A stretch of DNA of 64,000 nt, taken from the NCBI GenBank assembly GCA_027459785.1, contig DAIDGU010000057.1:34150-98149 (forward strand), given 5' to 3'. The DNA comes from Ktedonobacteria bacterium. GTDB lineage: Bacteria; Chloroflexota; Ktedonobacteria; Ktedonobacterales; JACDGC01. The notes below the pieces were generated by a model that saw only the letters and a program-made list of their open reading frames with translations, was not told where the DNA came from and ran no database searches. Shown piece by piece: positions 1-64,000 of the stretch (within the stretch, counting starts at the first letter, position 1; the number at the start of each line of letters is the position of its first letter). The position numbers were made by a program, and so were the translations under genes.

Positions 1-676
1 GCGGCGACGCCATGAACTCGCCGACATTCGCCGCCGTGACGCTGCCACCGTAGAGGATGCGCAGCGCGTCGGCGACCGGCTGACCATACAGTTCGCTGAC
101 CAGCGCGCGGATGAGGGCGATCACGTCTTCGGCGTCCTGGCGGGTGGCAGCGCGGCCCGTGCCGATGGCCCACACCGGCTCATAGGCGACGACGACGCGC
201 CCGATCTGCTCGGCGGGCAGGCCGCCCAGGCTACCGCGCACCTGCGTGGTGATGACGCGCTCCGTCAGATTCGCCTCGCGGTCTGCCAGGTGTTCGCCGA
301 CGCAGACAATGGGCGTCAGATCAGCGTCCAGCGCCACGCGCGTCTTCGTGTTCACCGTCGCGTCCGTCTCGCCATAATAGTGGCGGCGCTCGGAATGGCC
401 GACGATCACCCAGCGGCACAGTTCGGCGATCATGCTGGCCGCGACCTCGCCGGTATACGCGCCGCCGAGTTGATCGCTGAGATTCTGTGCGCCCAGGCCG
501 ATATGCGTACCATAGAGGACGTTGTAGACCGTGGGGATGGCGATGAAGGGCGGGAACAGCACGACTTCGGCACCGGTGACGGCATTCAGCGGATCGCGCA
601 CGATGCCCGCGAATTGTTGTGCCTGGCGCGGGCCAAAGTTCATCTTCCAGTTGCCGGCGGCGATGGGGGTGCGCAT
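1..676 (-). CDS. tpiA: triosephosphate isomerase (C-terminal part runs off the window)
   Basis: Own minus-strand translation from ATG at 676: MRTPIAAGNWKMNFGP...IVGHSERR...AYEPVWAIGTG. Not in the ORF track because no stop lies in the window. Fits gap-pgk-tpi operon order. Confidence 0.9.
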   Translation of the reverse strand, partial: MRTPIAAGNWKMNFGPRQAQQFAGIVRDPLNAVTGAEVVLFPPFIAIPTVYNVLYGTHIGLGAQNLSDQLGGAYTGEVAASMIAELCRWVIVGHSERRHYYGETDATVNTKTRVALDADLTPIVCVGEHLADREANLTERVITTQVRGSLGGLPAEQIGRVVVAYEPVWAIGTGRAATRQDAEDVIALIRALVSELYGQPVADALRILYGGSVTAANVGEFMASP

Positions 677-681
677 GGTGG

Positions 682-1893
682 TCACGCTCCTTTGTCGCGG
701 AGGGCCGCGACGCCTGGGAGGATCTTGCCTTCGAGGAACTCCAGCGACGCGCCGCCGCCGGTGGAAACGTGCGTGACCTTATCCGCCGCGCCGGCCTTTT
801 CGACCGCCGCCGCGCTGTCGCCGCCACCGATGATCACCGTCGCGCCGGCCTGGGTGCGCTGGACGAGCGCCGCGATGACGGAATCCGTCCCTTTGGCGAA
901 GGCCGGCACCTCGGCGACGCCCATCGTGCCGTTGAAAACGACCGTCTGCGCGCCAGCCAGCACAGCGGCGAAGGCGCTGATCGTCTGGGGGCCAATATCC
1001 AGGATGCGCCAGCCATCCGGCACTTGATCGACCGGCACGACCTGGGTATGGACAATGGTCTGCGCATCTTTGGGAAAGGCATCAGCGATGACGGCGTCTA
1101 CCGGCAGCACGAAGCGCACGCCGCGCTGCTGCGCCAGATCCTTGATGCGCCGCGCCTCAGCCAACTTGCCGTCTTCCACCAGCGAATCGCCGACGCGCAG
1201 CCCTTCGGCCTTGAAGAACGTGTTCGCCATGCCCCCGCCGATGAGGATCGCATCGGCCAGGGTGATCAGCCGTTCCAGCACCGCGATCTTATCCGACACT
1301 TTCGCGCCGCCGACGATGGCGACGAGCGGACGCTGGGGCTGTTCGAGCGCCGATCCCAAGAAGTTAAGTTCCTTTTCCATCAGGAAGCCGCTATAAGCCG
1401 GCAGCAGATGCGCCACGCCCTCGGTGGAAGCGTGCGCGCGATGCGCCGTGCCGAAAGCATCATTCACATAGATGTCTCCCAGTTTGGCTAACTGCGCGGC
1501 GAACGCCGGATCATTCTTTTCCTCTTCGGGGTGGAAGCGCACGTTTTCCAGCAGCAACACCTGGCCGGGGCGCAGCGCGTGTGCCAGCCGCTCCACCTCA
1601 GTCCCCACGCAGTCCGGTGCCAGCGGCACAGGTTGGCCCAGCAACTCGCTCAGTCGCGCCGCCACGGGGCGCAACGACTCCTTGGGGTCCGGTCCCTTGG
1701 GTCGCCCCAGGTGCGACATCAGCACCAGCGCCGCGCCGTGGTCCAGTATGTAGCGAATGGTCGGCAGCGCCGCGCGTATACGCATATCATCGGTGATCCG
1801 CCCGTCGCCGTCCAGCGGGACGTTGAAGTCCGCGCGCATCAGCACGCGCTGGCCCGCCAGATCGACATCGCGGATCGTCGCTTTCTCCATCAT
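682..1893 (-). CDS. pgk: phosphoglycerate kinase
   Basis: ORF 682..1968. Likely start is [12 protein letters not shown] at 1893, preceded by a GAAAGG RBS. Typical PGK motifs are present ([13 protein letters not shown]). Confidence 0.95.
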
Positions 1894-1927
1894 CCTCAGC
1901 CTTTCTTTGCTATGGGATGCATCAAAC

Positions 1928-2056
1928 GACGAATCACGGAGGCCACAGAAACTTTGCACGGAAGGCACGGAAAACAGTTGAGGTGGTTAGCAAGCATGAT
2001 CCTCTATCTTCCGTGGTATTCCGTGGACCTCCTCCGTGTTCTCCGTGATTCGTGTC
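1928..2056. repeat. CACGGA-rich long imperfect inverted repeat (family shared with 57953..58166)
   Basis: Left arm GACGAATCACGGAGGCCACAGAAA... pairs with right arm ...CCTCCGTGTTCTCCGTGATTCGTGTC. It fills the pgk-gap spacer and abuts the gap stop codon. Confidence 0.6.
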
Positions 2057-2057
2057 T

Positions 2058-3128
<1,071 letters not shown>

Positions 3129-3205
3129 TCACTCAGGTTGTGTACGTCGTTGTACATGAGAACAGCGATGCTCTCGGTGGCACAACTCGTAGCGTTGCGC
3201 CGGGC

Positions 3206-3234
3206 TTGACCATAGCTGACTGCTACAGTATATC
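3206..3234 (+). promoter_or_regulatory. candidate sigma70-type promoter
   Basis: TTGACC, a 17-nt spacer, then TATATC. Upstream of the GNAT gene. A degenerate copy of the 14-bp palindrome starts 3 nt downstream. Confidence 0.35.
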
Positions 3235-3236
3235 AG

Positions 3237-3250
3237 GTTCCACGTGGTGA
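3237..3250. repeat. degenerate copy of the GTTCCACGTGGAAC palindrome
   Basis: GTTCCACGTGGTGA; the first 11 nt match the consensus. Confidence 0.4.
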
Positions 3251-3449
3251 TGGACAATGCCGGAATCGGACGGCGCGGGCCGAAATATCCGGCGATTCCG
3301 GGCGCGGCGGTGAGCCGTGGCTGGTGGGCATGCAACGATATCCTCGGCAACAGGAGGGCGAGGACAAGTGTGAGCGAGCAAACACACGCGCGCGACACCC
3401 TGATCCTATAATAAGATCACTGTGCAGCAACGGCAGCGCGGCGGACGCG

Positions 3450-4262
3450 ATGAATGACAGCGAAGGGGAAAAGGCAGTGAATCTGACGGCGTTGACCGAA
3501 GCGGTGCTGACCCAACGACGTGAGCGCATGAACGATTCCGGCCCGTCGCTGCGCGGTATCGGGACGGCGCATTTTCAGATCAACGGTGGCACGCTCATTG
3601 TGGGTAGCGCGCAACCACGCGCGAACAAGGCGGAAGAGCTGGTCGAGCGCGTCAACCGCTTCGCGCGGGAACGCTGGCTGGCCGTGCAATGGACCTTCAC
3701 CCACGGGCGCGACGACCTGCAACTTGAGGCCGCGCTCATCCAGCACCAATACTTCGCCCGCGAGACGCTGCGGCTGATGGGCCGCCTCGGCGCACTCATT
3801 GAGGCCGGCCAGCCCGCGCCGGAGATCACCGTCGCGCCCGTCGCCACGTTGCAAGAGATGCAGACCTATGAGCGCATCAGCAGTTGGAGCTTCAACCATC
3901 AGCAGAATCCCACGCTGGACCACGTGTTGGGACGCGGGCGCGAACGCTGGGACGAGCAGCAGGCGCGTTGGTATCAATATTATCTGGGTCGCTGGCGCGG
4001 CGATCCGGTGAGCGGCGCATACGTTTCGCTGTGGGAGCGCGTGCCGACAATCTATGGTGTCGCTACCATCCCCACCGCCCGCCAACACGGCGTCGCCGGC
4101 CATGTGCTGCGCTATCTGGTGCGCGAGACGCTGGCGCTGGGCTTCGCCTGGTCGTGCCTATACGTCGCCCTCGGCAACCCAGCAGAACGCCTTTACCAAA
4201 GCTTGGGCTTCACCGCCCTCCTCGACCAAACGACCTATCAGTGGGGCGATCCGCGCTGGTAA
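3450..4262 (+). CDS. GNAT-family N-acetyltransferase (start uncertain)
   Basis: The C-terminal region ...ARQHGVAGHVLRYLVRETLALGF...NPAERLYQSLGF resembles the GNAT acetyl-CoA binding motif. ORF 3324..4262; internal ATG at 3450. Confidence 0.65.
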   Translation: MNDSEGEKAVNLTALTEAVLTQRRERMNDSGPSLRGIGTAHFQINGGTLIVGSAQPRANKAEELVERVNRFARERWLAVQWTFTHGRDDLQLEAALIQHQYFARETLRLMGRLGALIEAGQPAPEITVAPVATLQEMQTYERISSWSFNHQQNPTLDHVLGRGRERWDEQQARWYQYYLGRWRGDPVSGAYVSLWERVPTIYGVATIPTARQHGVAGHVLRYLVRETLALGFAWSCLYVALGNPAERLYQSLGFTALLDQTTYQWGDPRW

Positions 4263-4321
4263 GACTTATGCGGGGAACTGGTTATGCCACTGCCAGAATG
4301 GCAACAGAAAGAGGGATCGCC

Positions 4322-4729
4322 ATGTCAACCGTCTCACAACCACTGGACATCAGCGTCACACTGCCGCTCGCCTTCGATGCCGCGCTTCAGCGCGTTACCA
4401 CCGCCTTGCAAGCGGAAGGATTCGGCGTCTTAACCACAATCGACGTGCAAGCCACCCTCAAAGCCAAGCTGAACGAAGACGTTGCCCCTTACACGATTCT
4501 GGGTGCCTGCAATCCCAAGTTGGCGCACGAAGCCTTGCTTATCGATCCCCAGGTAGGATTGCTCTTGCCCTGCAATGTCGTCGTCCAGGCCACCGCCGAC
4601 GGTACCCGCGTTGCCGCCATCGATCCCGTGGTGATGTTAGGTGCCGCCCAACAGCCGGCACTCGCAGCGATTGCCCGTGAAGCCCAAGCGCGCATGCAGC
4701 GGGTCATCGCCGCGCTGCGGACCGCCTGA
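4322..4729 (+). CDS. DUF302 domain protein
   Basis: MSTVSQPLDISVTLP...GFGVLTTIDVQATLKAKL...LLPCNVVV, a DUF302-like pattern. RBS AGAGGG upstream. It is the 3' part of track ORF 3884..4729. Confidence 0.7.
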   Translation: MSTVSQPLDISVTLPLAFDAALQRVTTALQAEGFGVLTTIDVQATLKAKLNEDVAPYTILGACNPKLAHEALLIDPQVGLLLPCNVVVQATADGTRVAAIDPVVMLGAAQQPALAAIAREAQARMQRVIAALRTA

Positions 4730-4732
4730 TGT

Positions 4733-5251
4733 TCATTCGACCGCCGTCACGCGCTCGATGCCGGGAATGACATCCAGCGTCACTTGCTGGCCGGCATGGC
4801 AAACCTGCTCGTGCAGGGCGGCGTCGATGGCGAAGGGGCGCAGCGTCCCATTCGGCAGCCGCAAGGTGATGAAGTGGTAGGGATCGCGCGCGACCGGCAC
4901 GATTTCCTGGGGATTGCAGATCGCGGCGTCGATGCGCCCGGACACGCGCTCCGGCGGCTGGTGCGTCGCTTTGAGATACGCGGGCAGGTACGACCACACC
5001 ACGCTCACAAAGAACATAAAAGTCAGCAGAAACACTAAGCCCAGGAAAAAAGCCGTCGAACCCTGGCCGTGCAGCGCGCCTTGCGGCCCATTCAGCAGCG
5101 CGTCGAGGGCGGCAACCACCAGCGCGGTGATGCCGAACATGCTCCCCAGGCGCAAACGCTGCACGGTATAGTCCAGCGGGCGACCCCAGCCCCGAATATT
5201 GCGTCGCACGAGACTACTGATGATCCGGCGGCGCATTGAGTCAGCATACAT
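4733..5251 (-). CDS. hypothetical membrane protein
   Basis: 172-aa ORF with two hydrophobic segments (FGITALVVAALDALL; FFLGLVFLLTFMFFVSVVW). No family recognised. Confidence 0.5.
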   Translation of the reverse strand: MYADSMRRRIISSLVRRNIRGWGRPLDYTVQRLRLGSMFGITALVVAALDALLNGPQGALHGQGSTAFFLGLVFLLTFMFFVSVVWSYLPAYLKATHQPPERVSGRIDAAICNPQEIVPVARDPYHFITLRLPNGTLRPFAIDAALHEQVCHAGQQVTLDVIPGIERVTAVE

Positions 5252-5266
5252 ACAGCATCATCCCCT

Positions 5267-5284
5267 ATGTTCCACGTGGAACAT
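5267..5284. repeat. palindrome copy 1 (ATGTTCCACGTGGAACAT, 18-bp perfect)
   Basis: Exact palindrome between the stop of 5284..6249 and the start (5251) of the downstream minus-strand gene. Confidence 0.95.
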
Positions 5285-6249
5285 TATTGTTGTGCCATCT
5301 GTTCCGCTGATGTGGCCCGCACAGCGGCATACAGATCGTGCGCGGCATGCGCCTCGGCCTCGCGCAACGGCAAGAGCGGCGGACGCGGCTCGCCGCCATA
5401 GCCACGGACCTCGCGCAATGCCGCCTTCAGTCCCGCAACCCCATACGTTGCCGTCACGAACTGGTTCAGCGGAATGATCTGTGCTTGCAGCCGTTGCGCC
5501 GCCACCTCGTGTGCCTGGGCCGCGGCCACTGTCGCCGCGCTGAAACGCCGTTGCCATAGATCATACACGCCGCACGTGAGATCGGGTATGACATTCGCCA
5601 CAGCCGCGATCGCGCCCGTCCCCCCGACGCTGAGCGCCGGCACCAGAAAGCTCCCGCTGCCGGCCAGCACAGCGAAGCCGGGCGGCGTCTCCGCCGCGAT
5701 GCGCGCCATTTTCGCCACCTGGCCACTGCTATCCTTCACGCCGATGATATTGGGGTGCCGCGCCAATTCGATGATCAGTTCCGCGCTCAGATCCAGGTTC
5801 GCGGCGTTGGCCGGCATGTTGTAGATCAGCAGCGGCAGCGGACTGGCGTCGGCAACAGCCAGGAAGTGGGTGCGGAGCGCCGCCGGTGACATCTGCGTGG
5901 GAAACGCGAAGGGCGGCAGCACCACAGCGGCATCCGCGCCCGCCTCGGCGGCGGCCCGACAGCGCGCGATGGTTCCCCGCGTGGCGAAATCCGCCGTCCC
6001 CGCCAGCAACACGCGCCGCGCCGGACCCTGGTTTGTGCCGATAGCTTCCCGCACGGTGCGGATGACGGCCACGCGCTCCACATCGTTCAGATGCATGGCC
6101 TCGCCATTCGACCCCAGCGCCAAAATGCCGGCCAGCGGAAACTCCAACAGCCAGGTAACATGGCGCGTCAGTGTCGGCAGATCCACTTCACCCTGGTCAT
6201 CGAAAAACGTCGGGATGGGGGGAAAGATGCCCCCCGGCAGCGATGTCAT
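5284..6249 (-). CDS. dihydrodipicolinate synthase/N-acetylneuraminate lyase family aldolase
   Basis: LGSNGEAMHL and IIGVKDSSG (Schiff-base Lys context) are typical of the DapA family. Confidence 0.85.
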   Translation of the reverse strand: MTSLPGGIFPPIPTFFDDQGEVDLPTLTRHVTWLLEFPLAGILALGSNGEAMHLNDVERVAVIRTVREAIGTNQGPARRVLLAGTADFATRGTIARCRAAAEAGADAAVVLPPFAFPTQMSPAALRTHFLAVADASPLPLLIYNMPANAANLDLSAELIIELARHPNIIGVKDSSGQVAKMARIAAETPPGFAVLAGSGSFLVPALSVGGTGAIAAVANVIPDLTCGVYDLWQRRFSAATVAAAQAHEVAAQRLQAQIIPLNQFVTATYGVAGLKAALREVRGYGGEPRPPLLPLREAEAHAAHDLYAAVRATSAEQMAQQ

Positions 6250-6267
6250 CAGCGATTATCCTTTCTT

Positions 6268-6394
6268 GGCCCCACCCCCAACCCCTCCCCATCTGCGGAT
6301 GGAGAGGGGAGGACGAGATGGCCCCACCCCCAGCCCCTCCCCATCGGCGGATGGAGAGGGGAGCGCAGACGTGGGGCGGACATTCCTGTCCGCC
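6268..6394. repeat. tandem pair of CCCCTCCCC...GGAGAGGGG REP-like hairpin units plus a GGCGGACATTCCTGTCCGCC hairpin
   Basis: Two ~52-bp units: GGCCCCACCCCCA(A/G)CCCCTCCCCATC(T/G)GCGGATGGAGAGGGGAG. They are followed by an 8-bp-stem, 4-nt-loop hairpin at 6375..6394. Confidence 0.75.
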
Positions 6395-6416
6395 GCCTTC
6401 TGCGCGCTACGACCAT

Positions 6417-7454
6417 TTACGCATGATTAGCGGCGCGACGGAGCGCGCGGATGCGCCGGCGCAACCGGCGCGCGTCCGCCGGCGCGAGCGCCTGGCGCTG
6501 GTCCAGCGCGGCATAGATGCGTGCCAGTCCATCGGCGGCCTCTGCCATGGCAGCGGACCGCTCCGGCGCTGGTTTTTGCAGGCCGTGCGCGGCGATCTCG
6601 TCTCCGATCAGATCATGCCGGAGCGCATCCAGATCGGCGATGCGCGTCAGGTCGGTATGCGCGAGATCGGCCTGCGCCCAGCGTGCGCCAGCCAGATAGG
6701 CACCCGCCAGTTGGGCATCCGCGAGGCGTGCGCCACGCAGGTCCGCGCCTTCCAGGTGGGCGGCATAGAGCGCGGCACCGTCGAGCCAGGCTCCGCGTAG
6801 GCTGGCCTGCCGCAGATCGGCGCTATCGCATTGCGCGCGTTCCAGATGCGCGCCGCGCAGATCGGCCCCGGCCAGGTGCGCCGCGCGCAGATCGGCATCT
6901 TCCAGCCGCGCCCAGGTGAGGCGCGTGCCAACCAATGACGCTTCATGCAGGTCGGCATGTTCCATTTGCGCCGAGGTGAGGTCGGCACCATCAAGCCGCG
7001 CGCCGGTGAGATCAGCTTGCGGCAGCCAACACTGCCCCAGGTTCACCTGATCGAGGTGCGCCCCATTCAGCCGCGCCCCGCGCATACGCGCCATCGCCAG
7101 GTGCGCGCCCGCCGCCTGAACCTCACGCAAATCGGCATCCGTGAAGTGGGCATAGAACAAATCGGCACCATGCAAGTCGGCACCGTACAGCACCGCGCCC
7201 TCGAAGCGCGCGAACCGCATCTGCTGGCCGGCGAGGTCGATATGCGCCAGGTTCGCCCGTTGCAGATCCACGCGCGGGCCGGGAGCGTCGCCCGTCGCCC
7301 AGCCATGCTCCTGCACCAGCCAGGCGACATCGTCGGCAGCCAGCCGCGTCCAGGCATACGGCGGGCGTTCCGCCGCCTCGTTCGCCGCGCGAGCGGCGCG
7401 CAATTCCTGCTGGCGCTCCAAGGAAAGGGTGGTGGGCGGGGCGTCGGCGTTCAT
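6417..7454 (-). CDS. pentapeptide-repeat protein
   Basis: Long run of A(D/N)LxG/A pentapeptides (ADLRGAHLERAQCDSADLRQASLRGAWLDGA...). Confidence 0.85.
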   Translation of the reverse strand: MNADAPPTTLSLERQQELRAARAANEAAERPPYAWTRLAADDVAWLVQEHGWATGDAPGPRVDLQRANLAHIDLAGQQMRFARFEGAVLYGADLHGADLFYAHFTDADLREVQAAGAHLAMARMRGARLNGAHLDQVNLGQCWLPQADLTGARLDGADLTSAQMEHADLHEASLVGTRLTWARLEDADLRAAHLAGADLRGAHLERAQCDSADLRQASLRGAWLDGAALYAAHLEGADLRGARLADAQLAGAYLAGARWAQADLAHTDLTRIADLDALRHDLIGDEIAAHGLQKPAPERSAAMAEAADGLARIYAALDQRQALAPADARRLRRRIRALRRAANHA

Positions 7455-7658
7455 GATATTTCCTTCAGGTGCAGTTGCACACGCTCTCTATCCTAGCGTA
7501 TGTCTGCCCTGTTGGCAAGATGTCCCCTGCCCACCTCCGTTGCCCCGCGATCACGCTCATCACCAACAATACATAGCCCAATGGTCCCCCATATTGTGAG
7601 CAGCTTCGCGCGATTGAGCGGTTGTTCCATTGACTGTAGTAAGCAAACATAGTAGCGC

Positions 7659-7696
7659 AAAAATCCTAGGCCCAGAGCGGCCTCGCAGGGATTTTT
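7659..7696. terminator. terminator-like hairpin flanked by A5 and T5 (bidirectional shape)
   Basis: AAAAATCC...GGCC-N6-GGCC...GGATTTTT. It lies inside a 395-bp lower-GC divergent intergenic region with no convergent genes to terminate. Confidence 0.35.
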
Positions 7697-7849
7697 GTGC
7701 TTGATTTGTAGCTTTTTTAGGCGTAGCCTGGGTTTGTGAGAAGCATGCATGACGAGCATAGGCGTATGCTATACTCGCAATAGAAAAGGGACAACGGAGA
7801 TCCCCTCTAGCGCCTCGTGCGCTAACCAGTTCACACCAAGGAGACTGAC

Positions 7850-8143
7850 ATGGCTTCTGTGACCAAGAACGACCTGATCAAGCGCGTCGTTGCCAAAACA
7901 GGCAAGACGAACAAAGACGTGACCGAGATCATGACCTCCACGCTCGACGCCATCCGTGAGTGCCTGGAAGCCGGTGAAGAGGTCCGCCTGATCAACTTCG
8001 GTGTCTTTTCCGTGAAAAAGAGCGCCGCCCGTCCCGGCGTCAATCCCAAAACGCGCGAGAAGATGGAAGTGCCAGAGAAAATGCGCGTGAAGTTTGCCCC
8101 TGGCAAAGAACTGAACGATGCCGTGGCGAACGTCGAAGGCTGA
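7850..8143 (+). CDS. hup: HU/IHF-family DNA-binding protein
   Basis: MASVTKNDLIKRVVAKTGKTNKDV...FGVFSVKKSAARPGVNPKTREKMEVPEKMRVKFAPGKEL. AAGGAG RBS upstream. Confidence 0.9.
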   Translation: MASVTKNDLIKRVVAKTGKTNKDVTEIMTSTLDAIRECLEAGEEVRLINFGVFSVKKSAARPGVNPKTREKMEVPEKMRVKFAPGKELNDAVANVEG

Positions 8144-8210
8144 TGCTACCATCCAATTCAGCGTTGCGGCCCGTCTCACACCTGGCGTGCGGGGCGGGCT
8201 GTATGTCAAC

Positions 8211-8606
8211 TCAATCGTGATTGCCCAGGTGCTTGCGCACGACATGCAGCAGGATCGTCAAGTTCACCGGCTTGCGCAGCAACACGCCCTCTTCGATGCC
8301 GCTGTCGTGCAGTTCATAGGCCGTCGCGCCGGAAATGAAGATGACGGGCAGGTGCATCGTCTCCGCTTTTTCACGCAAACGATGAAAGATGGCGCTGCCA
8401 TCCGTGCCAGGCATCCGCAGATCTAGCAGCACGAGATCCGGCGGGAAGGCTTCGATGGTTTGTAGGGCGATGGTCCCATCCGTGATGATGCGCACGCGCC
8501 ATGAAGGTTCGCCTTCTAACTCAAGGGCTTCGCGGATCATCACCGCTGAAGGCAGATCGTCCTCGATGATATAAATGACCTTGGTGGCAGTTCTGGTACC
8601 GATCAT
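8211..8606 (-). CDS. single-domain response regulator (CheY-like receiver)
   Basis: IYIIEDD...DLVLLDLRMPGTDG...VIFISG...LRKP. The start at MIGTR (8606) follows a GAGGAGGG RBS. Confidence 0.8.
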   Translation of the reverse strand: MIGTRTATKVIYIIEDDLPSAVMIREALELEGEPSWRVRIITDGTIALQTIEAFPPDLVLLDLRMPGTDGSAIFHRLREKAETMHLPVIFISGATAYELHDSGIEEGVLLRKPVNLTILLHVVRKHLGNHD

Positions 8607-8808
8607 AGGGAAGACCCTCCTCGGCATTACCCGGCGCGGGAGGTTGCTCCTGTGGAGCTTGTGCTATCCCTTATTGTAGCAGACCCACTTCGGCCTATTT
8701 CGTCTCTCTAGGTTGTTGCCAGCCATGCGCAGCGGTCATTTTCCTCGTAATTTCTTTCGTCAGCAAGATGCCGAGAAGGCTAGCCATTAAGTACCAATAC
8801 AAGATAGT

Positions 8809-8822
8809 GTTCCACGTGGAAC
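8809..8822. repeat. palindrome copy 2 (GTTCCACGTGGAAC)
   Basis: Exact 14-mer, intergenic. Confidence 0.95.
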
Positions 8823-8852
8823 GTCCCATACACCTTGTATGCGAGCAGGATA

Positions 8853-8936
8853 GGTAACGGAGAACAGACCTTCCCCATAACCCCGGAGGACAGACATTCT
8901 TGTCTGTCTGGCCCCGATGGCCACCGTCTGTCCCCC
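8853..8936. repeat. GGAGGACAGACATTCNTGTCTGTC-type element (single copy of the family arrayed at 61829..62008)
   Basis: GGTAACGGAGAACAGACCTTCCCCATAACCCCGGAGGACAGACATTCTTGTCTGTCTGGCCCCGATGGCCACCGTCTGTCCCC. It is collinear with the ends of the 61.8-kb array. Confidence 0.75.
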
Positions 8937-8950
8937 CATTCAATATTAGC

Positions 8951-9685
8951 TCAATCGTTGGAGAAGATCTCCAGATTCGAGCCGTGGAAGAAGCGTCCGG
9001 CATCACTGACCAGGAAGGCGACGATCGCGGCCATATCGTCCGGCGTCATGCCGGGGCGCAGGTGCGGTGCGGCGGCGCGTAGCATCGGGGTAGCGACCGC
9101 GCCGGGGCTGACGGCCAGCACGCGGATGCCCAGTGGTTTGCCTTCCACCGCCAGCGCCTCCGTCAAACCAGCCACGCCGAACTTCGAGGCGACATACGCG
9201 CTCAGGCCGGGGAACTTCTCCACGTTCTTCACGCCGGAAAGCGACGAGAAATTGATGATCGTGCCGCCACCATGCGCGGCCATCTGGCGAAACGCCACCT
9301 GGCAACACAGCATCAGCCCACGCAGATTCGTGTTCAGCACGCGATCCCATTCTGCCAGCGGCAGGTCGATGAAAGGGACGTTGACGACGAGGCCGGCAGC
9401 GTTAATCAGGATGGCGCATGGGCCATACGTCGCCGCAACCTGATCGAACACACCCTGCACCTGGGCGGGATCGCTGATATCCGCCGGCAGCGCCAGAGCG
9501 TCGCCACCCGCCGCGTGGATCGCGCCCGCCTCGCGCGCCAGCAGATCTGCCGAGCGCGCCACCAGCGCGACCCGCGCGCCCGCCCCCGCCAGCCGTCGTG
9601 CCACCGCCGCGCCGATGCCCTGGCTCGCGCCCGTCACGATGGCGACACGCCCCACAAGCGCGTGATCTTCTGCTGCCTGGCTCAT
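8951..9685 (-). CDS. short-chain dehydrogenase/reductase (SDR)
   Basis: TGASQGIG cofactor motif and YVASK catalytic YxxxK. ATGA start/stop overlap with the upstream aminotransferase. Confidence 0.85.
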   Translation of the reverse strand: MSQAAEDHALVGRVAIVTGASQGIGAAVARRLAGAGARVALVARSADLLAREAGAIHAAGGDALALPADISDPAQVQGVFDQVAATYGPCAILINAAGLVVNVPFIDLPLAEWDRVLNTNLRGLMLCCQVAFRQMAAHGGGTIINFSSLSGVKNVEKFPGLSAYVASKFGVAGLTEALAVEGKPLGIRVLAVSPGAVATPMLRAAAPHLRPGMTPDDMAAIVAFLVSDAGRFFHGSNLEIFSND

Positions 9686-11106
9686 TCCGCCACCGCTTCC
9701 CAGCCTGGCACGGGGACGATTCCCACGGACAGGCGCACATGGTCATCGTCGTAGCCGAAGGCTGATCCCGGCACACCGGCGATCCCCGTTTGGGCAAAGA
9801 GCGACAAAATACTTTCCCCCGGTGCCAGCCGCGCCCAAACGTAAACCGTGCCGTCATCCTGGGCGTGCGTCTGCGCGAAAAGCGACGTTTGGCGGTTGAG
9901 CGCGTCAAGCTGGCGGATCAGCGCACGCCGGCGCAAGCGATAGAGCGCGCGCAGTTTGGCGCGCAGTTCAGGATGGTCGCGCACCAATTCGTAAAAGGCC
10001 ATAAAGCGCAATTGCCATTCTGCCGGCAACGCTGCCAGCGTGTTCATCCATGCCACGGGCAATCGCTGGGCCAAAGCAGGATCACCGACGGCGACCCAAC
10101 CGAAACGGCTGCCGGTCATCGAAAGGATCTTCGAGAAGCTCCAAAAGGTCATGATTTGCGCCGGATGCGCGTAGTCCGCCAGCGCCTGCACGCGCGCCTG
10201 CTCCACCGCTGGATCGCCGGTGCCGACATACGCCATGTCGGCCAGCAACAGCACGTCCGGGTGGTCCGCCAACACGGCCAGCAACGCGCGCAACTCGTCC
10301 GGCGTGTAGGCGCACGCGGTGGGATTATTGCTGAGCGTGAGGTAGAGCGCCCGCACATCGGGATGCTCGGCCAACGTGGCGGCGAGCTGCGCCGGCGACA
10401 GACGATAGCCGGCCTCCGGCGTGGTGCGCACCGGCACGACCTCCATTCCGATGCTCTGGGCCTGCCACACCATCACGGCATAGCCGGGCGTGGGAAAGAG
10501 CATCCCAGGCCGCACCACATCATGCCATGCGGTCATGCGCAGGCCACGCAAGGTTTTATCGAGCGCATCCAGCGAGCCGATGGCAAGGAGGATCTGGGCG
10601 GGTGGCACCGCCAGCCCCCACTGCGCCACATCCGCGCTGAGCCATGCGCGCAAAACGGGATTGCCCACGCCGCCCAGATCGTACATCTGGAGATCGCTGC
10701 CACGCGCCAGCAGATCTCGTTCGAGCGCCGCCATGCGCTGCCGCAATTCTTGGTAGCGCGCTCCCGTGGCGCGCTGGCCGGCGATCAACTCACCTGGCAG
10801 CGCCACGCCCAGTTCGTCCGCCAAGGTGCGATAATCATACTGGCTATCCTGTTCGACGATACGGCGCAGATCGATATCGCCGATGGTGCGGTTGACGATC
10901 TCCGCGCTGATGAGGTCATCAGGAAAGCCACGCGCGCGACATTCCGCCGTCAAGCCGGTGACGATGCGACTGAGCATCTGAATCGGCTCCCGACTGGCGC
11001 GCAAGGCATCGCCCGCCTGGGCCAGGGCGTCTTGGCGCAGCGCCGCAATCGCCGCCCGCTGGTCCGCTTGCTCTGTAAGTGGCATGAAACCGTCTCCTTT
11101 GCTCAT
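9682..11106 (-). CDS. PLP-dependent aminotransferase (class I/II fold) with a ~130-aa N-terminal extension
   Basis: SFSKILSMTGSRFGW (PLP-Lys context) and LSNNPT. 474 aa. Confidence 0.8.
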   Translation of the reverse strand: MSKGDGFMPLTEQADQRAAIAALRQDALAQAGDALRASREPIQMLSRIVTGLTAECRARGFPDDLISAEIVNRTIGDIDLRRIVEQDSQYDYRTLADELGVALPGELIAGQRATGARYQELRQRMAALERDLLARGSDLQMYDLGGVGNPVLRAWLSADVAQWGLAVPPAQILLAIGSLDALDKTLRGLRMTAWHDVVRPGMLFPTPGYAVMVWQAQSIGMEVVPVRTTPEAGYRLSPAQLAATLAEHPDVRALYLTLSNNPTACAYTPDELRALLAVLADHPDVLLLADMAYVGTGDPAVEQARVQALADYAHPAQIMTFWSFSKILSMTGSRFGWVAVGDPALAQRLPVAWMNTLAALPAEWQLRFMAFYELVRDHPELRAKLRALYRLRRRALIRQLDALNRQTSLFAQTHAQDDGTVYVWARLAPGESILSLFAQTGIAGVPGSAFGYDDDHVRLSVGIVPVPGWEAVAE

Positions 11107-11127
11107 TTCACTCTAACACATTGGGAA

Positions 11128-11143
11128 TGTTCCACGTGGAACA
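11128..11143. repeat. palindrome copy 3 (TGTTCCACGTGGAACA)
   Basis: Exact 16-mer in the divergent region between the aminotransferase (-) and the biotin carboxylase (+). Confidence 0.95.
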
Positions 11144-11212
11144 CTTGCAGTCCGTGCCTTCCAGTGGATACCATGAGAGCGTGCATTCACCATGAGGAGA
11201 ATAGAAGATCCG

Positions 11213-12790
11213 ATGCCGAATCCCCTGGCCGGCGAAACCGCCACGTTCCCGTTCGATACCGTCCTGATCGCTAATCGCGGCGAGATCGCCGTGCGCATTA
11301 TCCGCGCCTGCCGCGACCTGGGGCTGCGCAGTGTGGCCGTGTATAGCGATGCTGACCGGCTGGCGACGCATGTGCGCCTGGCCGATCTGGCCGTCTACAT
11401 CGGTCCCGCCGTCGCCAGTGCCAGCTACCTCAACATCCCACGCATCATCGAGGCGGCCCAACAGACCGGTGCGGGCGCGATCCACCCCGGCTATGGCTTT
11501 CTGTCGGAGAACGCGCACTTCGCGCAGGCGTGTGCGGATGCCGGCATCATCTTCGTCGGCCCGCCGGCGGCAGTGCAGACGGCGCTGGGCGAAAAGACCT
11601 CCGCGCGGCGCATCGCCATCGAGGCCAACGTGCCAATCGCGCCAGGCGTGAACAAAGACATCACGGATGCCGCTGAGGCGCGCACCCTGGCCGAGGAGAT
11701 CGGCTATCCCGTCTTGCTGAAGGCGGCGGCGGGCGGTGGCGGCAAGGGTATCCGCTTCATCTATCAACCGGACGAGATGGAAGCAGCGCTGGGCCAGGCG
11801 CGGGCCGAGGCGCTCGCCGCCTTTGGCGACAGCACCGTCTATCTGGAAAAAGCCATTCATCCCGCGCGGCATATCGAAGTGCAGATCATGGCCGATACAC
11901 ATGGCAACGTCATTCACCTGGGCGAGCGCGAATGCTCGTTGCAGCGCCGCCACCAGAAGCTGGTCGAAGAATCGCCCTCCGTCGCGCTGGACCCCGCCCT
12001 GCGCGCGGCGATCACCGGCGCGGCGGTGCGGCTGGCGCAACGCTGTGGCTATGTCAGCGCCGGCACGGTCGAGTTTTTGTTAGGCCCAAACGGGCAGTTT
12101 TACTTCATGGAAGTCAACACGCGCTTGCAGGTGGAACATCCCGTCACCGAATGGTGTACCGGGCTGGATCTGGTGCGCGAGCAGTTGCGCGTTGCGGCGG
12201 GCTTGCCGCTCACCGTCCAGCAAGAGGATGTCGTCTTTCGCGGCCATGCCATCGAGTGCCGCATCACAGCGGAAGATTCCTACAATCGCTTCCTGCCCGC
12301 GACCGGCACCGTCGCCCATCTGCGCGAACCCAGCGGGCCAGGCGTGCGCGTGGATAGCGCGCTCTATCCCGGCATGGAACTCTCGCTCTTCTACGATTCG
12401 CTGCTGGCTAAACTCATCGTCTGGGGACCAGATCGCGCCACGGCCATCGCGCGCTCCCTGCGCGCCCTGCGGGAATACGTGATCACCGGCACGAAGACGA
12501 CGATCCCTTTCGCCCAATTCGCGCTGGCCCATCCGCGCTTCATCGCCGGCGATCTCTCGCTGGACTTCATCGCCCAGACCTGGGACGCCGCCCTCCAAGA
12601 GTTGCAAGCGCAGCCGGAGATGCCAATAGCGGATGGTGCAACTGCGCCCACGAACGCGAGTGCGCCCGCGCTGGCCGCCGCCCTGCAAGCCGCCGGTGGC
12701 AGCGTCACCTCGGCAACGACCACGAATGGCAACGCGCCCGTCACGTCCGGTAGCCGCTGGCGCGACGCGGGCCGCACCTGGGGACGCTAG
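11213..12790 (+). CDS. accC: biotin carboxylase (acetyl-CoA/acyl-CoA carboxylase subunit) with an Ala-rich C-terminal tail
   Basis: FDTVLIANRGEIAVRIIRACRDLG, GYPVLLKAAAGGGGKGI and EVNTRLQVEHPVTE. AGGAGA sits upstream of the ATG at 11213. No BCCP or carboxyltransferase gene is adjacent. Confidence 0.9.
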   Translation: MPNPLAGETATFPFDTVLIANRGEIAVRIIRACRDLGLRSVAVYSDADRLATHVRLADLAVYIGPAVASASYLNIPRIIEAAQQTGAGAIHPGYGFLSENAHFAQACADAGIIFVGPPAAVQTALGEKTSARRIAIEANVPIAPGVNKDITDAAEARTLAEEIGYPVLLKAAAGGGGKGIRFIYQPDEMEAALGQARAEALAAFGDSTVYLEKAIHPARHIEVQIMADTHGNVIHLGERECSLQRRHQKLVEESPSVALDPALRAAITGAAVRLAQRCGYVSAGTVEFLLGPNGQFYFMEVNTRLQVEHPVTEWCTGLDLVREQLRVAAGLPLTVQQEDVVFRGHAIECRITAEDSYNRFLPATGTVAHLREPSGPGVRVDSALYPGMELSLFYDSLLAKLIVWGPDRATAIARSLRALREYVITGTKTTIPFAQFALAHPRFIAGDLSLDFIAQTWDAALQELQAQPEMPIADGATAPTNASAPALAAALQAAGGSVTSATTTNGNAPVTSGSRWRDAGRTWGR

Positions 12791-13590
12791 TGCCGCTGAG
12801 GGTTGCGATTGCCGCGCCAGGCGATGGCGGTGGCTCCGGCCAGCGCGGGGACGCCCAACACGACCAGCAGCGAAAAAGGCTGCGTGTCGGCATACAGCGA
12901 GCGCACGCCGGGCGGGATGGCGCTGGCGATGGCGCTGAGATCCCAGTTGGGTGAAGGATTACCCACGGCTTGCGGCACCTGGCTGAAGATGCCATGCTCA
13001 TTCGGCAAGAAGTGGAAGGCGGAGAAAGGCCAATAAACGAGGGTCGCTTTGCCGATGATCTCGCTGCGATCCACCGGCCCCCATTCGCGCGAATCTGAGC
13101 TACCGCCCCGGTTATCACCGAGAACGTAGTATTGATTCGCGCCCAATGTGATGCTGCGCGGGCCATAAAAATTATCGAGATCGTTGACATAGGGTTCGTT
13201 AAGGGTCGTGCCGTTGACGCTGACTTTGCCCGCCTCATCGACTTCCACGTGATCGCCGGGGAGGCCGATGATACGTTTGATATAGTTCTTGGTACGGTCG
13301 AGCGGATACTCGAAGACGATGATATCGCCGCGCTGTGGCTGACTGAAATCATAGGTAAGCTTATCCACCAGGACGAACTGACTATTTTGCAGGGTCGGTA
13401 ACATGCTGGTGCCATCGACCTGAAAATCTTGCACGGCGAAACGAATGACCAGAAACATGAGGACGGTCAGCACCAATGTCTCGCCGATATCGATCAGCAA
13501 TTGCCAGGTCGGTGAAAGGCGCGGCTTCTCCTCATAGGCGAAGTCACGTGCGAATTCGTTGCTTGCAGGCGCGATCCCTTTATTGCGCAT
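12787..13590 (-). CDS. lepB: signal peptidase I
   Basis: GTSMLPTL (catalytic Ser), KRIIGLPGD (Lys) and GDNRGGSSDSR boxes. Its stop overlaps the accC stop within CTAG. Confidence 0.85.
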   Translation of the reverse strand: MRNKGIAPASNEFARDFAYEEKPRLSPTWQLLIDIGETLVLTVLMFLVIRFAVQDFQVDGTSMLPTLQNSQFVLVDKLTYDFSQPQRGDIIVFEYPLDRTKNYIKRIIGLPGDHVEVDEAGKVSVNGTTLNEPYVNDLDNFYGPRSITLGANQYYVLGDNRGGSSDSREWGPVDRSEIIGKATLVYWPFSAFHFLPNEHGIFSQVPQAVGNPSPNWDLSAIASAIPPGVRSLYADTQPFSLLVVLGVPALAGATAIAWRGNRNPQRH

Positions 13591-13623
13591 CCGGCCCCAG
13601 CCCCTTCCTCTGCTTACGCTCCA

Positions 13624-14013
13624 TCAGCCAACCGCCACTTTGGGCCTGATAAGCGTCTGCACCCGTTCAGTGATATGGTTCGCGCTATCAACGAAAACCT
13701 TGATCGGCGCGAGGTCACGGATCTCGTCTGCGGTATAGTGTCCATAGCTGATGATAATGACCAAATCGCCTACCGCACCCAGTCGCGCCGCCGCCCCATT
13801 CAGCCCGATGACACCAGAATGGGCCGAGCCGGGAATGACATACGTCTCGAAGCGCCCGCCGGTATTGATATTGACGATCTGCACTTGCTCATAGGGCAAG
13901 AGATCTGCGCTCGCCATCAATTCGGCGTCGATTGTGATGCTGCCCTCATAATTGAGATCAGTTTGAGTCAAGGTCGCCCGGTGGATTTTCGATTTGCACA
14001 TGGTTCGTTGCAT
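13624..14013 (-). CDS. panD: aspartate 1-decarboxylase
   Basis: [29 protein letters not shown], including the Gly-Ser self-cleavage site. Confidence 0.9.
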
Positions 14014-14192
14014 GAAGCGTCTGCTCCTGTAGGAATGATCGGTATAAGGTGTCCTCTGTATCATACGCCTCCGTGGGTGCGGGAAACAAGTGACAGGCAC
14101 CACATCGCGCCGAAAAGGCTATGCCACATGCGGCGACTATGGTACAATGATGGCGACCACGACGGAACATCACCGATACCCTCCATTCCAGG

Positions 14193-16151
14193 TTGCACAT
14201 GCCGCCGGGAGATGAAAGCGAGCGATGGATGCCAGACCAGCCGGTACATCCCATGACGAATCCCTATGGGAATTATGCCCCTGAGCCGACGCCCCAGACA
14301 GTGCGCCGGTATCGCCGTCCCTCGCTCACCGGCTCGCCGAGTGACTCGCTCGTCGGCCCCGACAGCATGCCCATCGAGGTGCAATCGCTCAACATCCCTG
14401 GTACGCTGGGTATCGATGACCAAGCCTCCGCACAGGTACGCGCCTATCGCATGCCGGCCCTGCCGGAAGAGGGACCGGCATCTGCCAAGGTGCGTGCCTA
14501 TCGTAAGGGCCAAATGGCGCTGGCGACCTCCATCATCACCGGCTCGTTCATCATCAGCCGCATCTTAGGCGTGGCACGTACAACCTTCTTCGCCAGCGTC
14601 TTCGGCGCGACCACCGCCGCCAATGCGTACACGTTCGCATTCGTCTTGCCAAACACGGTGTATAACATCGTCGCTGGCGGCGCACTCAGTTCGGCCTTCA
14701 TTCCGATCTTCGCCGACTACTTCATCGAGCGCAACGAGAAAAAGACCGCCTGGCATATCACCAGCGCGGCGCTGAATACTTCTGTCTTCGCATTGGCGAT
14801 ATTCGCGGCCATCGCGGCCTATTTCACGCCACAGCTCGCGCATCTTTACGCGACGGGCCTCTTTCCCGCGCACCCTACGCCAGAACAAGCGCAGGAAGCC
14901 CAACAGGTGATCCTGCTCTCGCGCATCATGCTGATCCAGCCGGTGCTGCTGGGCATCTCGGTGATCACCACCTCCGTGCTGCAAGCGCGCCAACGCTTCC
15001 TGCTGCCCGCGATTGGCTCGGTACTCTACAATGTCGGCCTGATCGGCGGCATCGCGGCGACCGTCATCGACAACAAGTACCATATCTTCGGTGGCAATCT
15101 GGGCATCCTTGGTCCCACGTGGGGCGTGGTCATCGCGGCCTTCTTGCAGCTTGTCATCCAGATCCCCGGCCTGATCACCGGCGGGATGCACTACTCGTTG
15201 ACCTTGGACATTCTGCATCCCGGCGTGCGCCAGATGTATAAGCTGATGGCTCCGCGCTTCGTCAATTCCATCGCGCTCTACGCTTCGACCTTCGTCGTCA
15301 GCGGCCTGATCTCACTGGCCAATTCCGCCGACGCAGCGTATTACGGCTACCAGCAGGCATTCCAGTTGATCTTGCTGCCGATTGGCATCTTCGGCATGGC
15401 GGTGGGCCAGGCGGCCTTCCCGACGCTGGCGACGCTGGTGGTGGCGAAGGATTGGGAGCGCATGCGCCAGATCGTGTTCTCGACGGTGCGTATCATCCTG
15501 TTCCTGGCGATCCCGGCGAGCCTGGGGATGATGGTGCTGGCGGAGCCGATCACACGGCTGCTCTTCGTCCATGGCCAATTCGCTTTGAGCCAGGAATCGC
15601 TGGTCTATGTGCCAATGATCTATTTCGCGCTCGGCATCCCCGGCCTGGCGCTGATCGAGATCCTGGTGCGCTCCTACTATGCCCTGCAAGACTCGCGCAC
15701 GGCGGTCGAAGTGGGCGTGGTCGAGTTGTTTTTCATGATCGGCCTGAGCGTGTTGCTGCTGCAACCACTGGGCGTCGGCGGCGTGGCACTGGCCACCAGC
15801 ATCGGGTCCACCGGCGAAGCCGTGGTGCTGCTGTTACTGTTGCGTCCGCGCCTGGGCTGGTTCTCGTTGCGCCCGCTCTTCAACTTCCTGGCGGGCGTGG
15901 TGGCCGCGAGCCTGGTGGCGACGCTGGCCGCGCTGCTGACGTATACGCTGCTGGAAGTCGCCATCCCCCATTACGAATCGACGACGCTCAATAACCTGGC
16001 GCTGGCAGGCCAACTGACGGCGGCGGCCATCGTTGGCGGCGGCGTCTACTACCTGGGCGCACGCTTTCTGCACATCGACGACACCCTGCCCATCAACCGC
16101 ATCTTTGGCCGCATTCTAGGCAAAGTGGGGCTGCGCAAACGGCTGGCGTAA
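14193..16151 (+). CDS. murJ: lipid II flippase MurJ/MviN (N-terminal extension uncertain; alternative start 14514)
   Basis: Polytopic protein. ...IISRILGVARTTFFASVFG is the typical MurJ N-terminus. The track ORF starts at a TTG 107 codons upstream, in a Pro-rich region. Confidence 0.85.
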   Translation: MHMPPGDESERWMPDQPVHPMTNPYGNYAPEPTPQTVRRYRRPSLTGSPSDSLVGPDSMPIEVQSLNIPGTLGIDDQASAQVRAYRMPALPEEGPASAKVRAYRKGQMALATSIITGSFIISRILGVARTTFFASVFGATTAANAYTFAFVLPNTVYNIVAGGALSSAFIPIFADYFIERNEKKTAWHITSAALNTSVFALAIFAAIAAYFTPQLAHLYATGLFPAHPTPEQAQEAQQVILLSRIMLIQPVLLGISVITTSVLQARQRFLLPAIGSVLYNVGLIGGIAATVIDNKYHIFGGNLGILGPTWGVVIAAFLQLVIQIPGLITGGMHYSLTLDILHPGVRQMYKLMAPRFVNSIALYASTFVVSGLISLANSADAAYYGYQQAFQLILLPIGIFGMAVGQAAFPTLATLVVAKDWERMRQIVFSTVRIILFLAIPASLGMMVLAEPITRLLFVHGQFALSQESLVYVPMIYFALGIPGLALIEILVRSYYALQDSRTAVEVGVVELFFMIGLSVLLLQPLGVGGVALATSIGSTGEAVVLLLLLRPRLGWFSLRPLFNFLAGVVAASLVATLAALLTYTLLEVAIPHYESTTLNNLALAGQLTAAAIVGGGVYYLGARFLHIDDTLPINRIFGRILGKVGLRKRLA

Positions 16152-16298
16152 TGTTTGTTGCATATACAAAATCTTCGCCGTGCTGGCCGGAATCATGCTG
16201 CTGTATTGCGCGTCGCAGATGGTGAATCCCACCCTGTTGCACGTGGAAGAGGTGCCAACTGCACGGCTGGAACCTGTCGTCTGAACCGTCGCTTCGCC

Positions 16299-16327
16299 TT
16301 GCCTCGCATGCCCGCTCGTGCTACAAT
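16299..16327 (+). promoter_or_regulatory. candidate sigma70-type promoter of the CDF gene
   Basis: TTGCCT, a 17-nt spacer, then TACAAT. It lies ~45 nt upstream of the ATG at 16374. Confidence 0.4.
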
Positions 16328-16373
16328 GAAAAGGAAGGGAATATCGAGCCGACAGGGAGCAGAGGAGACGCAC

Positions 16374-17360
16374 ATGACCATCCACCATGAGCAAGGCCAC
16401 AACCATGCCCACGGGATGGCGGGGACCAGGCTGCGTACCGCATTCCTGCTGACCATCCTCATCCTGGTGGTGGAACTTGTCGGCGGCATCGCCTCGCATT
16501 CCCTCGCGTTGCTCTCGGATGCCGGCCATGTGCTGACAGACATCGTCGCGCTGGGCCTGGCCTGGTTCGCCACCGTGCGCGCCGCGAAACCTGCGGATGC
16601 GCGCAACACCTTCGGCTACCACCGGACGGGCATCCTCGCCGCGCTCCTCAACGCCGGCACGCTGATCCTCATCGTCGCGTGGATCGCGTATGAGGCCATC
16701 GGGCGCTTGCGCCATCCCGCCGCCGTGACGCCGTGGATCATGTTCGCGTCCGCCGCCGTGGGCATCGCCGTGAACCTCTTCATCGCGCTGGGCTTGCGCG
16801 CGGAGGGCGGCACGAACCTGAACGTGCGCGCGGCGATGCTGCACGCGCTAGGCGATATCGGCGCATCCGCCGGCGTCATCGTGGGTGGTTTGGTAATCCT
16901 GCTGACTGGCTGGCAATATGCCGACCCGATCATCTCGCTCCTCATCGCGCTCCTGATCGCCAAGGGCGCATGGGATCTGCTGGCGGAGACGGTGGACATC
17001 CTGATGGAAGCGACGCCGCGCGACCTCAACGTGGCGCAACTGGTGCGCGATGTGGTGAAGGTTCCTGGCGTCAACGACGTGCATGACCTGCATATCTGGT
17101 CCATCGCGGGCGGCATGCGGCTGCTCTCCGCGCACGTGCTGGTGGCTGACAATCGCCCCCTCGCCGAATGTGACGCCTTGATTGAACGCATCCACTGCCT
17201 GATGTGCGAACAGTACGGCATCCAGCACACGACGCTGCAACTGGAACGAGCGGGATGCGCGCAAGGTGACCTTTACTGCGCCCTGCCGGAACATGAACAC
17301 GATCACGGCCAGGAACACGCGCACGACCACAACCACGCCCATACAACGGCGGGCCGGTAA
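16374..17360 (+). CDS. cation diffusion facilitator metal efflux protein (CzcD/ZitB-like)
   Basis: His-rich N- and C-termini. HSLALLSDAGHVLTD and HDLHIWS are CDF signatures. Confidence 0.9.
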   Translation: MTIHHEQGHNHAHGMAGTRLRTAFLLTILILVVELVGGIASHSLALLSDAGHVLTDIVALGLAWFATVRAAKPADARNTFGYHRTGILAALLNAGTLILIVAWIAYEAIGRLRHPAAVTPWIMFASAAVGIAVNLFIALGLRAEGGTNLNVRAAMLHALGDIGASAGVIVGGLVILLTGWQYADPIISLLIALLIAKGAWDLLAETVDILMEATPRDLNVAQLVRDVVKVPGVNDVHDLHIWSIAGGMRLLSAHVLVADNRPLAECDALIERIHCLMCEQYGIQHTTLQLERAGCAQGDLYCALPEHEHDHGQEHAHDHNHAHTTAGR

Positions 17361-17397
17361 TCCGCGCTGGCGCTCACGCAGCCGCAATACGGCGACC

Positions 17398-17480
17398 GGC
17401 AACCGATGCGCCTCCCAACGACCAACACGGCTCCTGGCAACCAATGCGGCTCCCGACGACCAACACGGCTCCCGACAACC
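17398..17480. repeat. ~38-bp tandem repeat (about 2.2 copies)
   Basis: GGCAACCGATGCGCCTCCCAACGACCAACACGGCTCCT followed by GGCAACCAATGCGGCTCCCGACGACCAACACGGCTCCC. Confidence 0.6.
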
Positions 17481-17528
17481 CTCGCATCCCGCGCTGTCTG
17501 CTCCGTGATCCTCCATCCTTGTGTAAAG

Positions 17529-17544
17529 TGTTCCACGTGGAACA
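17529..17544. repeat. palindrome copy 4 (TGTTCCACGTGGAACA)
   Basis: Exact 16-mer, ~95 nt upstream of the first M20 peptidase start. Confidence 0.95.
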
Positions 17545-17637
17545 TAGGGCGTGGTACACTGTGCATGGCGTATGATGGCTATCACCCCTCTGGTGGCGCG
17601 TATGCCGCTCGATCACACAGCGATGAGGTAGCAGAGC

Positions 17638-19047
17638 ATGGCCGTTTCATCCCAAACACAGGCCGTTCATGCGTATATCGATCAGCACCGCGACGATTAC
17701 CTGAACGACCTCAAAACTTTTCTGCGCATCCCCAGCATCAGTACCTTGCCCAAGCATAAAAAGGACATGCAGCGGGCGGCGGAGTTCGTTCAGCAACAAC
17801 TGACGGCTGCCCGCATGGAGAACGTGCGGTTGATCGACATGGGCGGTGCGCCGCTCGTCGCCGGCGAATGGCTGCATGCCGCCGGCAAACCGACGATCCT
17901 GATCTATGGGCATTACGACGTGCAACCGGTCGATCCCGAACACCTGTGGGAGTCGAAGCCCTTCGAGCCGACGATCCGCGACGGCAAGATCTATGCGCGC
18001 GGCGCGACGGACGACAAGGGCCAGGTGCTGGCGATGATCGAAGGCGTGAAGGCGCTGATGGCAGCGGCGGGCAAGCTGCCCGTCAACGTGCGCTTTTTGA
18101 TCGAGGGCGAAGAAGAGTACGGTGGCGCGGGCATCGAAAAGTACGTGACCGAGCGCGCGGAGGAGATCCCCTGCGACGCCGTGCTGATCGCCGACACGCA
18201 CATGCTCGGCCCCGGCCTGCCCTCCATCGTCTATGGCACACGCGGCATTCTATTCGCCGAGATCGTGGCGCGGGGCGCGGCCCACGACCTGCATTCCGGC
18301 ACGTATGGTGGCGTCGCGCCGAATCCGCTGCACGCGCTGGCACTGATCATCGCCGGACTGAAAGGCAAGGACGGCGCGATCAAGCTGCCCGGCCTCGAAA
18401 AACTGGCCAAACCGGTGACGGACGAGGAGCGCGGCTGGTGGGCGCAACATCCCGGCTCGGTGGAAGAGCGCTTGCAGCGTGAGATGGGCGTGGGCGTTTT
18501 CCCCGGCGAGCAGGAGTTTGCGCCGACTGAGCGGATGGCGGCGCGGGCGACCTTCGAGGTCCACGGCTTTGTCGGCGGCTTTCAGGACGAAGGCGCGAAG
18601 ACGGTTATTCCGGCGGAGGCCAAGGTGAAAGTGAGCCTGCGCCTGGTGCCGGATCAGACGCCGGACAATGTGCTGCCCCTGCTGCGCAAACAGGTCGCCA
18701 AGCTTACCCCGCCGGGCGTCCAGACCGACGTGCAACTCGTGCATGGTGGCCTGGGCATGGTTGTCGATGTGCATAACCCGTACATCGAGGCGGCCAGCGC
18801 GGCGCTCAGCGAAGAGTATAACCACCCAACGTATTTTCTGCGCGAGGGTGGCTCGATTCCCATCGCGCCGCTTTTCATGGAACGCTTGCACGCGCCCATC
18901 GTTTTCGCTGGCTACGGTCTGGCGGATGAAGGCTTGCACGCGCCCAACGAGCATTTCAACCTTGACAATTTTTATCACGGCATTCACGGCACCGTGCGCT
19001 ATCTAGAACACGTCGCCACTATCAAGGGAGGTCGGCATGGCAAGTGA
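17638..19047 (+). CDS. M20-family dipeptidase/acylase
   Basis: ILIYGHYDVQP, ARGATDDKGQ and FLIEGEEE metal-binding motifs. Confidence 0.85.
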   Translation: MAVSSQTQAVHAYIDQHRDDYLNDLKTFLRIPSISTLPKHKKDMQRAAEFVQQQLTAARMENVRLIDMGGAPLVAGEWLHAAGKPTILIYGHYDVQPVDPEHLWESKPFEPTIRDGKIYARGATDDKGQVLAMIEGVKALMAAAGKLPVNVRFLIEGEEEYGGAGIEKYVTERAEEIPCDAVLIADTHMLGPGLPSIVYGTRGILFAEIVARGAAHDLHSGTYGGVAPNPLHALALIIAGLKGKDGAIKLPGLEKLAKPVTDEERGWWAQHPGSVEERLQREMGVGVFPGEQEFAPTERMAARATFEVHGFVGGFQDEGAKTVIPAEAKVKVSLRLVPDQTPDNVLPLLRKQVAKLTPPGVQTDVQLVHGGLGMVVDVHNPYIEAASAALSEEYNHPTYFLREGGSIPIAPLFMERLHAPIVFAGYGLADEGLHAPNEHFNLDNFYHGIHGTVRYLEHVATIKGGRHGK

Positions 19048-20416
19048 TCTGCACGAGTATATCGACGCGCATCGGGATAACGTCCTGGCGGATTACCAGG
19101 CGATCCTGCGCGTCCCCAGCATCAGCGCGCTCAGCGCATTCGACGGCGACACCCGGCGCGGCGCGGAGGTGGTCGCGCACATGTTGCGCGCCAATCAGCT
19201 CGAACACATCGAGGTCATCCCCTCAGCGGGTGCGCCACTCGTTTATGCCGATTGGCTGCATGCGCCCGGCAAGCCCACTGTCTTGCTCTATGCCCATTAC
19301 GACGTGCAGCCGGTCGATCCCGAAAACGAGTGGGAAACGCCGCCTTTCGAGCCAACGATCAAAGGCGAGTACATCTTTGGGCGCGGCGTGACAGACGACA
19401 AAAGCCAGTTGACGACAACGATCCACGCCGTCGGCGCGCACCTGGCCGCGCGCGGCACGCTGCCGGTGAACGTGCGCTTTTTGATTGAGGGCGAAGAGGA
19501 GTCCAGCGGCGAGGCCATCGAGACATTCGTGCGCGCCAATCCGGAACGGCTGGCGAGCGACATCGTGGTGATCGCGGACGGTGGCATGCCCACGCAGTCC
19601 CAGCCTGCCCTGCACTATAGCTGCCGTGGCCTGCTGTATACCGAGATCGTGGCACGTGGCGCGCAGCGCGACCTGCATTCCGGCGGCTATGGCGGCAACG
19701 CGGCGAACCCACTTTTCGCGCTGGCGCAGATCATCACCGGCCTGAAAGACGCCGACGGCCACATCACCATCCCCGGCCTCTATGAACTGGTGCAGCCACC
19801 AACGCCGGCGGAATTGGCCTCGTGGCGCGACCAGGAGGCGACATTCCTGGAAGATGTGCAGGACGCGACCGGCAATCCGCCCATCGGTGATCCCAGTGCG
19901 ACGCCGCTGGAACGGGCTTGGTCGCAACCGACGCTGGAGGTCCACGGCTTCATCGGCGGCTTTCAGGGCGAAGGATCGAAGACGGTCATCCCGGCGGAAG
20001 CGAAGGTGAAGGTGAGCCTGCGCCTGGTGCCGAACCAAACCCCACAGAACGTGCTGCCGCTGCTGCAAGCGCGCGTGGCCGAACTGACGCCGCCCGGCAT
20101 CACCACCGAGGTTCAGGTGATCGGCGAGGGTATGCCGTTTTTCACCGATCCGTCGTCGCCGGCCTTCACCGCCGTGGCCGCCGCGCTGGCCGAGGAGTTC
20201 GGCGTGCAGCCGTGGCTGGCACGTGGCGGGGGATCGGTCCCGATCTCCGCGACGCTGCAAGAGGTGCTGAAGGCGGACGTGCTGGTGGTCGGCTTCGGGC
20301 TGCCCGGTGACCGCGCCCACGCGGCCAACGAGCGCACCCACCTGCCAACCGTCTATCGCGGCGTCCACGCTTTCGCGCGCATGCTGGATGCCTTCGGCGC
20401 GCAAGCCACCAAGTAA
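19037..20416 (+). CDS. M20-family dipeptidase/acylase (tandem paralogue)
   Basis: LLYAHYDVQP, GRGVTDDKSQ and FLIEGEEE. Overlaps the upstream paralogue by 11 nt. AAGGGAGG RBS. Confidence 0.85.
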   Translation: MASDLHEYIDAHRDNVLADYQAILRVPSISALSAFDGDTRRGAEVVAHMLRANQLEHIEVIPSAGAPLVYADWLHAPGKPTVLLYAHYDVQPVDPENEWETPPFEPTIKGEYIFGRGVTDDKSQLTTTIHAVGAHLAARGTLPVNVRFLIEGEEESSGEAIETFVRANPERLASDIVVIADGGMPTQSQPALHYSCRGLLYTEIVARGAQRDLHSGGYGGNAANPLFALAQIITGLKDADGHITIPGLYELVQPPTPAELASWRDQEATFLEDVQDATGNPPIGDPSATPLERAWSQPTLEVHGFIGGFQGEGSKTVIPAEAKVKVSLRLVPNQTPQNVLPLLQARVAELTPPGITTEVQVIGEGMPFFTDPSSPAFTAVAAALAEEFGVQPWLARGGGSVPISATLQEVLKADVLVVGFGLPGDRAHAANERTHLPTVYRGVHAFARMLDAFGAQATK

Positions 20417-20427
20417 GCCCCGTCAGT

Positions 20428-20464
20428 GTGGGGAAGCAAATAGTTTCCCCACTTCTGCTTTTCG
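20428..20464 (+). terminator. intrinsic terminator candidate
   Basis: GTGGGGAA, a 9-nt loop, TTCCCCAC, then TTCTGCTTTT. It lies 12 nt after the M20 stop. Confidence 0.55.
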
Positions 20465-20488
20465 TGCGATCCGCCCAATCGCCTTTTG

Positions 20489-20525
20489 CCGCCAAGTGAT
20501 ATGCTATCTCTACATCACTTGGCGG
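20489..20525. promoter_or_regulatory. 12-bp perfect inverted repeat abutting the GS-like gene RBS
   Basis: CCGCCAAGTGAT, 13 nt, ATCACTTGGCGG. The right arm runs into GGCGGGAGCGAAAGC-ATG. Confidence 0.4.
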
Positions 20526-20535
20526 GAGCGAAAGC

Positions 20536-21864
20536 ATGGCGGCGCAAGATATGCTGGCGGAAGCAACGACGCGGGGCGTGCGCTTCTGTAACCTGGAATT
20601 CACTGATATCGTGGGGATGGCGAAAGCGGTGACAATTCCCATCGAGGAGTTGCCGGCGTCGCTGGCGGAGGGGCGTTGGTTCGACGGCTCAGCCATCGAG
20701 GGCTTCGCGCGCGAGATCGAGAGCGACATGTACCTGCGGCCCGATCCCGCGACCTTCGCCGTCATCCCGTGGGAAACGACGCGGGCGCGCGTCATCTGCG
20801 ATGTGGTGCAGCCCGACGGCACACCCTTCGCCGGCGACCCCCGCGCGCGGCTGCGCCTGCTGCTGGCACGCGCGGCACGGCAGGGCATGCGCTATGAGGT
20901 CGCGCCGGAGATCGAGTTTTTCCTGCTCCGCCAGCCGACGACCGATCCCCCCCAGGCGATCCCCTTCGACCGAGGCAGCTATTTTGATCTGACGAACGAG
21001 GCGACGGCGCGCGTGTGGCGCGAACTGATGGCTGCGCTGGAAGCGCTGGGCGTGCGGGTGGAATCGAGTCACCACGAGGTCGCCGATGGCCAGCACGAGA
21101 TCGATCTGGCGCTGGATGATGCGCTATCCGCCGCCGATGCGACGATGACCTGTAAGCTAGCGATCAAAGCTGTCGCGGCGCATCATGGACTGACGGCAAC
21201 CTTCATGCCCAAGCCCATCGCCGGCGTCAACGGCTCCGGCATGCATATTCACCAACGGCTGATCGAGATCACCAGTGGGCGCAACGTCTGCGCCGACCCC
21301 GATAACCGCGACTATGGTCTTTCCGAAACGGGCCTCCACTTCATCGCGGGGCTGCTGGACCACGCCCAGGCGATGTCCGCCGTGCTTTCGCCGCTGGTTA
21401 ATTCCTATAAACGCCTGATCCCCACCTATGAAGCGCCGGTGGAACTCACCTGGGGCCACCACAACCAGGATATGTTGGTGCGTGTGCCACGCCTGGCGAC
21501 GCGCCGCCAGAGCGACGTGCAGATCGAGATCCGCAGCCCCGATCCCAGTTGCAATCCCTATCTCGCCTTCACCGTGCTGCTGGCTGCCGGCCTGGACGGC
21601 ATCGATCGCGCGCTGGAATGCCCCGCGCCCGCCGACCGGCGCACCCGCAAGCCGGCGGCACACCGGCGGCGCGAAGCCGTGGGACCACACCTGCCGGAAT
21701 CCCTGGCCGAAGCTCTGACCGCGCTGGAAGGCGATCCCCTACTGCGCGACGCACTCGGCGCCACCATCACCGACGAATTTCTGGACGCGAAATGGCAGGA
21801 ATGGGACGACTATCGCGCTGCAATCAGCGCATGGGAGTTGCGGCGCTATCTGGCGCTATTCTAA
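20536..21864 (+). CDS. glutamine synthetase family protein (type I-like)
   Basis: 442 aa. FDGSAIEGF, HHEVADGQHEID, GSGMHIHQ and NSYKRL motifs. Confidence 0.85.
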   Translation: MAAQDMLAEATTRGVRFCNLEFTDIVGMAKAVTIPIEELPASLAEGRWFDGSAIEGFAREIESDMYLRPDPATFAVIPWETTRARVICDVVQPDGTPFAGDPRARLRLLLARAARQGMRYEVAPEIEFFLLRQPTTDPPQAIPFDRGSYFDLTNEATARVWRELMAALEALGVRVESSHHEVADGQHEIDLALDDALSAADATMTCKLAIKAVAAHHGLTATFMPKPIAGVNGSGMHIHQRLIEITSGRNVCADPDNRDYGLSETGLHFIAGLLDHAQAMSAVLSPLVNSYKRLIPTYEAPVELTWGHHNQDMLVRVPRLATRRQSDVQIEIRSPDPSCNPYLAFTVLLAAGLDGIDRALECPAPADRRTRKPAAHRRREAVGPHLPESLAEALTALEGDPLLRDALGATITDEFLDAKWQEWDDYRAAISAWELRRYLALF

Positions 21865-21968
21865 ATCATCAAGAATATAATGCAACGACATGGCACACAT
21901 CTTGCCTATAAAAGAGGACGAGCGAAGGAGTGCTTCGCCTCACGGTTTGATTCCGAAAGGAGTACGCT

Positions 21969-22262
21969 ATGTTGCATACACTGATTCTTGGTGCCGTTGC
22001 CCTCGCGCCGGGTAACTGGCTAGTTTGGCTCATCGCGGGCGGTCTCGCCGGCTGGATTGCCGGGCGCTTGATGGGTGGCGGCTTCGGCTTCCTCGGTGAT
22101 ATCATCGTGGGGCTGGTCGGTGCTTTCCTGGGTGCCTTCATCGCCGGTTTCTTCATCAGCGCCAGCTATGGCTTCATTGGCACGCTGATCATCGCCGTGA
22201 TCGGTGCGGTCATTCTGACGGCCATCGTCCACGCCTTCCAGAACCGCTCGGCAGCGGTCTAG
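21969..22262 (+). CDS. GlsB/YeaQ/YmgE-family small membrane protein
   Basis: Gly-rich transmembrane pattern GGLAGWIAGRLMGGGFGFLGDIIVGLVGAFLGAFIAG. AAGGAG RBS. Confidence 0.75.
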   Translation: MLHTLILGAVALAPGNWLVWLIAGGLAGWIAGRLMGGGFGFLGDIIVGLVGAFLGAFIAGFFISASYGFIGTLIIAVIGAVILTAIVHAFQNRSAAV

Positions 22263-22284
22263 TTGAACTAGCTCATCATCAAGC

Positions 22285-22330
22285 ACAGCGAGCGCATGCG
22301 ATCATATGATCGTGTGCGCTCGCTGTTTGA
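22285..22330. terminator. hairpin between convergent genes (12-bp perfect stem)
   Basis: ACAGCGAGCGCA, 18 nt (with an inner palindrome CGATCATATGATCG), TGCGCTCGCTGT, then TTGA. Confidence 0.5.
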
Positions 22331-22392
22331 TAGAACCAGGCGGCAGGTGCGAGTGTAATCGTCGGCTCATTCAAAGCTTGCGTCGGGCTACG

Positions 22393-23703
22393 CTAAGCGA
22401 AGGTAGCCGCCAGTTCCGGCAGGCTACGGACGATGCGTGCGCCCTCCCGCAGCAGATCCACATAAGCCGCCGCGCCCGCGCCGTCGGCGTAATCTCGCGC
22501 AGCGACATGGGCAGCTAGTGCGTTGGCTAACGGCGCGTCGCCCGGTTCTGGCAACCCCGGCTCGAAGAGCCACACACGCACGCCCGCGGCATGTGCCTCA
22601 CGTGCCACGTGCAACAAGGCTACATTGCCCGGCCCGATGGGGACAGGACATATAATCGCGCGCCCGGCGTCGCGCAGCGCCAGAAAGGTTGCCGAGCGCC
22701 CCAGGTCGCTCACCGGCGCAAAGGGAGGTTCCGCGATGACTTGCACGGCCAGTTGCTGGGCCAGGGCGTAATCACTGTCGCCGACGTTGAGTACGCCGGC
22801 AGTGAAGGTGATCTGGGCCTCTGCCAGCGCCCGCATCACCAGATCACCCGTGCCACCCCCCGCGATCACGTGCATCGAGACGCTGCCCGCCATCGCTGGC
22901 GCGACCGTTGCGCTGCCTGGCGGCAGCACGCTCAGGTGCTGCGCCCCGCGCAGGATGCCCACGCGCACCGGAATCCCGTAGACGCGCGCCAGCAGGTCGG
23001 GGTCGAGCGTAGTGGAAGGCGGGCCATCGGCGACGATGCCTCGCTGGAAAAGGATCAGGCGCGGGAAGTAGCGCGCCGCCAGGTTCAGATCGTGCAGGGT
23101 CGCCAGCACGGTGATGCCGGTCTCGCGGTTCAATTGCGCGACCAATTCCAGCACCGCGATCTGGTGGCGAATGTCCAGATGGGCCGTCGGCTCGTCGAGC
23201 AACAGCACCTGCGGCGCTTGGGCGAGCGCCATCGCCACCAACACGCGCTGGCGTTCGCCCCCGCTCAGTTCGTTGAACTGCCGCTCCGCCAGGTCGCCCA
23301 CACCCGTCGTCTGGATGGCATCCGCCACGGCGCGGTGATCCTGGTGCGCCAGCATGCCCCAACCCAGCGGCGGCAAATGCGGCGTGCGCCCCATCTCGAT
23401 CATCTGGCGCGCGGTATAGGCGAAGGGCATGGTCAGGTCTTGCGGCACCACCGCCAGCGCCCGTGCAACTTCGCGGCGCGGCAACGTCGCCAGATCGCGC
23501 CCGGCGAACAACACGCGCCCAACCTGGGGGCGCACCACGCCATCCGCCAGCCGCACGAGCGATGTTTTACCCGCGCCGTTCGGCCCCAGCAGCGCCACCA
23601 TCTCGCCGCGCGCCACCGCAAACGACACATCGCGGAACAAAGGCCGCCCAGCCTGATAGCCGAACGTCACGCCCTCAAACGCGAGCAGCGGCGTATCGCT
23701 CAT
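22393..23703 (-). CDS. ABC transporter ATP-binding protein (FepC/BtuD-like) fused to a ~170-aa C-terminal domain of unknown function
   Basis: GPNGAGKT (Walker A), LSGGERQRV (signature) and LLLDEPTAHLD (Walker B). An extra C-terminal region begins VSMHVIAGGGTGDLV... Confidence 0.85.
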   Translation of the reverse strand: MSDTPLLAFEGVTFGYQAGRPLFRDVSFAVARGEMVALLGPNGAGKTSLVRLADGVVRPQVGRVLFAGRDLATLPRREVARALAVVPQDLTMPFAYTARQMIEMGRTPHLPPLGWGMLAHQDHRAVADAIQTTGVGDLAERQFNELSGGERQRVLVAMALAQAPQVLLLDEPTAHLDIRHQIAVLELVAQLNRETGITVLATLHDLNLAARYFPRLILFQRGIVADGPPSTTLDPDLLARVYGIPVRVGILRGAQHLSVLPPGSATVAPAMAGSVSMHVIAGGGTGDLVMRALAEAQITFTAGVLNVGDSDYALAQQLAVQVIAEPPFAPVSDLGRSATFLALRDAGRAIICPVPIGPGNVALLHVAREAHAAGVRVWLFEPGLPEPGDAPLANALAAHVAARDYADGAGAAAYVDLLREGARIVRSLPELAATFA

Positions 23704-23770
23704 CTCTAATTCGTGTCCTTCGTGATCATTTCGTGGCCTTCGTGTTCACCCATCCATCAGGAGATTATCA

Positions 23771-23813
23771 CCCCCTCTCCATCCGCAGATGGGGAGGGGG
23801 CAGGGGGCAGGGT
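23771..23813. repeat. CCCCTCCCC-family REP-like hairpin (inverted orientation)
   Basis: CCCCCTCTCCATCCGCAGATGGGGAGGGGGCAGGGGGCAGGG is the reverse complement of the 6268..6394 unit type. Confidence 0.7.
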
Positions 23814-23840
23814 TCCCGTGCCGCGACGGGATGGGGCCGT

Positions 23841-24533
23841 CTACCCCCCGTTCGCCTTCAGCAGCCCCCGCCGCAGCGCGAAGCGCACCAATTCGGAGCG
23901 GTGGTGCAGGTTCAGCTTCTGCATCAGCCGCGAGCGATAGGTTTCAATCGTCTTGGGGCTGAGGATAAGTTGGTCGGCGATCTCCTGGCTGGAATAGCCT
24001 TCCGCCGTCAGCTTAAGAACCTCGCGCTCACGCTCGCTCAGCTTGCCATATTCATCGCGCTCCTCGTCGGTGTTGCCTTCCAGGTAACGCGAAAGCAAGA
24101 GGCGCGTCGCTGAAGGGTAGAGGAAGACGTTGCCCGCGATGATCGTGCGAATCGCCTCGAAGAGGTCGGAATCCACCCCCTGCTTGAGTACGTAGCCACT
24201 GCCGCCGTCTTCCAGCACCTTGAAAAGATACTCCGCCTCGGCATGCATGGTCAGCGCCAACATCTTGCAAGGCAGTCCCAGGTCGCGGATGCGCCGCATG
24301 GCTTCCAGGCCGTCCATCTTGGGCATGGCGATATCCATGATGATCACGTCGGGCTTGAGGGCTTGCGCACGCTCGATGGCTTCCGCGCCGTCGCCGGCCT
24401 CGCCGACCACGTGCATATCCGGCTGCGCGTCGATCAGCGTGCGCAGGCCCGCGCGCAGGATCGGGTGGTCATCGGCGAGCAAGATGCGAATCGGCAGCGG
24501 TGCGGGTGATGGGTTCGTAGTCGAATGCTCCAT
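23841..24533 (-). CDS. NarL/LuxR-family response regulator
   Basis: Receiver domain (ILLADDHP...DVIIMDIAMPKMDG) plus a C-terminal LuxR HTH (LSEREREVLKLTAEGYSSQEIADQL). Confidence 0.9.
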   Translation of the reverse strand: MEHSTTNPSPAPLPIRILLADDHPILRAGLRTLIDAQPDMHVVGEAGDGAEAIERAQALKPDVIIMDIAMPKMDGLEAMRRIRDLGLPCKMLALTMHAEAEYLFKVLEDGGSGYVLKQGVDSDLFEAIRTIIAGNVFLYPSATRLLLSRYLEGNTDEERDEYGKLSEREREVLKLTAEGYSSQEIADQLILSPKTIETYRSRLMQKLNLHHRSELVRFALRRGLLKANGG

Positions 24534-25626
24534 AATGGGGTTGCTCCAAAGGATTCAACGGGATAGCAGCATGGATGATCGTGCCGCTTCCCGGCTGTGA
24601 GGTAATCGCCAGCGTGCCACCCAGCAGGCGCACACGCTCCTCCATGCCGAAAAGGCCCAGGCCCGGCCCCTCTTTGCGCCGTTCGCTGAGTCGCGTCGCC
24701 CGTAGATCGAAGCCGCAGCCATCGTCCGCGATGCTCAAGTCGATCAGGCCGCCCGTGTGCCGCAGCGTAATACTCACGCTCTGCGCCTCGGCATGTTTGG
24801 CGATGTTCGTCAGCGATTCCTGGACGACCCGATAGACTGCCATCGCGCGGTCCACCGGCAGATCCGGTGCCTCCTCCGGCAGATCGGTCTGGACGGCGAT
24901 GCGCGTGCGCTCGGCGTAATCGCGCGCCAGCGCCCGGAGCGCCGGCAAAAGGCCAAGCTGCTCCAGCGCGGGAGGGCGCAAATCCAGGGCCAGCCGCCGC
25001 ACTTGGTCGATGGCATCCGAGACTGCGGCGCGCAGATCCTGCAAATCACTTTGGACGGCGACGGCCTGGGGCGCTGCCTCGATAATCTTGAGCCGCACCA
25101 GCAGGAAGGTCAGCGCCTGCCCGATCTGGTCGTGCAGTTCGCGGGCAATGCGCGCCCGCTCGTCTTCTTGCGCCCGCAAGACGCCAGCGGAAAGATCCTG
25201 CACGCGATCTTGATACCGTTGCACGTGGTCGAGCATCTCGTTCAGCGTTCCAGCAACGCTGGCGAGGTCAGCATCTGCCAACGGCGAGGCTGGCACGCGC
25301 GCGTTCAGTTCACCACGATCCAGAGCGGCGACGGTGCCACGCAGATCGCGCAGCGGGCGCATGGCCGCGCGCAGCAGCAGCGTATTCAGCGTGATCGTCA
25401 GCGCCACGCCGGTCACGGTGAACGCCAGCGCCAAGGTCGCGCCGCTGCCCTCAAAATGGCCGCCGAAGCGCAAGGTGAGCGCCGTGCCGGCGAAAGCTCC
25501 CAGCGTCACCAACAGCGAATTGGCGATGAGAAGTTTGTAGAACAGTGGGAAGCGCAATAAACGCGCGATGATATCCCGCGCTGTGCGCGCCACCGAAAGG
25601 TGTGATTCAGTCAGCATAGCTTCCAT
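24469..25626 (-). CDS. sensor histidine kinase (2 TM, HAMP, HisKA_3, HATPase)
   Basis: Canonical H-box EDERARIARELHDQIGQ, N-box ESLTNIAKHA and DDGCGF. Overlaps the response regulator start by ~65 nt. The start is taken at MEAML. Confidence 0.85.
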   Translation of the reverse strand: MEAMLTESHLSVARTARDIIARLLRFPLFYKLLIANSLLVTLGAFAGTALTLRFGGHFEGSGATLALAFTVTGVALTITLNTLLLRAAMRPLRDLRGTVAALDRGELNARVPASPLADADLASVAGTLNEMLDHVQRYQDRVQDLSAGVLRAQEDERARIARELHDQIGQALTFLLVRLKIIEAAPQAVAVQSDLQDLRAAVSDAIDQVRRLALDLRPPALEQLGLLPALRALARDYAERTRIAVQTDLPEEAPDLPVDRAMAVYRVVQESLTNIAKHAEAQSVSITLRHTGGLIDLSIADDGCGFDLRATRLSERRKEGPGLGLFGMEERVRLLGGTLAITSQPGSGTIIHAAIPLNPLEQPHYGAFDYEPITRTAADSHLARR

Positions 25627-25824
25627 CGCGTGCGGCAGAGTGTGAGGCCACACGCTCTCAGCTTTATTATACCGCAAACGGCGGGGCTGCTGGCGGTTTC
25701 TGGCAATAGGAAAGAAAAGCAACCGACATATTAATGGCTTACATTGCAGCTTGTATGGTAGACTTTGGTTATCTTCTTGCGCCTGTGATGGCGAACAAAG
25801 CGAACGAGGAGGCATCGCATCGCT

Positions 25825-27336
25825 ATGCGACGTGCGATCATATTAGTCTGTTTGGCGCTACTTGCCGCCGGCTGTGGTTCGTCCAGTGTTGCGGCACCAG
25901 GGGCGACAACGATCACGCCGAATCCCATGACAGGCGCGCAAGATTGGCTGCAATTCGGTGACGACGGCCAGCATTCCGGCGCAAATCCCAACGAGACACA
26001 ATTGAGCCTGAGCAATGTCAGTGGCTTGCATCGCCTGTGGGCCGTAAAGCTGCCGGCGAAGGCAGATTCCACTCCTGTGCTTATTGGCTCAATCAAGGAG
26101 CCGAATGGCAAGCAGGGTGCCGTGATCTACGTCACCACCACGAATGGATCGCTCGTCGCGCTGGATGCCGCGACCGGCGCGCAACTCTGGCAAAAGACGA
26201 CGCAGGGACAGAAGTTGACGAACTCTTCGCCTGCTATCGATCCTAACAAGCAGTACGTCTATAGCTACGGGTTGGATGGCAAGGTGCATAAGTATGCTGC
26301 GACGAACGGCAACGAGGAGACGGGGAATGGCTGGCCACTCACCACGACGTTGATGACGGATGTCGAAAAGGAATCATCGGCGTTGACCATCGCCAACGGG
26401 CGGATCTATGTGACGATGAGCGGCTACAATGGCGATTTCGGCCATTACATCGGCCATGTCGTCTCCATGCCGCTCAGCGGTGGCACACCTGCCGTCTGGA
26501 ATGCGCTGTGCAGCAACAAGCATGAATTGCTGGGCCGGACGCAAGGCCAGGAGAACTATTGTGGTGATCGACAAGCGGGCATTTGGTCGCGGGCCGGCAC
26601 GGTGGCCGATCCCGCCACAGGCAGCGTGTATGTCGTGACGGGCAACGGGCCATACACGGCGAACACCAGCGGCGGCGTGAGTTGGGGCGACAGCGTCATC
26701 GCGCTCAGCGCCGACCTCAGCCATGTCGTCGATTCGTATACGCCGACGAACCATACATTCTTGAATAAGACAGATGTCGATCTCGGCAGCACGTCGCCGG
26801 CACTGTTGCCGCGCATCCCGAACAGCAATACCCCGCTGCTGGCCGTGCAGGGCGGCAAAGACGGCATCTTGCGCTTGTTGAACCGGCAAAACCTCAGCGG
26901 GCAGGGCGGTCCCGGTCACGTGGGCGGCGAGGTCGCCACCACCGGCGTCCCTGGTCCCGGCGGCAAAGATTTGGTGTTTACCCAGCCGACGGTGTGGACC
27001 GATGCATCTGGCACGATCTGGGTCTTTGTCGCGGATAGCCTCGGCACCGCCGGCTATCAGGTGCAGACGGACGGTTCCGGCAAAACGACGCTCCACCAGG
27101 CATGGATCATCAACCAGGGTGGCAACTCAATGGTGATGGCGCATGGCGTGCTGATCTTGCCCACCAACGGCAAGTTGCTGGCGCTCGATCCCCAGTCCGG
27201 CAAGACCGTGTGGGATAGCTCCACCGCAGCAGCCGTCGGCACCATCGGCAGCATTCACTGGGAAAGTCCCATCGTCGTCAATGGCCATATCTATATGACC
27301 GACGAGAGCGGCAATATGTACGCCTACGGTCTATAG
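25825..27336 (+). CDS. PQQ-like beta-propeller repeat lipoprotein
   Basis: Lipobox LLAAGCGSS. Repeated GSLVALDAATGAQLWQ-type blades. GAGGAGG RBS. Confidence 0.75.
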   Translation: MRRAIILVCLALLAAGCGSSSVAAPGATTITPNPMTGAQDWLQFGDDGQHSGANPNETQLSLSNVSGLHRLWAVKLPAKADSTPVLIGSIKEPNGKQGAVIYVTTTNGSLVALDAATGAQLWQKTTQGQKLTNSSPAIDPNKQYVYSYGLDGKVHKYAATNGNEETGNGWPLTTTLMTDVEKESSALTIANGRIYVTMSGYNGDFGHYIGHVVSMPLSGGTPAVWNALCSNKHELLGRTQGQENYCGDRQAGIWSRAGTVADPATGSVYVVTGNGPYTANTSGGVSWGDSVIALSADLSHVVDSYTPTNHTFLNKTDVDLGSTSPALLPRIPNSNTPLLAVQGGKDGILRLLNRQNLSGQGGPGHVGGEVATTGVPGPGGKDLVFTQPTVWTDASGTIWVFVADSLGTAGYQVQTDGSGKTTLHQAWIINQGGNSMVMAHGVLILPTNGKLLALDPQSGKTVWDSSTAAAVGTIGSIHWESPIVVNGHIYMTDESGNMYAYGL

Positions 27337-27352
27337 CGAGGCCGATGAAAGC

Positions 27353-27395
27353 GGAATATCCACGGCAACGATCCAGCGGTGGATATTCCTCTCTT
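27353..27395 (+). terminator. hairpin terminator candidate (11-bp perfect stem)
   Basis: GGAATATCCAC, 15 nt, GTGGATATTCC, then TCTCTT. It lies 17 nt after the stop. Confidence 0.5.
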
Positions 27396-27416
27396 CCCTG
27401 CGCGAGATACAGCGTA

Positions 27417-27432
27417 TGTTCCACGTGGAACA
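27417..27432. repeat. palindrome copy 5 (TGTTCCACGTGGAACA)
   Basis: Exact 16-mer, intergenic. Confidence 0.95.
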
Positions 27433-27592
27433 ACTACCGCTGCTGGTTGCAGCGTCATTTTACCAATATGACGAAAGATTTGCCCTCTCCCCAGAATCCT
27501 CGTGATATGCTATACTGGCGCGGCAAAGAATTTTTGGCAAACACACCGTGGCGCTAGATTTGGCAGTTCAGAGTGAAGGGGTTTTATCAGGC

Positions 27593-29017
27593 ATGCAACG
27601 CTATCCGCTCGTCAGCACACCATTGCCGCCACAGGCCCCGCTGATCTTGCTCTTCGAGCGCAACGACGCCGTCGCGGTGCCGCTCATCCCGCAGTTACGC
27701 ATGGCGGGTTATGACGTGCGCGCCGCACGTATCCCCGTGGAAGTCTTCAGCCTGATGCAGCGCGAGAAGATCGATCTGGTGCTGATCGACCTGGGCAACG
27801 CCGCCGCCAACCGGCGCGAGTTCTGGGTAGGTCTGGATTCCCAGCGGCGCACGCGCACTGTGCATGTGCTGACCTTCCGTTACATGGCGACGGGCGAAAC
27901 AGGCGAGCTGGAAGCGGGCCTGCGCGTGGCGCGGGCGGATGTCGAGATTCAGAGCGCGCAAGGCTTCGGCGCACTGATCGATGCCATACGGGCGCGCGTG
28001 CCAGGGGCCGTGCCGGTGGCGCAGTTCAACGGGCCGCCGCCCGCCACGCCGGCGCTGCCTTTCTCTGGCGCGGGATCCTCCCCCCTCGCGCCACAACGCC
28101 CACCCACAGGGTCGCCCTTTGGCGGCGCTGCGTCAAATCCCCTCGCGCCGCAAGCGCCCGGCGCGCGCAACGGTCAGCCGGCTCGCCCTATGCCCCCCGT
28201 CGAAGATGAGTCTTCGCCCTTCGCCCAGCCCTATAGCAATAATCCTTTCAAAAGTGGGGGACGTGGAACGCCCACGCCGCCAGCCCTCCCGCCGCCAGGG
28301 GCAAAGCCGAGTGTCGCGCCCGCCAACAGCAACGGCAGTGCCGCATGGTCGCCCGCCACACCGCGCCCCGGCAATCGCGTCGGTCTGGGTGGTTCGCTGG
28401 AAGACTTCGCCAGAGGGTTTGCGCCCGCCGGTTCCCCCGCCGCCACCAATGGCCAGCAGCCCGCTGGCAGCGGCAAAACCGTCGATGCCGTCGCCAAACC
28501 CAAACCCGCTATCGACGATGCCTGGACGCCGCCGGATGCCGCACCACCGCGCCGTGGCATCGCTTATCGTGGCTACGAAGATGAGCCGCTGGCACCCGAC
28601 GATCCCCGCATCGAAGAAAATACGTCGGTGGTCCCCGCCGTCGTTTTCGATCAAGCGGAACGCCAGGGCGATGCCCGCACGGAACGGGCGCTGAGTACGA
28701 TCCTGATGGATAGCGCCGTCATGGCCCCCAAGCGCCTCGATGCCCTGCGCGCCGTCCAGCAGACGTTGGCCGCCGTGGGAATGGATTTTTCGCTGGGCGA
28801 CCTGGCCTTGCTCTTCAAGTTCTTGACGCCGGATCAGTTGCTGGCGGCCCTGCTGGTGAGTCGCGGCATCGTCACCGCCGAGGAGATCGCCTCCTTGGGG
28901 CGCATCAAGCAAGAGTTGCTCGCCACGGGCAAGGACTACGATCTGGAAACGCTGCTGGTGATGTTCAACGTGCTACCCCCCGATGAAGTCAAGGCGCTGA
29001 AAGCCGAACTCGGCTAG
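27593..29017 (+). CDS. hypothetical: receiver-like N-domain, long Pro/Ala/Gly-rich linker, C-terminal T2SSE_N (GspE/MshE N-terminal)-like repeats
   Basis: N-terminus: LILLFERND...DLVLIDLGN. The middle ~200 aa are low complexity. C-terminus: LGDLALLFKFLTPDQLLAALLVSRGIVTAEEIASLGRIKQEL. The track ORF starts at a GTG at 27548. Confidence 0.5.
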   Translation: MQRYPLVSTPLPPQAPLILLFERNDAVAVPLIPQLRMAGYDVRAARIPVEVFSLMQREKIDLVLIDLGNAAANRREFWVGLDSQRRTRTVHVLTFRYMATGETGELEAGLRVARADVEIQSAQGFGALIDAIRARVPGAVPVAQFNGPPPATPALPFSGAGSSPLAPQRPPTGSPFGGAASNPLAPQAPGARNGQPARPMPPVEDESSPFAQPYSNNPFKSGGRGTPTPPALPPPGAKPSVAPANSNGSAAWSPATPRPGNRVGLGGSLEDFARGFAPAGSPAATNGQQPAGSGKTVDAVAKPKPAIDDAWTPPDAAPPRRGIAYRGYEDEPLAPDDPRIEENTSVVPAVVFDQAERQGDARTERALSTILMDSAVMAPKRLDALRAVQQTLAAVGMDFSLGDLALLFKFLTPDQLLAALLVSRGIVTAEEIASLGRIKQELLATGKDYDLETLLVMFNVLPPDEVKALKAELG

Positions 29018-29065
29018 CTGCCTATTCTGATGATGGTGACATCCTTCGGCTCGCAGGGGCTATCC

Positions 29066-30175
29066 TCAGTCGATCCCCACAACCTCACGCGCCCCATTCT
29101 CCCAGACGCTGGTCTCCCAGTCGTCGTGGGACTCTGCTGCTGGCAACCAGGGCGGTAGATCGATGAGCAAGAGGTGGCCCAGCGCGGCGACATACGGCTC
29201 GTAGGAACTGCGCAATTCGGCCAGGCGCGCTTCTGCCGTGGCCTCGTCGTGGAAGCGCATACCCACATCGCGCAGTAGCGCGACCAGCGCCTGAAAATCG
29301 GCATGGGGCAGGCGATCCACAGGTTGGACAGGTTTGGTCAAGAAGATCTGGCTGAGATCGACCGAGGCGTGACGAGCGATGGCGAAAGTCAGCCGTGCCG
29401 CCTGCGGCGGCAGTTCGTTCAAGCCGATCATTACCAGGGCGCAGGTGTCCATGATCATCGTGATTGCCGCCAGCCAGGACTGATTCTCATGTTGCGAGCG
29501 AAAATAGGCCAGGAAGGGATAGGAGAGATGGCTTTCCAGCAATTCCGCCGCCCAGCGCTCCCAGTCGCGCAAAAATTGCGTCAGCCCCTCGCGGTCCTGC
29601 TCACAATGGCGACGCAACATCTCCACGGCGGAAGGCGGCGAACCGGCGCGGGCATCCAGCAGCGAGATATTCACTTCGCGGTGCGAGAAGGCTTGGTAGA
29701 GGACCGGCAGATAGCCGATCACCAGCGCCAGCAAGCCGAACCCCGTCGCCGCCTCGATGACGGTGAGGAAGCGCGCCAGCGGCGAGATCGGCGTCACGTC
29801 GCCCAACCCCAGCGTGAAAAACGTTGTCCCGCTCATATACAGTTCGGTGCCGAACGAAACCGGTCCCGTGGTGTTCGCTAAGCGTGAGCCGGCAGACCAC
29901 TGTAACATGGCATAGCCGATGAGCAGCAACATGGTCCACATCCCCAACAAGATGATCAGCGAGAGCGGACCGAATGGGCCAAGGATGCGTTCGCGCGTGC
30001 GCGCCTGATGCACCCGGCGGGCAATGAAGGTGACGGGGAACCACGTGACACGGTAGACTAGGCGCGTCAGACGCACGCGCCGCGAGACACGCCGTGGTAA
30101 CAAGACCGTCTCGAAGGCATCCCACAAGACGGCGAAGATAATGATCAATGCGGCGACGGCGACGAGGAAATGCAT
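29066..30175 (-). CDS. ion-channel family protein (K+ channel-like pore)
   Basis: Pore-like TTFFTLGLGDVTP followed by a transmembrane helix. Start taken at MHFLVAVAALII. Confidence 0.6.
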   Translation of the reverse strand: MHFLVAVAALIIIFAVLWDAFETVLLPRRVSRRVRLTRLVYRVTWFPVTFIARRVHQARTRERILGPFGPLSLIILLGMWTMLLLIGYAMLQWSAGSRLANTTGPVSFGTELYMSGTTFFTLGLGDVTPISPLARFLTVIEAATGFGLLALVIGYLPVLYQAFSHREVNISLLDARAGSPPSAVEMLRRHCEQDREGLTQFLRDWERWAAELLESHLSYPFLAYFRSQHENQSWLAAITMIMDTCALVMIGLNELPPQAARLTFAIARHASVDLSQIFLTKPVQPVDRLPHADFQALVALLRDVGMRFHDEATAEARLAELRSSYEPYVAALGHLLLIDLPPWLPAAESHDDWETSVWENGAREVVGID

Positions 30176-30309
30176 GACTACTCCAATTCTCTCTAGCAAA
30201 CACATCAGCATCTCAGCGATGTGCTATGATCAATTATAGAACACGGGAACATGTTCGCCTGGCGCATGATGCCGCCAACATATAACGCACCAAGCGCGAG
30301 AATAATGAC

Positions 30310-31407
30310 ATGAACCAACAGCTTGTTTTCAGCCGAGGACGCCTCGCGTTGGCCGTCGGTCTCATCGGCCTGATCATCCTGGGCGTGGCACTGATGGCGC
30401 ACAGCGGCAACGCAGCGAACGCGGGTGGGTGTGTCAGCAGCAGTGCCGCCGCGCCCGCGCAACCCCACGGCCCTTTCACCGAATTCACCGCGCCGCATCC
30501 CCAAAGCGATCTGATGTCGCCAGCGATTGATGCCCAGGGCAACATCTGGTTCGGCGAGATGGGTGGCAACCGGCTGGGCGAACTGAATCCCGCGACGCAG
30601 ACGATCACCGAGTGGACGCCACCGCAGGGCAAGAGTGGCATCATGGGCATCCAGGCCGACGCGCACGGCAACATCTGGTACGCCGAACTGAATGGTAATT
30701 ACATCGGGCGCTTCATTCCCGCGACCTGCCAGTTCAGCACCTATCCCCTGCCTGCTGCGGGATCACACCTGGCCGCGCCGAATGGCATTGCCATCGCGCC
30801 GGATGGGACGATCTGGGTGACGCAAGAAGGCAACGACCGCATCGGCGGACTCGATCCGGCGACCGGCAAGCTCAGCGAATACAGCGTCGGCGCAGGCAAT
30901 CTCAACCAGCCGGTGGTCCCCTATGGCATCGCCGCCGCGCCGGACGGCACCATCTGGTTCACCGAACTGGTCGGCAATCACATCGACCGGCTGAATCCCA
31001 AGACCGGCGCGATCCAGCGGCTACCCATCAACTCGTCCCAAGCGGAGGCAAACACCATCGCCATCGGGCCGGATGGCACCGTCTGGTTCACTGAGATGAC
31101 CAACGGGGTGCTGGGACGAATCGATCCGGCGACCAATGCGATCACGACCTATACCGTCCCTACAACGAACGGTCCCACTGCGCAGCTCTACGACGTGGCG
31201 GTGGATGCCCACGGGATCGTCTGGCTGACCAGCAGCGGCGCGAACGCGCTCTTCCGCTTTGATCCCACCACGCAGGGCTGGCAAGCGATCACGCTACCAC
31301 AAGCGCAGAGCGTCCCTTTCGGGCTGACCCTGGGCGCGCACGGTGCCGTGTGGTTCACCGAAGCCAACCCCGCCGCGAACCGGTTGGGCATGTATCAGAG
31401 CAGCTAG
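30310..31407 (+). CDS. Vgb (streptogramin lyase)-family beta-propeller, secreted
   Basis: Repeats of DGxIWFTE..GNxIGRLxPxTG (GNIWFGEMGGNRLGELNPAT, DGTIWFTELVGNHIDRLNPKTG). N-terminal signal/transmembrane segment. Confidence 0.7.
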   Translation: MNQQLVFSRGRLALAVGLIGLIILGVALMAHSGNAANAGGCVSSSAAAPAQPHGPFTEFTAPHPQSDLMSPAIDAQGNIWFGEMGGNRLGELNPATQTITEWTPPQGKSGIMGIQADAHGNIWYAELNGNYIGRFIPATCQFSTYPLPAAGSHLAAPNGIAIAPDGTIWVTQEGNDRIGGLDPATGKLSEYSVGAGNLNQPVVPYGIAAAPDGTIWFTELVGNHIDRLNPKTGAIQRLPINSSQAEANTIAIGPDGTVWFTEMTNGVLGRIDPATNAITTYTVPTTNGPTAQLYDVAVDAHGIVWLTSSGANALFRFDPTTQGWQAITLPQAQSVPFGLTLGAHGAVWFTEANPAANRLGMYQSS

Positions 31408-31410
31408 CAA

Positions 31411-31956
31411 CTATTTCCCCGTGGTTTCATGGGGTGCGGCAACCGGCGCGACATCGTGGTCGGCGAAGTAGAAGCGCCAGTGGCCGGTGCCAGCGATGAA
31501 GGGCTGCATCAGCGCGCGTTCTGCCTGCACGGTGTGCATCAGATCATGCGCGGCCCACTCGTGGAGGAGTTGGCTCAGCGTCACCAGCCCCAGTTCGCTG
31601 TGCCGCGCCGTGCGGGCCAGGTCGGCTGCCGTCACGCTGGCCAGCAGGGGCAGGTTCGCCGCGCGCCGTTGCGCGAATTCCGCTGCGAGCTTCGCGGGCG
31701 TCATCTGCGTATAATCCAACCCCTCGGCATCGGGATCGAACGCAGGGAAGTCCTGGCCGGCCAGCAATGCCCGCACCCGTACCGGCCAGACGAATTGCTC
31801 CACATCCGTCAGATGTCCCAAGCAGTCTACCGCTGACCATTCACCCGGCTGGGGCGTGCGGGTCAGCAAGTCGTCCGGCAGCGTCGCCGTCAGGTTTTGC
31901 CAGCGCGGCGCGGTCGTCGCCAGCACGGCCTGGATCTGTTCGAGTATCGGTGTCAC
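31411..31956 (-). CDS. DinB-superfamily protein
   Basis: LGHLTDVE...HEWAAHDLMHTVQ metal-binding His pattern. A GTG start at 31956 is preceded by AGGAGG. Confidence 0.7.
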   Translation of the reverse strand: MTPILEQIQAVLATTAPRWQNLTATLPDDLLTRTPQPGEWSAVDCLGHLTDVEQFVWPVRVRALLAGQDFPAFDPDAEGLDYTQMTPAKLAAEFAQRRAANLPLLASVTAADLARTARHSELGLVTLSQLLHEWAAHDLMHTVQAERALMQPFIAGTGHWRFYFADHDVAPVAAPHETTGK

Positions 31957-32011
31957 GTGAAAATTCCTCCTGAAGCACATCTTGCTTAATAGCCCTATTA
32001 TCTGTACCACA

Positions 32012-33970
32012 TCACGATACCAACATGATCGGCGAGCCGATCAACGCGGCGGAAACCGTCATCAGCGTCGTGGGCGGCGCATAGGTGCCGTTCCAGGCGA
32101 TCTGCCACTCGCCGCCGGCGTAATCGGGCGGCAGGGTGAGGGTGAGGCGCACCCACTTGCCGTGATAGAGATCGTCGCCGTTCAACGAGGTTTGGATCGC
32201 GGGCATGCCGCTGACCGTGGTCATGCGCGCCCAGGTGGGATATGTGACACTGCCGCCAGCGGCGGGCGGGACGATGCGCAGCGCCACCGCGCCGGCCCCT
32301 AGCCCTGGATTGAAGAGGCCGAGCGCGATTTGGCGGCCCGCGTAAGAGGCGGGGATGTTCGCCAGCGGATACATTTGGGATGAACCACCTTGCAGCATCA
32401 CCGTCGCCGCGTTCCAGGGCGTGATGGTCGCGCCGCCCGTCGCGCAGTCATCGGCGGTCGTCGTCGCATTGCGACAGACCTTGACGGCGTAGCCATGTAC
32501 GCCGTAACCTGCGCTGGTATCGACCGTCAGCCGATAATAAGCGGGGGCGTTCGCGGGGGCGGCGGGGACATTAGAGCCGACGCGCACCCACTGCATGTAA
32601 TCAGGCGGCAATGCAGACTGGCAACCAACCCCATAGGCGATAGGCTGCTGGTAGCTGCTGCCCGCGCCGCTCTGCACGTTCCACGTGCCAGCCGATGGGC
32701 AGCCATGCGCGGCGAGATCATTGGGTGCGGCATCCAATGATGGCAGCGTGGTGATCTGGGTCGGCGGCAACGGCGCGTTCGGCGTGGTATCTGGCGGCGT
32801 GGCGGCGGGCCACAGCGCGGCCAGCGGCACATCGGCGTTGCGCTGATAGAGCAGCGGCACACTGAATAGCGTATAGGCGAGTTGCGGATAGAACGCCGGA
32901 TTATCTGTCATGCCGGTCGAGTAGATATTTTCCGTGGTAAAGAGCTGATCGTTACGGTTCGTGCCAGTATAAACGAAGCGCGGATTCCACACCCACACCG
33001 AATAGCCGCTGCCACCCGCCGGAATGGTGATGAGATAGCTCGCTCCCGTCGGCACTGGTCCCGTGCGCGTCGCCAGGCCGCCAAAACCGCTGGGAATCTG
33101 GTCGGGATTGCCCGGCGTCCCCGGACTACAATTCGGGCCGCTGGCATACTGGGGCGCGTTCGTGCCAATGCTCAGTTGTGAGGTGGTGTAGATGTTGGTG
33201 GCGGCATCAGCATGCAGGGTATCCGCGCCATCGCTCCAGCCCGTCTCGCACTGCACGCTATAGGGATCGCCACGCTCCTTCAACTCATAGGGGCTAGCCA
33301 GCGCCGCGACCTGTTGCCCGATGTTTTCTGGTTTATCACCGAAAGCTCCAGTGCTATCGCCGAGCGCGACCGGCGGCAGGATCTCCGCCGTGGCCGTCGC
33401 CAGCGTCGTCGCGGGCGCAGGATCGATGAGCGCCACCAGTGACACCGGTACATTGATGTGGATGGTCACGGTCAGCGCCGGCACCGGATTCACCTGCGAT
33501 GTGACTGAGATCGCGCTGGCGTCACCGAAGCCGTTCTGCGCGGCGACCTGAAGCGCCTGGCTCGTCGCGTCGCTGCCATCCGGCGCGGGCGTGGCCACCG
33601 TGGGGTATTGTGGGAGATAGGCGACGCCGGCCAGCGCGGCGGCTTCCGCCGCTCGTTCCGCCTGGGCGAACGCGATATAGACGCGCAACCCATCGATCGA
33701 TAACCCGACGAGCATCAGCAGCGTCACCACGCTCAGCGCGAAAAGGACGAGCGCCTGGCCCTTGGCAGCACGGGGAGGCCGAGGATACCAACAGCCACAC
33801 CCTACAAGGCTACGAAACGCACGAAAGGAAACCGGAGACACTAGCCACAACGGGTCCAAGCTTTCGCCGCGCCACGAACACAAGCACGCGCGCCAGCGCG
33901 CCCATACATCGAGCAAGCCGAGTTTTTTGCTTTTGAGATGAAAAGGCGGTGATGATGACATTTGGTTCAT
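32012..33970 (-). CDS. TadG-like pilus assembly/minor pilin protein, large (about 650 aa)
   Basis: KGQALVLFALSVVTLLMLVGLSIDGLRVYIAFAQAERAAEAAALAG is a TadG/Tad_N-type N-terminus. Its ATG overlaps the tadE-like stop (ATGA). The 5' part of track ORF 32012..34504 overlaps the upstream gene and is rejected. Confidence 0.65.
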   Translation of the reverse strand: MNQMSSSPPFHLKSKKLGLLDVWARWRACLCSWRGESLDPLWLVSPVSFRAFRSLVGCGCWYPRPPRAAKGQALVLFALSVVTLLMLVGLSIDGLRVYIAFAQAERAAEAAALAGVAYLPQYPTVATPAPDGSDATSQALQVAAQNGFGDASAISVTSQVNPVPALTVTIHINVPVSLVALIDPAPATTLATATAEILPPVALGDSTGAFGDKPENIGQQVAALASPYELKERGDPYSVQCETGWSDGADTLHADAATNIYTTSQLSIGTNAPQYASGPNCSPGTPGNPDQIPSGFGGLATRTGPVPTGASYLITIPAGGSGYSVWVWNPRFVYTGTNRNDQLFTTENIYSTGMTDNPAFYPQLAYTLFSVPLLYQRNADVPLAALWPAATPPDTTPNAPLPPTQITTLPSLDAAPNDLAAHGCPSAGTWNVQSGAGSSYQQPIAYGVGCQSALPPDYMQWVRVGSNVPAAPANAPAYYRLTVDTSAGYGVHGYAVKVCRNATTTADDCATGGATITPWNAATVMLQGGSSQMYPLANIPASYAGRQIALGLFNPGLGAGAVALRIVPPAAGGSVTYPTWARMTTVSGMPAIQTSLNGDDLYHGKWVRLTLTLPPDYAGGEWQIAWNGTYAPPTTLMTVSAALIGSPIMLVS

Positions 33971-34539
33971 CCTGGGGTGAGCGGTACAACGACATGATCG
34001 ACCACAGAGAGTGAGCCAGTGGCGATCAGTGGCGTTTGCCAGGTGTAGGTGTAGTCGATTTCGACGCCAAGCATGGCAGGCGGCGTAAAAGCAGGGGTGC
34101 GCTGCGCCGGCGACCAATTCATGGCCTGGGCGGGTGGGGCGCTCACCAGGCTCACACAGCCCGGATCGCCGGCATACACATCTGCATAGGCGCTGCCGCC
34201 CAGGCCACCAAGTGGCAATCCATCGCTCCCCGGCTGGTAGATGCTGATGCGCGTGATCGTGAGGCCGGCATATGGGCCGAGGCCGGCAGCAATCGCCCCC
34301 AGCGCATCGCAATCCGCCACCGCCGCATTCCCTGCCGCCGCCGCGCTGAGCGCGCCCTGGCGCGCGGCATATGTCACCGCGAGGTGCGCGTTCAGCAGCG
34401 CTCCCATGTCCACCACCCCGGCGAGCATCACGAAAAGGATGGTCACGAAGAGGACGAACTCGACCAAGCTCTGCCCGCGCCTTTTTCCACTGGGTTTTAT
34501 ACACAAGCGTTCCACGTGGAACATGGTGCCGTGAAACAT
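33967..34539 (-). CDS. TadE-like protein
   Basis: RRGQSLVEFVLFVTILFVMLAGVVDMG is the TadE N-terminal motif. Palindrome copy 6 lies in its first codons. Confidence 0.7.
   Translation of the reverse strand: MFHGTMFHVERLCIKPSGKRRGQSLVEFVLFVTILFVMLAGVVDMGALLNAHLAVTYAARQGALSAAAAGNAAVADCDALGAIAAGLGPYAGLTITRISIYQPGSDGLPLGGLGGSAYADVYAGDPGCVSLVSAPPAQAMNWSPAQRTPAFTPPAMLGVEIDYTYTWQTPLIATGSLSVVDHVVVPLTPG
34509..34522. repeat. palindrome copy 6 (GTTCCACGTGGAAC)
   Basis: Exact 14-mer. It is read as M-F-H-V-E-R at the 5' end of the tadE-like ORF. Confidence 0.95.
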
Positions 34540-34541
34540 CC

Positions 34542-35108
34542 TCAGCCTCCCTCCGGCGCGAGCGGCATTATCGCCGTCGCATTCAGCGTCAGCGTCGCGC
34601 CCGTCGCCCCGATGAACGAGGTCAGCCAGGTATACCGATACGTGATGCGCACGCCCAGGTAGACCGGCGCGGCGACCGTGCTGACACGGCTGGCGACGGG
34701 CCAGGACGGCGACGTGAGAGCGTTGCCCGCCCCATCATAGACATCCTCCGCGCCACCGGTTGGCCCAGCGCCCGTGGCATCGGATTGATAGATAATGATC
34801 TGCGTGATCTGCGCGACGAAAAGCGGCTGCACGATGCGCCGAATCAGCGCCTCCGTCTGCGCATCCGCATTGCCCAGCCGCGTCGCATCCAGCGCCGCCG
34901 TGCGCGCGCCCTGATGAGCGGCAGTGTCATAGAGCGCCGTCGCGCTATAGATCAGTGCTAATTCGATCAACCCGAAAAGCAGTGCCAGAAACAACGGCAG
35001 CACCAGCGCGAACTCGACGAGCGCCTGGCCGTGTCGGGCGGGGATACGTCCCACATGGCGCTGGGACGGCGGGGGCGAGGTGAAGTGCGGGGACGGCGGG
35101 CGCGGCAT
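34542..35108 (-). CDS. TadE-like protein (start uncertain; the ORF is open up to 35468)
   Basis: HGQALVEFALVLPLFLALLFGLIELAL is the TadE motif. The upstream 120 codons are encoded by REP and tandem-repeat DNA. Confidence 0.6.
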   Translation of the reverse strand: MPRPPSPHFTSPPPSQRHVGRIPARHGQALVEFALVLPLFLALLFGLIELALIYSATALYDTAAHQGARTAALDATRLGNADAQTEALIRRIVQPLFVAQITQIIIYQSDATGAGPTGGAEDVYDGAGNALTSPSWPVASRVSTVAAPVYLGVRITYRYTWLTSFIGATGATLTLNATAIMPLAPEGG

Positions 35109-35137
35109 CGGCGGGCGGTTGGCGGTGTGACGGGGAC

Positions 35138-35262
35138 GCGGGCGGTTGAAACCGCGCCGTTGGGGCCATCCGGCCACGAAACCTGCCTGCGCAGGTTCAC
35201 GCCAGTCCGCGAAGGCGGACTTCGTCGCCGCCAGGCGCTTAGGCGCGGTTTCAACCGCCCGC
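35138..35262. repeat. REPIN-like doublet: two REP units in inverted orientation
   Basis: GCGGGCGGTTGAAACCGCGCC...CACGAA-ACCTGC/CTGC/GCAGGT hairpin (35180..35197), then AGTCCGC/GAAG/GCGGACT (35204..35221) ...GGCGCGGTTTCAACCGCCCGC. Confidence 0.75.
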
Positions 35263-35324
35263 GTCCTCGTATCGGCAACCGCCCGCGTCCTCGTATCGGC
35301 AACCGCCCGCGTCCCCGTATCGGC
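35253..35324. repeat. 24-bp tandem repeat x3 (AACCGCCCGCGTCCTCGTATCGGC)
   Basis: Three consecutive units; the third has 1 mismatch. A degenerate CCGCCGCAACCTCCCG x2 follows. Confidence 0.85.
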
Positions 35325-35464
35325 AACCGCCCGCCGCAACCTCCCGCCGCCCGCCGCAACCTCCCGCGTCCCCCGCGCTCCGGCCATTGCCCGCATCCCC
35401 GGTACTCCCACTATTGCCCGCGTCTCCGGTGCTCCTTCCCGTACTACATATCTGCTTGTTATCC

Positions 35465-36394
35465 TCATAGCCGCATCCCCGGTGCGACCGAGTGGATGAT
35501 CTGGGGGATTGATGGCCCCAGTAGCACGATGAAAAGCGGCGGAAAAACGAGGATGACGAGGGGGAACATCATCTTGATCGGCGCTTCGCGGGCGAGGGTT
35601 TCGGCGCGCTGGCGGCGACGCACGCGCATATCAGCGGATTGTTCGTGCAGCACCTGTTCCAGCGGAGCGCCGAGCTGACGACTCTGGTTGATGGTGGCGA
35701 CGAGCGTGTGGATCTCATCCAGCCCCACGCGGTCGGCGAAGTGTTGCAGCGCGTCGCCCAGGTGGACGCCAGCGCGCAATTCCAGCAGCGTGCGCCCCAG
35801 TTCGGCGCGCATCACTGGCGGCGCATGCTCCGTCACGCGCGCCAAGGCGCGCTCCAACGCCATCACCCCTGTGCAAAGCGTCAGCATATCCAGCAGGTCA
35901 GGCAGGGCCGCACGAATGTCGCCCTGGCGTGTCTTGGCTTTGCCGTTCACCCACATCACCGGCAGCATATACGCCGCCGCCGCCGCGCCCACCCCACCCA
36001 ACACCACCTGCACCATACCGCCGCTGGCCACGAGCGCCAACGCGGCGAAACACAGACCAAAACCCACGCCCGCGAAAAAGCGCAACGCCATGAAGGTCGA
36101 GGCGTCTAAATTGCCGCCGAGGTCGGCCCGATTGATCACCCGCTGCATCTTATCCAGCGAGTTGCCGGGTGCCAACCGCCCGATACTTTTGCCCAGGTTA
36201 CTCAACATCGGGCGCACCAGACGTTCAAGCAAGGGACGACGCAATTCATCATCCACCATAACGATCCGCTGGCGCAAAAGGCGATCCAGCCGCTGCTGCA
36301 CGGCGTCGCCGCGCGCCCGCCGTCCCACGCCCACGACTAGCACGATCACGCTGATCCCCGCACAACACGCCGCTACTAGCGAATAGGCTATCAT
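35465..36394 (-). CDS. tadC: Flp pilus assembly protein TadC (T2SS F-family)
   Basis: ALPDLLDMLTLCTGVMALERAL...INQSRQLGAPLEQVL...AREAPIKMMFPLV, a typical TadC pattern. Confidence 0.8.
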   Translation of the reverse strand: MIAYSLVAACCAGISVIVLVVGVGRRARGDAVQQRLDRLLRQRIVMVDDELRRPLLERLVRPMLSNLGKSIGRLAPGNSLDKMQRVINRADLGGNLDASTFMALRFFAGVGFGLCFAALALVASGGMVQVVLGGVGAAAAAYMLPVMWVNGKAKTRQGDIRAALPDLLDMLTLCTGVMALERALARVTEHAPPVMRAELGRTLLELRAGVHLGDALQHFADRVGLDEIHTLVATINQSRQLGAPLEQVLHEQSADMRVRRRQRAETLAREAPIKMMFPLVILVFPPLFIVLLGPSIPQIIHSVAPGMRL

Positions 36395-36482
36395 AAACGA
36401 ATCCTTCCGTTCCCCGTGAAACAGGCGAGTGCCTCAAGAAACATCACACCTGCTATTTCCAATTCAGACCCTTCCCTGCACG

Positions 36483-37445
36483 CTACACGCGGATATCGAC
36501 GACTTTGCGGATGACGACGACGCCGAGCGCGATCATGATGCCCGCCGTCAGGAACATCGTCCAGCCGCACCAGGTCGTCGTCTGAAACACGCCCAGGATG
36601 TAATGGGGATTGAAGACGAGCAGCAAAAGCAAGATGGCGACGGGCATCAGCGCCACGACATAGCCGGAATAACGTTGCTGCGCCGTCAGCGACTTCACCT
36701 CACCTTCCAGGCGTACGCGCTCGCGGATCGTCTCGCTGATGCGTTCGAGCATCTGCACCAGATTGCCGCCGCTCTCAGTCTGGATGGCGATGGCTGTGAC
36801 GAGCAATTGCAGATCGACGCTGGGGACGCGATCCGTCAGGTTCGTCAGCGCCTCTTTGACGCCGGTGCCATAGGTGATCTGCTGCACCACCAATTGCAGT
36901 TCCTTCGAGATCGGCGGCTTGGTCTGGCGCGCGGCCAGGTCCAGCGCCTGAGCGATGGTGCTGCTGCCGGAGCGCAGGGCGCTGGCGATCAGTTGCACCG
37001 CGCCGGGCAGTTGCGCGTCGAAGTCGCGCGCCCGCTTCGCACGGCGGGCGGCAATCCACCATTGCGGCCCCCAAAACGTGCCGGCGACGAGCAGCATGAA
37101 GAGGAAGATGTTATGGAGGACGACGCTCAGAAGGAGGCCCAGGCCCAGCAAGATGGCGACCAGCAGGATGAATTCACCGGCGGTCAGCGGCACGCCCGCG
37201 CGCGAAAGCTGTTCGTCCAACCCCACACGCCCGGCGAAGCGATTGAGCGCGGCGACGAGCTGGCCGGCGTCCTGGCGCGGCAGGGCATCGCGCGCCAACC
37301 CCTGGCGCTGGATCTCGAGCTGGCGCAAGCGATCTGCCACGCGGTTATGCCGGCGCGTCCATTCACGGCTGAGGCCGAAAAGGATGGTGAAGACCGCCAG
37401 CGCGCTCAGCACGCTCACCAGCAGCGGCACCTGACCCGCGCTCAT
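36483..37445 (-). CDS. tadB: Flp pilus assembly protein TadB (T2SS F-family)
   Basis: QLPGAVQLIASALRSGSS...IQTESGGNLVQMLERISETIRER. ATGA overlap with the cpaF stop. Confidence 0.8.
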   Translation of the reverse strand: MSAGQVPLLVSVLSALAVFTILFGLSREWTRRHNRVADRLRQLEIQRQGLARDALPRQDAGQLVAALNRFAGRVGLDEQLSRAGVPLTAGEFILLVAILLGLGLLLSVVLHNIFLFMLLVAGTFWGPQWWIAARRAKRARDFDAQLPGAVQLIASALRSGSSTIAQALDLAARQTKPPISKELQLVVQQITYGTGVKEALTNLTDRVPSVDLQLLVTAIAIQTESGGNLVQMLERISETIRERVRLEGEVKSLTAQQRYSGYVVALMPVAILLLLLVFNPHYILGVFQTTTWCGWTMFLTAGIMIALGVVVIRKVVDIRV

Positions 37446-38842
37446 GGCCGCGCCTCACGGCGAAAGATCGTCGGCGGCACAGGATAACCACGCCGCTCCA
37501 TCTCGTCCAGCAGGCGCGGCACGGTCCCTTTGGCGCGCAATCGACCGTGTACGCGGCCCTGCTCATCCAGTCCGGCGCGCTCGAACTCGAAGATCTCGAC
37601 CACCTCCACACCGTCGCCGTTCGCCCCCGCGCGCAATTCGGCGATGGAAGCGATCTTGCGCGAGCCGTCCTCGAAATGGTTCAGATGCACGATCAGGTTG
37701 ATGGCGCTGAGGATTTGCGCGCGCACGGCGCGGTCCGGCAGATCGATGCCAGCTTGCAATACCAGCATCTCCAGCCGGTTCAGCACGTCCGGCGCGCTAT
37801 TCGCGTGCAGCGTCGTCATCGATCCCTCATGGCCCGTATTCATCGCTTGCAACATGTCCAGCGCCTCGCCGCCACGACACTCGCCGACGATAATACGGTC
37901 GGGCCGCATTCTGAGCGCGTTAGCTACGAGCTGGCGAATCGTCACCTGATGCTTGCCCTCAACACTGGGCGGGCGGCTTTCCATGCGCACCACGTGCGCC
38001 TGCTGCAACTGCAATTCCGCCGCATCCTCGATGGTGATGATGCGCTGCTCCTGGGGGATGAAGACCGACAGAACGTTGAGGATCGTCGTCTTACCGGTGT
38101 TGGTGCCGCCGGAGACGATGATGTTCATCCGCGCCTCCACGCAACGCTGCAAAAAGAGCATCATATCGCGCGAGATCGTGCCGTTGTCGATCAGATCTTG
38201 CGGCTGCAACGCCTTCGCTGCGAACTTCCGGATCGTCAGGATGGGACCGTCGAGCGCGATAGGGCGGATGACGATGTTGACGCGCGACCCATCTTTCAGG
38301 CGAGCATCCACCGTCGGCGTCGTCTCATCCACGCGCCGCCCGATCTGCGAGACGATGCGCTCGATGACGCGCATCAGGTGCGGTTCGTCGTGGAACCGGA
38401 TGTCGGTCTGCATCATCGCGCCGCGCCGCTGGTCAATCCACACGCGGTATGGTCCGTTGACCATGATTTCGGTCACGTTCTCGTCGGCCAACAAGGGTTC
38501 GATGGGACCATAGCCCAGGATGTCGGCCAGGCAACGCGCAATCAGCGCCAGGCGCTCGTTCTTGCTCAGGGGCATCTGCTGCTTCTGCGCCTCAATATCG
38601 ATGATGCGCTGCAAACGCTCTTCCACCTCGCGTCGCATCTGCACCGGTGGCAACTGATCGATCTGGGTCTTGCTCGTCTCCAGGTCCGCCACCAGCAACA
38701 ATTGGATCTTGCGCTGCAAGTCGTAATAGGCCTGTTCGCGCGCGGTGGGACCGGTGCGGCCAGTGCCGCGCAGATCGCCGCTGCCGCTGGGGCGCGGCGT
38801 CGTCGGGTGGGCGGGCATATCAGCATAGCGTCGGGGTGTCAT
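37442..38842 (-). CDS. cpaF: Tad secretion ATPase CpaF/TadA
   Basis: VSGGTNTGKTTILNVL (Walker A), IITIEDAAEL, GHEGSMTTLHANS. GGAGG RBS. Confidence 0.9.
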   Translation of the reverse strand: MTPRRYADMPAHPTTPRPSGSGDLRGTGRTGPTAREQAYYDLQRKIQLLLVADLETSKTQIDQLPPVQMRREVEERLQRIIDIEAQKQQMPLSKNERLALIARCLADILGYGPIEPLLADENVTEIMVNGPYRVWIDQRRGAMMQTDIRFHDEPHLMRVIERIVSQIGRRVDETTPTVDARLKDGSRVNIVIRPIALDGPILTIRKFAAKALQPQDLIDNGTISRDMMLFLQRCVEARMNIIVSGGTNTGKTTILNVLSVFIPQEQRIITIEDAAELQLQQAHVVRMESRPPSVEGKHQVTIRQLVANALRMRPDRIIVGECRGGEALDMLQAMNTGHEGSMTTLHANSAPDVLNRLEMLVLQAGIDLPDRAVRAQILSAINLIVHLNHFEDGSRKIASIAELRAGANGDGVEVVEIFEFERAGLDEQGRVHGRLRAKGTVPRLLDEMERRGYPVPPTIFRREARP

Positions 38843-38860
38843 TCAAGCATGCCTCCTACA

Positions 38861-40066
38861 TCACGCGCGCGGTTTTTTCGTCGCTTGCAAATCTTGATAC
38901 AGCCGCCGCGCCAGGTCGTGCATCGCACGGCTGATGGGCGCACGGCGCGCATAGGTGACGAAAGGGACGCCGCGATTGACGGCCCCGATGACGGTGCGCA
39001 CATCGTCGGGAAACTGCGCGGCGAAGCGCCGCCCCAGCGACTGTTCGACGCGCTTAGGGGCGATCTGATAGCCGCCATCCATACGATTGCCGATCAGCCA
39101 GCAACGGTCGCCAGCGATACCCCGCCGGCGCAAGCCTTCCAGCAAGCCCTTCACACGATTGATGGCAGTGATCTCCGGCGTCGTAACGATCAAGAGGCGG
39201 TCGGCGCTCTCCAGGATCGCTTCATTGGCGTCGGTGAAAGTGGCATCAGTATCTACCACCGTCACATCGCAATGCTCACGCACCTCAACCAGGATCGCAC
39301 GCATCGTCTCGCGCCGGAACTCGCGCGCCACCTCTGGATCATCCGGCGAACGCAAGAGGCGGATGCCTGAATCATGGCGCACAGCGACCGATTGCAACGT
39401 CTCGAAGTCCAGATCTTCAGGATCGCGCAACATGTCGAGGGAGTGGTTGATGTGATCAAGGTTCAGCAAGACGTGGTCATCACCGGCGGCGAGGTTGCCA
39501 TCTACCAGCAGCACCTCTTCGGCACACGCATGCAAGGCCACCGCCAGGTTCGCCGCGATGATGCTGCGCCCAACACCACCCTTCGCGCCACAGACAGCCA
39601 CCAGGTGTTGCCCGCGCGCGGATGTTCCACGTGGAACACTGGGATGCGCGCCCGAACCCCGGCTGGTCCCCGGCAACTGCACCACCCGGCGGATCGCGCG
39701 CAACACGTCGTCGGCGCGCAAGGGCTTCACCAGAAAACCACGCGCCCCCACGTCCAGCGCCTGCTGCATCAGATCCTTGCTATCTTCGACAGACATCAGG
39801 ATGATCTGCGCCGGCACCTCCATGCTGAGGACGTGCGCCGCTGCCAGCCCGTCCATGCCGGGCATGTAGATATCCATGAGGATGATATCCGGCTGGTGCC
39901 GCCGCGCCAGCGCGATGCCCTCCCTGGCATCCGTGGCGATGCCGACGACGCGCAGATCCGCCACGGTGCTGAGCCAGCGGCGCACCGCCTGGGCCGTTTC
40001 GATGAGGTCGTCGATGATGAGGATGCGGATCGGCTGGCCCGCTCCTTCAGGTGAGTGCTGTGCCAT
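38861..40066 (-). CDS. CpaE/TadZ-like ParA/MinD-family ATPase with a canonical N-terminal receiver domain
   Basis: Receiver: ILIIDDL...DIILMDIYMPGMDG...IILMSV...GFLVKP. ATPase: VAVCGAKGGVGRS (deviant Walker A). GGGAGGGG RBS. Confidence 0.8.
   Translation of the reverse strand: MAQHSPEGAGQPIRILIIDDLIETAQAVRRWLSTVADLRVVGIATDAREGIALARRHQPDIILMDIYMPGMDGLAAAHVLSMEVPAQIILMSVEDSKDLMQQALDVGARGFLVKPLRADDVLRAIRRVVQLPGTSRGSGAHPSVPRGTSARGQHLVAVCGAKGGVGRSIIAANLAVALHACAEEVLLVDGNLAAGDDHVLLNLDHINHSLDMLRDPEDLDFETLQSVAVRHDSGIRLLRSPDDPEVAREFRRETMRAILVEVREHCDVTVVDTDATFTDANEAILESADRLLIVTTPEITAINRVKGLLEGLRRRGIAGDRCWLIGNRMDGGYQIAPKRVEQSLGRRFAAQFPDDVRTVIGAVNRGVPFVTYARRAPISRAMHDLARRLYQDLQATKKPRA
39623..39638. repeat. 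palindrome copy 7 (TGTTCCACGTGGAACA)
   Basis: Exact 16-mer inside the cpaE-like CDS. It is read S-V-P-R-G-T-S in the linker between the receiver and ATPase domains. Confidence 0.95.
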
Positions 40067-40249
40067 CCTTGGCCCCTCCCGCCTGTGCAAGCGCAAGAGG
40101 GATGCCAGCCCAAGCATAAGTCCGATAGTCCTTTATCTACCACATGAATTCCGCTCACATCTCACGTATAATAGATGATGTCCAGAGATATGTTGTCTCT
40201 GGCTGTGCATCGTCCTCTTGACATGATCGGAGGAGAAAGGATCTGGACC

Positions 40250-40501
40250 ATGCCCTTGTATCTCGACAAGCACCATCACATCGACGGCCTGACCACCGAT
40301 GGGGTGAAGCAAGCGCATGAAGCTGACCTCGCGATCCAGGAACAGTATGGTGTCACGTATTTGCAGTATTGGTTCAACGAAGAGACTGGCACGGTCTTTT
40401 GTTTGGTAGAGGCACCTAGCAAAGAAGCCGCCGCCACCGTTCACCGTCTCGCTCACGGGTTGGAAGCCGATGAGATCGTCGAAGTGCAGCCAGGAAGCTG
40501 A
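40250..40501 (+). CDS. DUF4242 family protein
   Basis: MPLYLDKHH...VKQAHEADLAIQEQYGVTYLQYWFNEETGTVFCLVEAPSKEAAATVHRLAHG. GGAGGAG RBS. Confidence 0.7.
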   Translation: MPLYLDKHHHIDGLTTDGVKQAHEADLAIQEQYGVTYLQYWFNEETGTVFCLVEAPSKEAAATVHRLAHGLEADEIVEVQPGS

Positions 40502-40679
40502 GCAGATCTGCCACGATAAGCGGCTGGTTCCTTTATAGCGGATCTGGCCGCTTATTGATGATTGGTAACGAATGATCCCTTATCGCACTAGGAAGTGAGG
40601 GCGAGCCGACTTTCAAAGCCGTATGAGGGTTTCTTGGGCTGGACGCAACAGGCGATTAAGCCACAGACTTTATGACCGG

Positions 40680-41879
40680 CTACTGACTACTCAGCACTGG
40701 CTTAAAAAGCTTTTTGTTAGCGGCAGCAACAAAGCTAAAGAATGCTAATAGTGACACTATCAGAGCGATTGTCCAATTATTGCCAAGAAATTGTAGAGCA
40801 AACCCCACGAGGAAAAGACCAGCAGAGTAAGCAAGGAAATCTCCTGACCGCGTAATGCTGGCAACTCTTCCTTGAATATGATGGGGTATTACGCCTGAAA
40901 TATTGCCACAAATAATATAAAAGGCTGGCAGTATGGCGAACAAGAGCGCAGTCACCACCGTTAATAGCGTAATATTGTATGCAAACAAATACAAGGAGAA
41001 CGTTACTGCACAGAGTATATTGGTGATGACGAGCATTGTATAGCGGTCGTATTGGTGCATTACTTTACCGAAGAATGCGGAGCCGAGGATGCCAGCGACG
41101 GCACTAATCGCCAAAACGATACCAATAGTAGTCGCTGAAGCGTGTAAGTCACGCGCGAATACAATCACCAGCAGTGAGAGGGCGGAAGTGGCCAATGCTC
41201 TGGCCCATGAAAGAGCAATGAAAACCCTATACATACGATTATGCCAGAACCATGCACCAGCCTCTTTAAGACCTTTTCGTATGCTCGTTTGCTTTAGGGC
41301 ATCTGGAGCTGATAAGGGAGAATTTATGAGTACTAAGGCTATGACGTTCAAGAAATACGACAGAGAGTCTGTCGCAAAGGAGAAGACAGCTCCAACTGTT
41401 TGATACAAAAAACCGCCGAATGAGGGTCCTACGAGCATTGCGAAGTGCTCAATCATACTATCCTGAGCAACTGCTTGAGGTAATTGCTCATTCGCTACAA
41501 GAAATCTACGGGATGAGAACCTACCAATATTTGCAAATACGAAACACCCGCCCTCAATGCCCATAAGAATAAATAGCTCGACAACTGTAAGCCGATGGAG
41601 GAATAGGCCAATGGCGAGCATTGCAAAGCCACTCCCCGCATTCCCAGCGAGCATTATGTTTCGTCTATTCCATTTATCGAGAATGTAGCCTGCGGGTATA
41701 GCTAAGAGCACATAGGTCACTCCTCGCATTGCAACAACCGAACCGGCAATTGCTGATGAGCCGGTCAGTGATAGGATAACGAGCGGCATAGCAATGCCCG
41801 AGATTTCTGTACCCATCCATGAGAGGCCTTGTCCGGCCCACATTAGCATGTAGTTACGCTGTTTCCAGAGTGGTTGCAT
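40680..41879 (-). CDS. MFS transporter (AT-rich, likely foreign)
   Basis: ~12 hydrophobic segments. The start is taken at MQPLWKQRNYMLMWAGQ. A hand count of 40741..40800 gives 22/60 G+C. Confidence 0.8.
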   Translation of the reverse strand: MQPLWKQRNYMLMWAGQGLSWMGTEISGIAMPLVILSLTGSSAIAGSVVAMRGVTYVLLAIPAGYILDKWNRRNIMLAGNAGSGFAMLAIGLFLHRLTVVELFILMGIEGGCFVFANIGRFSSRRFLVANEQLPQAVAQDSMIEHFAMLVGPSFGGFLYQTVGAVFSFATDSLSYFLNVIALVLINSPLSAPDALKQTSIRKGLKEAGAWFWHNRMYRVFIALSWARALATSALSLLVIVFARDLHASATTIGIVLAISAVAGILGSAFFGKVMHQYDRYTMLVITNILCAVTFSLYLFAYNITLLTVVTALLFAILPAFYIICGNISGVIPHHIQGRVASITRSGDFLAYSAGLFLVGFALQFLGNNWTIALIVSLLAFFSFVAAANKKLFKPVLSSQ

Positions 41880-42216
41880 AGAGTGATAATAACACACAAA
41901 TGACTGCTGTTGTATGGCCCCCATATTGCAACCGCCATTGCAGCGCATTCGATACAGTCAGATAACCAATCGTCGGTGGGTTATGAAGCGCGCTCGGCTA
42001 GTGCGATTCGCCCGGCATCATCTAAGGGAAGGTTGCGTTATATAGATCGGGAATAGCCGTCGTCGTGAGAACGGTGGCGAAGGAACGTGCCTCGACTTTC
42101 AATGTTGCGATAGTTAAAATAGGAAGCATGGCTCACCTCTTTGCCTCAGCGACATTCAATGTCTCCATGCTATGCCATAACTCACCACTCTGTCAAACTA
42201 TTCTGCTTTCATCTCA

Positions 42217-43014
42217 TCACGGCGGGGTGAAGCCGAAGTGGCTGATGATCCAGCCGGTGTCGATGGGCTGGGTGGTGACAAGGCCGTTATCACCCGGCTT
42301 GCGCAGAACGAGATCCAGCTTGGCGGTTTCGACGAGCAGCTTGAGTACCAGCGCGTCCTGGTGGGTGACGGCGACATAGAGCATACCACCGCTGATCATA
42401 TAGATGGTGAGGTTTTGCAGCGTCTCCTGCGCCACCTGGCAGCCGCCACGTACCGTCGGCCCCTGCACGCACTCCGTCGCCAGGATGTCCACGTGGTCGC
42501 CCTCTTGCGCGCCGATCTGCATGCCGGGCGCGCTACCCAGCGGCAGCGCCACCAACACGTCGCCGGCAGGCAGACCTGCCGGATCATGGTTCGTGAGGCT
42601 GTGCGCTGGGCCAGAACCCAGCGCGGTCATGCGCCCGTCGTTGCGCCGCAAGATGTCGCCAGCGTAGAACGGCGCAGTGATGATCTGATTGCTCAGCGCC
42701 GTGTTCAGGTCGCTCTGATTGGTGAAGGTGAAAGCGTCGGCGGGAACATCGCTCGCTGGCAGATGTTCCACGTGGAACACATCACCGATGCGCGCATAGC
42801 CGTTACCGCTCTGCGCGAGGGAAAGGACGATGCCGGCGTTCAAAGGCTGGGCCGCCACCACGACAGCCACCCCCTGACCACCGCTGCCCGCACCGGTATT
42901 ATTGGTAGTCAGAAAGAGTACCAGCACCGCCGTGATGAGCGCCAGGACGATGCCGAGGATGATGAGCGGCGTGCCGCCGCCGGATGTGCGTGGACGTTGC
43001 GTGGGCGCAGCCAT
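42217..43014 (-). CDS. cpaB: Flp pilus assembly protein CpaB/RcpC
   Basis: N-terminal transmembrane segment (PLIILGIVLALITAVLVLFL) followed by a SAF-like region. GGAGGAGG RBS before the ATG at 43014. Position is immediately after flp. Confidence 0.7.
   Translation of the reverse strand: MAAPTQRPRTSGGGTPLIILGIVLALITAVLVLFLTTNNTGAGSGGQGVAVVVAAQPLNAGIVLSLAQSGNGYARIGDVFHVEHLPASDVPADAFTFTNQSDLNTALSNQIITAPFYAGDILRRNDGRMTALGSGPAHSLTNHDPAGLPAGDVLVALPLGSAPGMQIGAQEGDHVDILATECVQGPTVRGGCQVAQETLQNLTIYMISGGMLYVAVTHQDALVLKLLVETAKLDLVLRKPGDNGLVTTQPIDTGWIISHFGFTPP
42764..42779. repeat. palindrome copy 8 (TGTTCCACGTGGAACA)
   Basis: Exact 16-mer inside the cpaB CDS, read D-V-F-H-V-E-H-L. Confidence 0.95.
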
Positions 43015-43101
43015 AACAAAAAAGCCTCCTCCATGAGTCCCGGTGGGAATCATTCCCTTGCTGCTGGGATCGAGCGCAAGCAGCATACCTGAAACGCTGC
43101 G

Positions 43102-43254
43102 TTACGTGCCTTTAAGGGTGGTCACGATGCTGGTGATGGCGGGCAACAGCACGATGATAATGCCGATCGCCACGACAGCGACCAGCGCGATAATCAGGGC
43201 ATATTCCACCAGCCCCAATGGGCGACGGTCGTCTTGCGGGGGTTGATTCGTCAT
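43102..43254 (-). CDS. flp: Flp/Fap-family pilin (50 aa; not in the ORF track)
   Basis: Own translation: MTNQPPQDDRRPLGLVEYALIIALVAVVAIGIIIVLLPAITSIVTTLKGT. It has the G-x-x-EY motif plus a hydrophobic helix. GGAGG lies 9 nt upstream. Confidence 0.75.
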   Translation of the reverse strand: MTNQPPQDDRRPLGLVEYALIIALVAVVAIGIIIVLLPAITSIVTTLKGT

Positions 43255-43343
43255 GCTTGCTGCCTCCGTGTGCGTTGCTACGTACCGCTATTGTAGCAGA
43301 AATTGCCCGGCGTACGCCACGGGAGACAGCCCCGCCAGCAGCC

Positions 43344-44588
43344 CTAGCGCGCTTCGTTCACGATGTAGTCCAGCCGCGTGCCGTGGCCGGGGGCGCTCTT
43401 GATGCCGAGGATCGCCCCGATCAGATCGACCTCGATGCACAACTGGCCCAGACCGGAATGAAAGCCTTGCCGCGCCCGTTCCATCACAGGATCGACCGCG
43501 AAGCCCACGCCGTCATCTTCCACCGAGAGGATCACCGTGTCGGGCTGGTAGGTGAGCGCGACCTGGATGTGCCGCGCCTGGCTGTGGCGCAGCGCGTTAC
43601 GCACGGCCTCGCGCGCCGCGCGGAAGAGCGCGCGTTCGATGGCGACATGGCAGCGCCGTTCGCGCCCACTCAGGCGCACGCCCAAGGGCGCGCCGCGCGT
43701 CTCAATCAGGTCGTGCAGGTAGCGTTGCAGCGTGCCAGCCAGGCCCAATTCGCTCAGCATCATCGGCTCTAGCTCGAAGATGAGCATATCCGCCTCGCGC
43801 AATGCCTCGTTCAGTCGGTTCTTCAGATCGCCAACGACATGCTGCGCGTGCGCCGGATCGCTCTTGAAGGCTGCCTCGCAGAACTCCGCTTGCAGCACAG
43901 CATCCGATAACGCGAAGCGCACGCGCTCGTCGATGCTGCGCGCCACGCTGTGGCGCTCATATTCGCGCGCGGCCAGCAGCGCCTCTTGATCCACCAGTTG
44001 CGCCGAAGTCACCGGCTGTGGTCCGGCATTCAATTCGTTGGATTCCGCGAAGTCGGCTGAAAGGGCCAGGCGCGCGGGCAGCAACGGCGCGGAATAGGGC
44101 GGCGGTTCGCGCAGGAACGCGGCATCGGCCATCGCCTGCAAGGCGAAATCCAGCGCGCCCAGGCAACGGCGGTCGTGGTCGGCTTCCGTGCGCAGATAGT
44201 CGCACACCTCGCGCGTGCCGACATACGCCAGTTCGGCCTGCGCCCACTCCTGGTAGGCTTTGACGATGGCCTGGCGGCTGTGCTGGCTGAGATCCTGCTC
44301 GATAGCGCGCAGGGCCGCTGTCGCGTGCGTGCGCCGTTCCGCTTGGCCGCTCATCAGCCGCTCGGATTCGGTCAGGTTGCCGGCGATCTCGTGGAGGTGT
44401 GCTTGCAGGCGGCGACACTCGTCATTCAGCCGCGCCCGCGCGGCGTCTAACGTGGCGCTCTGGGCAAAATCAGGTTCATCGTCGGGGCGAAACTCGTCGT
44501 CCAATGGCCCCAATTCGCCGCTGTCAGGGACAGGGCGATGCTGGATTTGGCTGCTGGAACGATCGGCGAAATCGGCGGTGATGGGCAT
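43344..44588 (-). CDS. cytoplasmic HisKA_3-type histidine-kinase-like protein with a degenerate H-box
   Basis: N-box AVRNALRHSQA, DDGVGF and GHGTRL are present. The H-box reads EYERHSVARSIDERV where ...ARELHD... is expected. No transmembrane segments. Confidence 0.7.
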   Translation of the reverse strand: MPITADFADRSSSQIQHRPVPDSGELGPLDDEFRPDDEPDFAQSATLDAARARLNDECRRLQAHLHEIAGNLTESERLMSGQAERRTHATAALRAIEQDLSQHSRQAIVKAYQEWAQAELAYVGTREVCDYLRTEADHDRRCLGALDFALQAMADAAFLREPPPYSAPLLPARLALSADFAESNELNAGPQPVTSAQLVDQEALLAAREYERHSVARSIDERVRFALSDAVLQAEFCEAAFKSDPAHAQHVVGDLKNRLNEALREADMLIFELEPMMLSELGLAGTLQRYLHDLIETRGAPLGVRLSGRERRCHVAIERALFRAAREAVRNALRHSQARHIQVALTYQPDTVILSVEDDGVGFAVDPVMERARQGFHSGLGQLCIEVDLIGAILGIKSAPGHGTRLDYIVNEAR

Positions 44589-44614
44589 CCGTGCCACCTT
44601 CCCTTCCAGGGACT

Positions 44615-44677
44615 GCGGGCGATTGAAATCGCGCCTAAGGGCTACGCCACGAAGTCCACCTGCGTGGACTGGGGATC
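44615..44677. repeat. REP unit (GCGGGCGATTGAAATCGCGCC...AGTCCAC/CTGC/GTGGACT)
   Basis: Same architecture as 54524.. and 35138... Lies between the response regulator stop and the kinase-like start. Confidence 0.75.
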
Positions 44678-44684
44678 GACAGGG

Positions 44685-45377
44685 CTAAGCGTCGTCGGTG
44701 TGGATCTTGATCCAGCCGTGGCGGAGCGCGTGGACGACAGCAGCCGTGCGGTCATTCACGTTGAGTTTTTTCAGGATCGACGTGATGTGATTCTTGACGG
44801 TCTGATCGCTGATCTTGAGCGACTTGGCGATCTCTTTGTTGCTGTTGCCACGTGAAATGTAATCCAGGATCTCGACCTCACGGGTGGAGAGCGGCGTATA
44901 GAGCGGCGTCACCTCCGGCTCATCCTCGGTCGCCATCTCGCGGAAGACGCGCAACACGCGCGAGGCCACGTGTGGGCGCGAAAGGACGTTATCGTTGATG
45001 AGGAAGATGCCCTGGCTGACGTTCGAGATCGCCTTCACCAAGTCTTCGGCCTCAATGTCTTTCAGCAGATAGGCCGCCGCGCCGACTTTGATACTCTGGA
45101 ACAATTGTTCTTCGTCTTCTTGTTCGGTGAGCATGATGATGGCGACCTGCGGGGAGAAGTGGCGCAATTGTCGGGCCAGTTCCAGGGAATTCCCGCTGAG
45201 CAGATAAGCATCGACCAGGATGACATCCGGCGTTTGGGTGCGCGCCAATTCCAGCCCTTGGGTCGCGTCCGCGCTTTCAGCGATGAGGGTACAGTTGCCG
45301 GATTGCTCCATCGCCCAGCGCACGCCAGCGCGAAACAGCGGATGTTCATCGATGATCATGATGCGAATGGTTTCCAT
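44685..45377 (-). CDS. NarL/LuxR-family response regulator
   Basis: IMIIDEHP...DVILVDAYL...IIMLT...YLLK receiver, plus the LuxR HTH LSTREVEILDYISRGNSNKEIAKSL. Confidence 0.9.
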   Translation of the reverse strand: METIRIMIIDEHPLFRAGVRWAMEQSGNCTLIAESADATQGLELARTQTPDVILVDAYLLSGNSLELARQLRHFSPQVAIIMLTEQEDEEQLFQSIKVGAAAYLLKDIEAEDLVKAISNVSQGIFLINDNVLSRPHVASRVLRVFREMATEDEPEVTPLYTPLSTREVEILDYISRGNSNKEIAKSLKISDQTVKNHITSILKKLNVNDRTAAVVHALRHGWIKIHTDDA

Positions 45378-45640
45378 GCAGCGGATCTCCCTTGTGGCGC
45401 TTCTCAGTGGGTGGACTTTTGTACGTCATAGTATACCCGATGCGCACAAGAACGCCTAGCCCCCAATTTTTGATAGCCCAGATAGGCTATCTATGCCTGA
45501 ATGGATGGCAGAGATTGGGACCGAGGCGACGATAACGCTAGCCCATCCGGGGAGGCGATCGCGTAAAACAAGATCGGTTGGTGAGCGAGGGCAACCAGCA
45601 GGGCAAATCGACTAAGAACAATGCGATCCGGCAGGCGAGG

Positions 45641-46333
45641 GCCGGCTGGCGGGTAAACCCGCGCCTTCGATCACCAAGCCTCCCTACGGAGGCTGGAGGT
45701 CGGCGGGGACGATCACAGAGATGAGGATGAATCTGAGGGGGAGTTTGGCGATGGCGGTTCGGTTACGTCGTCTCGTTCCATGATTTTCCAGTGGGCGCAG
45801 GTGCCGAGCGTGTGGTGATGGGCTTCCTGATTGCGGATGTAGTCTTGCACATTGGGCAAACGATGTTCGCCGACGCTGAACGCACCATAGCCGCCCTGCC
45901 ATTTGAAGAGATCGACGCCGGGGCGGGCGACGATGGCGTGGGCGGAGGAGCCTTTGATCTCGCCGATCAGTTTGGCGAGCGGAACGGTCGCGGGCAGCCG
46001 AACCAGCAGGTGCATATGATCCTCCACACCGCCTAACCCCAGCGGGTGCGCCCCGAACTCCTCGCATTTCGCCAATATCAACCGATACACATCGCCTCGA
46101 ATGTCTTTCGTCAACAATGGCAACCGATCCCAGGTCGCCCACACATAATGCACGAAGACATGCACGTTTGCTCCCCGCCTCGCCGCTGCCCTCCCGCGCT
46201 CTTATCCTCAACGAGGAAACACTTTCATCGCTTCAACTATACAATATACAACATTCGCGCCCTGATCGCCTCTCTCGCCCTCCAGCCTCCGCAGGGAGGC
46301 TTCGTGATCGAAAGCGTGGGTTTACCCGCCGGC
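45641..46333 (-). mobile_element. RAYT unit: IS200-like Y1 transposase flanked by inverted REP hairpins
   Basis: The 52-nt core at 45648..45699 matches the reverse complement of 46279..46330 at 48/52 positions. Each contains an AGCCTCC/N4/GGAGGCT hairpin. Confidence 0.8.
45713..46165 (-). CDS. REP-associated tyrosine transposase (IS200/IS605 TnpA-like, Y1 HUH)
   Basis: MHVFVHYVWATWDRLPLL..., HUH motif VEDHMHLLV, and a C-terminal Tyr context VQDYIRNQ. Confidence 0.85.
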   Translation of the reverse strand: MHVFVHYVWATWDRLPLLTKDIRGDVYRLILAKCEEFGAHPLGLGGVEDHMHLLVRLPATVPLAKLIGEIKGSSAHAIVARPGVDLFKWQGGYGAFSVGEHRLPNVQDYIRNQEAHHHTLGTCAHWKIMERDDVTEPPSPNSPSDSSSSL

Positions 46334-46431
46334 TGGGCTGGGCGTCCCATGCGATCACGCTATTCTCGCTCACGTGGCGGACAGGAATGTCCACCCCACG
46401 AAAAAGATATGATCAACAACGTCATGGAATA

Positions 46432-46992
46432 TCACTCCACCGCCCGCTTCAGCCACACGGCCATCTCGCCGTCGGGATACGCAGCGTTGGCATAGAGCGA
46501 GAGGTCGAGGCCGTCGAGCGTGAAGCCCAGTGCGCGATAGAAGCGGATGGCGGGTACGTTGGTCGTCTGGGTCTCGCACACGACGGTGCGCAGCGCCAGC
46601 TCGCGCGCGCGGGCAAGTACAGCATTCATCAAACGGCGACCGATGCCCTGGCCGCGAGATGCTGGGGTGATGTGGAACTCCCACACGTTCAAGCTGCCGT
46701 TCCACTGCTGCGGCTCCGTGACCGCGATGCCCACACAGGCCGAGCCGTCAAACGCCCCAAAGGCATGCCCTGCCGCCGCCAGCGCGGCATAGCGGCGCTG
46801 TGCCTCGTCATCCAGCAACGCGCCGTACTCCTTGGTGTACGGCTGCGCCAGCGGCGTCAGGCGCAGCTCAAAGACCGTCAGGGCATCGGTCTCCGTTCGG
46901 CTGGCGTGATAGACGGCATCGGTCGTATATCCCGTGATGAGTCGCCGCAACAAGCCTCCGTCAAGTTGCGTGATAGGCTGGATAATGAGCAT
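46432..46992 (-). CDS. GNAT N-acetyltransferase (streptothricin-acetyltransferase-like)
   Basis: WEFHITPASRGQGIGRRLMNAVLARA...NVPAIRFYRALGFTLDGLDLSLY. Confidence 0.75.
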   Translation of the reverse strand: MLIIQPITQLDGGLLRRLITGYTTDAVYHASRTETDALTVFELRLTPLAQPYTKEYGALLDDEAQRRYAALAAAGHAFGAFDGSACVGIAVTEPQQWNGSLNVWEFHITPASRGQGIGRRLMNAVLARARELALRTVVCETQTTNVPAIRFYRALGFTLDGLDLSLYANAAYPDGEMAVWLKRAVE

Positions 46993-47010
46993 TTTCTTTA
47001 TGCCCTGTTG

Positions 47011-47922
47011 CTATGCCCCATACTCTTTCAGCATGGTGCGGATCTCGCCGGCGACCTTGAGTGCCTCGTCCATCGGGCGCTGCCACAGGTTGCGGCCAAA
47101 GATGACGCCGGTGCCGCCAGCGGCCATGCCGTGGCGCGCTTTTTCGACGACATCGCTTTCACCCAGCTTCTCGCCGCCGGAAAAGATCACCAGCGTCTTG
47201 CCGGCGGACTGCACGATCTGCGCCAGCGCGTCGGCGGGGGTGAACTGCGTCGTGTTATACGGCGCGGGGGCGGCTTTGTCTTTGTCGGGATTGAACTTCG
47301 GCACGTTGACCTTCACCACGTCCGCGCCCAGTTCGGCGGCCACGCGGGCAGCGTAGTCGATGGCATAGAAGCTGTCGCGCCCGCCCTTGGCTTCAATGGC
47401 TTCGCCGCGCGGGTAGGCCCACACGATGATCGGCATGCCAAACTTCTCGGCGTCTTCGCGTACCTTGGCGAATTGGATGAAGTCGGCTTCTTGCTGCGGC
47501 GAACCGATATAGAGCGTATAGCCCACGGCGTCCGCGCCCAGGCGCACGGCGTCTTCGACGCTGGCGATGCAAGGCGAGAGCGGCGTTTTATCCGAGGGGA
47601 TCTCCGTCTTGCCGTTGAGCTTCAGCACCAGCGGCACCTGGCCGGCATATTTCGCCATATATTTGCTGGCGATGCCGATCTGGAAGACGATGCCTGAAAA
47701 ACCGCCCTCTTTAGCGAGGCGCAATTGGAAGTCGGGATCTTTGGCGGGGGGATTGGAGAAAAAGTCGCGTGGGCCATGCTCCAAGCCCTGGTCGATGGGC
47801 AGGAACATCAAGGTGCCATTGGCGGGGCCAGCACCGTACAGCAGCCGATGCAAGCGCGCCCGCTTGCCAATGCTCAGGTCCATGTCTGCGAGCGTCACGC
47901 GCCGCACTTGCGTCATTGCCAT
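47011..47922 (-). CDS. fbaB: class I fructose-bisphosphate aldolase (DhnA/FbaB, archaeal type)
   Basis: LPIDQGLEHGP, LVLKLNGKT, GADAVGYTLYIGS, VWAYPRG, VKVNVP and GVIFGRNLWQR match the DhnA family pattern. Confidence 0.85.
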   Translation of the reverse strand: MAMTQVRRVTLADMDLSIGKRARLHRLLYGAGPANGTLMFLPIDQGLEHGPRDFFSNPPAKDPDFQLRLAKEGGFSGIVFQIGIASKYMAKYAGQVPLVLKLNGKTEIPSDKTPLSPCIASVEDAVRLGADAVGYTLYIGSPQQEADFIQFAKVREDAEKFGMPIIVWAYPRGEAIEAKGGRDSFYAIDYAARVAAELGADVVKVNVPKFNPDKDKAAPAPYNTTQFTPADALAQIVQSAGKTLVIFSGGEKLGESDVVEKARHGMAAGGTGVIFGRNLWQRPMDEALKVAGEIRTMLKEYGA

Positions 47923-48486
47923 GAGAGATCGTCCTCCTCAGAGTTAGAACGACGAAACAAGAAGCGCGGCGTGCCAGCGTCGCATGTTCCTCAGTTTGCC
48001 GGCTACATCCCCGCCGGCGGTGGCCCCGACCCAACACGCGCGACGGATTCAGCATCCGCGCGACGGCGTTGGGCAGGCTGGTCCACGCGCCGCCGCCGCG
48101 TGCGCCCACGTGCCACGCCACTCCGGGAAGCAGGACGACACGCCTATGGAACACACAACCTCGCACATGCCGCGCCAGGCATGACATGCCGGACGAGAAA
48201 ACCTTCCCGCCCACCTGGGGCGACCGGCGAGTGCAACGCGAAACTTCGGGTGCCAGGGTCACGGCCCTGGGCAAATTTGCGACATGGCAGCGCCACATCT
48301 GCTCACAGCATACAACGCGCACGGTCCCAACGGCAAAACACCCGAATAATACGCCTAAATCGCTTGAAATAACCTTAGCGAAACTGCTGGCGGCGGACGC
48401 CGGCGCGCACCACTTGCTGCCGACACTGCCCCTTGCACCGAAAAGCGAGATCACGGCGGTAGGCGGCTGAGCGGCGTTCCACATCT

Positions 48487-48813
48487 CCACAAAGTTATCC
48501 ACACGTTTGCGGGGGGGGACTTCCTGGCCGGCGTCTTCGCGCGTGGGACATGGCACATTGCAGCACGCTTTAGCCACCCAGCGGGATATCCGCCGCGATG
48601 GCGACCTCGCGGAATTGGCCGGCGCGCAACCCGCCGGGTAAAAGCTGCTTGCCGACGGCGTGCAGCCGCGCCCGCCGCGCTGCCAGGTCCAGCGCGGGAT
48701 CGGTCACGCCGGGATCGGGAACCACCCACGGCGCGACAGCCAGCAGTTCACCCGTCATCTTTTGCCCCGTTACGGTGTGGATAAAGCCGGAGTTACCCAC
48801 AAAGTTATCCACA
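48487..48813. promoter_or_regulatory. three perfect DnaA boxes, including a 17-bp exact direct repeat
   Basis: TTATCCACA at 48495..48503 and 48805..48813; TGTGGATAA at 48776..48784. CCACAAAGTTATCCACA is repeated exactly at 48487 and 48797. Confidence 0.6.
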
Positions 48814-49757
48814 TCGCGGGGGCTGGTCGCGCTCTTATGTGTGATGCTAGATTGACCGTCGAACGTCACATCGAAGAAGTTGCCCGTCTGCATGGCACAG
48901 ACGTTCGCCTGGATATGCGGATAGTCGTTTTGGACGCTGCCCAGCACGGCGTTAAGCCATTCCTGCGGCTGCCAGTCGCACGTCTGGGAGGGCGCGGGCC
49001 AGAGTTGGTCGTTGGCGTCGGGCTGCACGACGACCTGCGCGCCGTGCGTGTCCAAATGGCGCAGGTACGCCGGCGTGAAGGCATCCAGGCTGATGGCGAC
49101 GCCGATGCGTCCGGCGGGCGTCGTGATGACGCGCACATCCTCCAACCGCCCGGCGGTGATATCAAGCGTGTCGCGTTCACTTGGCGTGGGGAAAACTTTG
49201 TTGATACGGTGGATAACTCCCGCTGGCGTCGCCACCAGGGCAGTGTTATACACCGTGGGGCCGGCGGGCAGATAGATCACATTCCCACCGGATGGTTCCC
49301 GGCGGAGCGGGTGCGTGACGCGGGCGCGCGTCACCAGGGGGGCAGCGGTGCCGGCGACGATGGTGGCATGGTAACGGGCCGCCAGGCGCGGCAGGGCGGT
49401 CGCCAGCGGGCGATAGAGCGCGTCGGTACGCGCCAGCAGCAGGGCGCGCGGCAGCGTGATCCCTGGCCAACGCCGGCGCAACGCCAGGATCTCCGGCAAG
49501 TAAGCCGCACCCAGCGCCGCCAGGGCGCGTTGCACCGTCGGTTGCCGCCGCGCCGGCGCGGCCCGCAAGCCCAGCAGCACACCTGGCAGCCCCAGCAGTT
49601 CGCCCAGCACGATCAGGTTTGGGCGATCAGAGACGAGGTGCGGCGCGGCCAGCCCGACGATGCGCGTGATCTCCGCCTGGGCGCTGGCATCATCGCGCCA
49701 CGCCGCCACGTTCAGGCGATTGCCGACGGCCACCGCGCGTACCACCTGTTCGCCCAT
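48570..49757 (-). CDS. carbon-nitrogen hydrolase (nitrilase-superfamily)-like protein
   Basis: LIVLGELLG (Glu), RINKVFP (Lys), GRIGVAISLDAF (Ser where the catalytic Cys is expected). GGATGGAGGGGG RBS before the ATG at 49757. Confidence 0.55.
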   Translation of the reverse strand: MGEQVVRAVAVGNRLNVAAWRDDASAQAEITRIVGLAAPHLVSDRPNLIVLGELLGLPGVLLGLRAAPARRQPTVQRALAALGAAYLPEILALRRRWPGITLPRALLLARTDALYRPLATALPRLAARYHATIVAGTAAPLVTRARVTHPLRREPSGGNVIYLPAGPTVYNTALVATPAGVIHRINKVFPTPSERDTLDITAGRLEDVRVITTPAGRIGVAISLDAFTPAYLRHLDTHGAQVVVQPDANDQLWPAPSQTCDWQPQEWLNAVLGSVQNDYPHIQANVCAMQTGNFFDVTFDGQSSITHKSATSPRDVDNFVGNSGFIHTVTGQKMTGELLAVAPWVVPDPGVTDPALDLAARRARLHAVGKQLLPGGLRAGQFREVAIAADIPLGG

Positions 49758-49885
49758 CGCGCCCCCTCCATCCTTCCCCTGCGTCTGCATACTGCGCTGA
49801 TCATACCACGCCTAGCGCGGGCGTTGTATGATGAGAGATATCATGAAAATGGCGCGCGAACGCTGCGCGCCGGGGAGCGCGACCA

Positions 49886-50599
49886 ATGATCACCTTCGAG
49901 GATGTCACGCGGCTGTTTCTGCACGCCGCCGAAACCACCGGCATCACCACCCACCCCGATAGCTGGCTGAATGTCGAGACGCTGGAACGCGAGTTCGAGA
50001 GCATCTGCCATCTGGGGCCGTGCGAGGAAGCCGAAGACAAGGCGACCTGTGGCGTCTCCTTCAGTTGGAGTCCGTTGGATACCGCCCTCTCGCTGGATGG
50101 GCCGCAAGGCGTGTGCGATTTCTTCCACGATCCCAACGACACGTGTCCGCACCTGCACACGGAAGATGTGCCGCCGCTCGCACTGGATCTCGCCTACACC
50201 GTCGCGCTGAATAACATCCCGCTGGATCGGTTGGATCTGCAACCATTAGTGCGCATCCTGAAATATCGCGCGTCGGAAAACTCCAGCCGTGCCATCGAGA
50301 CGCGCCCCAGCATCGGCGTGATCTATGGCGAAAACGGTCCTGAAGCCGAAAGCGTGACCTTACAGCAACACGTCGAGCTGCCCCTGTGGAATCCCGAATT
50401 GCTGGGTGCCTTCCGCGATACCATCGAGCGCCAGCGCGGAGCCAGCCACCACGGGCGCAAACATTTTCGCTGGCAGGACGACGACGACGAGACCGGCCAG
50501 GAAGACTGGCTGCCGCCATTGATGGAAGCGGTCGTGGCCGACATCGAACACGTCCTGACCGCGCTGGATGACCTCTCGCTCACCCCCTTCACGCGCTAG
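49886..50599 (+). CDS. hypothetical protein (237 aa, acidic, several Cys/His)
   Basis: ATG-initiated ORF with GC3-rich codon usage. No family recognised. Confidence 0.5.
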   Translation: MITFEDVTRLFLHAAETTGITTHPDSWLNVETLEREFESICHLGPCEEAEDKATCGVSFSWSPLDTALSLDGPQGVCDFFHDPNDTCPHLHTEDVPPLALDLAYTVALNNIPLDRLDLQPLVRILKYRASENSSRAIETRPSIGVIYGENGPEAESVTLQQHVELPLWNPELLGAFRDTIERQRGASHHGRKHFRWQDDDDETGQEDWLPPLMEAVVADIEHVLTALDDLSLTPFTR

Positions 50600-50612
50600 C
50601 ACCGTCCACAGT

Positions 50613-50640
50613 CCCCTCCCCTGCCGCAAAGAGGGAGGGG
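50613..50640 (+). terminator. hairpin after the stop (CCCCTCCC / GGGAGGGG, 12-nt loop)
   Basis: 8-bp perfect G/C stem 14 nt after the stop. No U-tract. Related in sequence to the CCCCTCCCC repeat family. Confidence 0.4.
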
Positions 50641-50838
50641 GAGATAAACATCGTCCTTTGCTTGAAAGCTTAGGCAGAACAATGAACCCTGTATTAATGC
50701 CGCCGCTCAACTTGGCTATACGGTGTTAGCCTTCATGATCACATGTTATCGGCCAGGAGGACCAAAGCACGCCGCAAAGTGGTCGGCTGATTTTAAATCT
50801 CGGCGACCGTAAACTAGGTACGTAATGGAGGATACAGT

Positions 50839-51084
50839 ATGCAGCCTAAAGGGTCTTGTCCACGCTGTGGGATCGGCATGTTAGCACCAGAAGTGGTTGA
50901 AGAGACTTTAATTGTAGGACCAAATGCCGTACAAGTCACGGTCGAAGCCGACGTCTGCTCGTACTGTGGCGAACGTTGGTTTGCTCCCCCGGCAATTGCC
51001 ACCATCGATGTTGCTATCCAGCATTTGCGTACTGGTGATCTCTCGCACCTAAACCACATCGGCGAGGTGTATAAAGCTTCCTAA
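50839..51084 (+). CDS. YgiT-type zinc-finger protein (MqsA-like antitoxin N-domain type)
   Basis: CPRCG...N31...CSYCGERWF. TGGAGGA RBS. Lies in a lower-GC patch. Confidence 0.65.
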   Translation: MQPKGSCPRCGIGMLAPEVVEETLIVGPNAVQVTVEADVCSYCGERWFAPPAIATIDVAIQHLRTGDLSHLNHIGEVYKAS

Positions 51085-51353
51085 ATATAGGGCGTCACCG
51101 CTCTTGCACCATCATCTTGGCTGGCAATTAGAATTGGCGTCCACGATCCCACCCCTGCTAGCACGGCAAAAAGTCGCGCTCGGCAACGGTTTACTTTTCG
51201 GCGAAAGATATCCACGTTTCCCCAGCCCCTACGTATTACTAAAGATCTTTATTCTAAATAGATAGAAGATAGTCGTCGTCGTAATAGGGCCGTGGACGGT
51301 GTGGACATCTCGCCCGCCCCCAGGCGCAGCCAGGCATGGTGCATGCTCTAGTA

Positions 51354-51609
51354 TGTGGATAGGGTGTGGTTGGCATGCGGGCAGGATGTGGAGGCGCGTG
51401 GATATCTTCTGCGTCAGCGATCAGTTATGCCCCACTCATCCACAGTCGTCCCCAACGGGTCCACACCTTCTCCGCATATCCCCAATGGCTTCCACATGTG
51501 GATAACTGATTGTGGATAGCGTGGATGATCGCTCTCCCCAGGGCATCCACAATCCGCCAACCACTTCTCTACCCTTTGTCCACGCACTTTTCCACAATCA
51601 TGTGGATAA
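51354..51609. promoter_or_regulatory. dense DnaA-box cluster (candidate oriC or DnaA-titration locus)
   Basis: Perfect TGTGGATAA at 51497 and 51601. One-mismatch boxes at 51354, 51436, 51511 and 51588, plus several two-mismatch boxes. AT-rich tract at 51227..51275. Confidence 0.6.
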
Positions 51610-51646
51610 CTTTGCTGGCGGACAGGAATGGTCGCTCTACGCACTT

Positions 51647-52474
51647 TTAATGGAAGCTGAGGACGAGCGAGCGCACGACCAGCCCCCAGCCATCCACCAG
51701 CACGAAGAGCAGCAGCTTGAAAGGCAAGGAGACGATGGTGGGCGAGAGCATCATCATGCCGACCGACATCAGCGATGTGGAAACGACCAGATCGATGACG
51801 ATGAAGGGCAGCAGGATCAAGAAGCCCATCTGAAACGCCGTCTTGATCTCGCTGAGGATGAAGGCGGGAATCAGCACATACGTTGGCACGTCGGCTTGAG
51901 TGCGCGGTGCTGGCATCTTCGCCAGGTAAACGAAGAGCGAGAGGTCTTTTTCGCGTGTCTGACGGAACATGAAGGCGCGTAGCGGCACCTGGGCGCGGTC
52001 CAGCGCGACTTGCTGCGAGATCTTGCCCTGCGAGTAGGGGGTGAGCGCGGTAGCATTGATCTGTTGCCAGGTGGGGGCCATGACGAACACCGTCAGGAAA
52101 AGCGCCAGCCCGACGATCACCTGATTCGGCGGCACCTGCTGCGCGCCCAGGCCGGAGCGCAGAAACGACAGCACGATCAGGATGCGCGTGAAGCCGGTCA
52201 GCATCATGATCAGCGAGGGTGCCAGGCTGAGGATGGTGATGAGCGCCAGCACCTCCAGCGGCACGCTGGTATCATTGGCTGAGGTGGTTGGCGGGGTGGT
52301 AACGTTCCCCGCCGGCGCGGTGGTCGTCGTGCCGGTCGGCCCGTTCACCGTGATCTGCAAGCCGGGTGTGCCGCTACCCGTCGTCGGCGCGGCGTCCAGC
52401 GAGCAGCCACCGAAAATCAAGGCCAGGGCAAAAATCCCCAGGCACAGCCAGCGTTGTCGTCTGATCCGTCGCAT
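51647..52474 (-). CDS. fliP: FliP/SctR-family type III export-gate protein, solitary
   Basis: [94 protein letters not shown]. Lipobox-like FGGC. GGAGGG RBS. Confidence 0.85.
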
Positions 52475-52782
52475 CGTGTCGTCCCTCCGCCATCATTGTC
52501 CCTTTCAGGTGTACTCCATCGCTGGCGATTTCTAGAGGGGCAAAGGTCACGAAGCGGGTGGGATGAAGGGCGGGATTCTTTTCAGAGGGACTATCGCACA
52601 AGTGGACTTGTGTACTCTCAAGAGATATCCTGGCTGCGCCGATGAACATGGGTACAACGGCGAAGGCAGCCGATGGCACGAGCGCCACACGTGTCGGTTG
52701 GCCAGCCCGCGCCGCGCGCACGATGCGCCAGACATCTAAACGCGCGGCGTGCCGCGCGGCCTTGAAAGGGGCGACGTGCAGT

Positions 52783-53085
52783 ATGCCCATGCCTTTACCG
52801 GTGCCTGATCCATCTGATGAGGATTGCGTTTGGGATAGTGCCTTTGACTTCGACGACGAGGCGGATGATCCGGTCGATCTGCTCCTGCCCGTCGATACGC
52901 CCCTGGCCGACCAACTGGCGCTGGACGACCTCTTCGACCAGGGTTTTACGTGGGAGGAGGGTTTGCGATTGTTGATTCTGCGCGAACACCTTTATGACGT
53001 GCCGGAAATGCGTGAGCGTGTCACCGGTGATCCCCATCTGCACTTCCTGCGCTGGCTGTATGATCGGGGGGTGTATTCGAGCTAG
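52783..53085 (+). CDS. hypothetical small acidic protein (100 aa)
   Basis: MPMPLPVPDPSDEDCVWDSAFDFDDEADD... GAAAGGGG upstream. The 5' part of the track ORF (from 52642) looks non-coding. Confidence 0.45.
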   Translation: MPMPLPVPDPSDEDCVWDSAFDFDDEADDPVDLLLPVDTPLADQLALDDLFDQGFTWEEGLRLLILREHLYDVPEMRERVTGDPHLHFLRWLYDRGVYSS

Positions 53086-53204
53086 GGCATGCCGGACGAG
53101 GTACGCCAGCAAACCGGCGACGCCGCCGGCACGCGCATCTGCCGGAAAGGCTGCACAGATCATGCTATGCTGGTGGAAGAACACGGATGAGCGAGGTGGT
53201 GGCG

Positions 53205-53891
53205 ATGAGTTTACTGACGAAGCGCGATATCATGAGCGTGATTGCGACGGGGGCGCTGGCCTTCACGCCGGAACTGGACGCCTTTCAGCTTCAGCCGCAC
53301 GCGGTGGATCTGCGGCTGGGCTTCACCTTTTTGGTGGCGCGGCGCTGGATCTTTAATCAGCTGGGGCGCATCGCCTTGCGGTCGGATCAGTTGGAAAGCG
53401 GCGCGGCGCTCTATGACACGATTGAGTTGGAACAAGGCCAGGTCTTCGATCTGTTGCCGGGTGAGGGCGTACTCGTCTCCACGCTGGAGGTGATCCGCAT
53501 GCCGGACGATCTGGTGGGGCAGATGTATCCGCGCTCGTCGGTGAACCGGCGCGGCCTGGCGGTGGACCTGAGCGGCATCATCGACGCCGGCTATGAGGGC
53601 AACTTGATCATCCCCGTGCGCAACAATGATCGCAGCGCGGTGGTGCGCCTCTATCCCGGCGAACGCTTCTGCCAGATCACCTTCACAGCACTTACGGGAC
53701 CGGTGGAGGTGCGTCGGAGTCGCTATCACCGCCGCGACATCGCCACGGGCGTGTTGCCGGAGCAAAACCAGGATGAGGTGCAATTGGTGCGCGCGGGTGA
53801 CATCACCGCGCTGAAGGCGCGCTACGGCATGACGCAGCCCCACCCCCCGGCCCCCTCCCCCGATGGAGAGGGGGAAAAGAACGGGAGTTAG
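53205..53891 (+). CDS. dCTP deaminase/dUTPase-superfamily protein (atypical)
   Basis: [18 protein letters not shown] and [11 protein letters not shown] match the family. The C-terminal 20 aa are encoded by a REP-like repeat. GAGGTGG RBS. Confidence 0.7.
53837..53873. repeat. CCCCTCCCC-family REP-like unit inside the 3' end of the dcd-like ORF
   Basis: CCCCACCCCCCGGCCCCCTCCCCCGATGGAGAGGGGG, translated ...[13 protein letters not shown]... Confidence 0.65.
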
Positions 53892-54367
53892 CCGATGCGG
53901 CAGCTGGCGATGCCATGCTTCTCGTAGTAACGCTGGTGATATTCCTCGGCGCGATAGAACGTCGGGGTGGGAGCGATCTGCGTTACAATCGGCTTGGTAT
54001 AAATATGCGCGGCTTCCAGGTGCGCCTTGGATGCCAGCGCCGTCGCCTGCTGCTGCGGCGTGTGATAGAAGATGACGGAGCGATATTGATCGCCGACATC
54101 CGGCCCCTGGCGATTGAGTTGGGTGGGATCATGGTTTTCCCAGAAGACGTTCAATAGCTGTTCGTAGCTGACCTGTTGGGGATCGAATTCGACCTCCACG
54201 ACCTCGGCATGGCCGGTGGTGTGGCCGCACACATCGCGGTAAGACGGGTCGGTGGTGGTGCCGCCGGCGAAGCCGACTTGCGTGGCCACGACGCCCGGTA
54301 CCTGGCGAAAAGCCGCCTCCACATGCCAAAAACAGCCCGCGCCAAATGTTGCTTTTTCGGTTGCCAT
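53888..54367 (-). CDS. msrA: peptide methionine (S)-sulfoxide reductase
   Basis: [15 protein letters not shown] active-site motif and [12 protein letters not shown]. Confidence 0.9.
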
Positions 54368-54523
54368 CGGTTGTACTGCTCCTTTACTAATCATACAGGA
54401 TGCCCTGCATACATTCTAGGATACAGTCGCGCAACCGGAAAGGATGTTACAAGGGATGGCGGGCGGGTGGGTGATGCGAGGGGGGACGGGGGACACGATA
54501 TATGGGGAACGGCGGGCGGGGAC

Positions 54524-54618
54524 GGCGGGCGGTTGAAACCGCGCCTAAGGGCGTGCCGCCACGAAGTCCACCTGCGTGGACTAGGATCCAAGCCTGCGAC
54601 GGCGGGTTTCGTGGTCGC
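54524..54618. repeat. REP unit (GGCGGGCGGTTGAAACCGCGCCTAAGGGC...AGTCCAC/CTGC/GTGGACT) with an extension
   Basis: The hairpin is identical to that of 44615..44677. A G-rich run precedes it. Confidence 0.75.
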
Positions 54619-54716
54619 ATAGCTCCATCGGCGCGCACATTGGTTTCAATCAATACCGCCCGCGTCTCCTGTGCATATTACCAGCTATAGTGTTGGCGCG
54701 AGGAACATGGATCGAG

Positions 54717-55031
54717 CTAGTGGCTGTGGGTATATTCGCTGGTCTGGTGCTGGCTGCCGTTCGCCTGGTAGTGCGGCGCTTGATAGGTGTTGGGTGAGGA
54801 GGGGTAGCCGCTGGTGCTGCGGGACTGGAGCTGTTCGGCATAGTCGCCGACGAACTGACGGGCGTTGTTGAAGACGGTGCCGAGGGCTTCGGCGCGCTGG
54901 CCGATGAATGTGCCGAACTGGCCCAATTGCTCACGGCCATCTTCGCGGGAGGCCATGACGGCCACGCCGACGCCGGCGGCGAGCGCGAGCAGCGCGGGGA
55001 TCCGGCGGATGAACGAGCGACGCTTCTGCAT
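54717..55031 (-). CDS. YtxH-like small membrane-anchored protein
   Basis: N-terminal transmembrane segment IPALLALAAGVGVAVMA followed by a helical region. Family call is weak. Confidence 0.45.
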   Translation of the reverse strand: MQKRRSFIRRIPALLALAAGVGVAVMASREDGREQLGQFGTFIGQRAEALGTVFNNARQFVGDYAEQLQSRSTSGYPSSPNTYQAPHYQANGSQHQTSEYTHSH

Positions 55032-55384
55032 AAGCGGAAAGGTTCCTTTCGCGGACGAAAATCAGGGGTGCGCCGCCACGCTTCTGGGGCATTTGCTGTG
55101 CCGCGCGACGGTACATCAGGAGTATGCCGCACGCGACCGGCGCTTGCGAAGGGCGGATCGTCCCCCATGTGCGGTCCCATCGGCCCGCGCCTTGATCGTA
55201 GGCTGGATCGCTTGCCGGATGTCCTGTTCAGCGAGCATCGTGGGTCGCATAAGACAGACGAAAACCGACTTGACCATCATCCTTTTGCTGCTGTGAACAG
55301 TAGTAAAAAGGGATGGGCGCTCCCGCGCGTCCGCGTGATATAATCTTGGCAGAGTGTCGTTGCCAACAAGGGGAACCAGCGATT

Positions 55385-56062
55385 ATGCAGACAGATTTAG
55401 GAACGAGCCTGGATGAAGGGCAGAACGCCGCAGAGATTTTACGCACCGCGCAACAGCCGGATGCCGAATTGCCGAAGGGCTGGACGGTTATCCCGCTCAA
55501 CCTGGCTACCGTGCGGCGCAACCTGCTTGGCTGGGTCGGTGGCGCGCTAGTCGGCTATGGCTTGTTCGCGCTGCTTTACCTGGCGGTGCGCGACGTGCTG
55601 ACGCCGCTCTCGCTATCGGGTTTGATCCTGGCGATCCTCGCCTTCATTGGTCTCGGCAGCACCTGGTTGGTTATCAAATACGTCCGCCTTTATGTTGGCC
55701 GCGCCCATCAGATCATCGTCATGACACCAGAGTTGTATGTGCAACAGCGTGGCGCAAACATCGTCAGCGTGCCGATGATCGACATCGAGCATATCACCCT
55801 GCGCGGTGTCTTTGGCGGCGATGCGTCGTATACGCAGATCGACGAACGCAACGTGAGCCACGCCGTCTTGGGTCTGGGCCAGATGCTGGGTGGTTCCCAG
55901 TCGCGTCGCGCCCGCCGCACGCCGGATTCCCTGGCCTTCGTCGATACGCGCAGCGCCAAACCTATCACCATCGCGGAAGATAATAGCTTCGCCGATCTGC
56001 CGGTGCTCGAAGAGTTACTGCGCACGTATGTCGATAACGCCCGTCGCGCCCGTAAGAACTGA
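55385..56062 (+). CDS. hypothetical membrane protein (2 TM plus a C-terminal domain; possibly bacterial PH-like)
   Basis: Two hydrophobic helices (WVGGALVGYGLFALLYL; LILAILAFIGLGSTWLV). Start at MQTDLG. Confidence 0.5.
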   Translation: MQTDLGTSLDEGQNAAEILRTAQQPDAELPKGWTVIPLNLATVRRNLLGWVGGALVGYGLFALLYLAVRDVLTPLSLSGLILAILAFIGLGSTWLVIKYVRLYVGRAHQIIVMTPELYVQQRGANIVSVPMIDIEHITLRGVFGGDASYTQIDERNVSHAVLGLGQMLGGSQSRRARRTPDSLAFVDTRSAKPITIAEDNSFADLPVLEELLRTYVDNARRARKN

Positions 56063-56173
56063 TCGGTTCCTTCGCCCTCGCTGCTGGCACGCGGCCCGAA
56101 CCGATCAGCGCACGGTGGGACGGTCGCGTGCTATTTTCGGTCAGCTACAGCAGAGAAGGAGCGATCTATCCTT

Positions 56174-57952
56174 ATGATCCGCGCTACCATCCAACGCATG
56201 ATCACCGCCGCCATCGCGGCGTTACACGAGCGGGGCGAATTCGCTCTGCCGGAGGCCGGCTTGCCCCTGGTGGAGATCGAGCGGCCCCAGCAAGCGCAGC
56301 ACGGCGATTACGCCACCACCATCGCGCTCAAACTGGCGCGGCCCCCGCAGTCGCGCGCCATCGCCGCGCAGATCGCCGCGTACCTGAACGAGACCGCGCC
56401 CCTCGTGCCGGCCTATGATCTCGTCGAGGCGGTCACGACGGCGGGGCCAGGCTTCATCAACGTGCGCCTGAAGCCGGAGTGGTTGCTGCGCCAGGCGCGT
56501 GCGCTCATCGAGGCCGGACCGGACGTGGGCGCGGTGGACGTGGGGCGCGGCAGCAGCATCAACCTCGAATTCGTCAGCGCCAATCCTACCGGGCCGGTCC
56601 ACATCGGCAACGGGCGCGGCGGCTTCATCGGCGACACGCTGGGCAACGTGCTGCGTGCTGCCGGTTACGCCGTCACCAAGGAATACTATTTCAACGACGC
56701 CGGCGCGCAGATCCAGAAGTTGGGCGGCTCGATTGAATATTACATGCGCCTGGCGCTGGGCCAGCCCGCCACGAAGCCGTTGGGGGCCGACGGCAAAGAA
56801 GAAGGCTATTTCGATAGCGAGGGCGACCCCGACGACACGTTCTATCAGGGTGTCGCGCGGCTGGTGCTGGCTGAAACCAACCAGGGCGCGGAGGTGCTGG
56901 ACCTGCCGGTGGACGCGCGCACGGCGGTGATCGGCAAACGCGCGGCACAGCATATCATCCAGAACATTCGCGCGACGATGCAGCGCCTGAACATCCAGTT
57001 CGACGTGTGGTTCAACGAAGCGTCGCTGGTGACGACCGGCGAGGTGCTGGCGGGCATCGAGACGTTGCGCGACGGCGGCTATCTCTTCCCGCAGGACGGC
57101 GCGACATGGATGGAGACGACCCGCTTCGGCGACGACAAAGACCGTGTCTTGATCAAATCCGATGGCGAGCGCACCTATGCTGCTTCGGACGTGGCCTATA
57201 TCCGCAACAAGCTCAATCGCGGTTTCGACCGCCTGATCTACGTGCTGGGGGCGGATCATCATGGCTACGTGGGGCGGCTGAAGGCGATGGCACAGATGTT
57301 TGGCTACACCGCCGACAAGGCGCATGTGTTGATCTATCAGCACGTGAACCTGAAGGTCGATGGCAAGTCGGAGCGGATGAGCAAGCGGCGCGGCAACGTC
57401 ATCACCCTCGACGACCTGGCCGACCTCGTCGGGCCAGACGTGATGCGCTTCTTCTACCTGATGCGCTCCGCCGATACGCACCTGGACTTCGATCTGGGCC
57501 TGGCGATGAAGCAGGGCGAGGAGAATCCGGGCTTGTCGGTGCAATATGGGCATGCGCGCGTGGCGGGCGTGCTGCGCAAAGCGGTGGAAGCCGGCTTCCA
57601 TCCTGAAAGCGAGGCGCTGAGCGCCGATCTGGCTGTGCTGACCAACGATCCGCCGGAGCAGCTCGCCGCCGAACTCGCTCTCATCCGCGAATTGCTGAAG
57701 CTGGAAGAGATCATCGAGCGCATCGCGCTTTCCCTGGAGCCGCATCACCTGACGAAATATGGTATGGATGTGGCGGCAGCCTTCCACGTCTTCTATGATC
57801 GCTGTCCGATGCTGCGCGCCGAGAGCGCCGAGGTGCGCAACGCTCGTTTCGCGCTGACGCTGGCCGCGCGCACGGTGCTGGCGCGCGTGCTCACCCTGCT
57901 GGGGATGGCCGCGCCGGACCGCATGGAGCGCGCCACCGACACAAGCGAATAA
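56174..57952 (+). CDS. argS: arginine--tRNA ligase
   Basis: SANPTGPVHIGNGRG (HIGH region) and a MSKRRGN (KMSK-like) motif. 592 aa. Confidence 0.95.
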   Translation: MIRATIQRMITAAIAALHERGEFALPEAGLPLVEIERPQQAQHGDYATTIALKLARPPQSRAIAAQIAAYLNETAPLVPAYDLVEAVTTAGPGFINVRLKPEWLLRQARALIEAGPDVGAVDVGRGSSINLEFVSANPTGPVHIGNGRGGFIGDTLGNVLRAAGYAVTKEYYFNDAGAQIQKLGGSIEYYMRLALGQPATKPLGADGKEEGYFDSEGDPDDTFYQGVARLVLAETNQGAEVLDLPVDARTAVIGKRAAQHIIQNIRATMQRLNIQFDVWFNEASLVTTGEVLAGIETLRDGGYLFPQDGATWMETTRFGDDKDRVLIKSDGERTYAASDVAYIRNKLNRGFDRLIYVLGADHHGYVGRLKAMAQMFGYTADKAHVLIYQHVNLKVDGKSERMSKRRGNVITLDDLADLVGPDVMRFFYLMRSADTHLDFDLGLAMKQGEENPGLSVQYGHARVAGVLRKAVEAGFHPESEALSADLAVLTNDPPEQLAAELALIRELLKLEEIIERIALSLEPHHLTKYGMDVAAAFHVFYDRCPMLRAESAEVRNARFALTLAARTVLARVLTLLGMAAPDRMERATDTSE

Positions 57953-58166
57953 AAAAGGACGAAGGGACGGGAACACGGAGGCCACGGAAAATATGCACGG
58001 AGGCCACGGAAGGAGGTGAGGCGGAACGCGAGTTGACACGAAATGCCCGCGAAATGACGCGATGTATACGCTTGCAATCATCTCGCGTTATTTCGTGTTC
58101 CGTCTCTCTTTTCTTCCTGTGTCTTCCGGGCAAGTTTCCGTGTTTTCCGTGTTCCCGTCTTTCTTT
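57953..58166. repeat. CACGGA-rich long imperfect inverted repeat (~215 bp)
   Basis: AAAGGACGAAGGGACGGGAACACGGAGGCCACGGAAA... pairs with ...TTTCCGTGTTTTCCGTGTTCCCGTCTTTCTTT. It shares CACGGAGGCCACNGAAA with 1928..2056. Confidence 0.65.
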
Positions 58167-58183
58167 AATGGGAGGGCTGAGCG

Positions 58184-58957
58184 ATGTTGCTGGCGATCGA
58201 TGTGAGCAATACGGGCATTAAGCTGGGGCTGTTTGAGGGGCGCGCGATGCGCGCCCGCTGGCGCGTGGCGACGGTCCGCGAGAAGACCGCCGACGAATAT
58301 GCCATGCTGCTGCTGGCGCTGTGCCAGAGCAAGGGCATCGCGTTGGACGCGATCGATGATGTGATCATCTCCAGCGTGGTGCCGCCGCTGACGCCCGTCA
58401 TGCAGCAGATGGCGCAGGGCTACCTGGGGCGCACGGCGCTCATCGTGGATCATCGCTCGCCGCTCGGCGTGGGACTGCTGACGGATAACCCGTGGGAGAC
58501 GGGGACGGACCGCATCCTGAGCGTGTTGGCGGCGAAAGAGATCTACAGTGTGCCGGCAGTGATCATCCAGTTCGGCACGGCGACGAGCTTCGACTGCGCC
58601 TCGCCGGAAGGCGACTTCCTCGGCGGGGTCATCGCGCCGGGGCTGGGCATCGCGGCGGAAGCGCTGGCACGCGCGGCCTCGCGGCTCTATCAGGTGGAAT
58701 GGACCGCGCCGCCGACGGTGCTGGGCAAGAACACCAGCCACACGATGCGTTCTGGCATTGTGTATGGTCATGCGGCGATGGTCGAGGGCATTGTGGCGCG
58801 GCTACGCCGCGAGATGCCGGGCGGCGAACGGGCCACGATCATCGCGCATGGTGGCCTGGCGGATGTCGTCGCCAGCGCCACGGATATCATCGACGTGCGC
58901 GCCCCCAACCTGCTGCTGGAAGGCTTGCAGCGGGCCTACGAACGTCTGCGTGGCTAG
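58184..58957 (+). CDS. coaX: type III pantothenate kinase
   Basis: MLLAIDVSNTGIKLGLF, GTDRI and FGTATSFD motifs. Confidence 0.9.
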   Translation: MLLAIDVSNTGIKLGLFEGRAMRARWRVATVREKTADEYAMLLLALCQSKGIALDAIDDVIISSVVPPLTPVMQQMAQGYLGRTALIVDHRSPLGVGLLTDNPWETGTDRILSVLAAKEIYSVPAVIIQFGTATSFDCASPEGDFLGGVIAPGLGIAAEALARAASRLYQVEWTAPPTVLGKNTSHTMRSGIVYGHAAMVEGIVARLRREMPGGERATIIAHGGLADVVASATDIIDVRAPNLLLEGLQRAYERLRG

Positions 58958-59108
58958 CCCGCGCCAAATAGGCTAACGCTATTGACCCTACTGCTATCGT
59001 ATATAGAGAGTGATCGATGGCTACGATGATTGTTTGCGTAGCAGAGGTTTTGGGAGCTATATTGGATGTACTCACGGGCAGGACGGTAGCGAACGGCAGA
59101 GGTGGAGT

Positions 59109-60386
59109 ATGGCGAAATATCACTGGCTGTTGCCCATGATGAAGGCGTTGATCATCGTCATCACCACTGTTGGGGCGACGCTGGCGACGCTCACGTTCGG
59201 CGCGACGCCGGCGCTGCATGCCGTCCGCCCGGTGCAGACGCCATCTACGCCGGCCTTTCCGGCGGATACAACCACAGGTATCCATCTGGGGTTGCCTTTC
59301 AATTACGCCATCGCACCCTCCGATGAGGTCGCGCCGGTGGATTACGTCTTCGGCTCGAATTATCCCCAGACGCCCAGCACCGTCTATAACACGTTTTATC
59401 AGCCATTTCAACGTGATGGCGACGCTACCCATTCGCTCACATGGTGGCAGACGCAGCATCCCGACTGGATCGCGTATCAGTGCGACCAGCAGACGCCGGC
59501 CTATGAATTTGGCGATAAGAACATGCCGCTGGATATCGCCAATCCAGCGGTACTGGCTTATCTGTTGCAAACAGCAATCATCCCTGCCATCAACAAAGGC
59601 TATCCGAGCATCGCCTTTGATAATGTCGGCCTCGACAACAGCGCGCAGCGTTGCGGGGTGTGGCAGCAACAGAGCGACGGCACTCGCGCCTGGCACCAGG
59701 AATACAGTGGCCAGTATCATGATCCCGCTTATGCGCAGACGGTGCTTGCCTGGGCAAAATATATGCGCCAGCAGATCGATACGTATGTGCAACAGCACGG
59801 GCTGTCGCGCGTCACTATCACGATGAATCTGAGTGAAGATTATGAGCATCCTGAAGATTTCGCTCTCCTCGCGCCCTATTTTGACATCGACTACAATGAG
59901 GCTGGCTTCACGAATTGGGGCAATGGGCCGGTGACGGGTGCTGACTGGCTGACGCTGGCGCAGGAAGTGCAGACGCTGGACGCGGCGGGCAAAGCGGTCA
60001 TTCTAAACGGCGAGGAGCCGCAAGCCACCAGTGCGATCACCACGGCACAGATCCAATGGATTCTCGCAAACTACTTGCTCGTCAAAGGCCACCATACGTA
60101 CACCTATATCTCAGGTATGATCAATAGTGGGAAGCAGCAAGACTACGGACGCCTGATCCTGTTCCCGGAATATTATGCGCCGGTCGGCGCGCCGCTGGCA
60201 CCGATGCAGGCCGACGGTGGTGTGTATCAGCGCGCGTATGCGCATGGCCTGGTGTTCGTCAATCCTTCCGCCACCACGACCTATACGGTGCAGTTGCCCA
60301 GTGCCTTTTATACCGATCTTTACGGTCAGGTGTACCAGGGATCGCTGACGCTGACCCCGGCCTCCGGCATCATCCTGTTGGGCTGA
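59109..60386 (+). CDS. secreted hypothetical protein, possibly a glycoside-hydrolase-like TIM barrel
   Basis: Signal/transmembrane segment MKALIIVITTVGATLATLTFGA. The motif KGYPSIAFDNVGLDN is reminiscent of GH114-like proteins. Weak call. Confidence 0.5.
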   Translation: MAKYHWLLPMMKALIIVITTVGATLATLTFGATPALHAVRPVQTPSTPAFPADTTTGIHLGLPFNYAIAPSDEVAPVDYVFGSNYPQTPSTVYNTFYQPFQRDGDATHSLTWWQTQHPDWIAYQCDQQTPAYEFGDKNMPLDIANPAVLAYLLQTAIIPAINKGYPSIAFDNVGLDNSAQRCGVWQQQSDGTRAWHQEYSGQYHDPAYAQTVLAWAKYMRQQIDTYVQQHGLSRVTITMNLSEDYEHPEDFALLAPYFDIDYNEAGFTNWGNGPVTGADWLTLAQEVQTLDAAGKAVILNGEEPQATSAITTAQIQWILANYLLVKGHHTYTYISGMINSGKQQDYGRLILFPEYYAPVGAPLAPMQADGGVYQRAYAHGLVFVNPSATTTYTVQLPSAFYTDLYGQVYQGSLTLTPASGIILLG

Positions 60387-60392
60387 GCTTTT

Positions 60393-60602
60393 TTATTGGT
60401 CGTCATCCGCGCCCGGCTCCGGCAACTGCGCCCAGAGGGTGTTGCTGGCTGGCATGACATTGATTGCACTGACGACGGGCCTGCCGGTCACGGCTTCGCT
60501 GGCTTCACGGGCGGCTTTGGCTGCGCGTGCGGCGATGTCGATATCACGGGCAATCTCTTCGCGCCCGTGCGAATCATGGATCTGATGCTCTTCCGTGGCC
60601 AA
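60393..60602 (-). CDS. hypothetical small protein (69 aa)
   Basis: ATG ORF with GC3-rich codons, convergent with the upstream gene. No family recognised. Confidence 0.35.
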   Translation of the reverse strand: MATEEHQIHDSHGREEIARDIDIAARAAKAAREASEAVTGRPVVSAINVMPASNTLWAQLPEPGADDDQ

Positions 60603-60897
60603 CGCCGATGAAAGTCCGGTGCTCGCTACACCGACGATGAACAGCTATGCTCGCTTTGAAAAGCAATTCACTCTTTCGTTGCTAGAAGTGAATTGCTCAT
60701 CCTGTCTGAGTTCCCTTTGATGAAAGCCCCTGCGGATGAGTTGAATAAAATAAATCGTGGCTCTCCGTCCTTTAAATCAAAGACAATGTATCTTGCTTGG
60801 CATCTGCTGATGTGAGATAAGCAATTGGCAATACTCAACTAAAAGATAGTAGTACCAATTCCACCCGGAAGGATGGAGACCCTAAATTATTCGCACA

Positions 60898-60926
60898 TTG
60901 AGGGGGGGATGCATTCCTGCTATAAT
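60898..60926 (+). promoter_or_regulatory. near-consensus sigma70-type promoter
   Basis: TTGAGG, a 17-nt spacer, then TATAAT. It lies in an AT-rich spacer upstream of the PHP gene. Confidence 0.5.
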
Positions 60927-61025
60927 CAGGGCAAAGGGACCAGATGGGATGTCGCCCCGGTAACTCGCGCACACCACATCCGCTGGCGCGAACCGGCAGA
61001 TAGCGACCAGAAAGAGAAACACTTC

Positions 61026-61802
61026 GTGTCTGATACATCGACAACGCCGCACATCGCCCCGTCCCCCGCTGCCACGCCGGAAGGCTGGTCGCGCGCGGAT
61101 CTGCACATTCACACCAATCTGGGCGACGGCACCGCCGGCCCGCGTCGCGTGGTGGAAGAAGCCGCCCGGCGCGGGCTGCGCGTCATCGCCGTCACGGATC
61201 ACGACCACCTGGACGGTGCCAAGCGCGTCGCGGACATCCTGGCCGCCGAGCAACTGCCCATCGATCTCATCATGGGATCAGAGGTGACGACGCGTAGCGG
61301 CCATTTCATCGGCCTCTTCCTGGAAAAGCGCATCAAGGCCGGCAAGTCGGTGGAATATGCCATCGATGCCATCAAGGAGCAGGGGGGCTTGTGCATCGCG
61401 CCGCATCCGCTGGGCTGGCTCGTCCCCAGCCTGAGCCGCCGCAAGATCGAGGATCTGCTCAATCGCGGCTTCGCCATCGACGGCATCGAACTGTATAATC
61501 CCTCGCCGGCCAACGCCTCGGAGCGTACTAAGGTCGCCGCGCTGAACCAACAGTGGGGTTTCGCCGCCGTCGGCAGCAGCGACGCGCACTTCTGGCAACA
61601 TATCGGCGCGGGCTACACGCTCTTCCCCGGCAGCACCGCCGCCGACCTGCGCCGCGCCATCGAGGAGCGCCAGACGCGCCAGGGCGGCCAGGAGGCCAAG
61701 CCCACGCCGTTGCCCATCCCCGCCTATGTCGCCCAGTGCGCCTGGAGCTGGTTCGTCGATCCGCCGCGCCGCACCCTGCGCGCCTGGCGCGACCCGGTGT
61801 AA
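61026..61802 (+). CDS. PHP-domain metal-dependent phosphoesterase
   Basis: ADLHIHTNLGDG, VTDHDH, APHP and SSDAH His/Asp motifs. A GTG start at 61026 lies downstream of the promoter; the track ORF starts at 60873. Confidence 0.75.
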   Translation: MSDTSTTPHIAPSPAATPEGWSRADLHIHTNLGDGTAGPRRVVEEAARRGLRVIAVTDHDHLDGAKRVADILAAEQLPIDLIMGSEVTTRSGHFIGLFLEKRIKAGKSVEYAIDAIKEQGGLCIAPHPLGWLVPSLSRRKIEDLLNRGFAIDGIELYNPSPANASERTKVAALNQQWGFAAVGSSDAHFWQHIGAGYTLFPGSTAADLRRAIEERQTRQGGQEAKPTPLPIPAYVAQCAWSWFVDPPRRTLRAWRDPV

Positions 61803-61828
61803 TCGGCCCTTGTTGGATAATCAATATG

Positions 61829-62008
61829 GGTAACGGAGGACAGACATTCCCCATAACTCTGGAGGATAAACATTCCTGTCTGTCACCCGATCACCTGGAG
61901 GACAGACATTCCTGTCTGTCACCCTTCCCCGGAGGACAAACATTCTCCCTCACCCCGGAGGACAAACATTCCTGTCTGTCCGGCCTTGATGACCACCGTC
62001 TGTCCCCG
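61829..62008. repeat. array of five GGAGGA(C/T)A(G/A)ACATTC(C/T)... units (25-36 bp), several with a GACAGAC/ATTCCT/GTCTGTC hairpin
   Basis: Units begin at about 61836, 61861, 61897, 61931 and 61957. The outer ends are collinear with the single element at 8853..8936. Confidence 0.8.
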
Positions 62009-62285
62009 CAACGGGTATACCTCGTCCTAGCCCGGAGGGGTTCCTTTTCCGAGCCGGGGGGTTTAACCCCCGGTGTGCTGGCGATGATGTGATCGGCCCC
62101 CGGTGTGCCGGCGACGATGGGAACGCTGCCCCCGACGGGGTATATCCGCCTTATTTTGTAAAACGGCATAATCGCGCCCATACACTGCCATGCGTGGGCC
62201 GGACATTCCTGTCCGCCGTGTTGGCCGGCCATGTGCGGACAAGCGTTGCCAGATAGGTGATTGGTATCCGGAGGAGGTAATTACC

Positions 62286-63107
62286 ATGCCCAATGCGACG
62301 ATCAACGGCATCACCATGCATTATGCGGATTACGGGCCGGCGACGGGGCTGCCGGTGATCTTGCTGCATGCGTTCCCCACGCGGGGCGATCTGTGGGCGG
62401 GTCAAGCTCAGGCGCTGGCGACGGAGATCGGCAGCCGCGTGATCGTGCCGGATCTGCGTGGCTTCGGCGCGACGGACGCGCCCGCCGGGCCGTATCCGAT
62501 GGACCTGCTGGCGCGCGACGTGTTGGCGCTGGCGGATCTCCTGAACTTGCCGCGTTTCGTCTTGGGTGGCATGTCGATGGGCGGCTATATCGCCTTCGCC
62601 GTGGTCCGCCTGGCCGGCGACCGCCTGCGTGGCTTGATCCTAGCTGATACGCGCGCCGGGGCCGATAGCGACGATGGCCGTGCCGGGCGCGAGTCCGTGG
62701 CGCAACTGGCGGAGCGCGAGGGATCTGCTGCCGTGGCTGAACTGATGGTGCCACGCCTGCTTTCCGGCGCGGGTACGATGAATCCCGACCTATCCCGCAC
62801 CGTGCGCGGCTGGATCTCGGCGAACCAGCCGCAAGGCATCGCGGGAGCGACACGCGGGATGGCCCTCCGGCCCGACTCGACCGAACTGCTGGGCCGGATC
62901 GCCTGCCCCACGCTGGTCATCTGTGGCGACCTGGATACGACGACCCCCATCCACGAGGCGCGGGCTATGTTCGAGGCGCTCCCCGCCGCCACCCTGGAAG
63001 TCATGGTCAACGCCGCTCACCTGAGCAATCTGGAAGCGCCCGACGCCTTCAATATGACGCTGATACATTTCGTGCGCGGCCTGGAACAGGCGACTCCTGC
63101 CGGGTGA
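62286..63107 (+). CDS. alpha/beta-fold hydrolase
   Basis: LLHAFP, the nucleophile elbow GGMSMGG and a C-terminal His context NAAHLSN. GGAGGAGG RBS. Confidence 0.85.
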   Translation: MPNATINGITMHYADYGPATGLPVILLHAFPTRGDLWAGQAQALATEIGSRVIVPDLRGFGATDAPAGPYPMDLLARDVLALADLLNLPRFVLGGMSMGGYIAFAVVRLAGDRLRGLILADTRAGADSDDGRAGRESVAQLAEREGSAAVAELMVPRLLSGAGTMNPDLSRTVRGWISANQPQGIAGATRGMALRPDSTELLGRIACPTLVICGDLDTTTPIHEARAMFEALPAATLEVMVNAAHLSNLEAPDAFNMTLIHFVRGLEQATPAG

Positions 63108-63272
63108 TGCCCAGGACGGGTGATCACAACCGTACTAGCTACCGCATCCATGCTCGCCATCCACTCCCCCGATAAGTGTTCTTTCTAGGACTTTCTGCCC
63201 GTTCCTCTTGCAGAGCAGGCACATCTGCGCTAGGATACAAGCCAGCCTCGTTGAGCAGGAGCAGGGAATCGT

Positions 63273-64000
63273 ATGGATTTGCAGGATTTGGGTGCGTGGG
63301 ATAGCCGGCTGGTGCGTGGTATGGCGCTGCCGGGCATCGCGCCGGAGACCGGAGATGCGCTGGTGACGGCGCTGGGGGCGCTGGGGTGCGAAGCGGAATA
63401 CGGCATCGATCTGCTGCACAGCAACGCGACATTGCCGCGCCCGACGCAGTCCCAGGGCGACCATTGGCTGCGCCAGTGTTACGGGCTGTGCCAGCGCCTC
63501 ATTCGTCTGTCGGCGGAATATGAGGTGGCGGCGCAAAGCTACCTGACCGCGCTGGAACGCCTGGATGGGCAGGTAGCCGTCCTGCCGACGGCACAGGCGG
63601 GGGCGAGCCGCGATTCCTGGTCGGCGCAATTCGATGCCACGCCGGACGTGTGGTGGCCGGAACGCGGCGACATCGCGCTGGCTGGCGAGCCGTGGGACTT
63701 CTGGCTGCGGCGGGCGGGATATTCTTATCGCCACGTCGTCACCGTCGGGCTGACGGAACACCTAGAAGCCCTCAGCGATGCGCTGCATCTGGTATTGCAT
63801 GCGCTGCACACCCTGCCACCGGGCGGCGTGCTGACGCATGCTTCGCTGGCCCTGGGCTTGCACATGCTTTCCGCCACCTTCGAAGGCGACCTGATCCCCC
63901 ATCACATGCTGGATATCGACGACCGGCATGTGGGCCTGCTGACGGGCATCGCGGCCATCGCCCGGCTACAGACTGGCTCCGCCAGCCTGCCCACCGATAT
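63273..64000 (+). CDS. hypothetical protein (open to the window end; not in the ORF track)
   Basis: Own translation: MDLQDLGAWDSRLVRGMALPGIAPETGDALV... It runs 242 codons without a stop, with GC3-rich codons. GAGCAGGAG upstream. Preferred over antisense track ORF 63135..63761. Confidence 0.5.
   Translation, partial: MDLQDLGAWDSRLVRGMALPGIAPETGDALVTALGALGCEAEYGIDLLHSNATLPRPTQSQGDHWLRQCYGLCQRLIRLSAEYEVAAQSYLTALERLDGQVAVLPTAQAGASRDSWSAQFDATPDVWWPERGDIALAGEPWDFWLRRAGYSYRHVVTVGLTEHLEALSDALHLVLHALHTLPPGGVLTHASLALGLHMLSATFEGDLIPHHMLDIDDRHVGLLTGIAAIARLQTGSASLPTD

Follow-up and report, generated by a model that had tools for sequence, protein, structure and literature searches.

A DnaA-box array with an unwinding module downstream of fliP as a probable chromosomal replication origin in Ktedonobacterales

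Does a dense cluster of DnaA boxes without dnaA in its vicinity mark the replication origin of a chromosome, or does it bind DnaA for some other end? The question is raised by a contig of a Ktedonobacteria bacterium (DAIDGU010000057.1, assembly GCA_027459785.1), of which a stretch of 64,000 nucleotides, hereafter the window, was analysed. The initial annotation had read the site as a candidate oriC with no dnaA nearby or, alternatively, as a DnaA-titration locus of the datA/DARS type. The cluster lies in a gap of ~560 bp (51085-51646) bounded by the 3′ ends of two convergent genes, with a small zinc-ribbon ORF on the plus strand ending at 51084 to the left and fliP on the minus strand ending at 51647 to the right; the fliP stop codon is 37 bp away from the first perfect box.

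The array proper (51300-51609) comprises 13 boxes in both orientations with at most two mismatches to TTATCCACA, packed into 310 bp: two perfect boxes, both on the minus strand (51497 and 51601), four with one mismatch (51354, 51436, 51511, 51588) and seven with two (51300, 51397, 51468, 51476, 51520, 51543, 51576). Every box listed in the initial annotation was recovered at its coordinate, to which the two-mismatch boxes at 51208, 51300, 51468 and 51476 were added; a second group at 48478-48813, including three perfect boxes, had been overlooked. In the 64-kb window, five perfect boxes were counted versus 0.11 expected, and the densest 300 bp hold 6 boxes with at most one mismatch and 12 with at most two, compared with maxima of 3 and 6 per 300 bp in 200 first-order Markov simulations of the whole window. 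At least three DnaA boxes spaced by less than ~100 bp, the arrangement looked for in an oriC, are present, and all repeats within the gap are derived from DnaA boxes. The coding-composition (GC3) filter rejects all ORFs in the gap, the longest one gives a translation that does not resemble a protein, and a search of the gap against Rfam returned no match at E values up to 1.

Beyond the array, towards the zinc-ribbon ORF, the gap contains an ordered set of elements that recalls the basal unwinding system (incC/BUS) of B. subtilis, which is formed by DnaA-boxes 6 and 7 together with DnaA-trios (Richardson 2016, 2019; Pelliciari 2021; PMC8287927, PMC6669920), and in which box orientation is essential (PMC6669920). 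The search rules for a BUS specify a box with at most two mismatches, to which a tandem box with up to four may be added, and a spacer of 0-16 bp, with a peak at 10-13 bp in bacterial origins, followed by trios of the 3′-GAT-5′ type and then by AT-rich DNA; deviant trios lacking the central A were anticipated by the BUS authors (PMC8287927). Read on the minus strand from the fliP stop leftward, the order in the window is array, tandem boxes, GCC, triplets, AT tract and inverted box. The tandem origin-proximal boxes (51291-51308, minus strand) consist of ATGTCCACA (51308-51300, two mismatches) abutting CCGTCCACG (51299-51291, four mismatches), both in the same orientation and aimed at the trios. 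They are followed by the GCC spacer (51290-51288, minus strand) and by six triplets (51287-51270), 5′-CTA TTA CGA CGA CGA CTA-3′ on the minus strand, such that the plus strand presents the DnaA-trio-like tract 3′-GAT AAT GCT GCT GCT GAT-5′.

The likeness to the B. subtilis BUS thus extends to two tandem boxes in fixed orientation, a short GC spacer, CTA/TTA triplets and a subsequent AT-rich tract, with distal boxes upstream in both orientations. Box quality (two and four mismatches) and the 12-bp spacer between the better box, ATGTCCACA, and the first triplet conform to the BUS rules, the spacer falling within the 10-13 bp peak. On the other hand, a run of three or more NAN trios, which the strict rule demands, is absent from the window, where two such trios are followed by three GCT triplets and then GAT. 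The window module, known from sequence, accordingly differs from that of B. subtilis in its three central triplets, which are GCT and not NAT (its orthologues do show the three trios), and also in not being placed between dnaA and dnaN.

The predicted DNA unwinding element next to the triplets (51227-51269) is marked by low duplex stability and by an aligned AT-rich block; it carries the motif GATCT(T)TAG, which is found again in most relatives. Positions 51234-51284 represent the least stable 51-nt duplex of the window, ranking first among 63,950 positions (-56.2 kcal/mol versus a mean of -78.7, sd 5.6, i.e. ~4 sd away), so that the AT-rich tract pointed out before (51227-51275) is real and overlaps the weakest duplex of the window. 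An AT-rich unwinding element adjacent to the boxes, as expected of an oriC, is therefore in place. Beyond it lies an inverted flanking DnaA box on the plus strand (51208-51216), ATATCCACG, which reads CGTGGATAT in the orientation of the module, and further on a hairpin at 51187-51173.

To find relatives of the locus, genomes were scanned with FliP, the product of the neighbouring gene, and the best 80 FliP loci were taken. The gene itself (51647-52474, minus strand) is unambiguous, with a Pfam FliP match at 3.7e-80 and a score of 275.6 bits against NCBIfam TIGR01103 (cutoff 217); it is a lone (orphan) flagellar gene here, with dN/dS of 0.13-0.17. The scan places the window in the Ktedonobacteria (Chloroflexota). 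The six nearest loci (L001-L006) share 71-85% FliP identity and come from metagenome-assembled genomes, four of them labelled Ktedonobacterales or Ktedonobacteria, one Proteobacteria (L002) and one Chloroflexi (L006); the remaining matches among the best 80 loci belong to other phyla. A DnaA-box cluster follows just downstream of fliP in all six. Further fliP-linked loci were obtained by a pattern scan of metagenomes (L087, L089, L096) and by exact-protein look-ups (L103, L104), which brings the relatives with module and box array downstream of fliP to 11, spanning 43-61% GC; since L087 is apparently identical to L002, these 11 loci are not all independent. All Ktedonobacteria fliP loci that were fetched have the origin module on the downstream side of the gene.

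Orthologous copies of the tandem box pair are found in L001-L006 and L104. The boxes at 51601, 51588, 51397, 51354 and 51300 have counterparts in all of the three closest relatives, each at the same aligned column and with unchanged orientation; a further four window boxes are common to two of the three. In the alignments the box cores are invariant, as is the block CCCTATTAC..CGACGAC.ATC among close relatives, and no relative lacks the aligned AT-rich block, which is followed by an inverted box that reads TGTGGATAA in L001, L003 and L104, and TGTGGATAT in L005 and L006. In this context the synonymous divergence of fliP from the window should be considered, which amounts to 0.66-0.90 for the three closest relatives and 1.25 for L004, and is saturated for the low-GC relatives; at such divergence neutral DNA would have drifted, hence the conservation of the module is taken to be selective.

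The triplet tract varies among the relatives. The two relatives with 43% GC carry a textbook module, with TTATACACA GTTTCCACA GCC CTA TTA TTA CTA CTT CTA ATA in L005, that is seven NAN trios, and a near-identical arrangement with seven NAN trios in L006. A strict trio scan is passed by these two (seven trios each) and by L003 (three trios), with no match in the window, L001, L002 and L004; three consecutive NAN triplets can be discerned by eye in L001 and L104, and L004 and L103 possess recognisable variants of the module. Given the textbook form in L005 and L006, the GCT triplets of the window look like a high-GC derivative of the canonical trio tract. A pattern derived from the fliP-linked loci, ACANNNTCCNCNNCNCTATTAYNRCKAC, was run on the metagenome collection and gave 13 matches, three of them fliP-linked and three located in canonical dnaA-[module]-dnaN spacers (L086, L092, L098), the rest being box-free and random-looking. 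In the dnaA-dnaN spacers the module has the same orientation as in the fliP-linked type, so that the fixed orientation of the window module is shared with them. They come from Armatimonadota and a 38% GC organism, the DnaA of L092 clustering with Armatimonadota; none of the dnaA loci reached in this way is from Ktedonobacteria. The retrieval of dnaA-dnaN spacers by this pattern argues that the fliP-linked module is the same device as found between dnaA and dnaN elsewhere.

An inflection of the GC skew near the site had been named in the initial annotation as a point to be checked, and it was found. In bins of 500 bp, the window has one significant change point, and the best fit puts it at 51,500 (t = -3.96, as extreme a value arising in 1 of 500 bin permutations); the skew is -0.022 to its left and +0.040 to its right, which is the sign of an origin and not of a terminus. 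Left of the site, the mean skew is -0.023 for plus-strand and for minus-strand genes alike (n = 12 and 22), which excludes an effect of transcription or gene orientation. Cumulative skew, within the 64-kb window only, stays level between 40.5 and 51.5 kb, where its minima are tied, and rises thereafter. A switch from negative to positive at the module was likewise seen in L001, L002, L003, L005, L006, L103 and L104, i.e. in about 7-8 of 9 relatives tested; L004 displays a mere rise, from -0.022 to -0.011. In local windows, the skew switch expected of an oriC consequently coincides with the site.

Gene orientation, which had been adduced as diverging around the site, gives a mixed picture. According to crude GC3-based gene calls, ~15 of 16 genes between 29 and 49.8 kb are on the minus strand and 6 of 8 beyond 52.8 kb on the plus strand, and to this extent the claimed bias stands. 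The flanking genes, however, converge. Of the 12 genes at 11-29 kb, 10 are plus-strand genes, which a fork starting at 51 kb would meet head-on, opposite to the prediction; for these reasons the orientation evidence is weak.

As a control, the maximum number of boxes with at most one mismatch per 300 bp was determined. It ranges from 4 to 9 at 11 Ktedonobacteria origin loci including the window, from 0 to 3 at seven Ktedonobacterales loci without fliP (L081-84, L099-101; 126 kb), and from 0 to 2 at 74 fliP loci of other phyla (1.34 Mb). These low control maxima indicate that such clusters are uncommon in these genomes and do not accompany flagellar loci in general. Over 190 kb of sequence from this genome and its relatives, no other cluster of comparable density was seen, and the suspicion that clusters of this kind might be common genome-wide is not borne out by the control loci, within the available data. 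Isolated pairs of perfect boxes do occur upstream of genes in relatives, for instance at 7185/7198 in L100 and 5590/5610 in L101.

The second box group of the window falls into two parts. The intergenic part (48478-48503, plus strand), downstream of a CN_hydrolase-like gene, consists of TCCACA, TCTCCACA and a perfect TTATCCACA, and constitutes a possible auxiliary site; boxes at the equivalent place exist in L003 (6391/6412) and L104 (8600/8621), and are absent from L081, in which the gene pair is not beside an origin. The other three boxes (48776-48813) reside inside the CN_hydrolase-like coding sequence, and at least two of them are probably by-products of VDNFVGN codons and not origin elements. 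A bipartite origin, with the second group as one half, was dismissed: two of the three boxes in the coding sequence persist in L081 (8942/8954) with no origin nearby.

Two neighbouring genes were considered as possible partners of the origin and set aside. A hypothetical gene for a protein of 237 amino acids (49886-50599), the family of which is so far confined to Ktedonobacterales-labelled sequences, occurs without a box cluster in L081-L084 and L102, and is for this reason not regarded as part of the origin. The gene for a small acidic protein of 100 amino acids (52783-53085) adjoins fliP in the window, L005, L006 and L103, and is located elsewhere in L099-L101.

As to the replication genes usually sought next to an origin, tblastn with E. 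coli DnaA, DnaN, RecF, GyrB, RpmH, RnpA and YidC gave no match in the window or in the related origin loci, the Bac_DnaA domain is absent from the gene lists of L103 and L104, and Pfam scans of the large window ORFs detected no ParB. dnaA and dnaN are absent within 51 kb to the left and 12 kb to the right of the site, which therefore adjoins neither of them, as a dnaA-linked ancestral origin would. A single ATPase of the ParA/MinD family is encoded in the window (38861-40117), 11 kb away from the origin. It is a response-regulator fusion of the CpaE type and belongs to a Tad pilus operon, beside CpaF, TadB/C and TadE; the earlier statement that dnaA, dnaN, parAB and rpmH are missing from the window agrees with these tblastn and Pfam results, the sole ParA-like protein being of the CpaE type.

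Taken together, the site is probably the DnaA-dependent oriC from which the main chromosome of this high-GC soil bacterium of the Ktedonobacterales (Chloroflexota) is replicated, an assignment made at the level of sequence. The unwinding module, its conservation, the skew change point and the tblastn negatives all support the original proposal of an oriC with no dnaA nearby. The origin is not adjacent to dnaA and, among the fetched loci, is linked to fliP throughout the class.

Other readings have to be weighed against this assignment, and the one closest to it concerns the replicon. Ktedonobacteria isolates possess secondary replicons of 1.6-3.5 Mb which, as described in PMC13289182, have no Rep-family initiator, a parA homologue near the predicted origin, no parB, and an Ori-Finder origin at the skew extremum. 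The site might accordingly be the origin of a large chromid-like replicon without an initiator of its own, fired in trans by chromosomal DnaA, and the absence of dnaA, dnaN and parB from the window, together with an ATPase of the ParA/MinD family 11 kb away, would fit. That ATPase, however, belongs to the Tad pilus operon, and the window, besides this operon, two-component systems, deoC, msrA and an aminotransferase gene, is rich in core genes (pgk, gap, argS, glnA, accC, murJ, coaX, dcd, dapA), with infC and purH (L005) and uvrC and holB (L103) flanking the related origins. Secondary replicons, by contrast, are described in PMC6497799 and PMC13289182 as devoid of most housekeeping, translation and replication genes, with only 1-7 of 120 marker genes. 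A chromid origin would sit on a housekeeping-poor replicon and near a partition parA, and neither feature is apparent in the window; the density of core genes, here and at the related origins, points to the main chromosome rather than a chromid, and we regard the chromid reading as decidedly unlikely. A plasmid origin was rejected, the region from 48 to 54 kb having no megablast match in the plasmid collection. The dnaA-dnaN locus is the ancestral site of bacterial origins, and the fliP-linked site could also be a second, auxiliary or relic DnaA-dependent origin on a chromosome whose main origin is at dnaA-dnaN. Ktedonobacteria chromosomes are reported to have a contiguous dnaA-dnaN-parA-parB block, in which the origin, or another one, might lie, its relation to the skew minimum being left unstated in the source (PMC13289182). 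A silent relic, though, would not maintain a skew switch, and a local switch of the correct sign is seen in the window and seven relatives, while the sequence of the module has been strongly constrained even between distant relatives. Bacterial chromosomes that fire from two DnaA origins are, moreover, rare, and this reading is given an equally low probability. The two could be accommodated jointly by supposing two DnaA-type origins per cell, with the fliP module acting either as the origin of an initiator-less chromid or as a second chromosomal origin beside dnaA-dnaN, and with the orphan fliP kept throughout the class because its read-through transcription plays a part in origin function; this would appear unlikely.

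Clusters of DnaA boxes outside oriC exist in model bacteria, and dense boxes away from the dnaA region are indeed what the site has in common with datA/DARS and the B. subtilis DnaA-box clusters; with the paired perfect boxes ahead of genes in the related L100 and L101 in mind, a non-firing cluster that titrates DnaA, or a DnaA-regulated promoter, could be envisaged. The cluster is situated between two 3′ ends, however, and so there is no promoter to regulate. An oriented succession of tandem boxes, spacer, triplets and AT tract would be superfluous for titration, and the cluster coincides with a skew change point and has no counterpart of comparable density in the 190 kb surveyed. To our knowledge, neither datA/DARS nor the B. 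subtilis clusters include an oriented box-trio-AT module or lie at a skew switch, both of which set the window apart from them. A titration locus would be devoid of an unwinding element and placed off a skew switch, and since such sites are not known to need the one or to sit at the other, the datA/DARS-like fallback of the initial annotation is disfavoured and must be called very improbable. Almost nothing, finally, speaks for a chance accumulation of TCCACA-containing words or for a hidden gene. The region does accommodate short ORFs (53-76 codons), yet they fail the GC3 filter, with a translation unlike that of a protein and with no RNA family match, and the simulated maxima of 3 and 6 stay below the observed 6 and 12. 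Conservation is focused on the box cores and not on a reading frame, which further argues against a hidden gene, so that this explanation is close to negligible.

If the site is the chromosomal oriC, its operation may be pictured by analogy with the basal unwinding system of B. subtilis. DnaA would fill the ~13 boxes at 51300-51609, the distal ones probably raising the local DnaA concentration, as they do in B. subtilis (PMC6669920). The tandem boxes (51308-51291) would then orient a DnaA-ATP oligomer onto the plus-strand triplet tract (51287-51270), and stretching of the trio strand would lead to melting of the AT-rich element (51227-51269), with the inverted box (51208-51216) as a plausible boundary of the bubble. 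The replicative helicase would be loaded at the bubble, and forks would depart both ways. No new mechanism is revealed by this scheme; the site would be, by analogy, a box-trio origin of the B. subtilis type in an unusual neighbourhood.

A box-bearing origin away from dnaA and amid unrelated flanking genes also has parallels in E. coli oriC (gidA-mioC) and Caulobacter Cori, and transcription of the neighbour gene, here fliP, toward the origin resembles that of mioC in E. coli. The resemblance to E. coli oriC ends with the neighbours, which are different, and with the clear box-trio module, for which E. coli oriC scores weakly (PMC8287927); nor is any Dam/SeqA, IHF or Fis logic evident in the window origin. 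Closer to home, the origins of cultured Ktedonobacteria, which concern the same class, were likewise inferred from DnaA boxes and a skew extremum, and the accessible text and supplements of PMC13289182 give neither sequence anatomy nor neighbours for these Ori-Finder predictions. Cultured Ktedonobacteria apparently lack fliP, none of them being among the best 80 FliP loci, and the fliP-linked module, unlike the cultured-strain origins, is derived from uncultured lineages.

No description of origin anatomy, coordinates or neighbours for Ktedonobacteria was found in the literature, and the present analysis offers a sequence-level model of a replication origin for this large-genome, actinomycete-like class of Chloroflexota. 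What deserves attention is that fliP accompanies the origin throughout the class and that a clean module is found at a distance from dnaA, which would mean that the box-spacer-trio module persists after the origin has moved away from dnaA. In practical terms, fliP together with the module may serve as a compact marker by which fragmented metagenome-assembled genomes from the lineage could be oriented and growth rates estimated from coverage.

The only flagellar gene in the 64-kb window is fliP (51647-52474, minus strand), and fliP is likewise the sole flagellar gene in the related Ktedonobacteria loci L001 and L104. Though alone, it is under purifying selection, with dN/dS of 0.13-0.17 against its counterparts in four related loci (L001-L004). 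In L005, a fliP-bearing locus of 43% GC, fliL, motB, fliN, motA and fliS adjoin the origin, and the same five genes, together with flbD and fliT, are found in L102 (50% GC), a locus that has neither origin nor fliP. The lone fliP kept by selection, and the other flagellar genes still nearby in L005 and L102, suggest that the predicted origin is sited within what is left of a cluster of flagellar genes. On the strand that encodes fliP, a terminator-like hairpin followed by a T run (51173-51187, minus strand) lies just past the unwinding element, and none follows the fliP stop codon; both statements come from a simple pattern match (3 found vs 1.3 expected). Judged from this arrangement, fliP transcripts may cross the whole origin.

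A gene for a small acidic protein of ~100 aa (52783-53085, plus strand), which has only 16 database relatives and carries the conserved C-terminal motif DQGFTWEEG..REHL..WLY.RG, adjoins fliP in the window and in L005, L006 and L103, and is sited elsewhere in the fliP-free loci L099-L101. On the other side of the origin, a YgiT/MqsA-type zinc-ribbon ORF (50839-51084, plus strand; TIGR03831, 5e-6) and a small ORF upstream of it (50568-50729, plus strand) occupy the space up to a gene for a 237-aa acidic protein. Neither ORF has a counterpart in L001-L006 (tblastn, no match), and the two may represent a vestigial toxin-antitoxin locus that inserted next to the origin. The 237-aa protein (49886-50599, plus strand) matches nothing in Pfam or NCBIfam; among its 270 database relatives every named one belongs to Ktedonobacterales, its gene usually forms a divergent pair with a CN_hydrolase-like gene, and it is not linked to the origin.

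A second group of DnaA boxes, three of them perfect, lies 2.8 kb from the origin (48478-48503 and 48776-48813). The three boxes within the CN_hydrolase-like coding sequence coincide with the codons that specify VDNFVGN and FIHT. Two of these three are retained in L081, where no origin is nearby; the intergenic boxes (48478-48503) recur only where the CN_hydrolase-like gene adjoins the origin, namely in L003 and L104. Isolated box pairs occur in two related Ktedonobacterales loci, at 7185/7198 in L100 (both perfect) and at 5590/5610 in L101 (one perfect, one with a single mismatch), the latter upstream of a methionyl-tRNA-synthetase-like gene; both pairs are candidate sites at which DnaA would control transcription. 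In L004, two tandem GFO/IDH/MocA oxidoreductase genes (3870-6245) are inserted with fliP on one side and the unwinding module on the other, and one three-box motif, TTTTCCACAtttGTGGATAAcctGTGGA, recurs ahead of each of the two genes.

Farther away, a Tad/Flp pilus operon (32012-40117, minus strand) encodes TadG-like, TadE, two TadB/C (T2SSF), CpaF (T2SSE) and CpaE-like proteins. The last joins a response-regulator domain to a ParA/MinD ATPase, a fusion that Pfam-based surveys would count as 'parA near ori'. A low-GC island (40000-42200; GC 0.49 vs 0.63 overall), which contains an MFS transporter gene (40680-41948, minus strand) and several of the window's least stable duplexes, may have been horizontally acquired.

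The pattern built from this origin also finds canonical modules outside Ktedonobacteria, in which TTATCCACA CTATCCACA GCA CTA TTA CTA CTA stands between dnaA and dnaN (L086, L092 and L098). The DnaA of L092 groups with Armatimonadota, L098 carries a near-identical module, and L086 comes from an organism of 38% GC. Since one and the same pattern retrieves these dnaA-dnaN modules, the proximal box, spacer and first trio are, at the level of sequence, nearly identical across phyla.

Follow-up and report, generated by a model that had tools for sequence, protein, structure and literature searches.

The FliP subunits of the flagellar FliPQR-FlhBA export gate from Salmonella (6F2D/6R69), Vibrio mimicus (6S3L) and Vibrio (8Z5S) are the point of reference for the protein described here, which is encoded in a 64-kb stretch of Ktedonobacterial DNA (the whole of this stretch is termed the window throughout) and whose core is 50–57% identical to theirs. 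The Salmonella and Vibrio proteins resemble the window FliP in their helical layout, in the methionine loop and in having, as is predicted for the window FliP, an N-terminal signal peptide before the first transmembrane helix. Salmonella FliP is known to carry a cleavable signal peptide (PMC5542437), and one has been predicted for the FliP of C. jejuni (PMC12403147). The N-terminal extension of Vibrio FliP is of equal or greater length, with its residue 68 aligning from residue 53 of the window FliP. The window version differs from those of Salmonella and Vibrio in the following respects: 1) it has a lipobox cysteine in place of a signal-peptidase-I site, a difference in predicted cleavage; 2) a Thr/Pro-rich tether is present; and 3) its gene is monocistronic, with no fliQ-fliR after it.

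The nearest annotated Chloroflexota-related record is the fliP of the Thermomicrobium roseum megaplasmid (NC_011961), the product of which is 61% identical in the core, has a similarly long N-terminus and likewise carries a cysteine closing the hydrophobic stretch (SSAC). The T. roseum gene belongs to a classical fliP-fliQ-fliR-flhB-flhA-flhF operon, divergent from flbD-motAB-fliLMNO, whereas the fliP of the window stands alone. The SctR proteins of injectisomes (SpaP/Spa24/YscR) are homologues that adopt the same fold and likewise serve in an export gate, but they share only 31–35% identity with the window FliP, which scores under the SctR equivalog cut-off.

A flagellar gene layout without such operons is familiar from Campylobacterota, in which more than 50 flagellar genes are distributed over about 30 loci (PMC9321776); those of H. 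pylori are similarly scattered (PMC2864241). In both Helicobacter pylori and Campylobacter jejuni, fliP and other flagellar genes lie among housekeeping genes, as in the window, and the flagellum works (PMC9321776, PMC2864241, PMC12403147). Regulation in the Campylobacterota involves sigma-54 and sigma-28, whereas the element upstream of the window fliP fits neither consensus, and the Campylobacterota literature that we examined reports no link of fliP to a replication origin. Since the phylum and the envelope type are unrelated to those of Campylobacterota, the scattering of flagellar genes would have arisen independently.

The FliP protein and its N-terminus

The coding sequence and the signals associated with it can be resolved into the following features (coordinates are those of the window):

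51647..52474, minus strand: coding sequence of fliP, specifying the 275-aa pore protein of the flagellar type III export gate (ORF and family match)
51665..52243, minus strand: conserved FliP core, aa 78–270, including the G239-M-M-M-L methionine loop (Pfam envelope)
52265..52402, minus strand: low-complexity Thr/Pro/Gly/Ser linker, aa 25–70, with a conserved PGLQITVNG motif (pLDDT)
52403..52474, minus strand: predicted signal peptide, aa 1–23, ending in the lipobox I-F-G-G-C24 (sequence; predicted helix 3–21)
52483..52488, minus strand: Shine-Dalgarno GGAGGG, 8 nt before the fliP ATG (direct sequence reading)
52508..52549, minus strand: upstream element TGACCTTTGCCCCT, followed by 22 nt and then TACACC; candidate promoter/activator site (conservation in relatives)

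The start codon of fliP is ATG (ORF listing), and the Shine-Dalgarno motif ahead of it bears out the good ribosome-binding site claimed in the preliminary description of this DNA; AGGAGG-type sites also precede the fliP start codons of the relatives. In the codon-position GC profile, the GC3 of fliP (0.84) is in line with that of the other genes in the window. Profile searches recover the match over the whole conserved core that had been noted earlier: the Pfam FliP profile (PF00813) detects the ORF with E = 3.7e-80 and 268.8 bits (cut-off 26.9), aligned over positions 1–191 of 191, and against the NCBIfam fliP equivalog TIGR01103 (cut-off 217.45) it reaches 275.6 bits over positions 1–197 of 197. 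The injectisome equivalog TIGR01102 (SctR/yscR) gives 180.8 bits, under its cut-off of 208.6. Flagellar FliP chains in the PDB match the ORF at E-values of 1e-64 to 1e-68, and SpaP at 4e-33. An AlphaFold model based on a 30-sequence alignment (mean pLDDT 68, i.e. of moderate confidence) has helices at residues 3–21, 70–108, 117–148, 154–184, 198–237 and 245–274. Foldseek searches with this model retrieve FliP in FliPQR complexes at the top (E = 7e-15, 50–57% identity), with the injectisome SpaP/Spa24 ranking lower (~1e-7 to 3e-8). The ORF at 51647–52474 is a full-length FliP of the flagellar, not the injectisome, subtype.

Both the sequence and the AlphaFold model indicate that residues 1–23 comprise a charged n-region and, after it, a hydrophobic helix, and the predicted cleavage is lipoprotein-type. 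F-G-G-C24 matches the lipobox pattern [LVI..][ASTVIG][GAS]C and is situated at the end of the h-region, behind the basic n-region. The linker is predicted to be disordered, with residues 23–68 at pLDDT < 50 in the AlphaFold model, and both its length and its sequence differ between relatives. The lipobox-like FGGC and the T/P/G-rich spacer to which the preliminary description had drawn attention are thus both real. A motif of the form L/F-[GSA]-[GS]-C-S is present in 27/27 full-length Ktedonobacterial FliPs, and the lipobox cysteine also occurs in T. roseum FliP and in several FliPs from MAGs, at least one of which is labelled Chloroflexi. It is lacking at all 48 loci sampled from other phyla, among them Firmicutes, Actinomycetota, Alphaproteobacteria and Nitrospirota, where the FliPs have A-x-A-type signal peptides or no signal peptide. 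Among the sampled lineages, the lipobox-type signal peptide of FliP is found only in Chloroflexota. A canonical lipobox, LLAAGC, is also seen in another protein of the window (25825–27336).

Given the lipobox that closes the predicted signal peptide, processing by signal peptidase II and lipid anchoring of the mature FliP at Cys24 are predicted, and we consider this outcome likely judging from the sequence pattern. The preliminary description had called the N-terminus as a whole unusual. This holds for the lipobox cysteine, which is lineage-specific, but not for the long extension; a FliP signal peptide was already known and the extension of Vibrio FliP is longer still, so that the lipobox is the novel part of the N-terminus. 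An interpretation of the extension as a FliO-FliP fusion was rejected, because it consists of a single hydrophobic helix and a disordered linker with no FliO-like domain. If they are truly lipidated, the Chloroflexota FliPs would bear on the insertion of the gate in this envelope type.

Genomic context in the window and in related genomes

About 60 likely genes were called in the window and all of them were scanned against Pfam, while 21 annotated flagellar proteins of the T. roseum megaplasmid served as tblastn queries against the same DNA. Across the 64 kb, these searches recovered no flagellar or T3SS genes besides fliP, and in particular no FliQ, FliR, FlhB or FlhA, which agrees with the isolation of fliP as originally described. 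One flank of fliP is occupied by a CN-hydrolase, a conserved 237-aa protein of no matched family and a small ORF with an MqsA-like zinc finger, and the other by a divergent acidic 147-aa protein, dCTP deaminase, MsrA, ArgS and CoaX. The features in the immediate surroundings of fliP are as below (L numbers denote loci of relatives):

49886–50599, plus strand: 237-aa protein without a Pfam/NCBIfam match; 67–83% identical in L002 and L006–L009
51234..51275, no strand assigned: AT-rich stretch, 80% A+T in 40 nt, candidate DNA-unwinding element (AT-richest 40-mer near the cluster)
51354..51609, no strand assigned: DnaA-box cluster with 6 boxes that resemble TTATCCACA (no more than 1 mismatch), including 2 perfect ones (box scan)
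52642–53085, plus strand: acidic 147-aa protein without a Pfam/NCBIfam match; 44–51% identical in L002, L010, L011 and L087

The 237-aa and 147-aa proteins adjoin fliP and the DnaA boxes in relatives too. A role for either as a hidden FliO or FliQ was rejected, as they have neither transmembrane character nor a Pfam/NCBIfam match. The zinc-finger ORF (50839–51084, plus strand; 81 aa, YgiT/MqsA-type, antitoxin-like) adjoins the putative origin, and a partner toxin gene for it was not recognised. An Rfam scan of the 50.5–53.3 kb segment gave no match. Elsewhere in the window, a Tad/Flp-type pilus cluster occupies 32012–40117 on the minus strand, and comprises genes for a large TadG-like protein (which matches no Pfam family), TadE, two T2SSF proteins (TadB/C), a CpaF-type T2SSE ATPase and a receiver-ParA protein (CpaE-like). 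It is followed by a low-GC stretch (40100–42000, ~0.56 versus 0.62 overall) with an MFS transporter gene of GC3 0.46, which was probably acquired, and, a few kb from this stretch, by an IS200-type Y1 transposase gene (45713–46165).

For comparison, FliP loci were taken from genomes, metagenomes and assemblies and searched with T. roseum FliQ, FliR, FlhB and FlhA; the count of gate genes was restricted to loci in which 600 bp or more of sequence was available downstream of fliP. None of the 21 loci of the Ktedonobacterial clade has fliQ, fliR, flhB or flhA in the fetched flanks. Among 131 loci from other lineages, fliQ starts within ~250 bp of the fliP end in 107, and is located elsewhere in the locus in 19 more. 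A synteny comparison of the kind proposed in the preliminary description hence finds fliP to be solitary in all 21 related loci. The wider neighbours of fliP in these relatives vary, and include a phosphate ABC transporter, UvrC with a PPIase, IF3, glycosyltransferases and exonuclease VII. Given that the wider neighbourhood differs among relatives, fliP is in each of them a single gene with a placement of its own.

Flagellar genes of the motor, switch, chaperone, hook-junction and flagellin types were seen in Ktedonobacterial loci, with no gate gene directly seen there: 1) In L001, FlgK, FlgL and flagellin are encoded 7–9 kb from fliP. 2) In L010, an FlbD-MotA-FliN-MotB-FliL cluster along with FliS and FliT is situated at 4–8 kb from fliP. 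3) L002 and L176 are segments of a single 69.8-kb contig, with ~47 kb between fliP and the same motor/chaperone cluster. MotA has ~34 orthologues at 61–71% identity, of which at least two are labelled Ktedonobacterales, paralleling the ~28 orthologues of FliP. A scan of metagenomes yielded only short Ktedonobacterial contigs, with no additional fliP context.

The motor clusters have further features of their own. The fliN gene is inserted between motA and motB, and a gene for a 473–709-aa protein without a Pfam match follows fliL. In three Ktedonobacterial relatives a sortase gene lies directly beside fliS-fliT (L010 19108–19794, L174 7837–8538, L175 7898–8587), and in each of these the sortase gene shares a small cluster with flbD-motA-fliN-motB-fliL. 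In L092, a gene for a sigma-54-dependent activator (Sigma54_activat and HTH_8; 2095–3132) is found 2 kb upstream of fliP, and no -24/-12 promoter is evident before fliP in this locus.

The nearest relatives of the window FliP are 69–85% identical, all come from Ktedonobacterales MAGs and all share the long N-terminus. The best matches in the species-representative genome set are L007 (85%), L008 (84%) and L006 (82%), the last of which (JACDGC010000116) derives from the name-giving genome of the GTDB family JACDGC01; a block of fliP, DnaA boxes, the 237-aa ORF and the CN-hydrolase is common to the window and these relatives. FliP similarity and local synteny thereby point to an organism in a flagellated Ktedonobacterales lineage around JACDGC01. 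The class Ktedonobacteria is known from non-motile mycelial isolates, its cultured members being described as non-motile, and to our knowledge the flagellated lineage has no cultured member and its flagella have not been observed. A 2026 genomic survey of the class found flagellar and chemotaxis genes to be enriched in JACDGC01 (PMC13374853). Across 12 JACDGC01 genomes, the prevalence was 1.0 for FliQ, FliR, FlhB, FlgE, FlgK and flagellin, and 0.92 for FlhA, FliP, FliI and FliS (PMC13374853, supplementary file 7), and the same flagellar genes had a prevalence of 0 in the two other families of the class, represented by 81 Ktedonobacteraceae and 18 JADMIN01 genomes (PMC13374853). On the strength of the relatives and of this family-level table, the partners fliQ, fliR, flhA and flhB are expected in the genome from which the window derives. 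The Tad cluster of the window is, for its part, consistent with the type IV pilus genes published for JACDGC01.

Explanations for the solitary fliP

We interpret the gene as a functional flagellar FliP in a Ktedonobacterial lineage with a dispersed flagellar regulon, comparable to that of Campylobacterota, and assign this interpretation a probability of roughly 0.87. Flagellar genes are scattered around the chromosome in this branch, and the isolation of fliP is therefore a matter of gene layout rather than a sign of a relic or a new secretion system. Of the interpretations offered in the preliminary description, the one in which the remaining gate genes are scattered elsewhere is the one favored by the 21 clade loci devoid of gate genes, the flagellar genes of the relatives and the JACDGC01 survey. 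Homology suggests the following scenario for the protein: the N-terminal signal peptide would insert FliP into the cytoplasmic membrane; five FliP subunits would combine with FliR and FliQ to form the helical FliPQR core of the export gate; this core would then be joined by FlhB and FlhA; and the completed gate would export rod, hook and filament subunits. After lipidation of Cys24, the disordered Thr/Pro-rich tether would be located external to the membrane, preceding the first transmembrane helix. On the genomic side, an ancestral fliPQR-flhBA operon has probably been broken up in this lineage into small dispersed flagellar loci, with fliP turning monocistronic and becoming fixed beside the DnaA-box cluster of the probable chromosomal origin.

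Interpreted in this manner, the locus has several implications. A lone fliP among housekeeping genes mimics a relic or a new secretion device, yet is normal for the clade, and a false lead is thereby removed. The locus also strengthens, at the sequence level, the case for a motile, flagellated lineage among the Ktedonobacteria, and would represent a second, independent case of a fully broken-up fliPQR-flhBA operon, outside Campylobacterota.

Recruitment of FliP to a different export function, which the preliminary description had also raised, would make it a protein acting outside the flagellum, whether as a pore on its own or in association with non-flagellar partners. The conserved solitary arrangement and the lineage-specific N-terminus might be read in these terms, and a candidate partner exists in the Tad pilus cluster (at 32–40 kb in the window, 12–20 kb off), by analogy to the Tad and T3SS-like killing system of Myxococcus. 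However, the profile scores place the protein among the flagellar FliP equivalogs and not in a divergent subfamily, and it co-occurs with a full flagellar gene set at the family level (PMC13374853). Its neighbours in relatives are flagellar motor and chaperone genes and not Tad genes, the latter being syntenic with fliP in no relative, and in solved structures FliP is found only as a part of FliPQR. We accordingly regard such an exaptation as improbable.

Less probable still is the view that the flagellum was lost in this lineage and that fliP is a decaying or functionless leftover, the relic of the preliminary description. It could draw on the non-motility of cultured Ktedonobacteria and on the lack of any other flagellar gene in the 64 kb, as well as on the prevalence of 0 for flagellar genes in Ktedonobacteraceae (PMC13374853). 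It is largely refuted by the state of the gene itself. The window ORF is intact and has a good ribosome-binding site, and the reading frame is intact in 9/9 of the relatives compared, the pseudogenisation in relatives that had been named as the contrary outcome being absent from all nine. Substitution rates were estimated by the Nei-Gojobori method against these nine relatives, with six comparisons unsaturated and dS saturated in three. In the six unsaturated comparisons, with dS values of 0.55–1.1 that bring synonymous sites near saturation, the core has a dN/dS of 0.06–0.13. The linker has values of 0.08–0.72, mostly above those of the core, as expected for a low-complexity tether. A 30-sequence FliP alignment contains 67 invariant columns, including the FTR and PPNQ motifs and the G-M-M-M-L loop, with F95, T96, R97, P115, N117, Q118, G239, M240, M242 and P245 among the invariant residues. 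The fliP gene is intact and under purifying selection, and is not decaying. Moreover, a promoter-like upstream element is conserved, and relatives with an equally solitary fliP carry other flagellar genes.

That fliP is foreign to the chromosome, owing to an error of assembly or binning or to a recent insertion by horizontal transfer, might be suspected from the metagenomic source of the contig, the label 'Proteobacteria' on the contig of the relative L007, and the IS200-type transposase and low-GC island 6–11 kb away, but is refuted by conserved synteny, the block of fliP, DnaA boxes, 237-aa ORF and CN-hydrolase recurring in independent assemblies from different studies, with a fliP GC3 like that of the neighbouring genes and coherent FliPs (69–85% identity) across the clade.

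The upstream element and the DnaA boxes

The conserved upstream element lies ~35–75 nt ahead of the fliP start codon, and has the consensus TGACyTTTGCCCCT (14 nt)-N22-TAnnny, the last part being a -10-like hexamer. It occurs once per locus, before fliP, in all relatives, and the composite pattern has a single match in the 64-kb window. The same architecture is present ahead of flbD-motA in L010 (17909, minus strand) and L174 (9634, plus strand), and is not clear in L176. On the basis of this distribution the element may tentatively be viewed as a candidate shared flagellar regulatory site. Its identification as a sigma-28 or sigma-54 promoter was rejected, since its spacing and sequence are unlike either consensus, and a scan with the sigma-70 consensus found no promoter near fliP.

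On the other side of the gene, the DnaA-box cluster noticed beside fliP in the preliminary description is confirmed: its six boxes span 256 bp of a convergent intergenic region, beginning 38 bp past the fliP stop codon. The window as a whole has 20 DnaA boxes with at most one mismatch, against 5.6 +/- 2.2 expected by chance. The GC skew turns from negative to positive around 40–52 kb (as far as can be judged from the 64 kb of skew visible), and the genes are mostly on the minus strand from 29 to 50 kb and mostly on the plus strand from 52.6 to 63 kb. Neither dnaA nor dnaN is present in the window. The segment 51234–51617 is probably the chromosomal oriC, its origin function being predicted from the boxes, the AT-rich stretch and the switch in GC skew and gene orientation.

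The association of the boxes with fliP extends to the relatives: the first DnaA box follows the fliP stop codon by 5–40 bp in 8 of 12 related contexts and by 136 bp to ~3 kb in the other 4, and the densest DnaA-box cluster in each relative's locus is 0–3 kb from the stop. In every context fliP is transcribed towards the boxes, and no terminator-like site was found between fliP and the boxes in the window. We consider the adjacency of fliP and the DnaA boxes to be a conserved synteny of putative function only; it would be usable for locating origins in Ktedonobacterial MAGs. That the pairing is functional instead of a frozen accident, and that the mature FliP is in addition a polytopic gate protein confined to Chloroflexota and unusual in its lipid anchor, is a combination that we regard as unlikely. 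Were the pairing functional, fliP transcription might read into the origin, or bound DnaA might block fliP transcription, and origin activity or replication state could become coupled to the supply of the first-assembling gate subunit.

A second DnaA-box cluster, with 3 perfect boxes and 2 with one mismatch, is found at 48495–49216, and could form a bipartite origin together with the first, the two halves flanking the 237-aa ORF. Three of its boxes fall in a 38-bp interval of the CN-hydrolase coding sequence (48776–48813), and similarly spaced box triplets are present 1.3–3.1 kb from fliP in L002, L006, L007 and L008.
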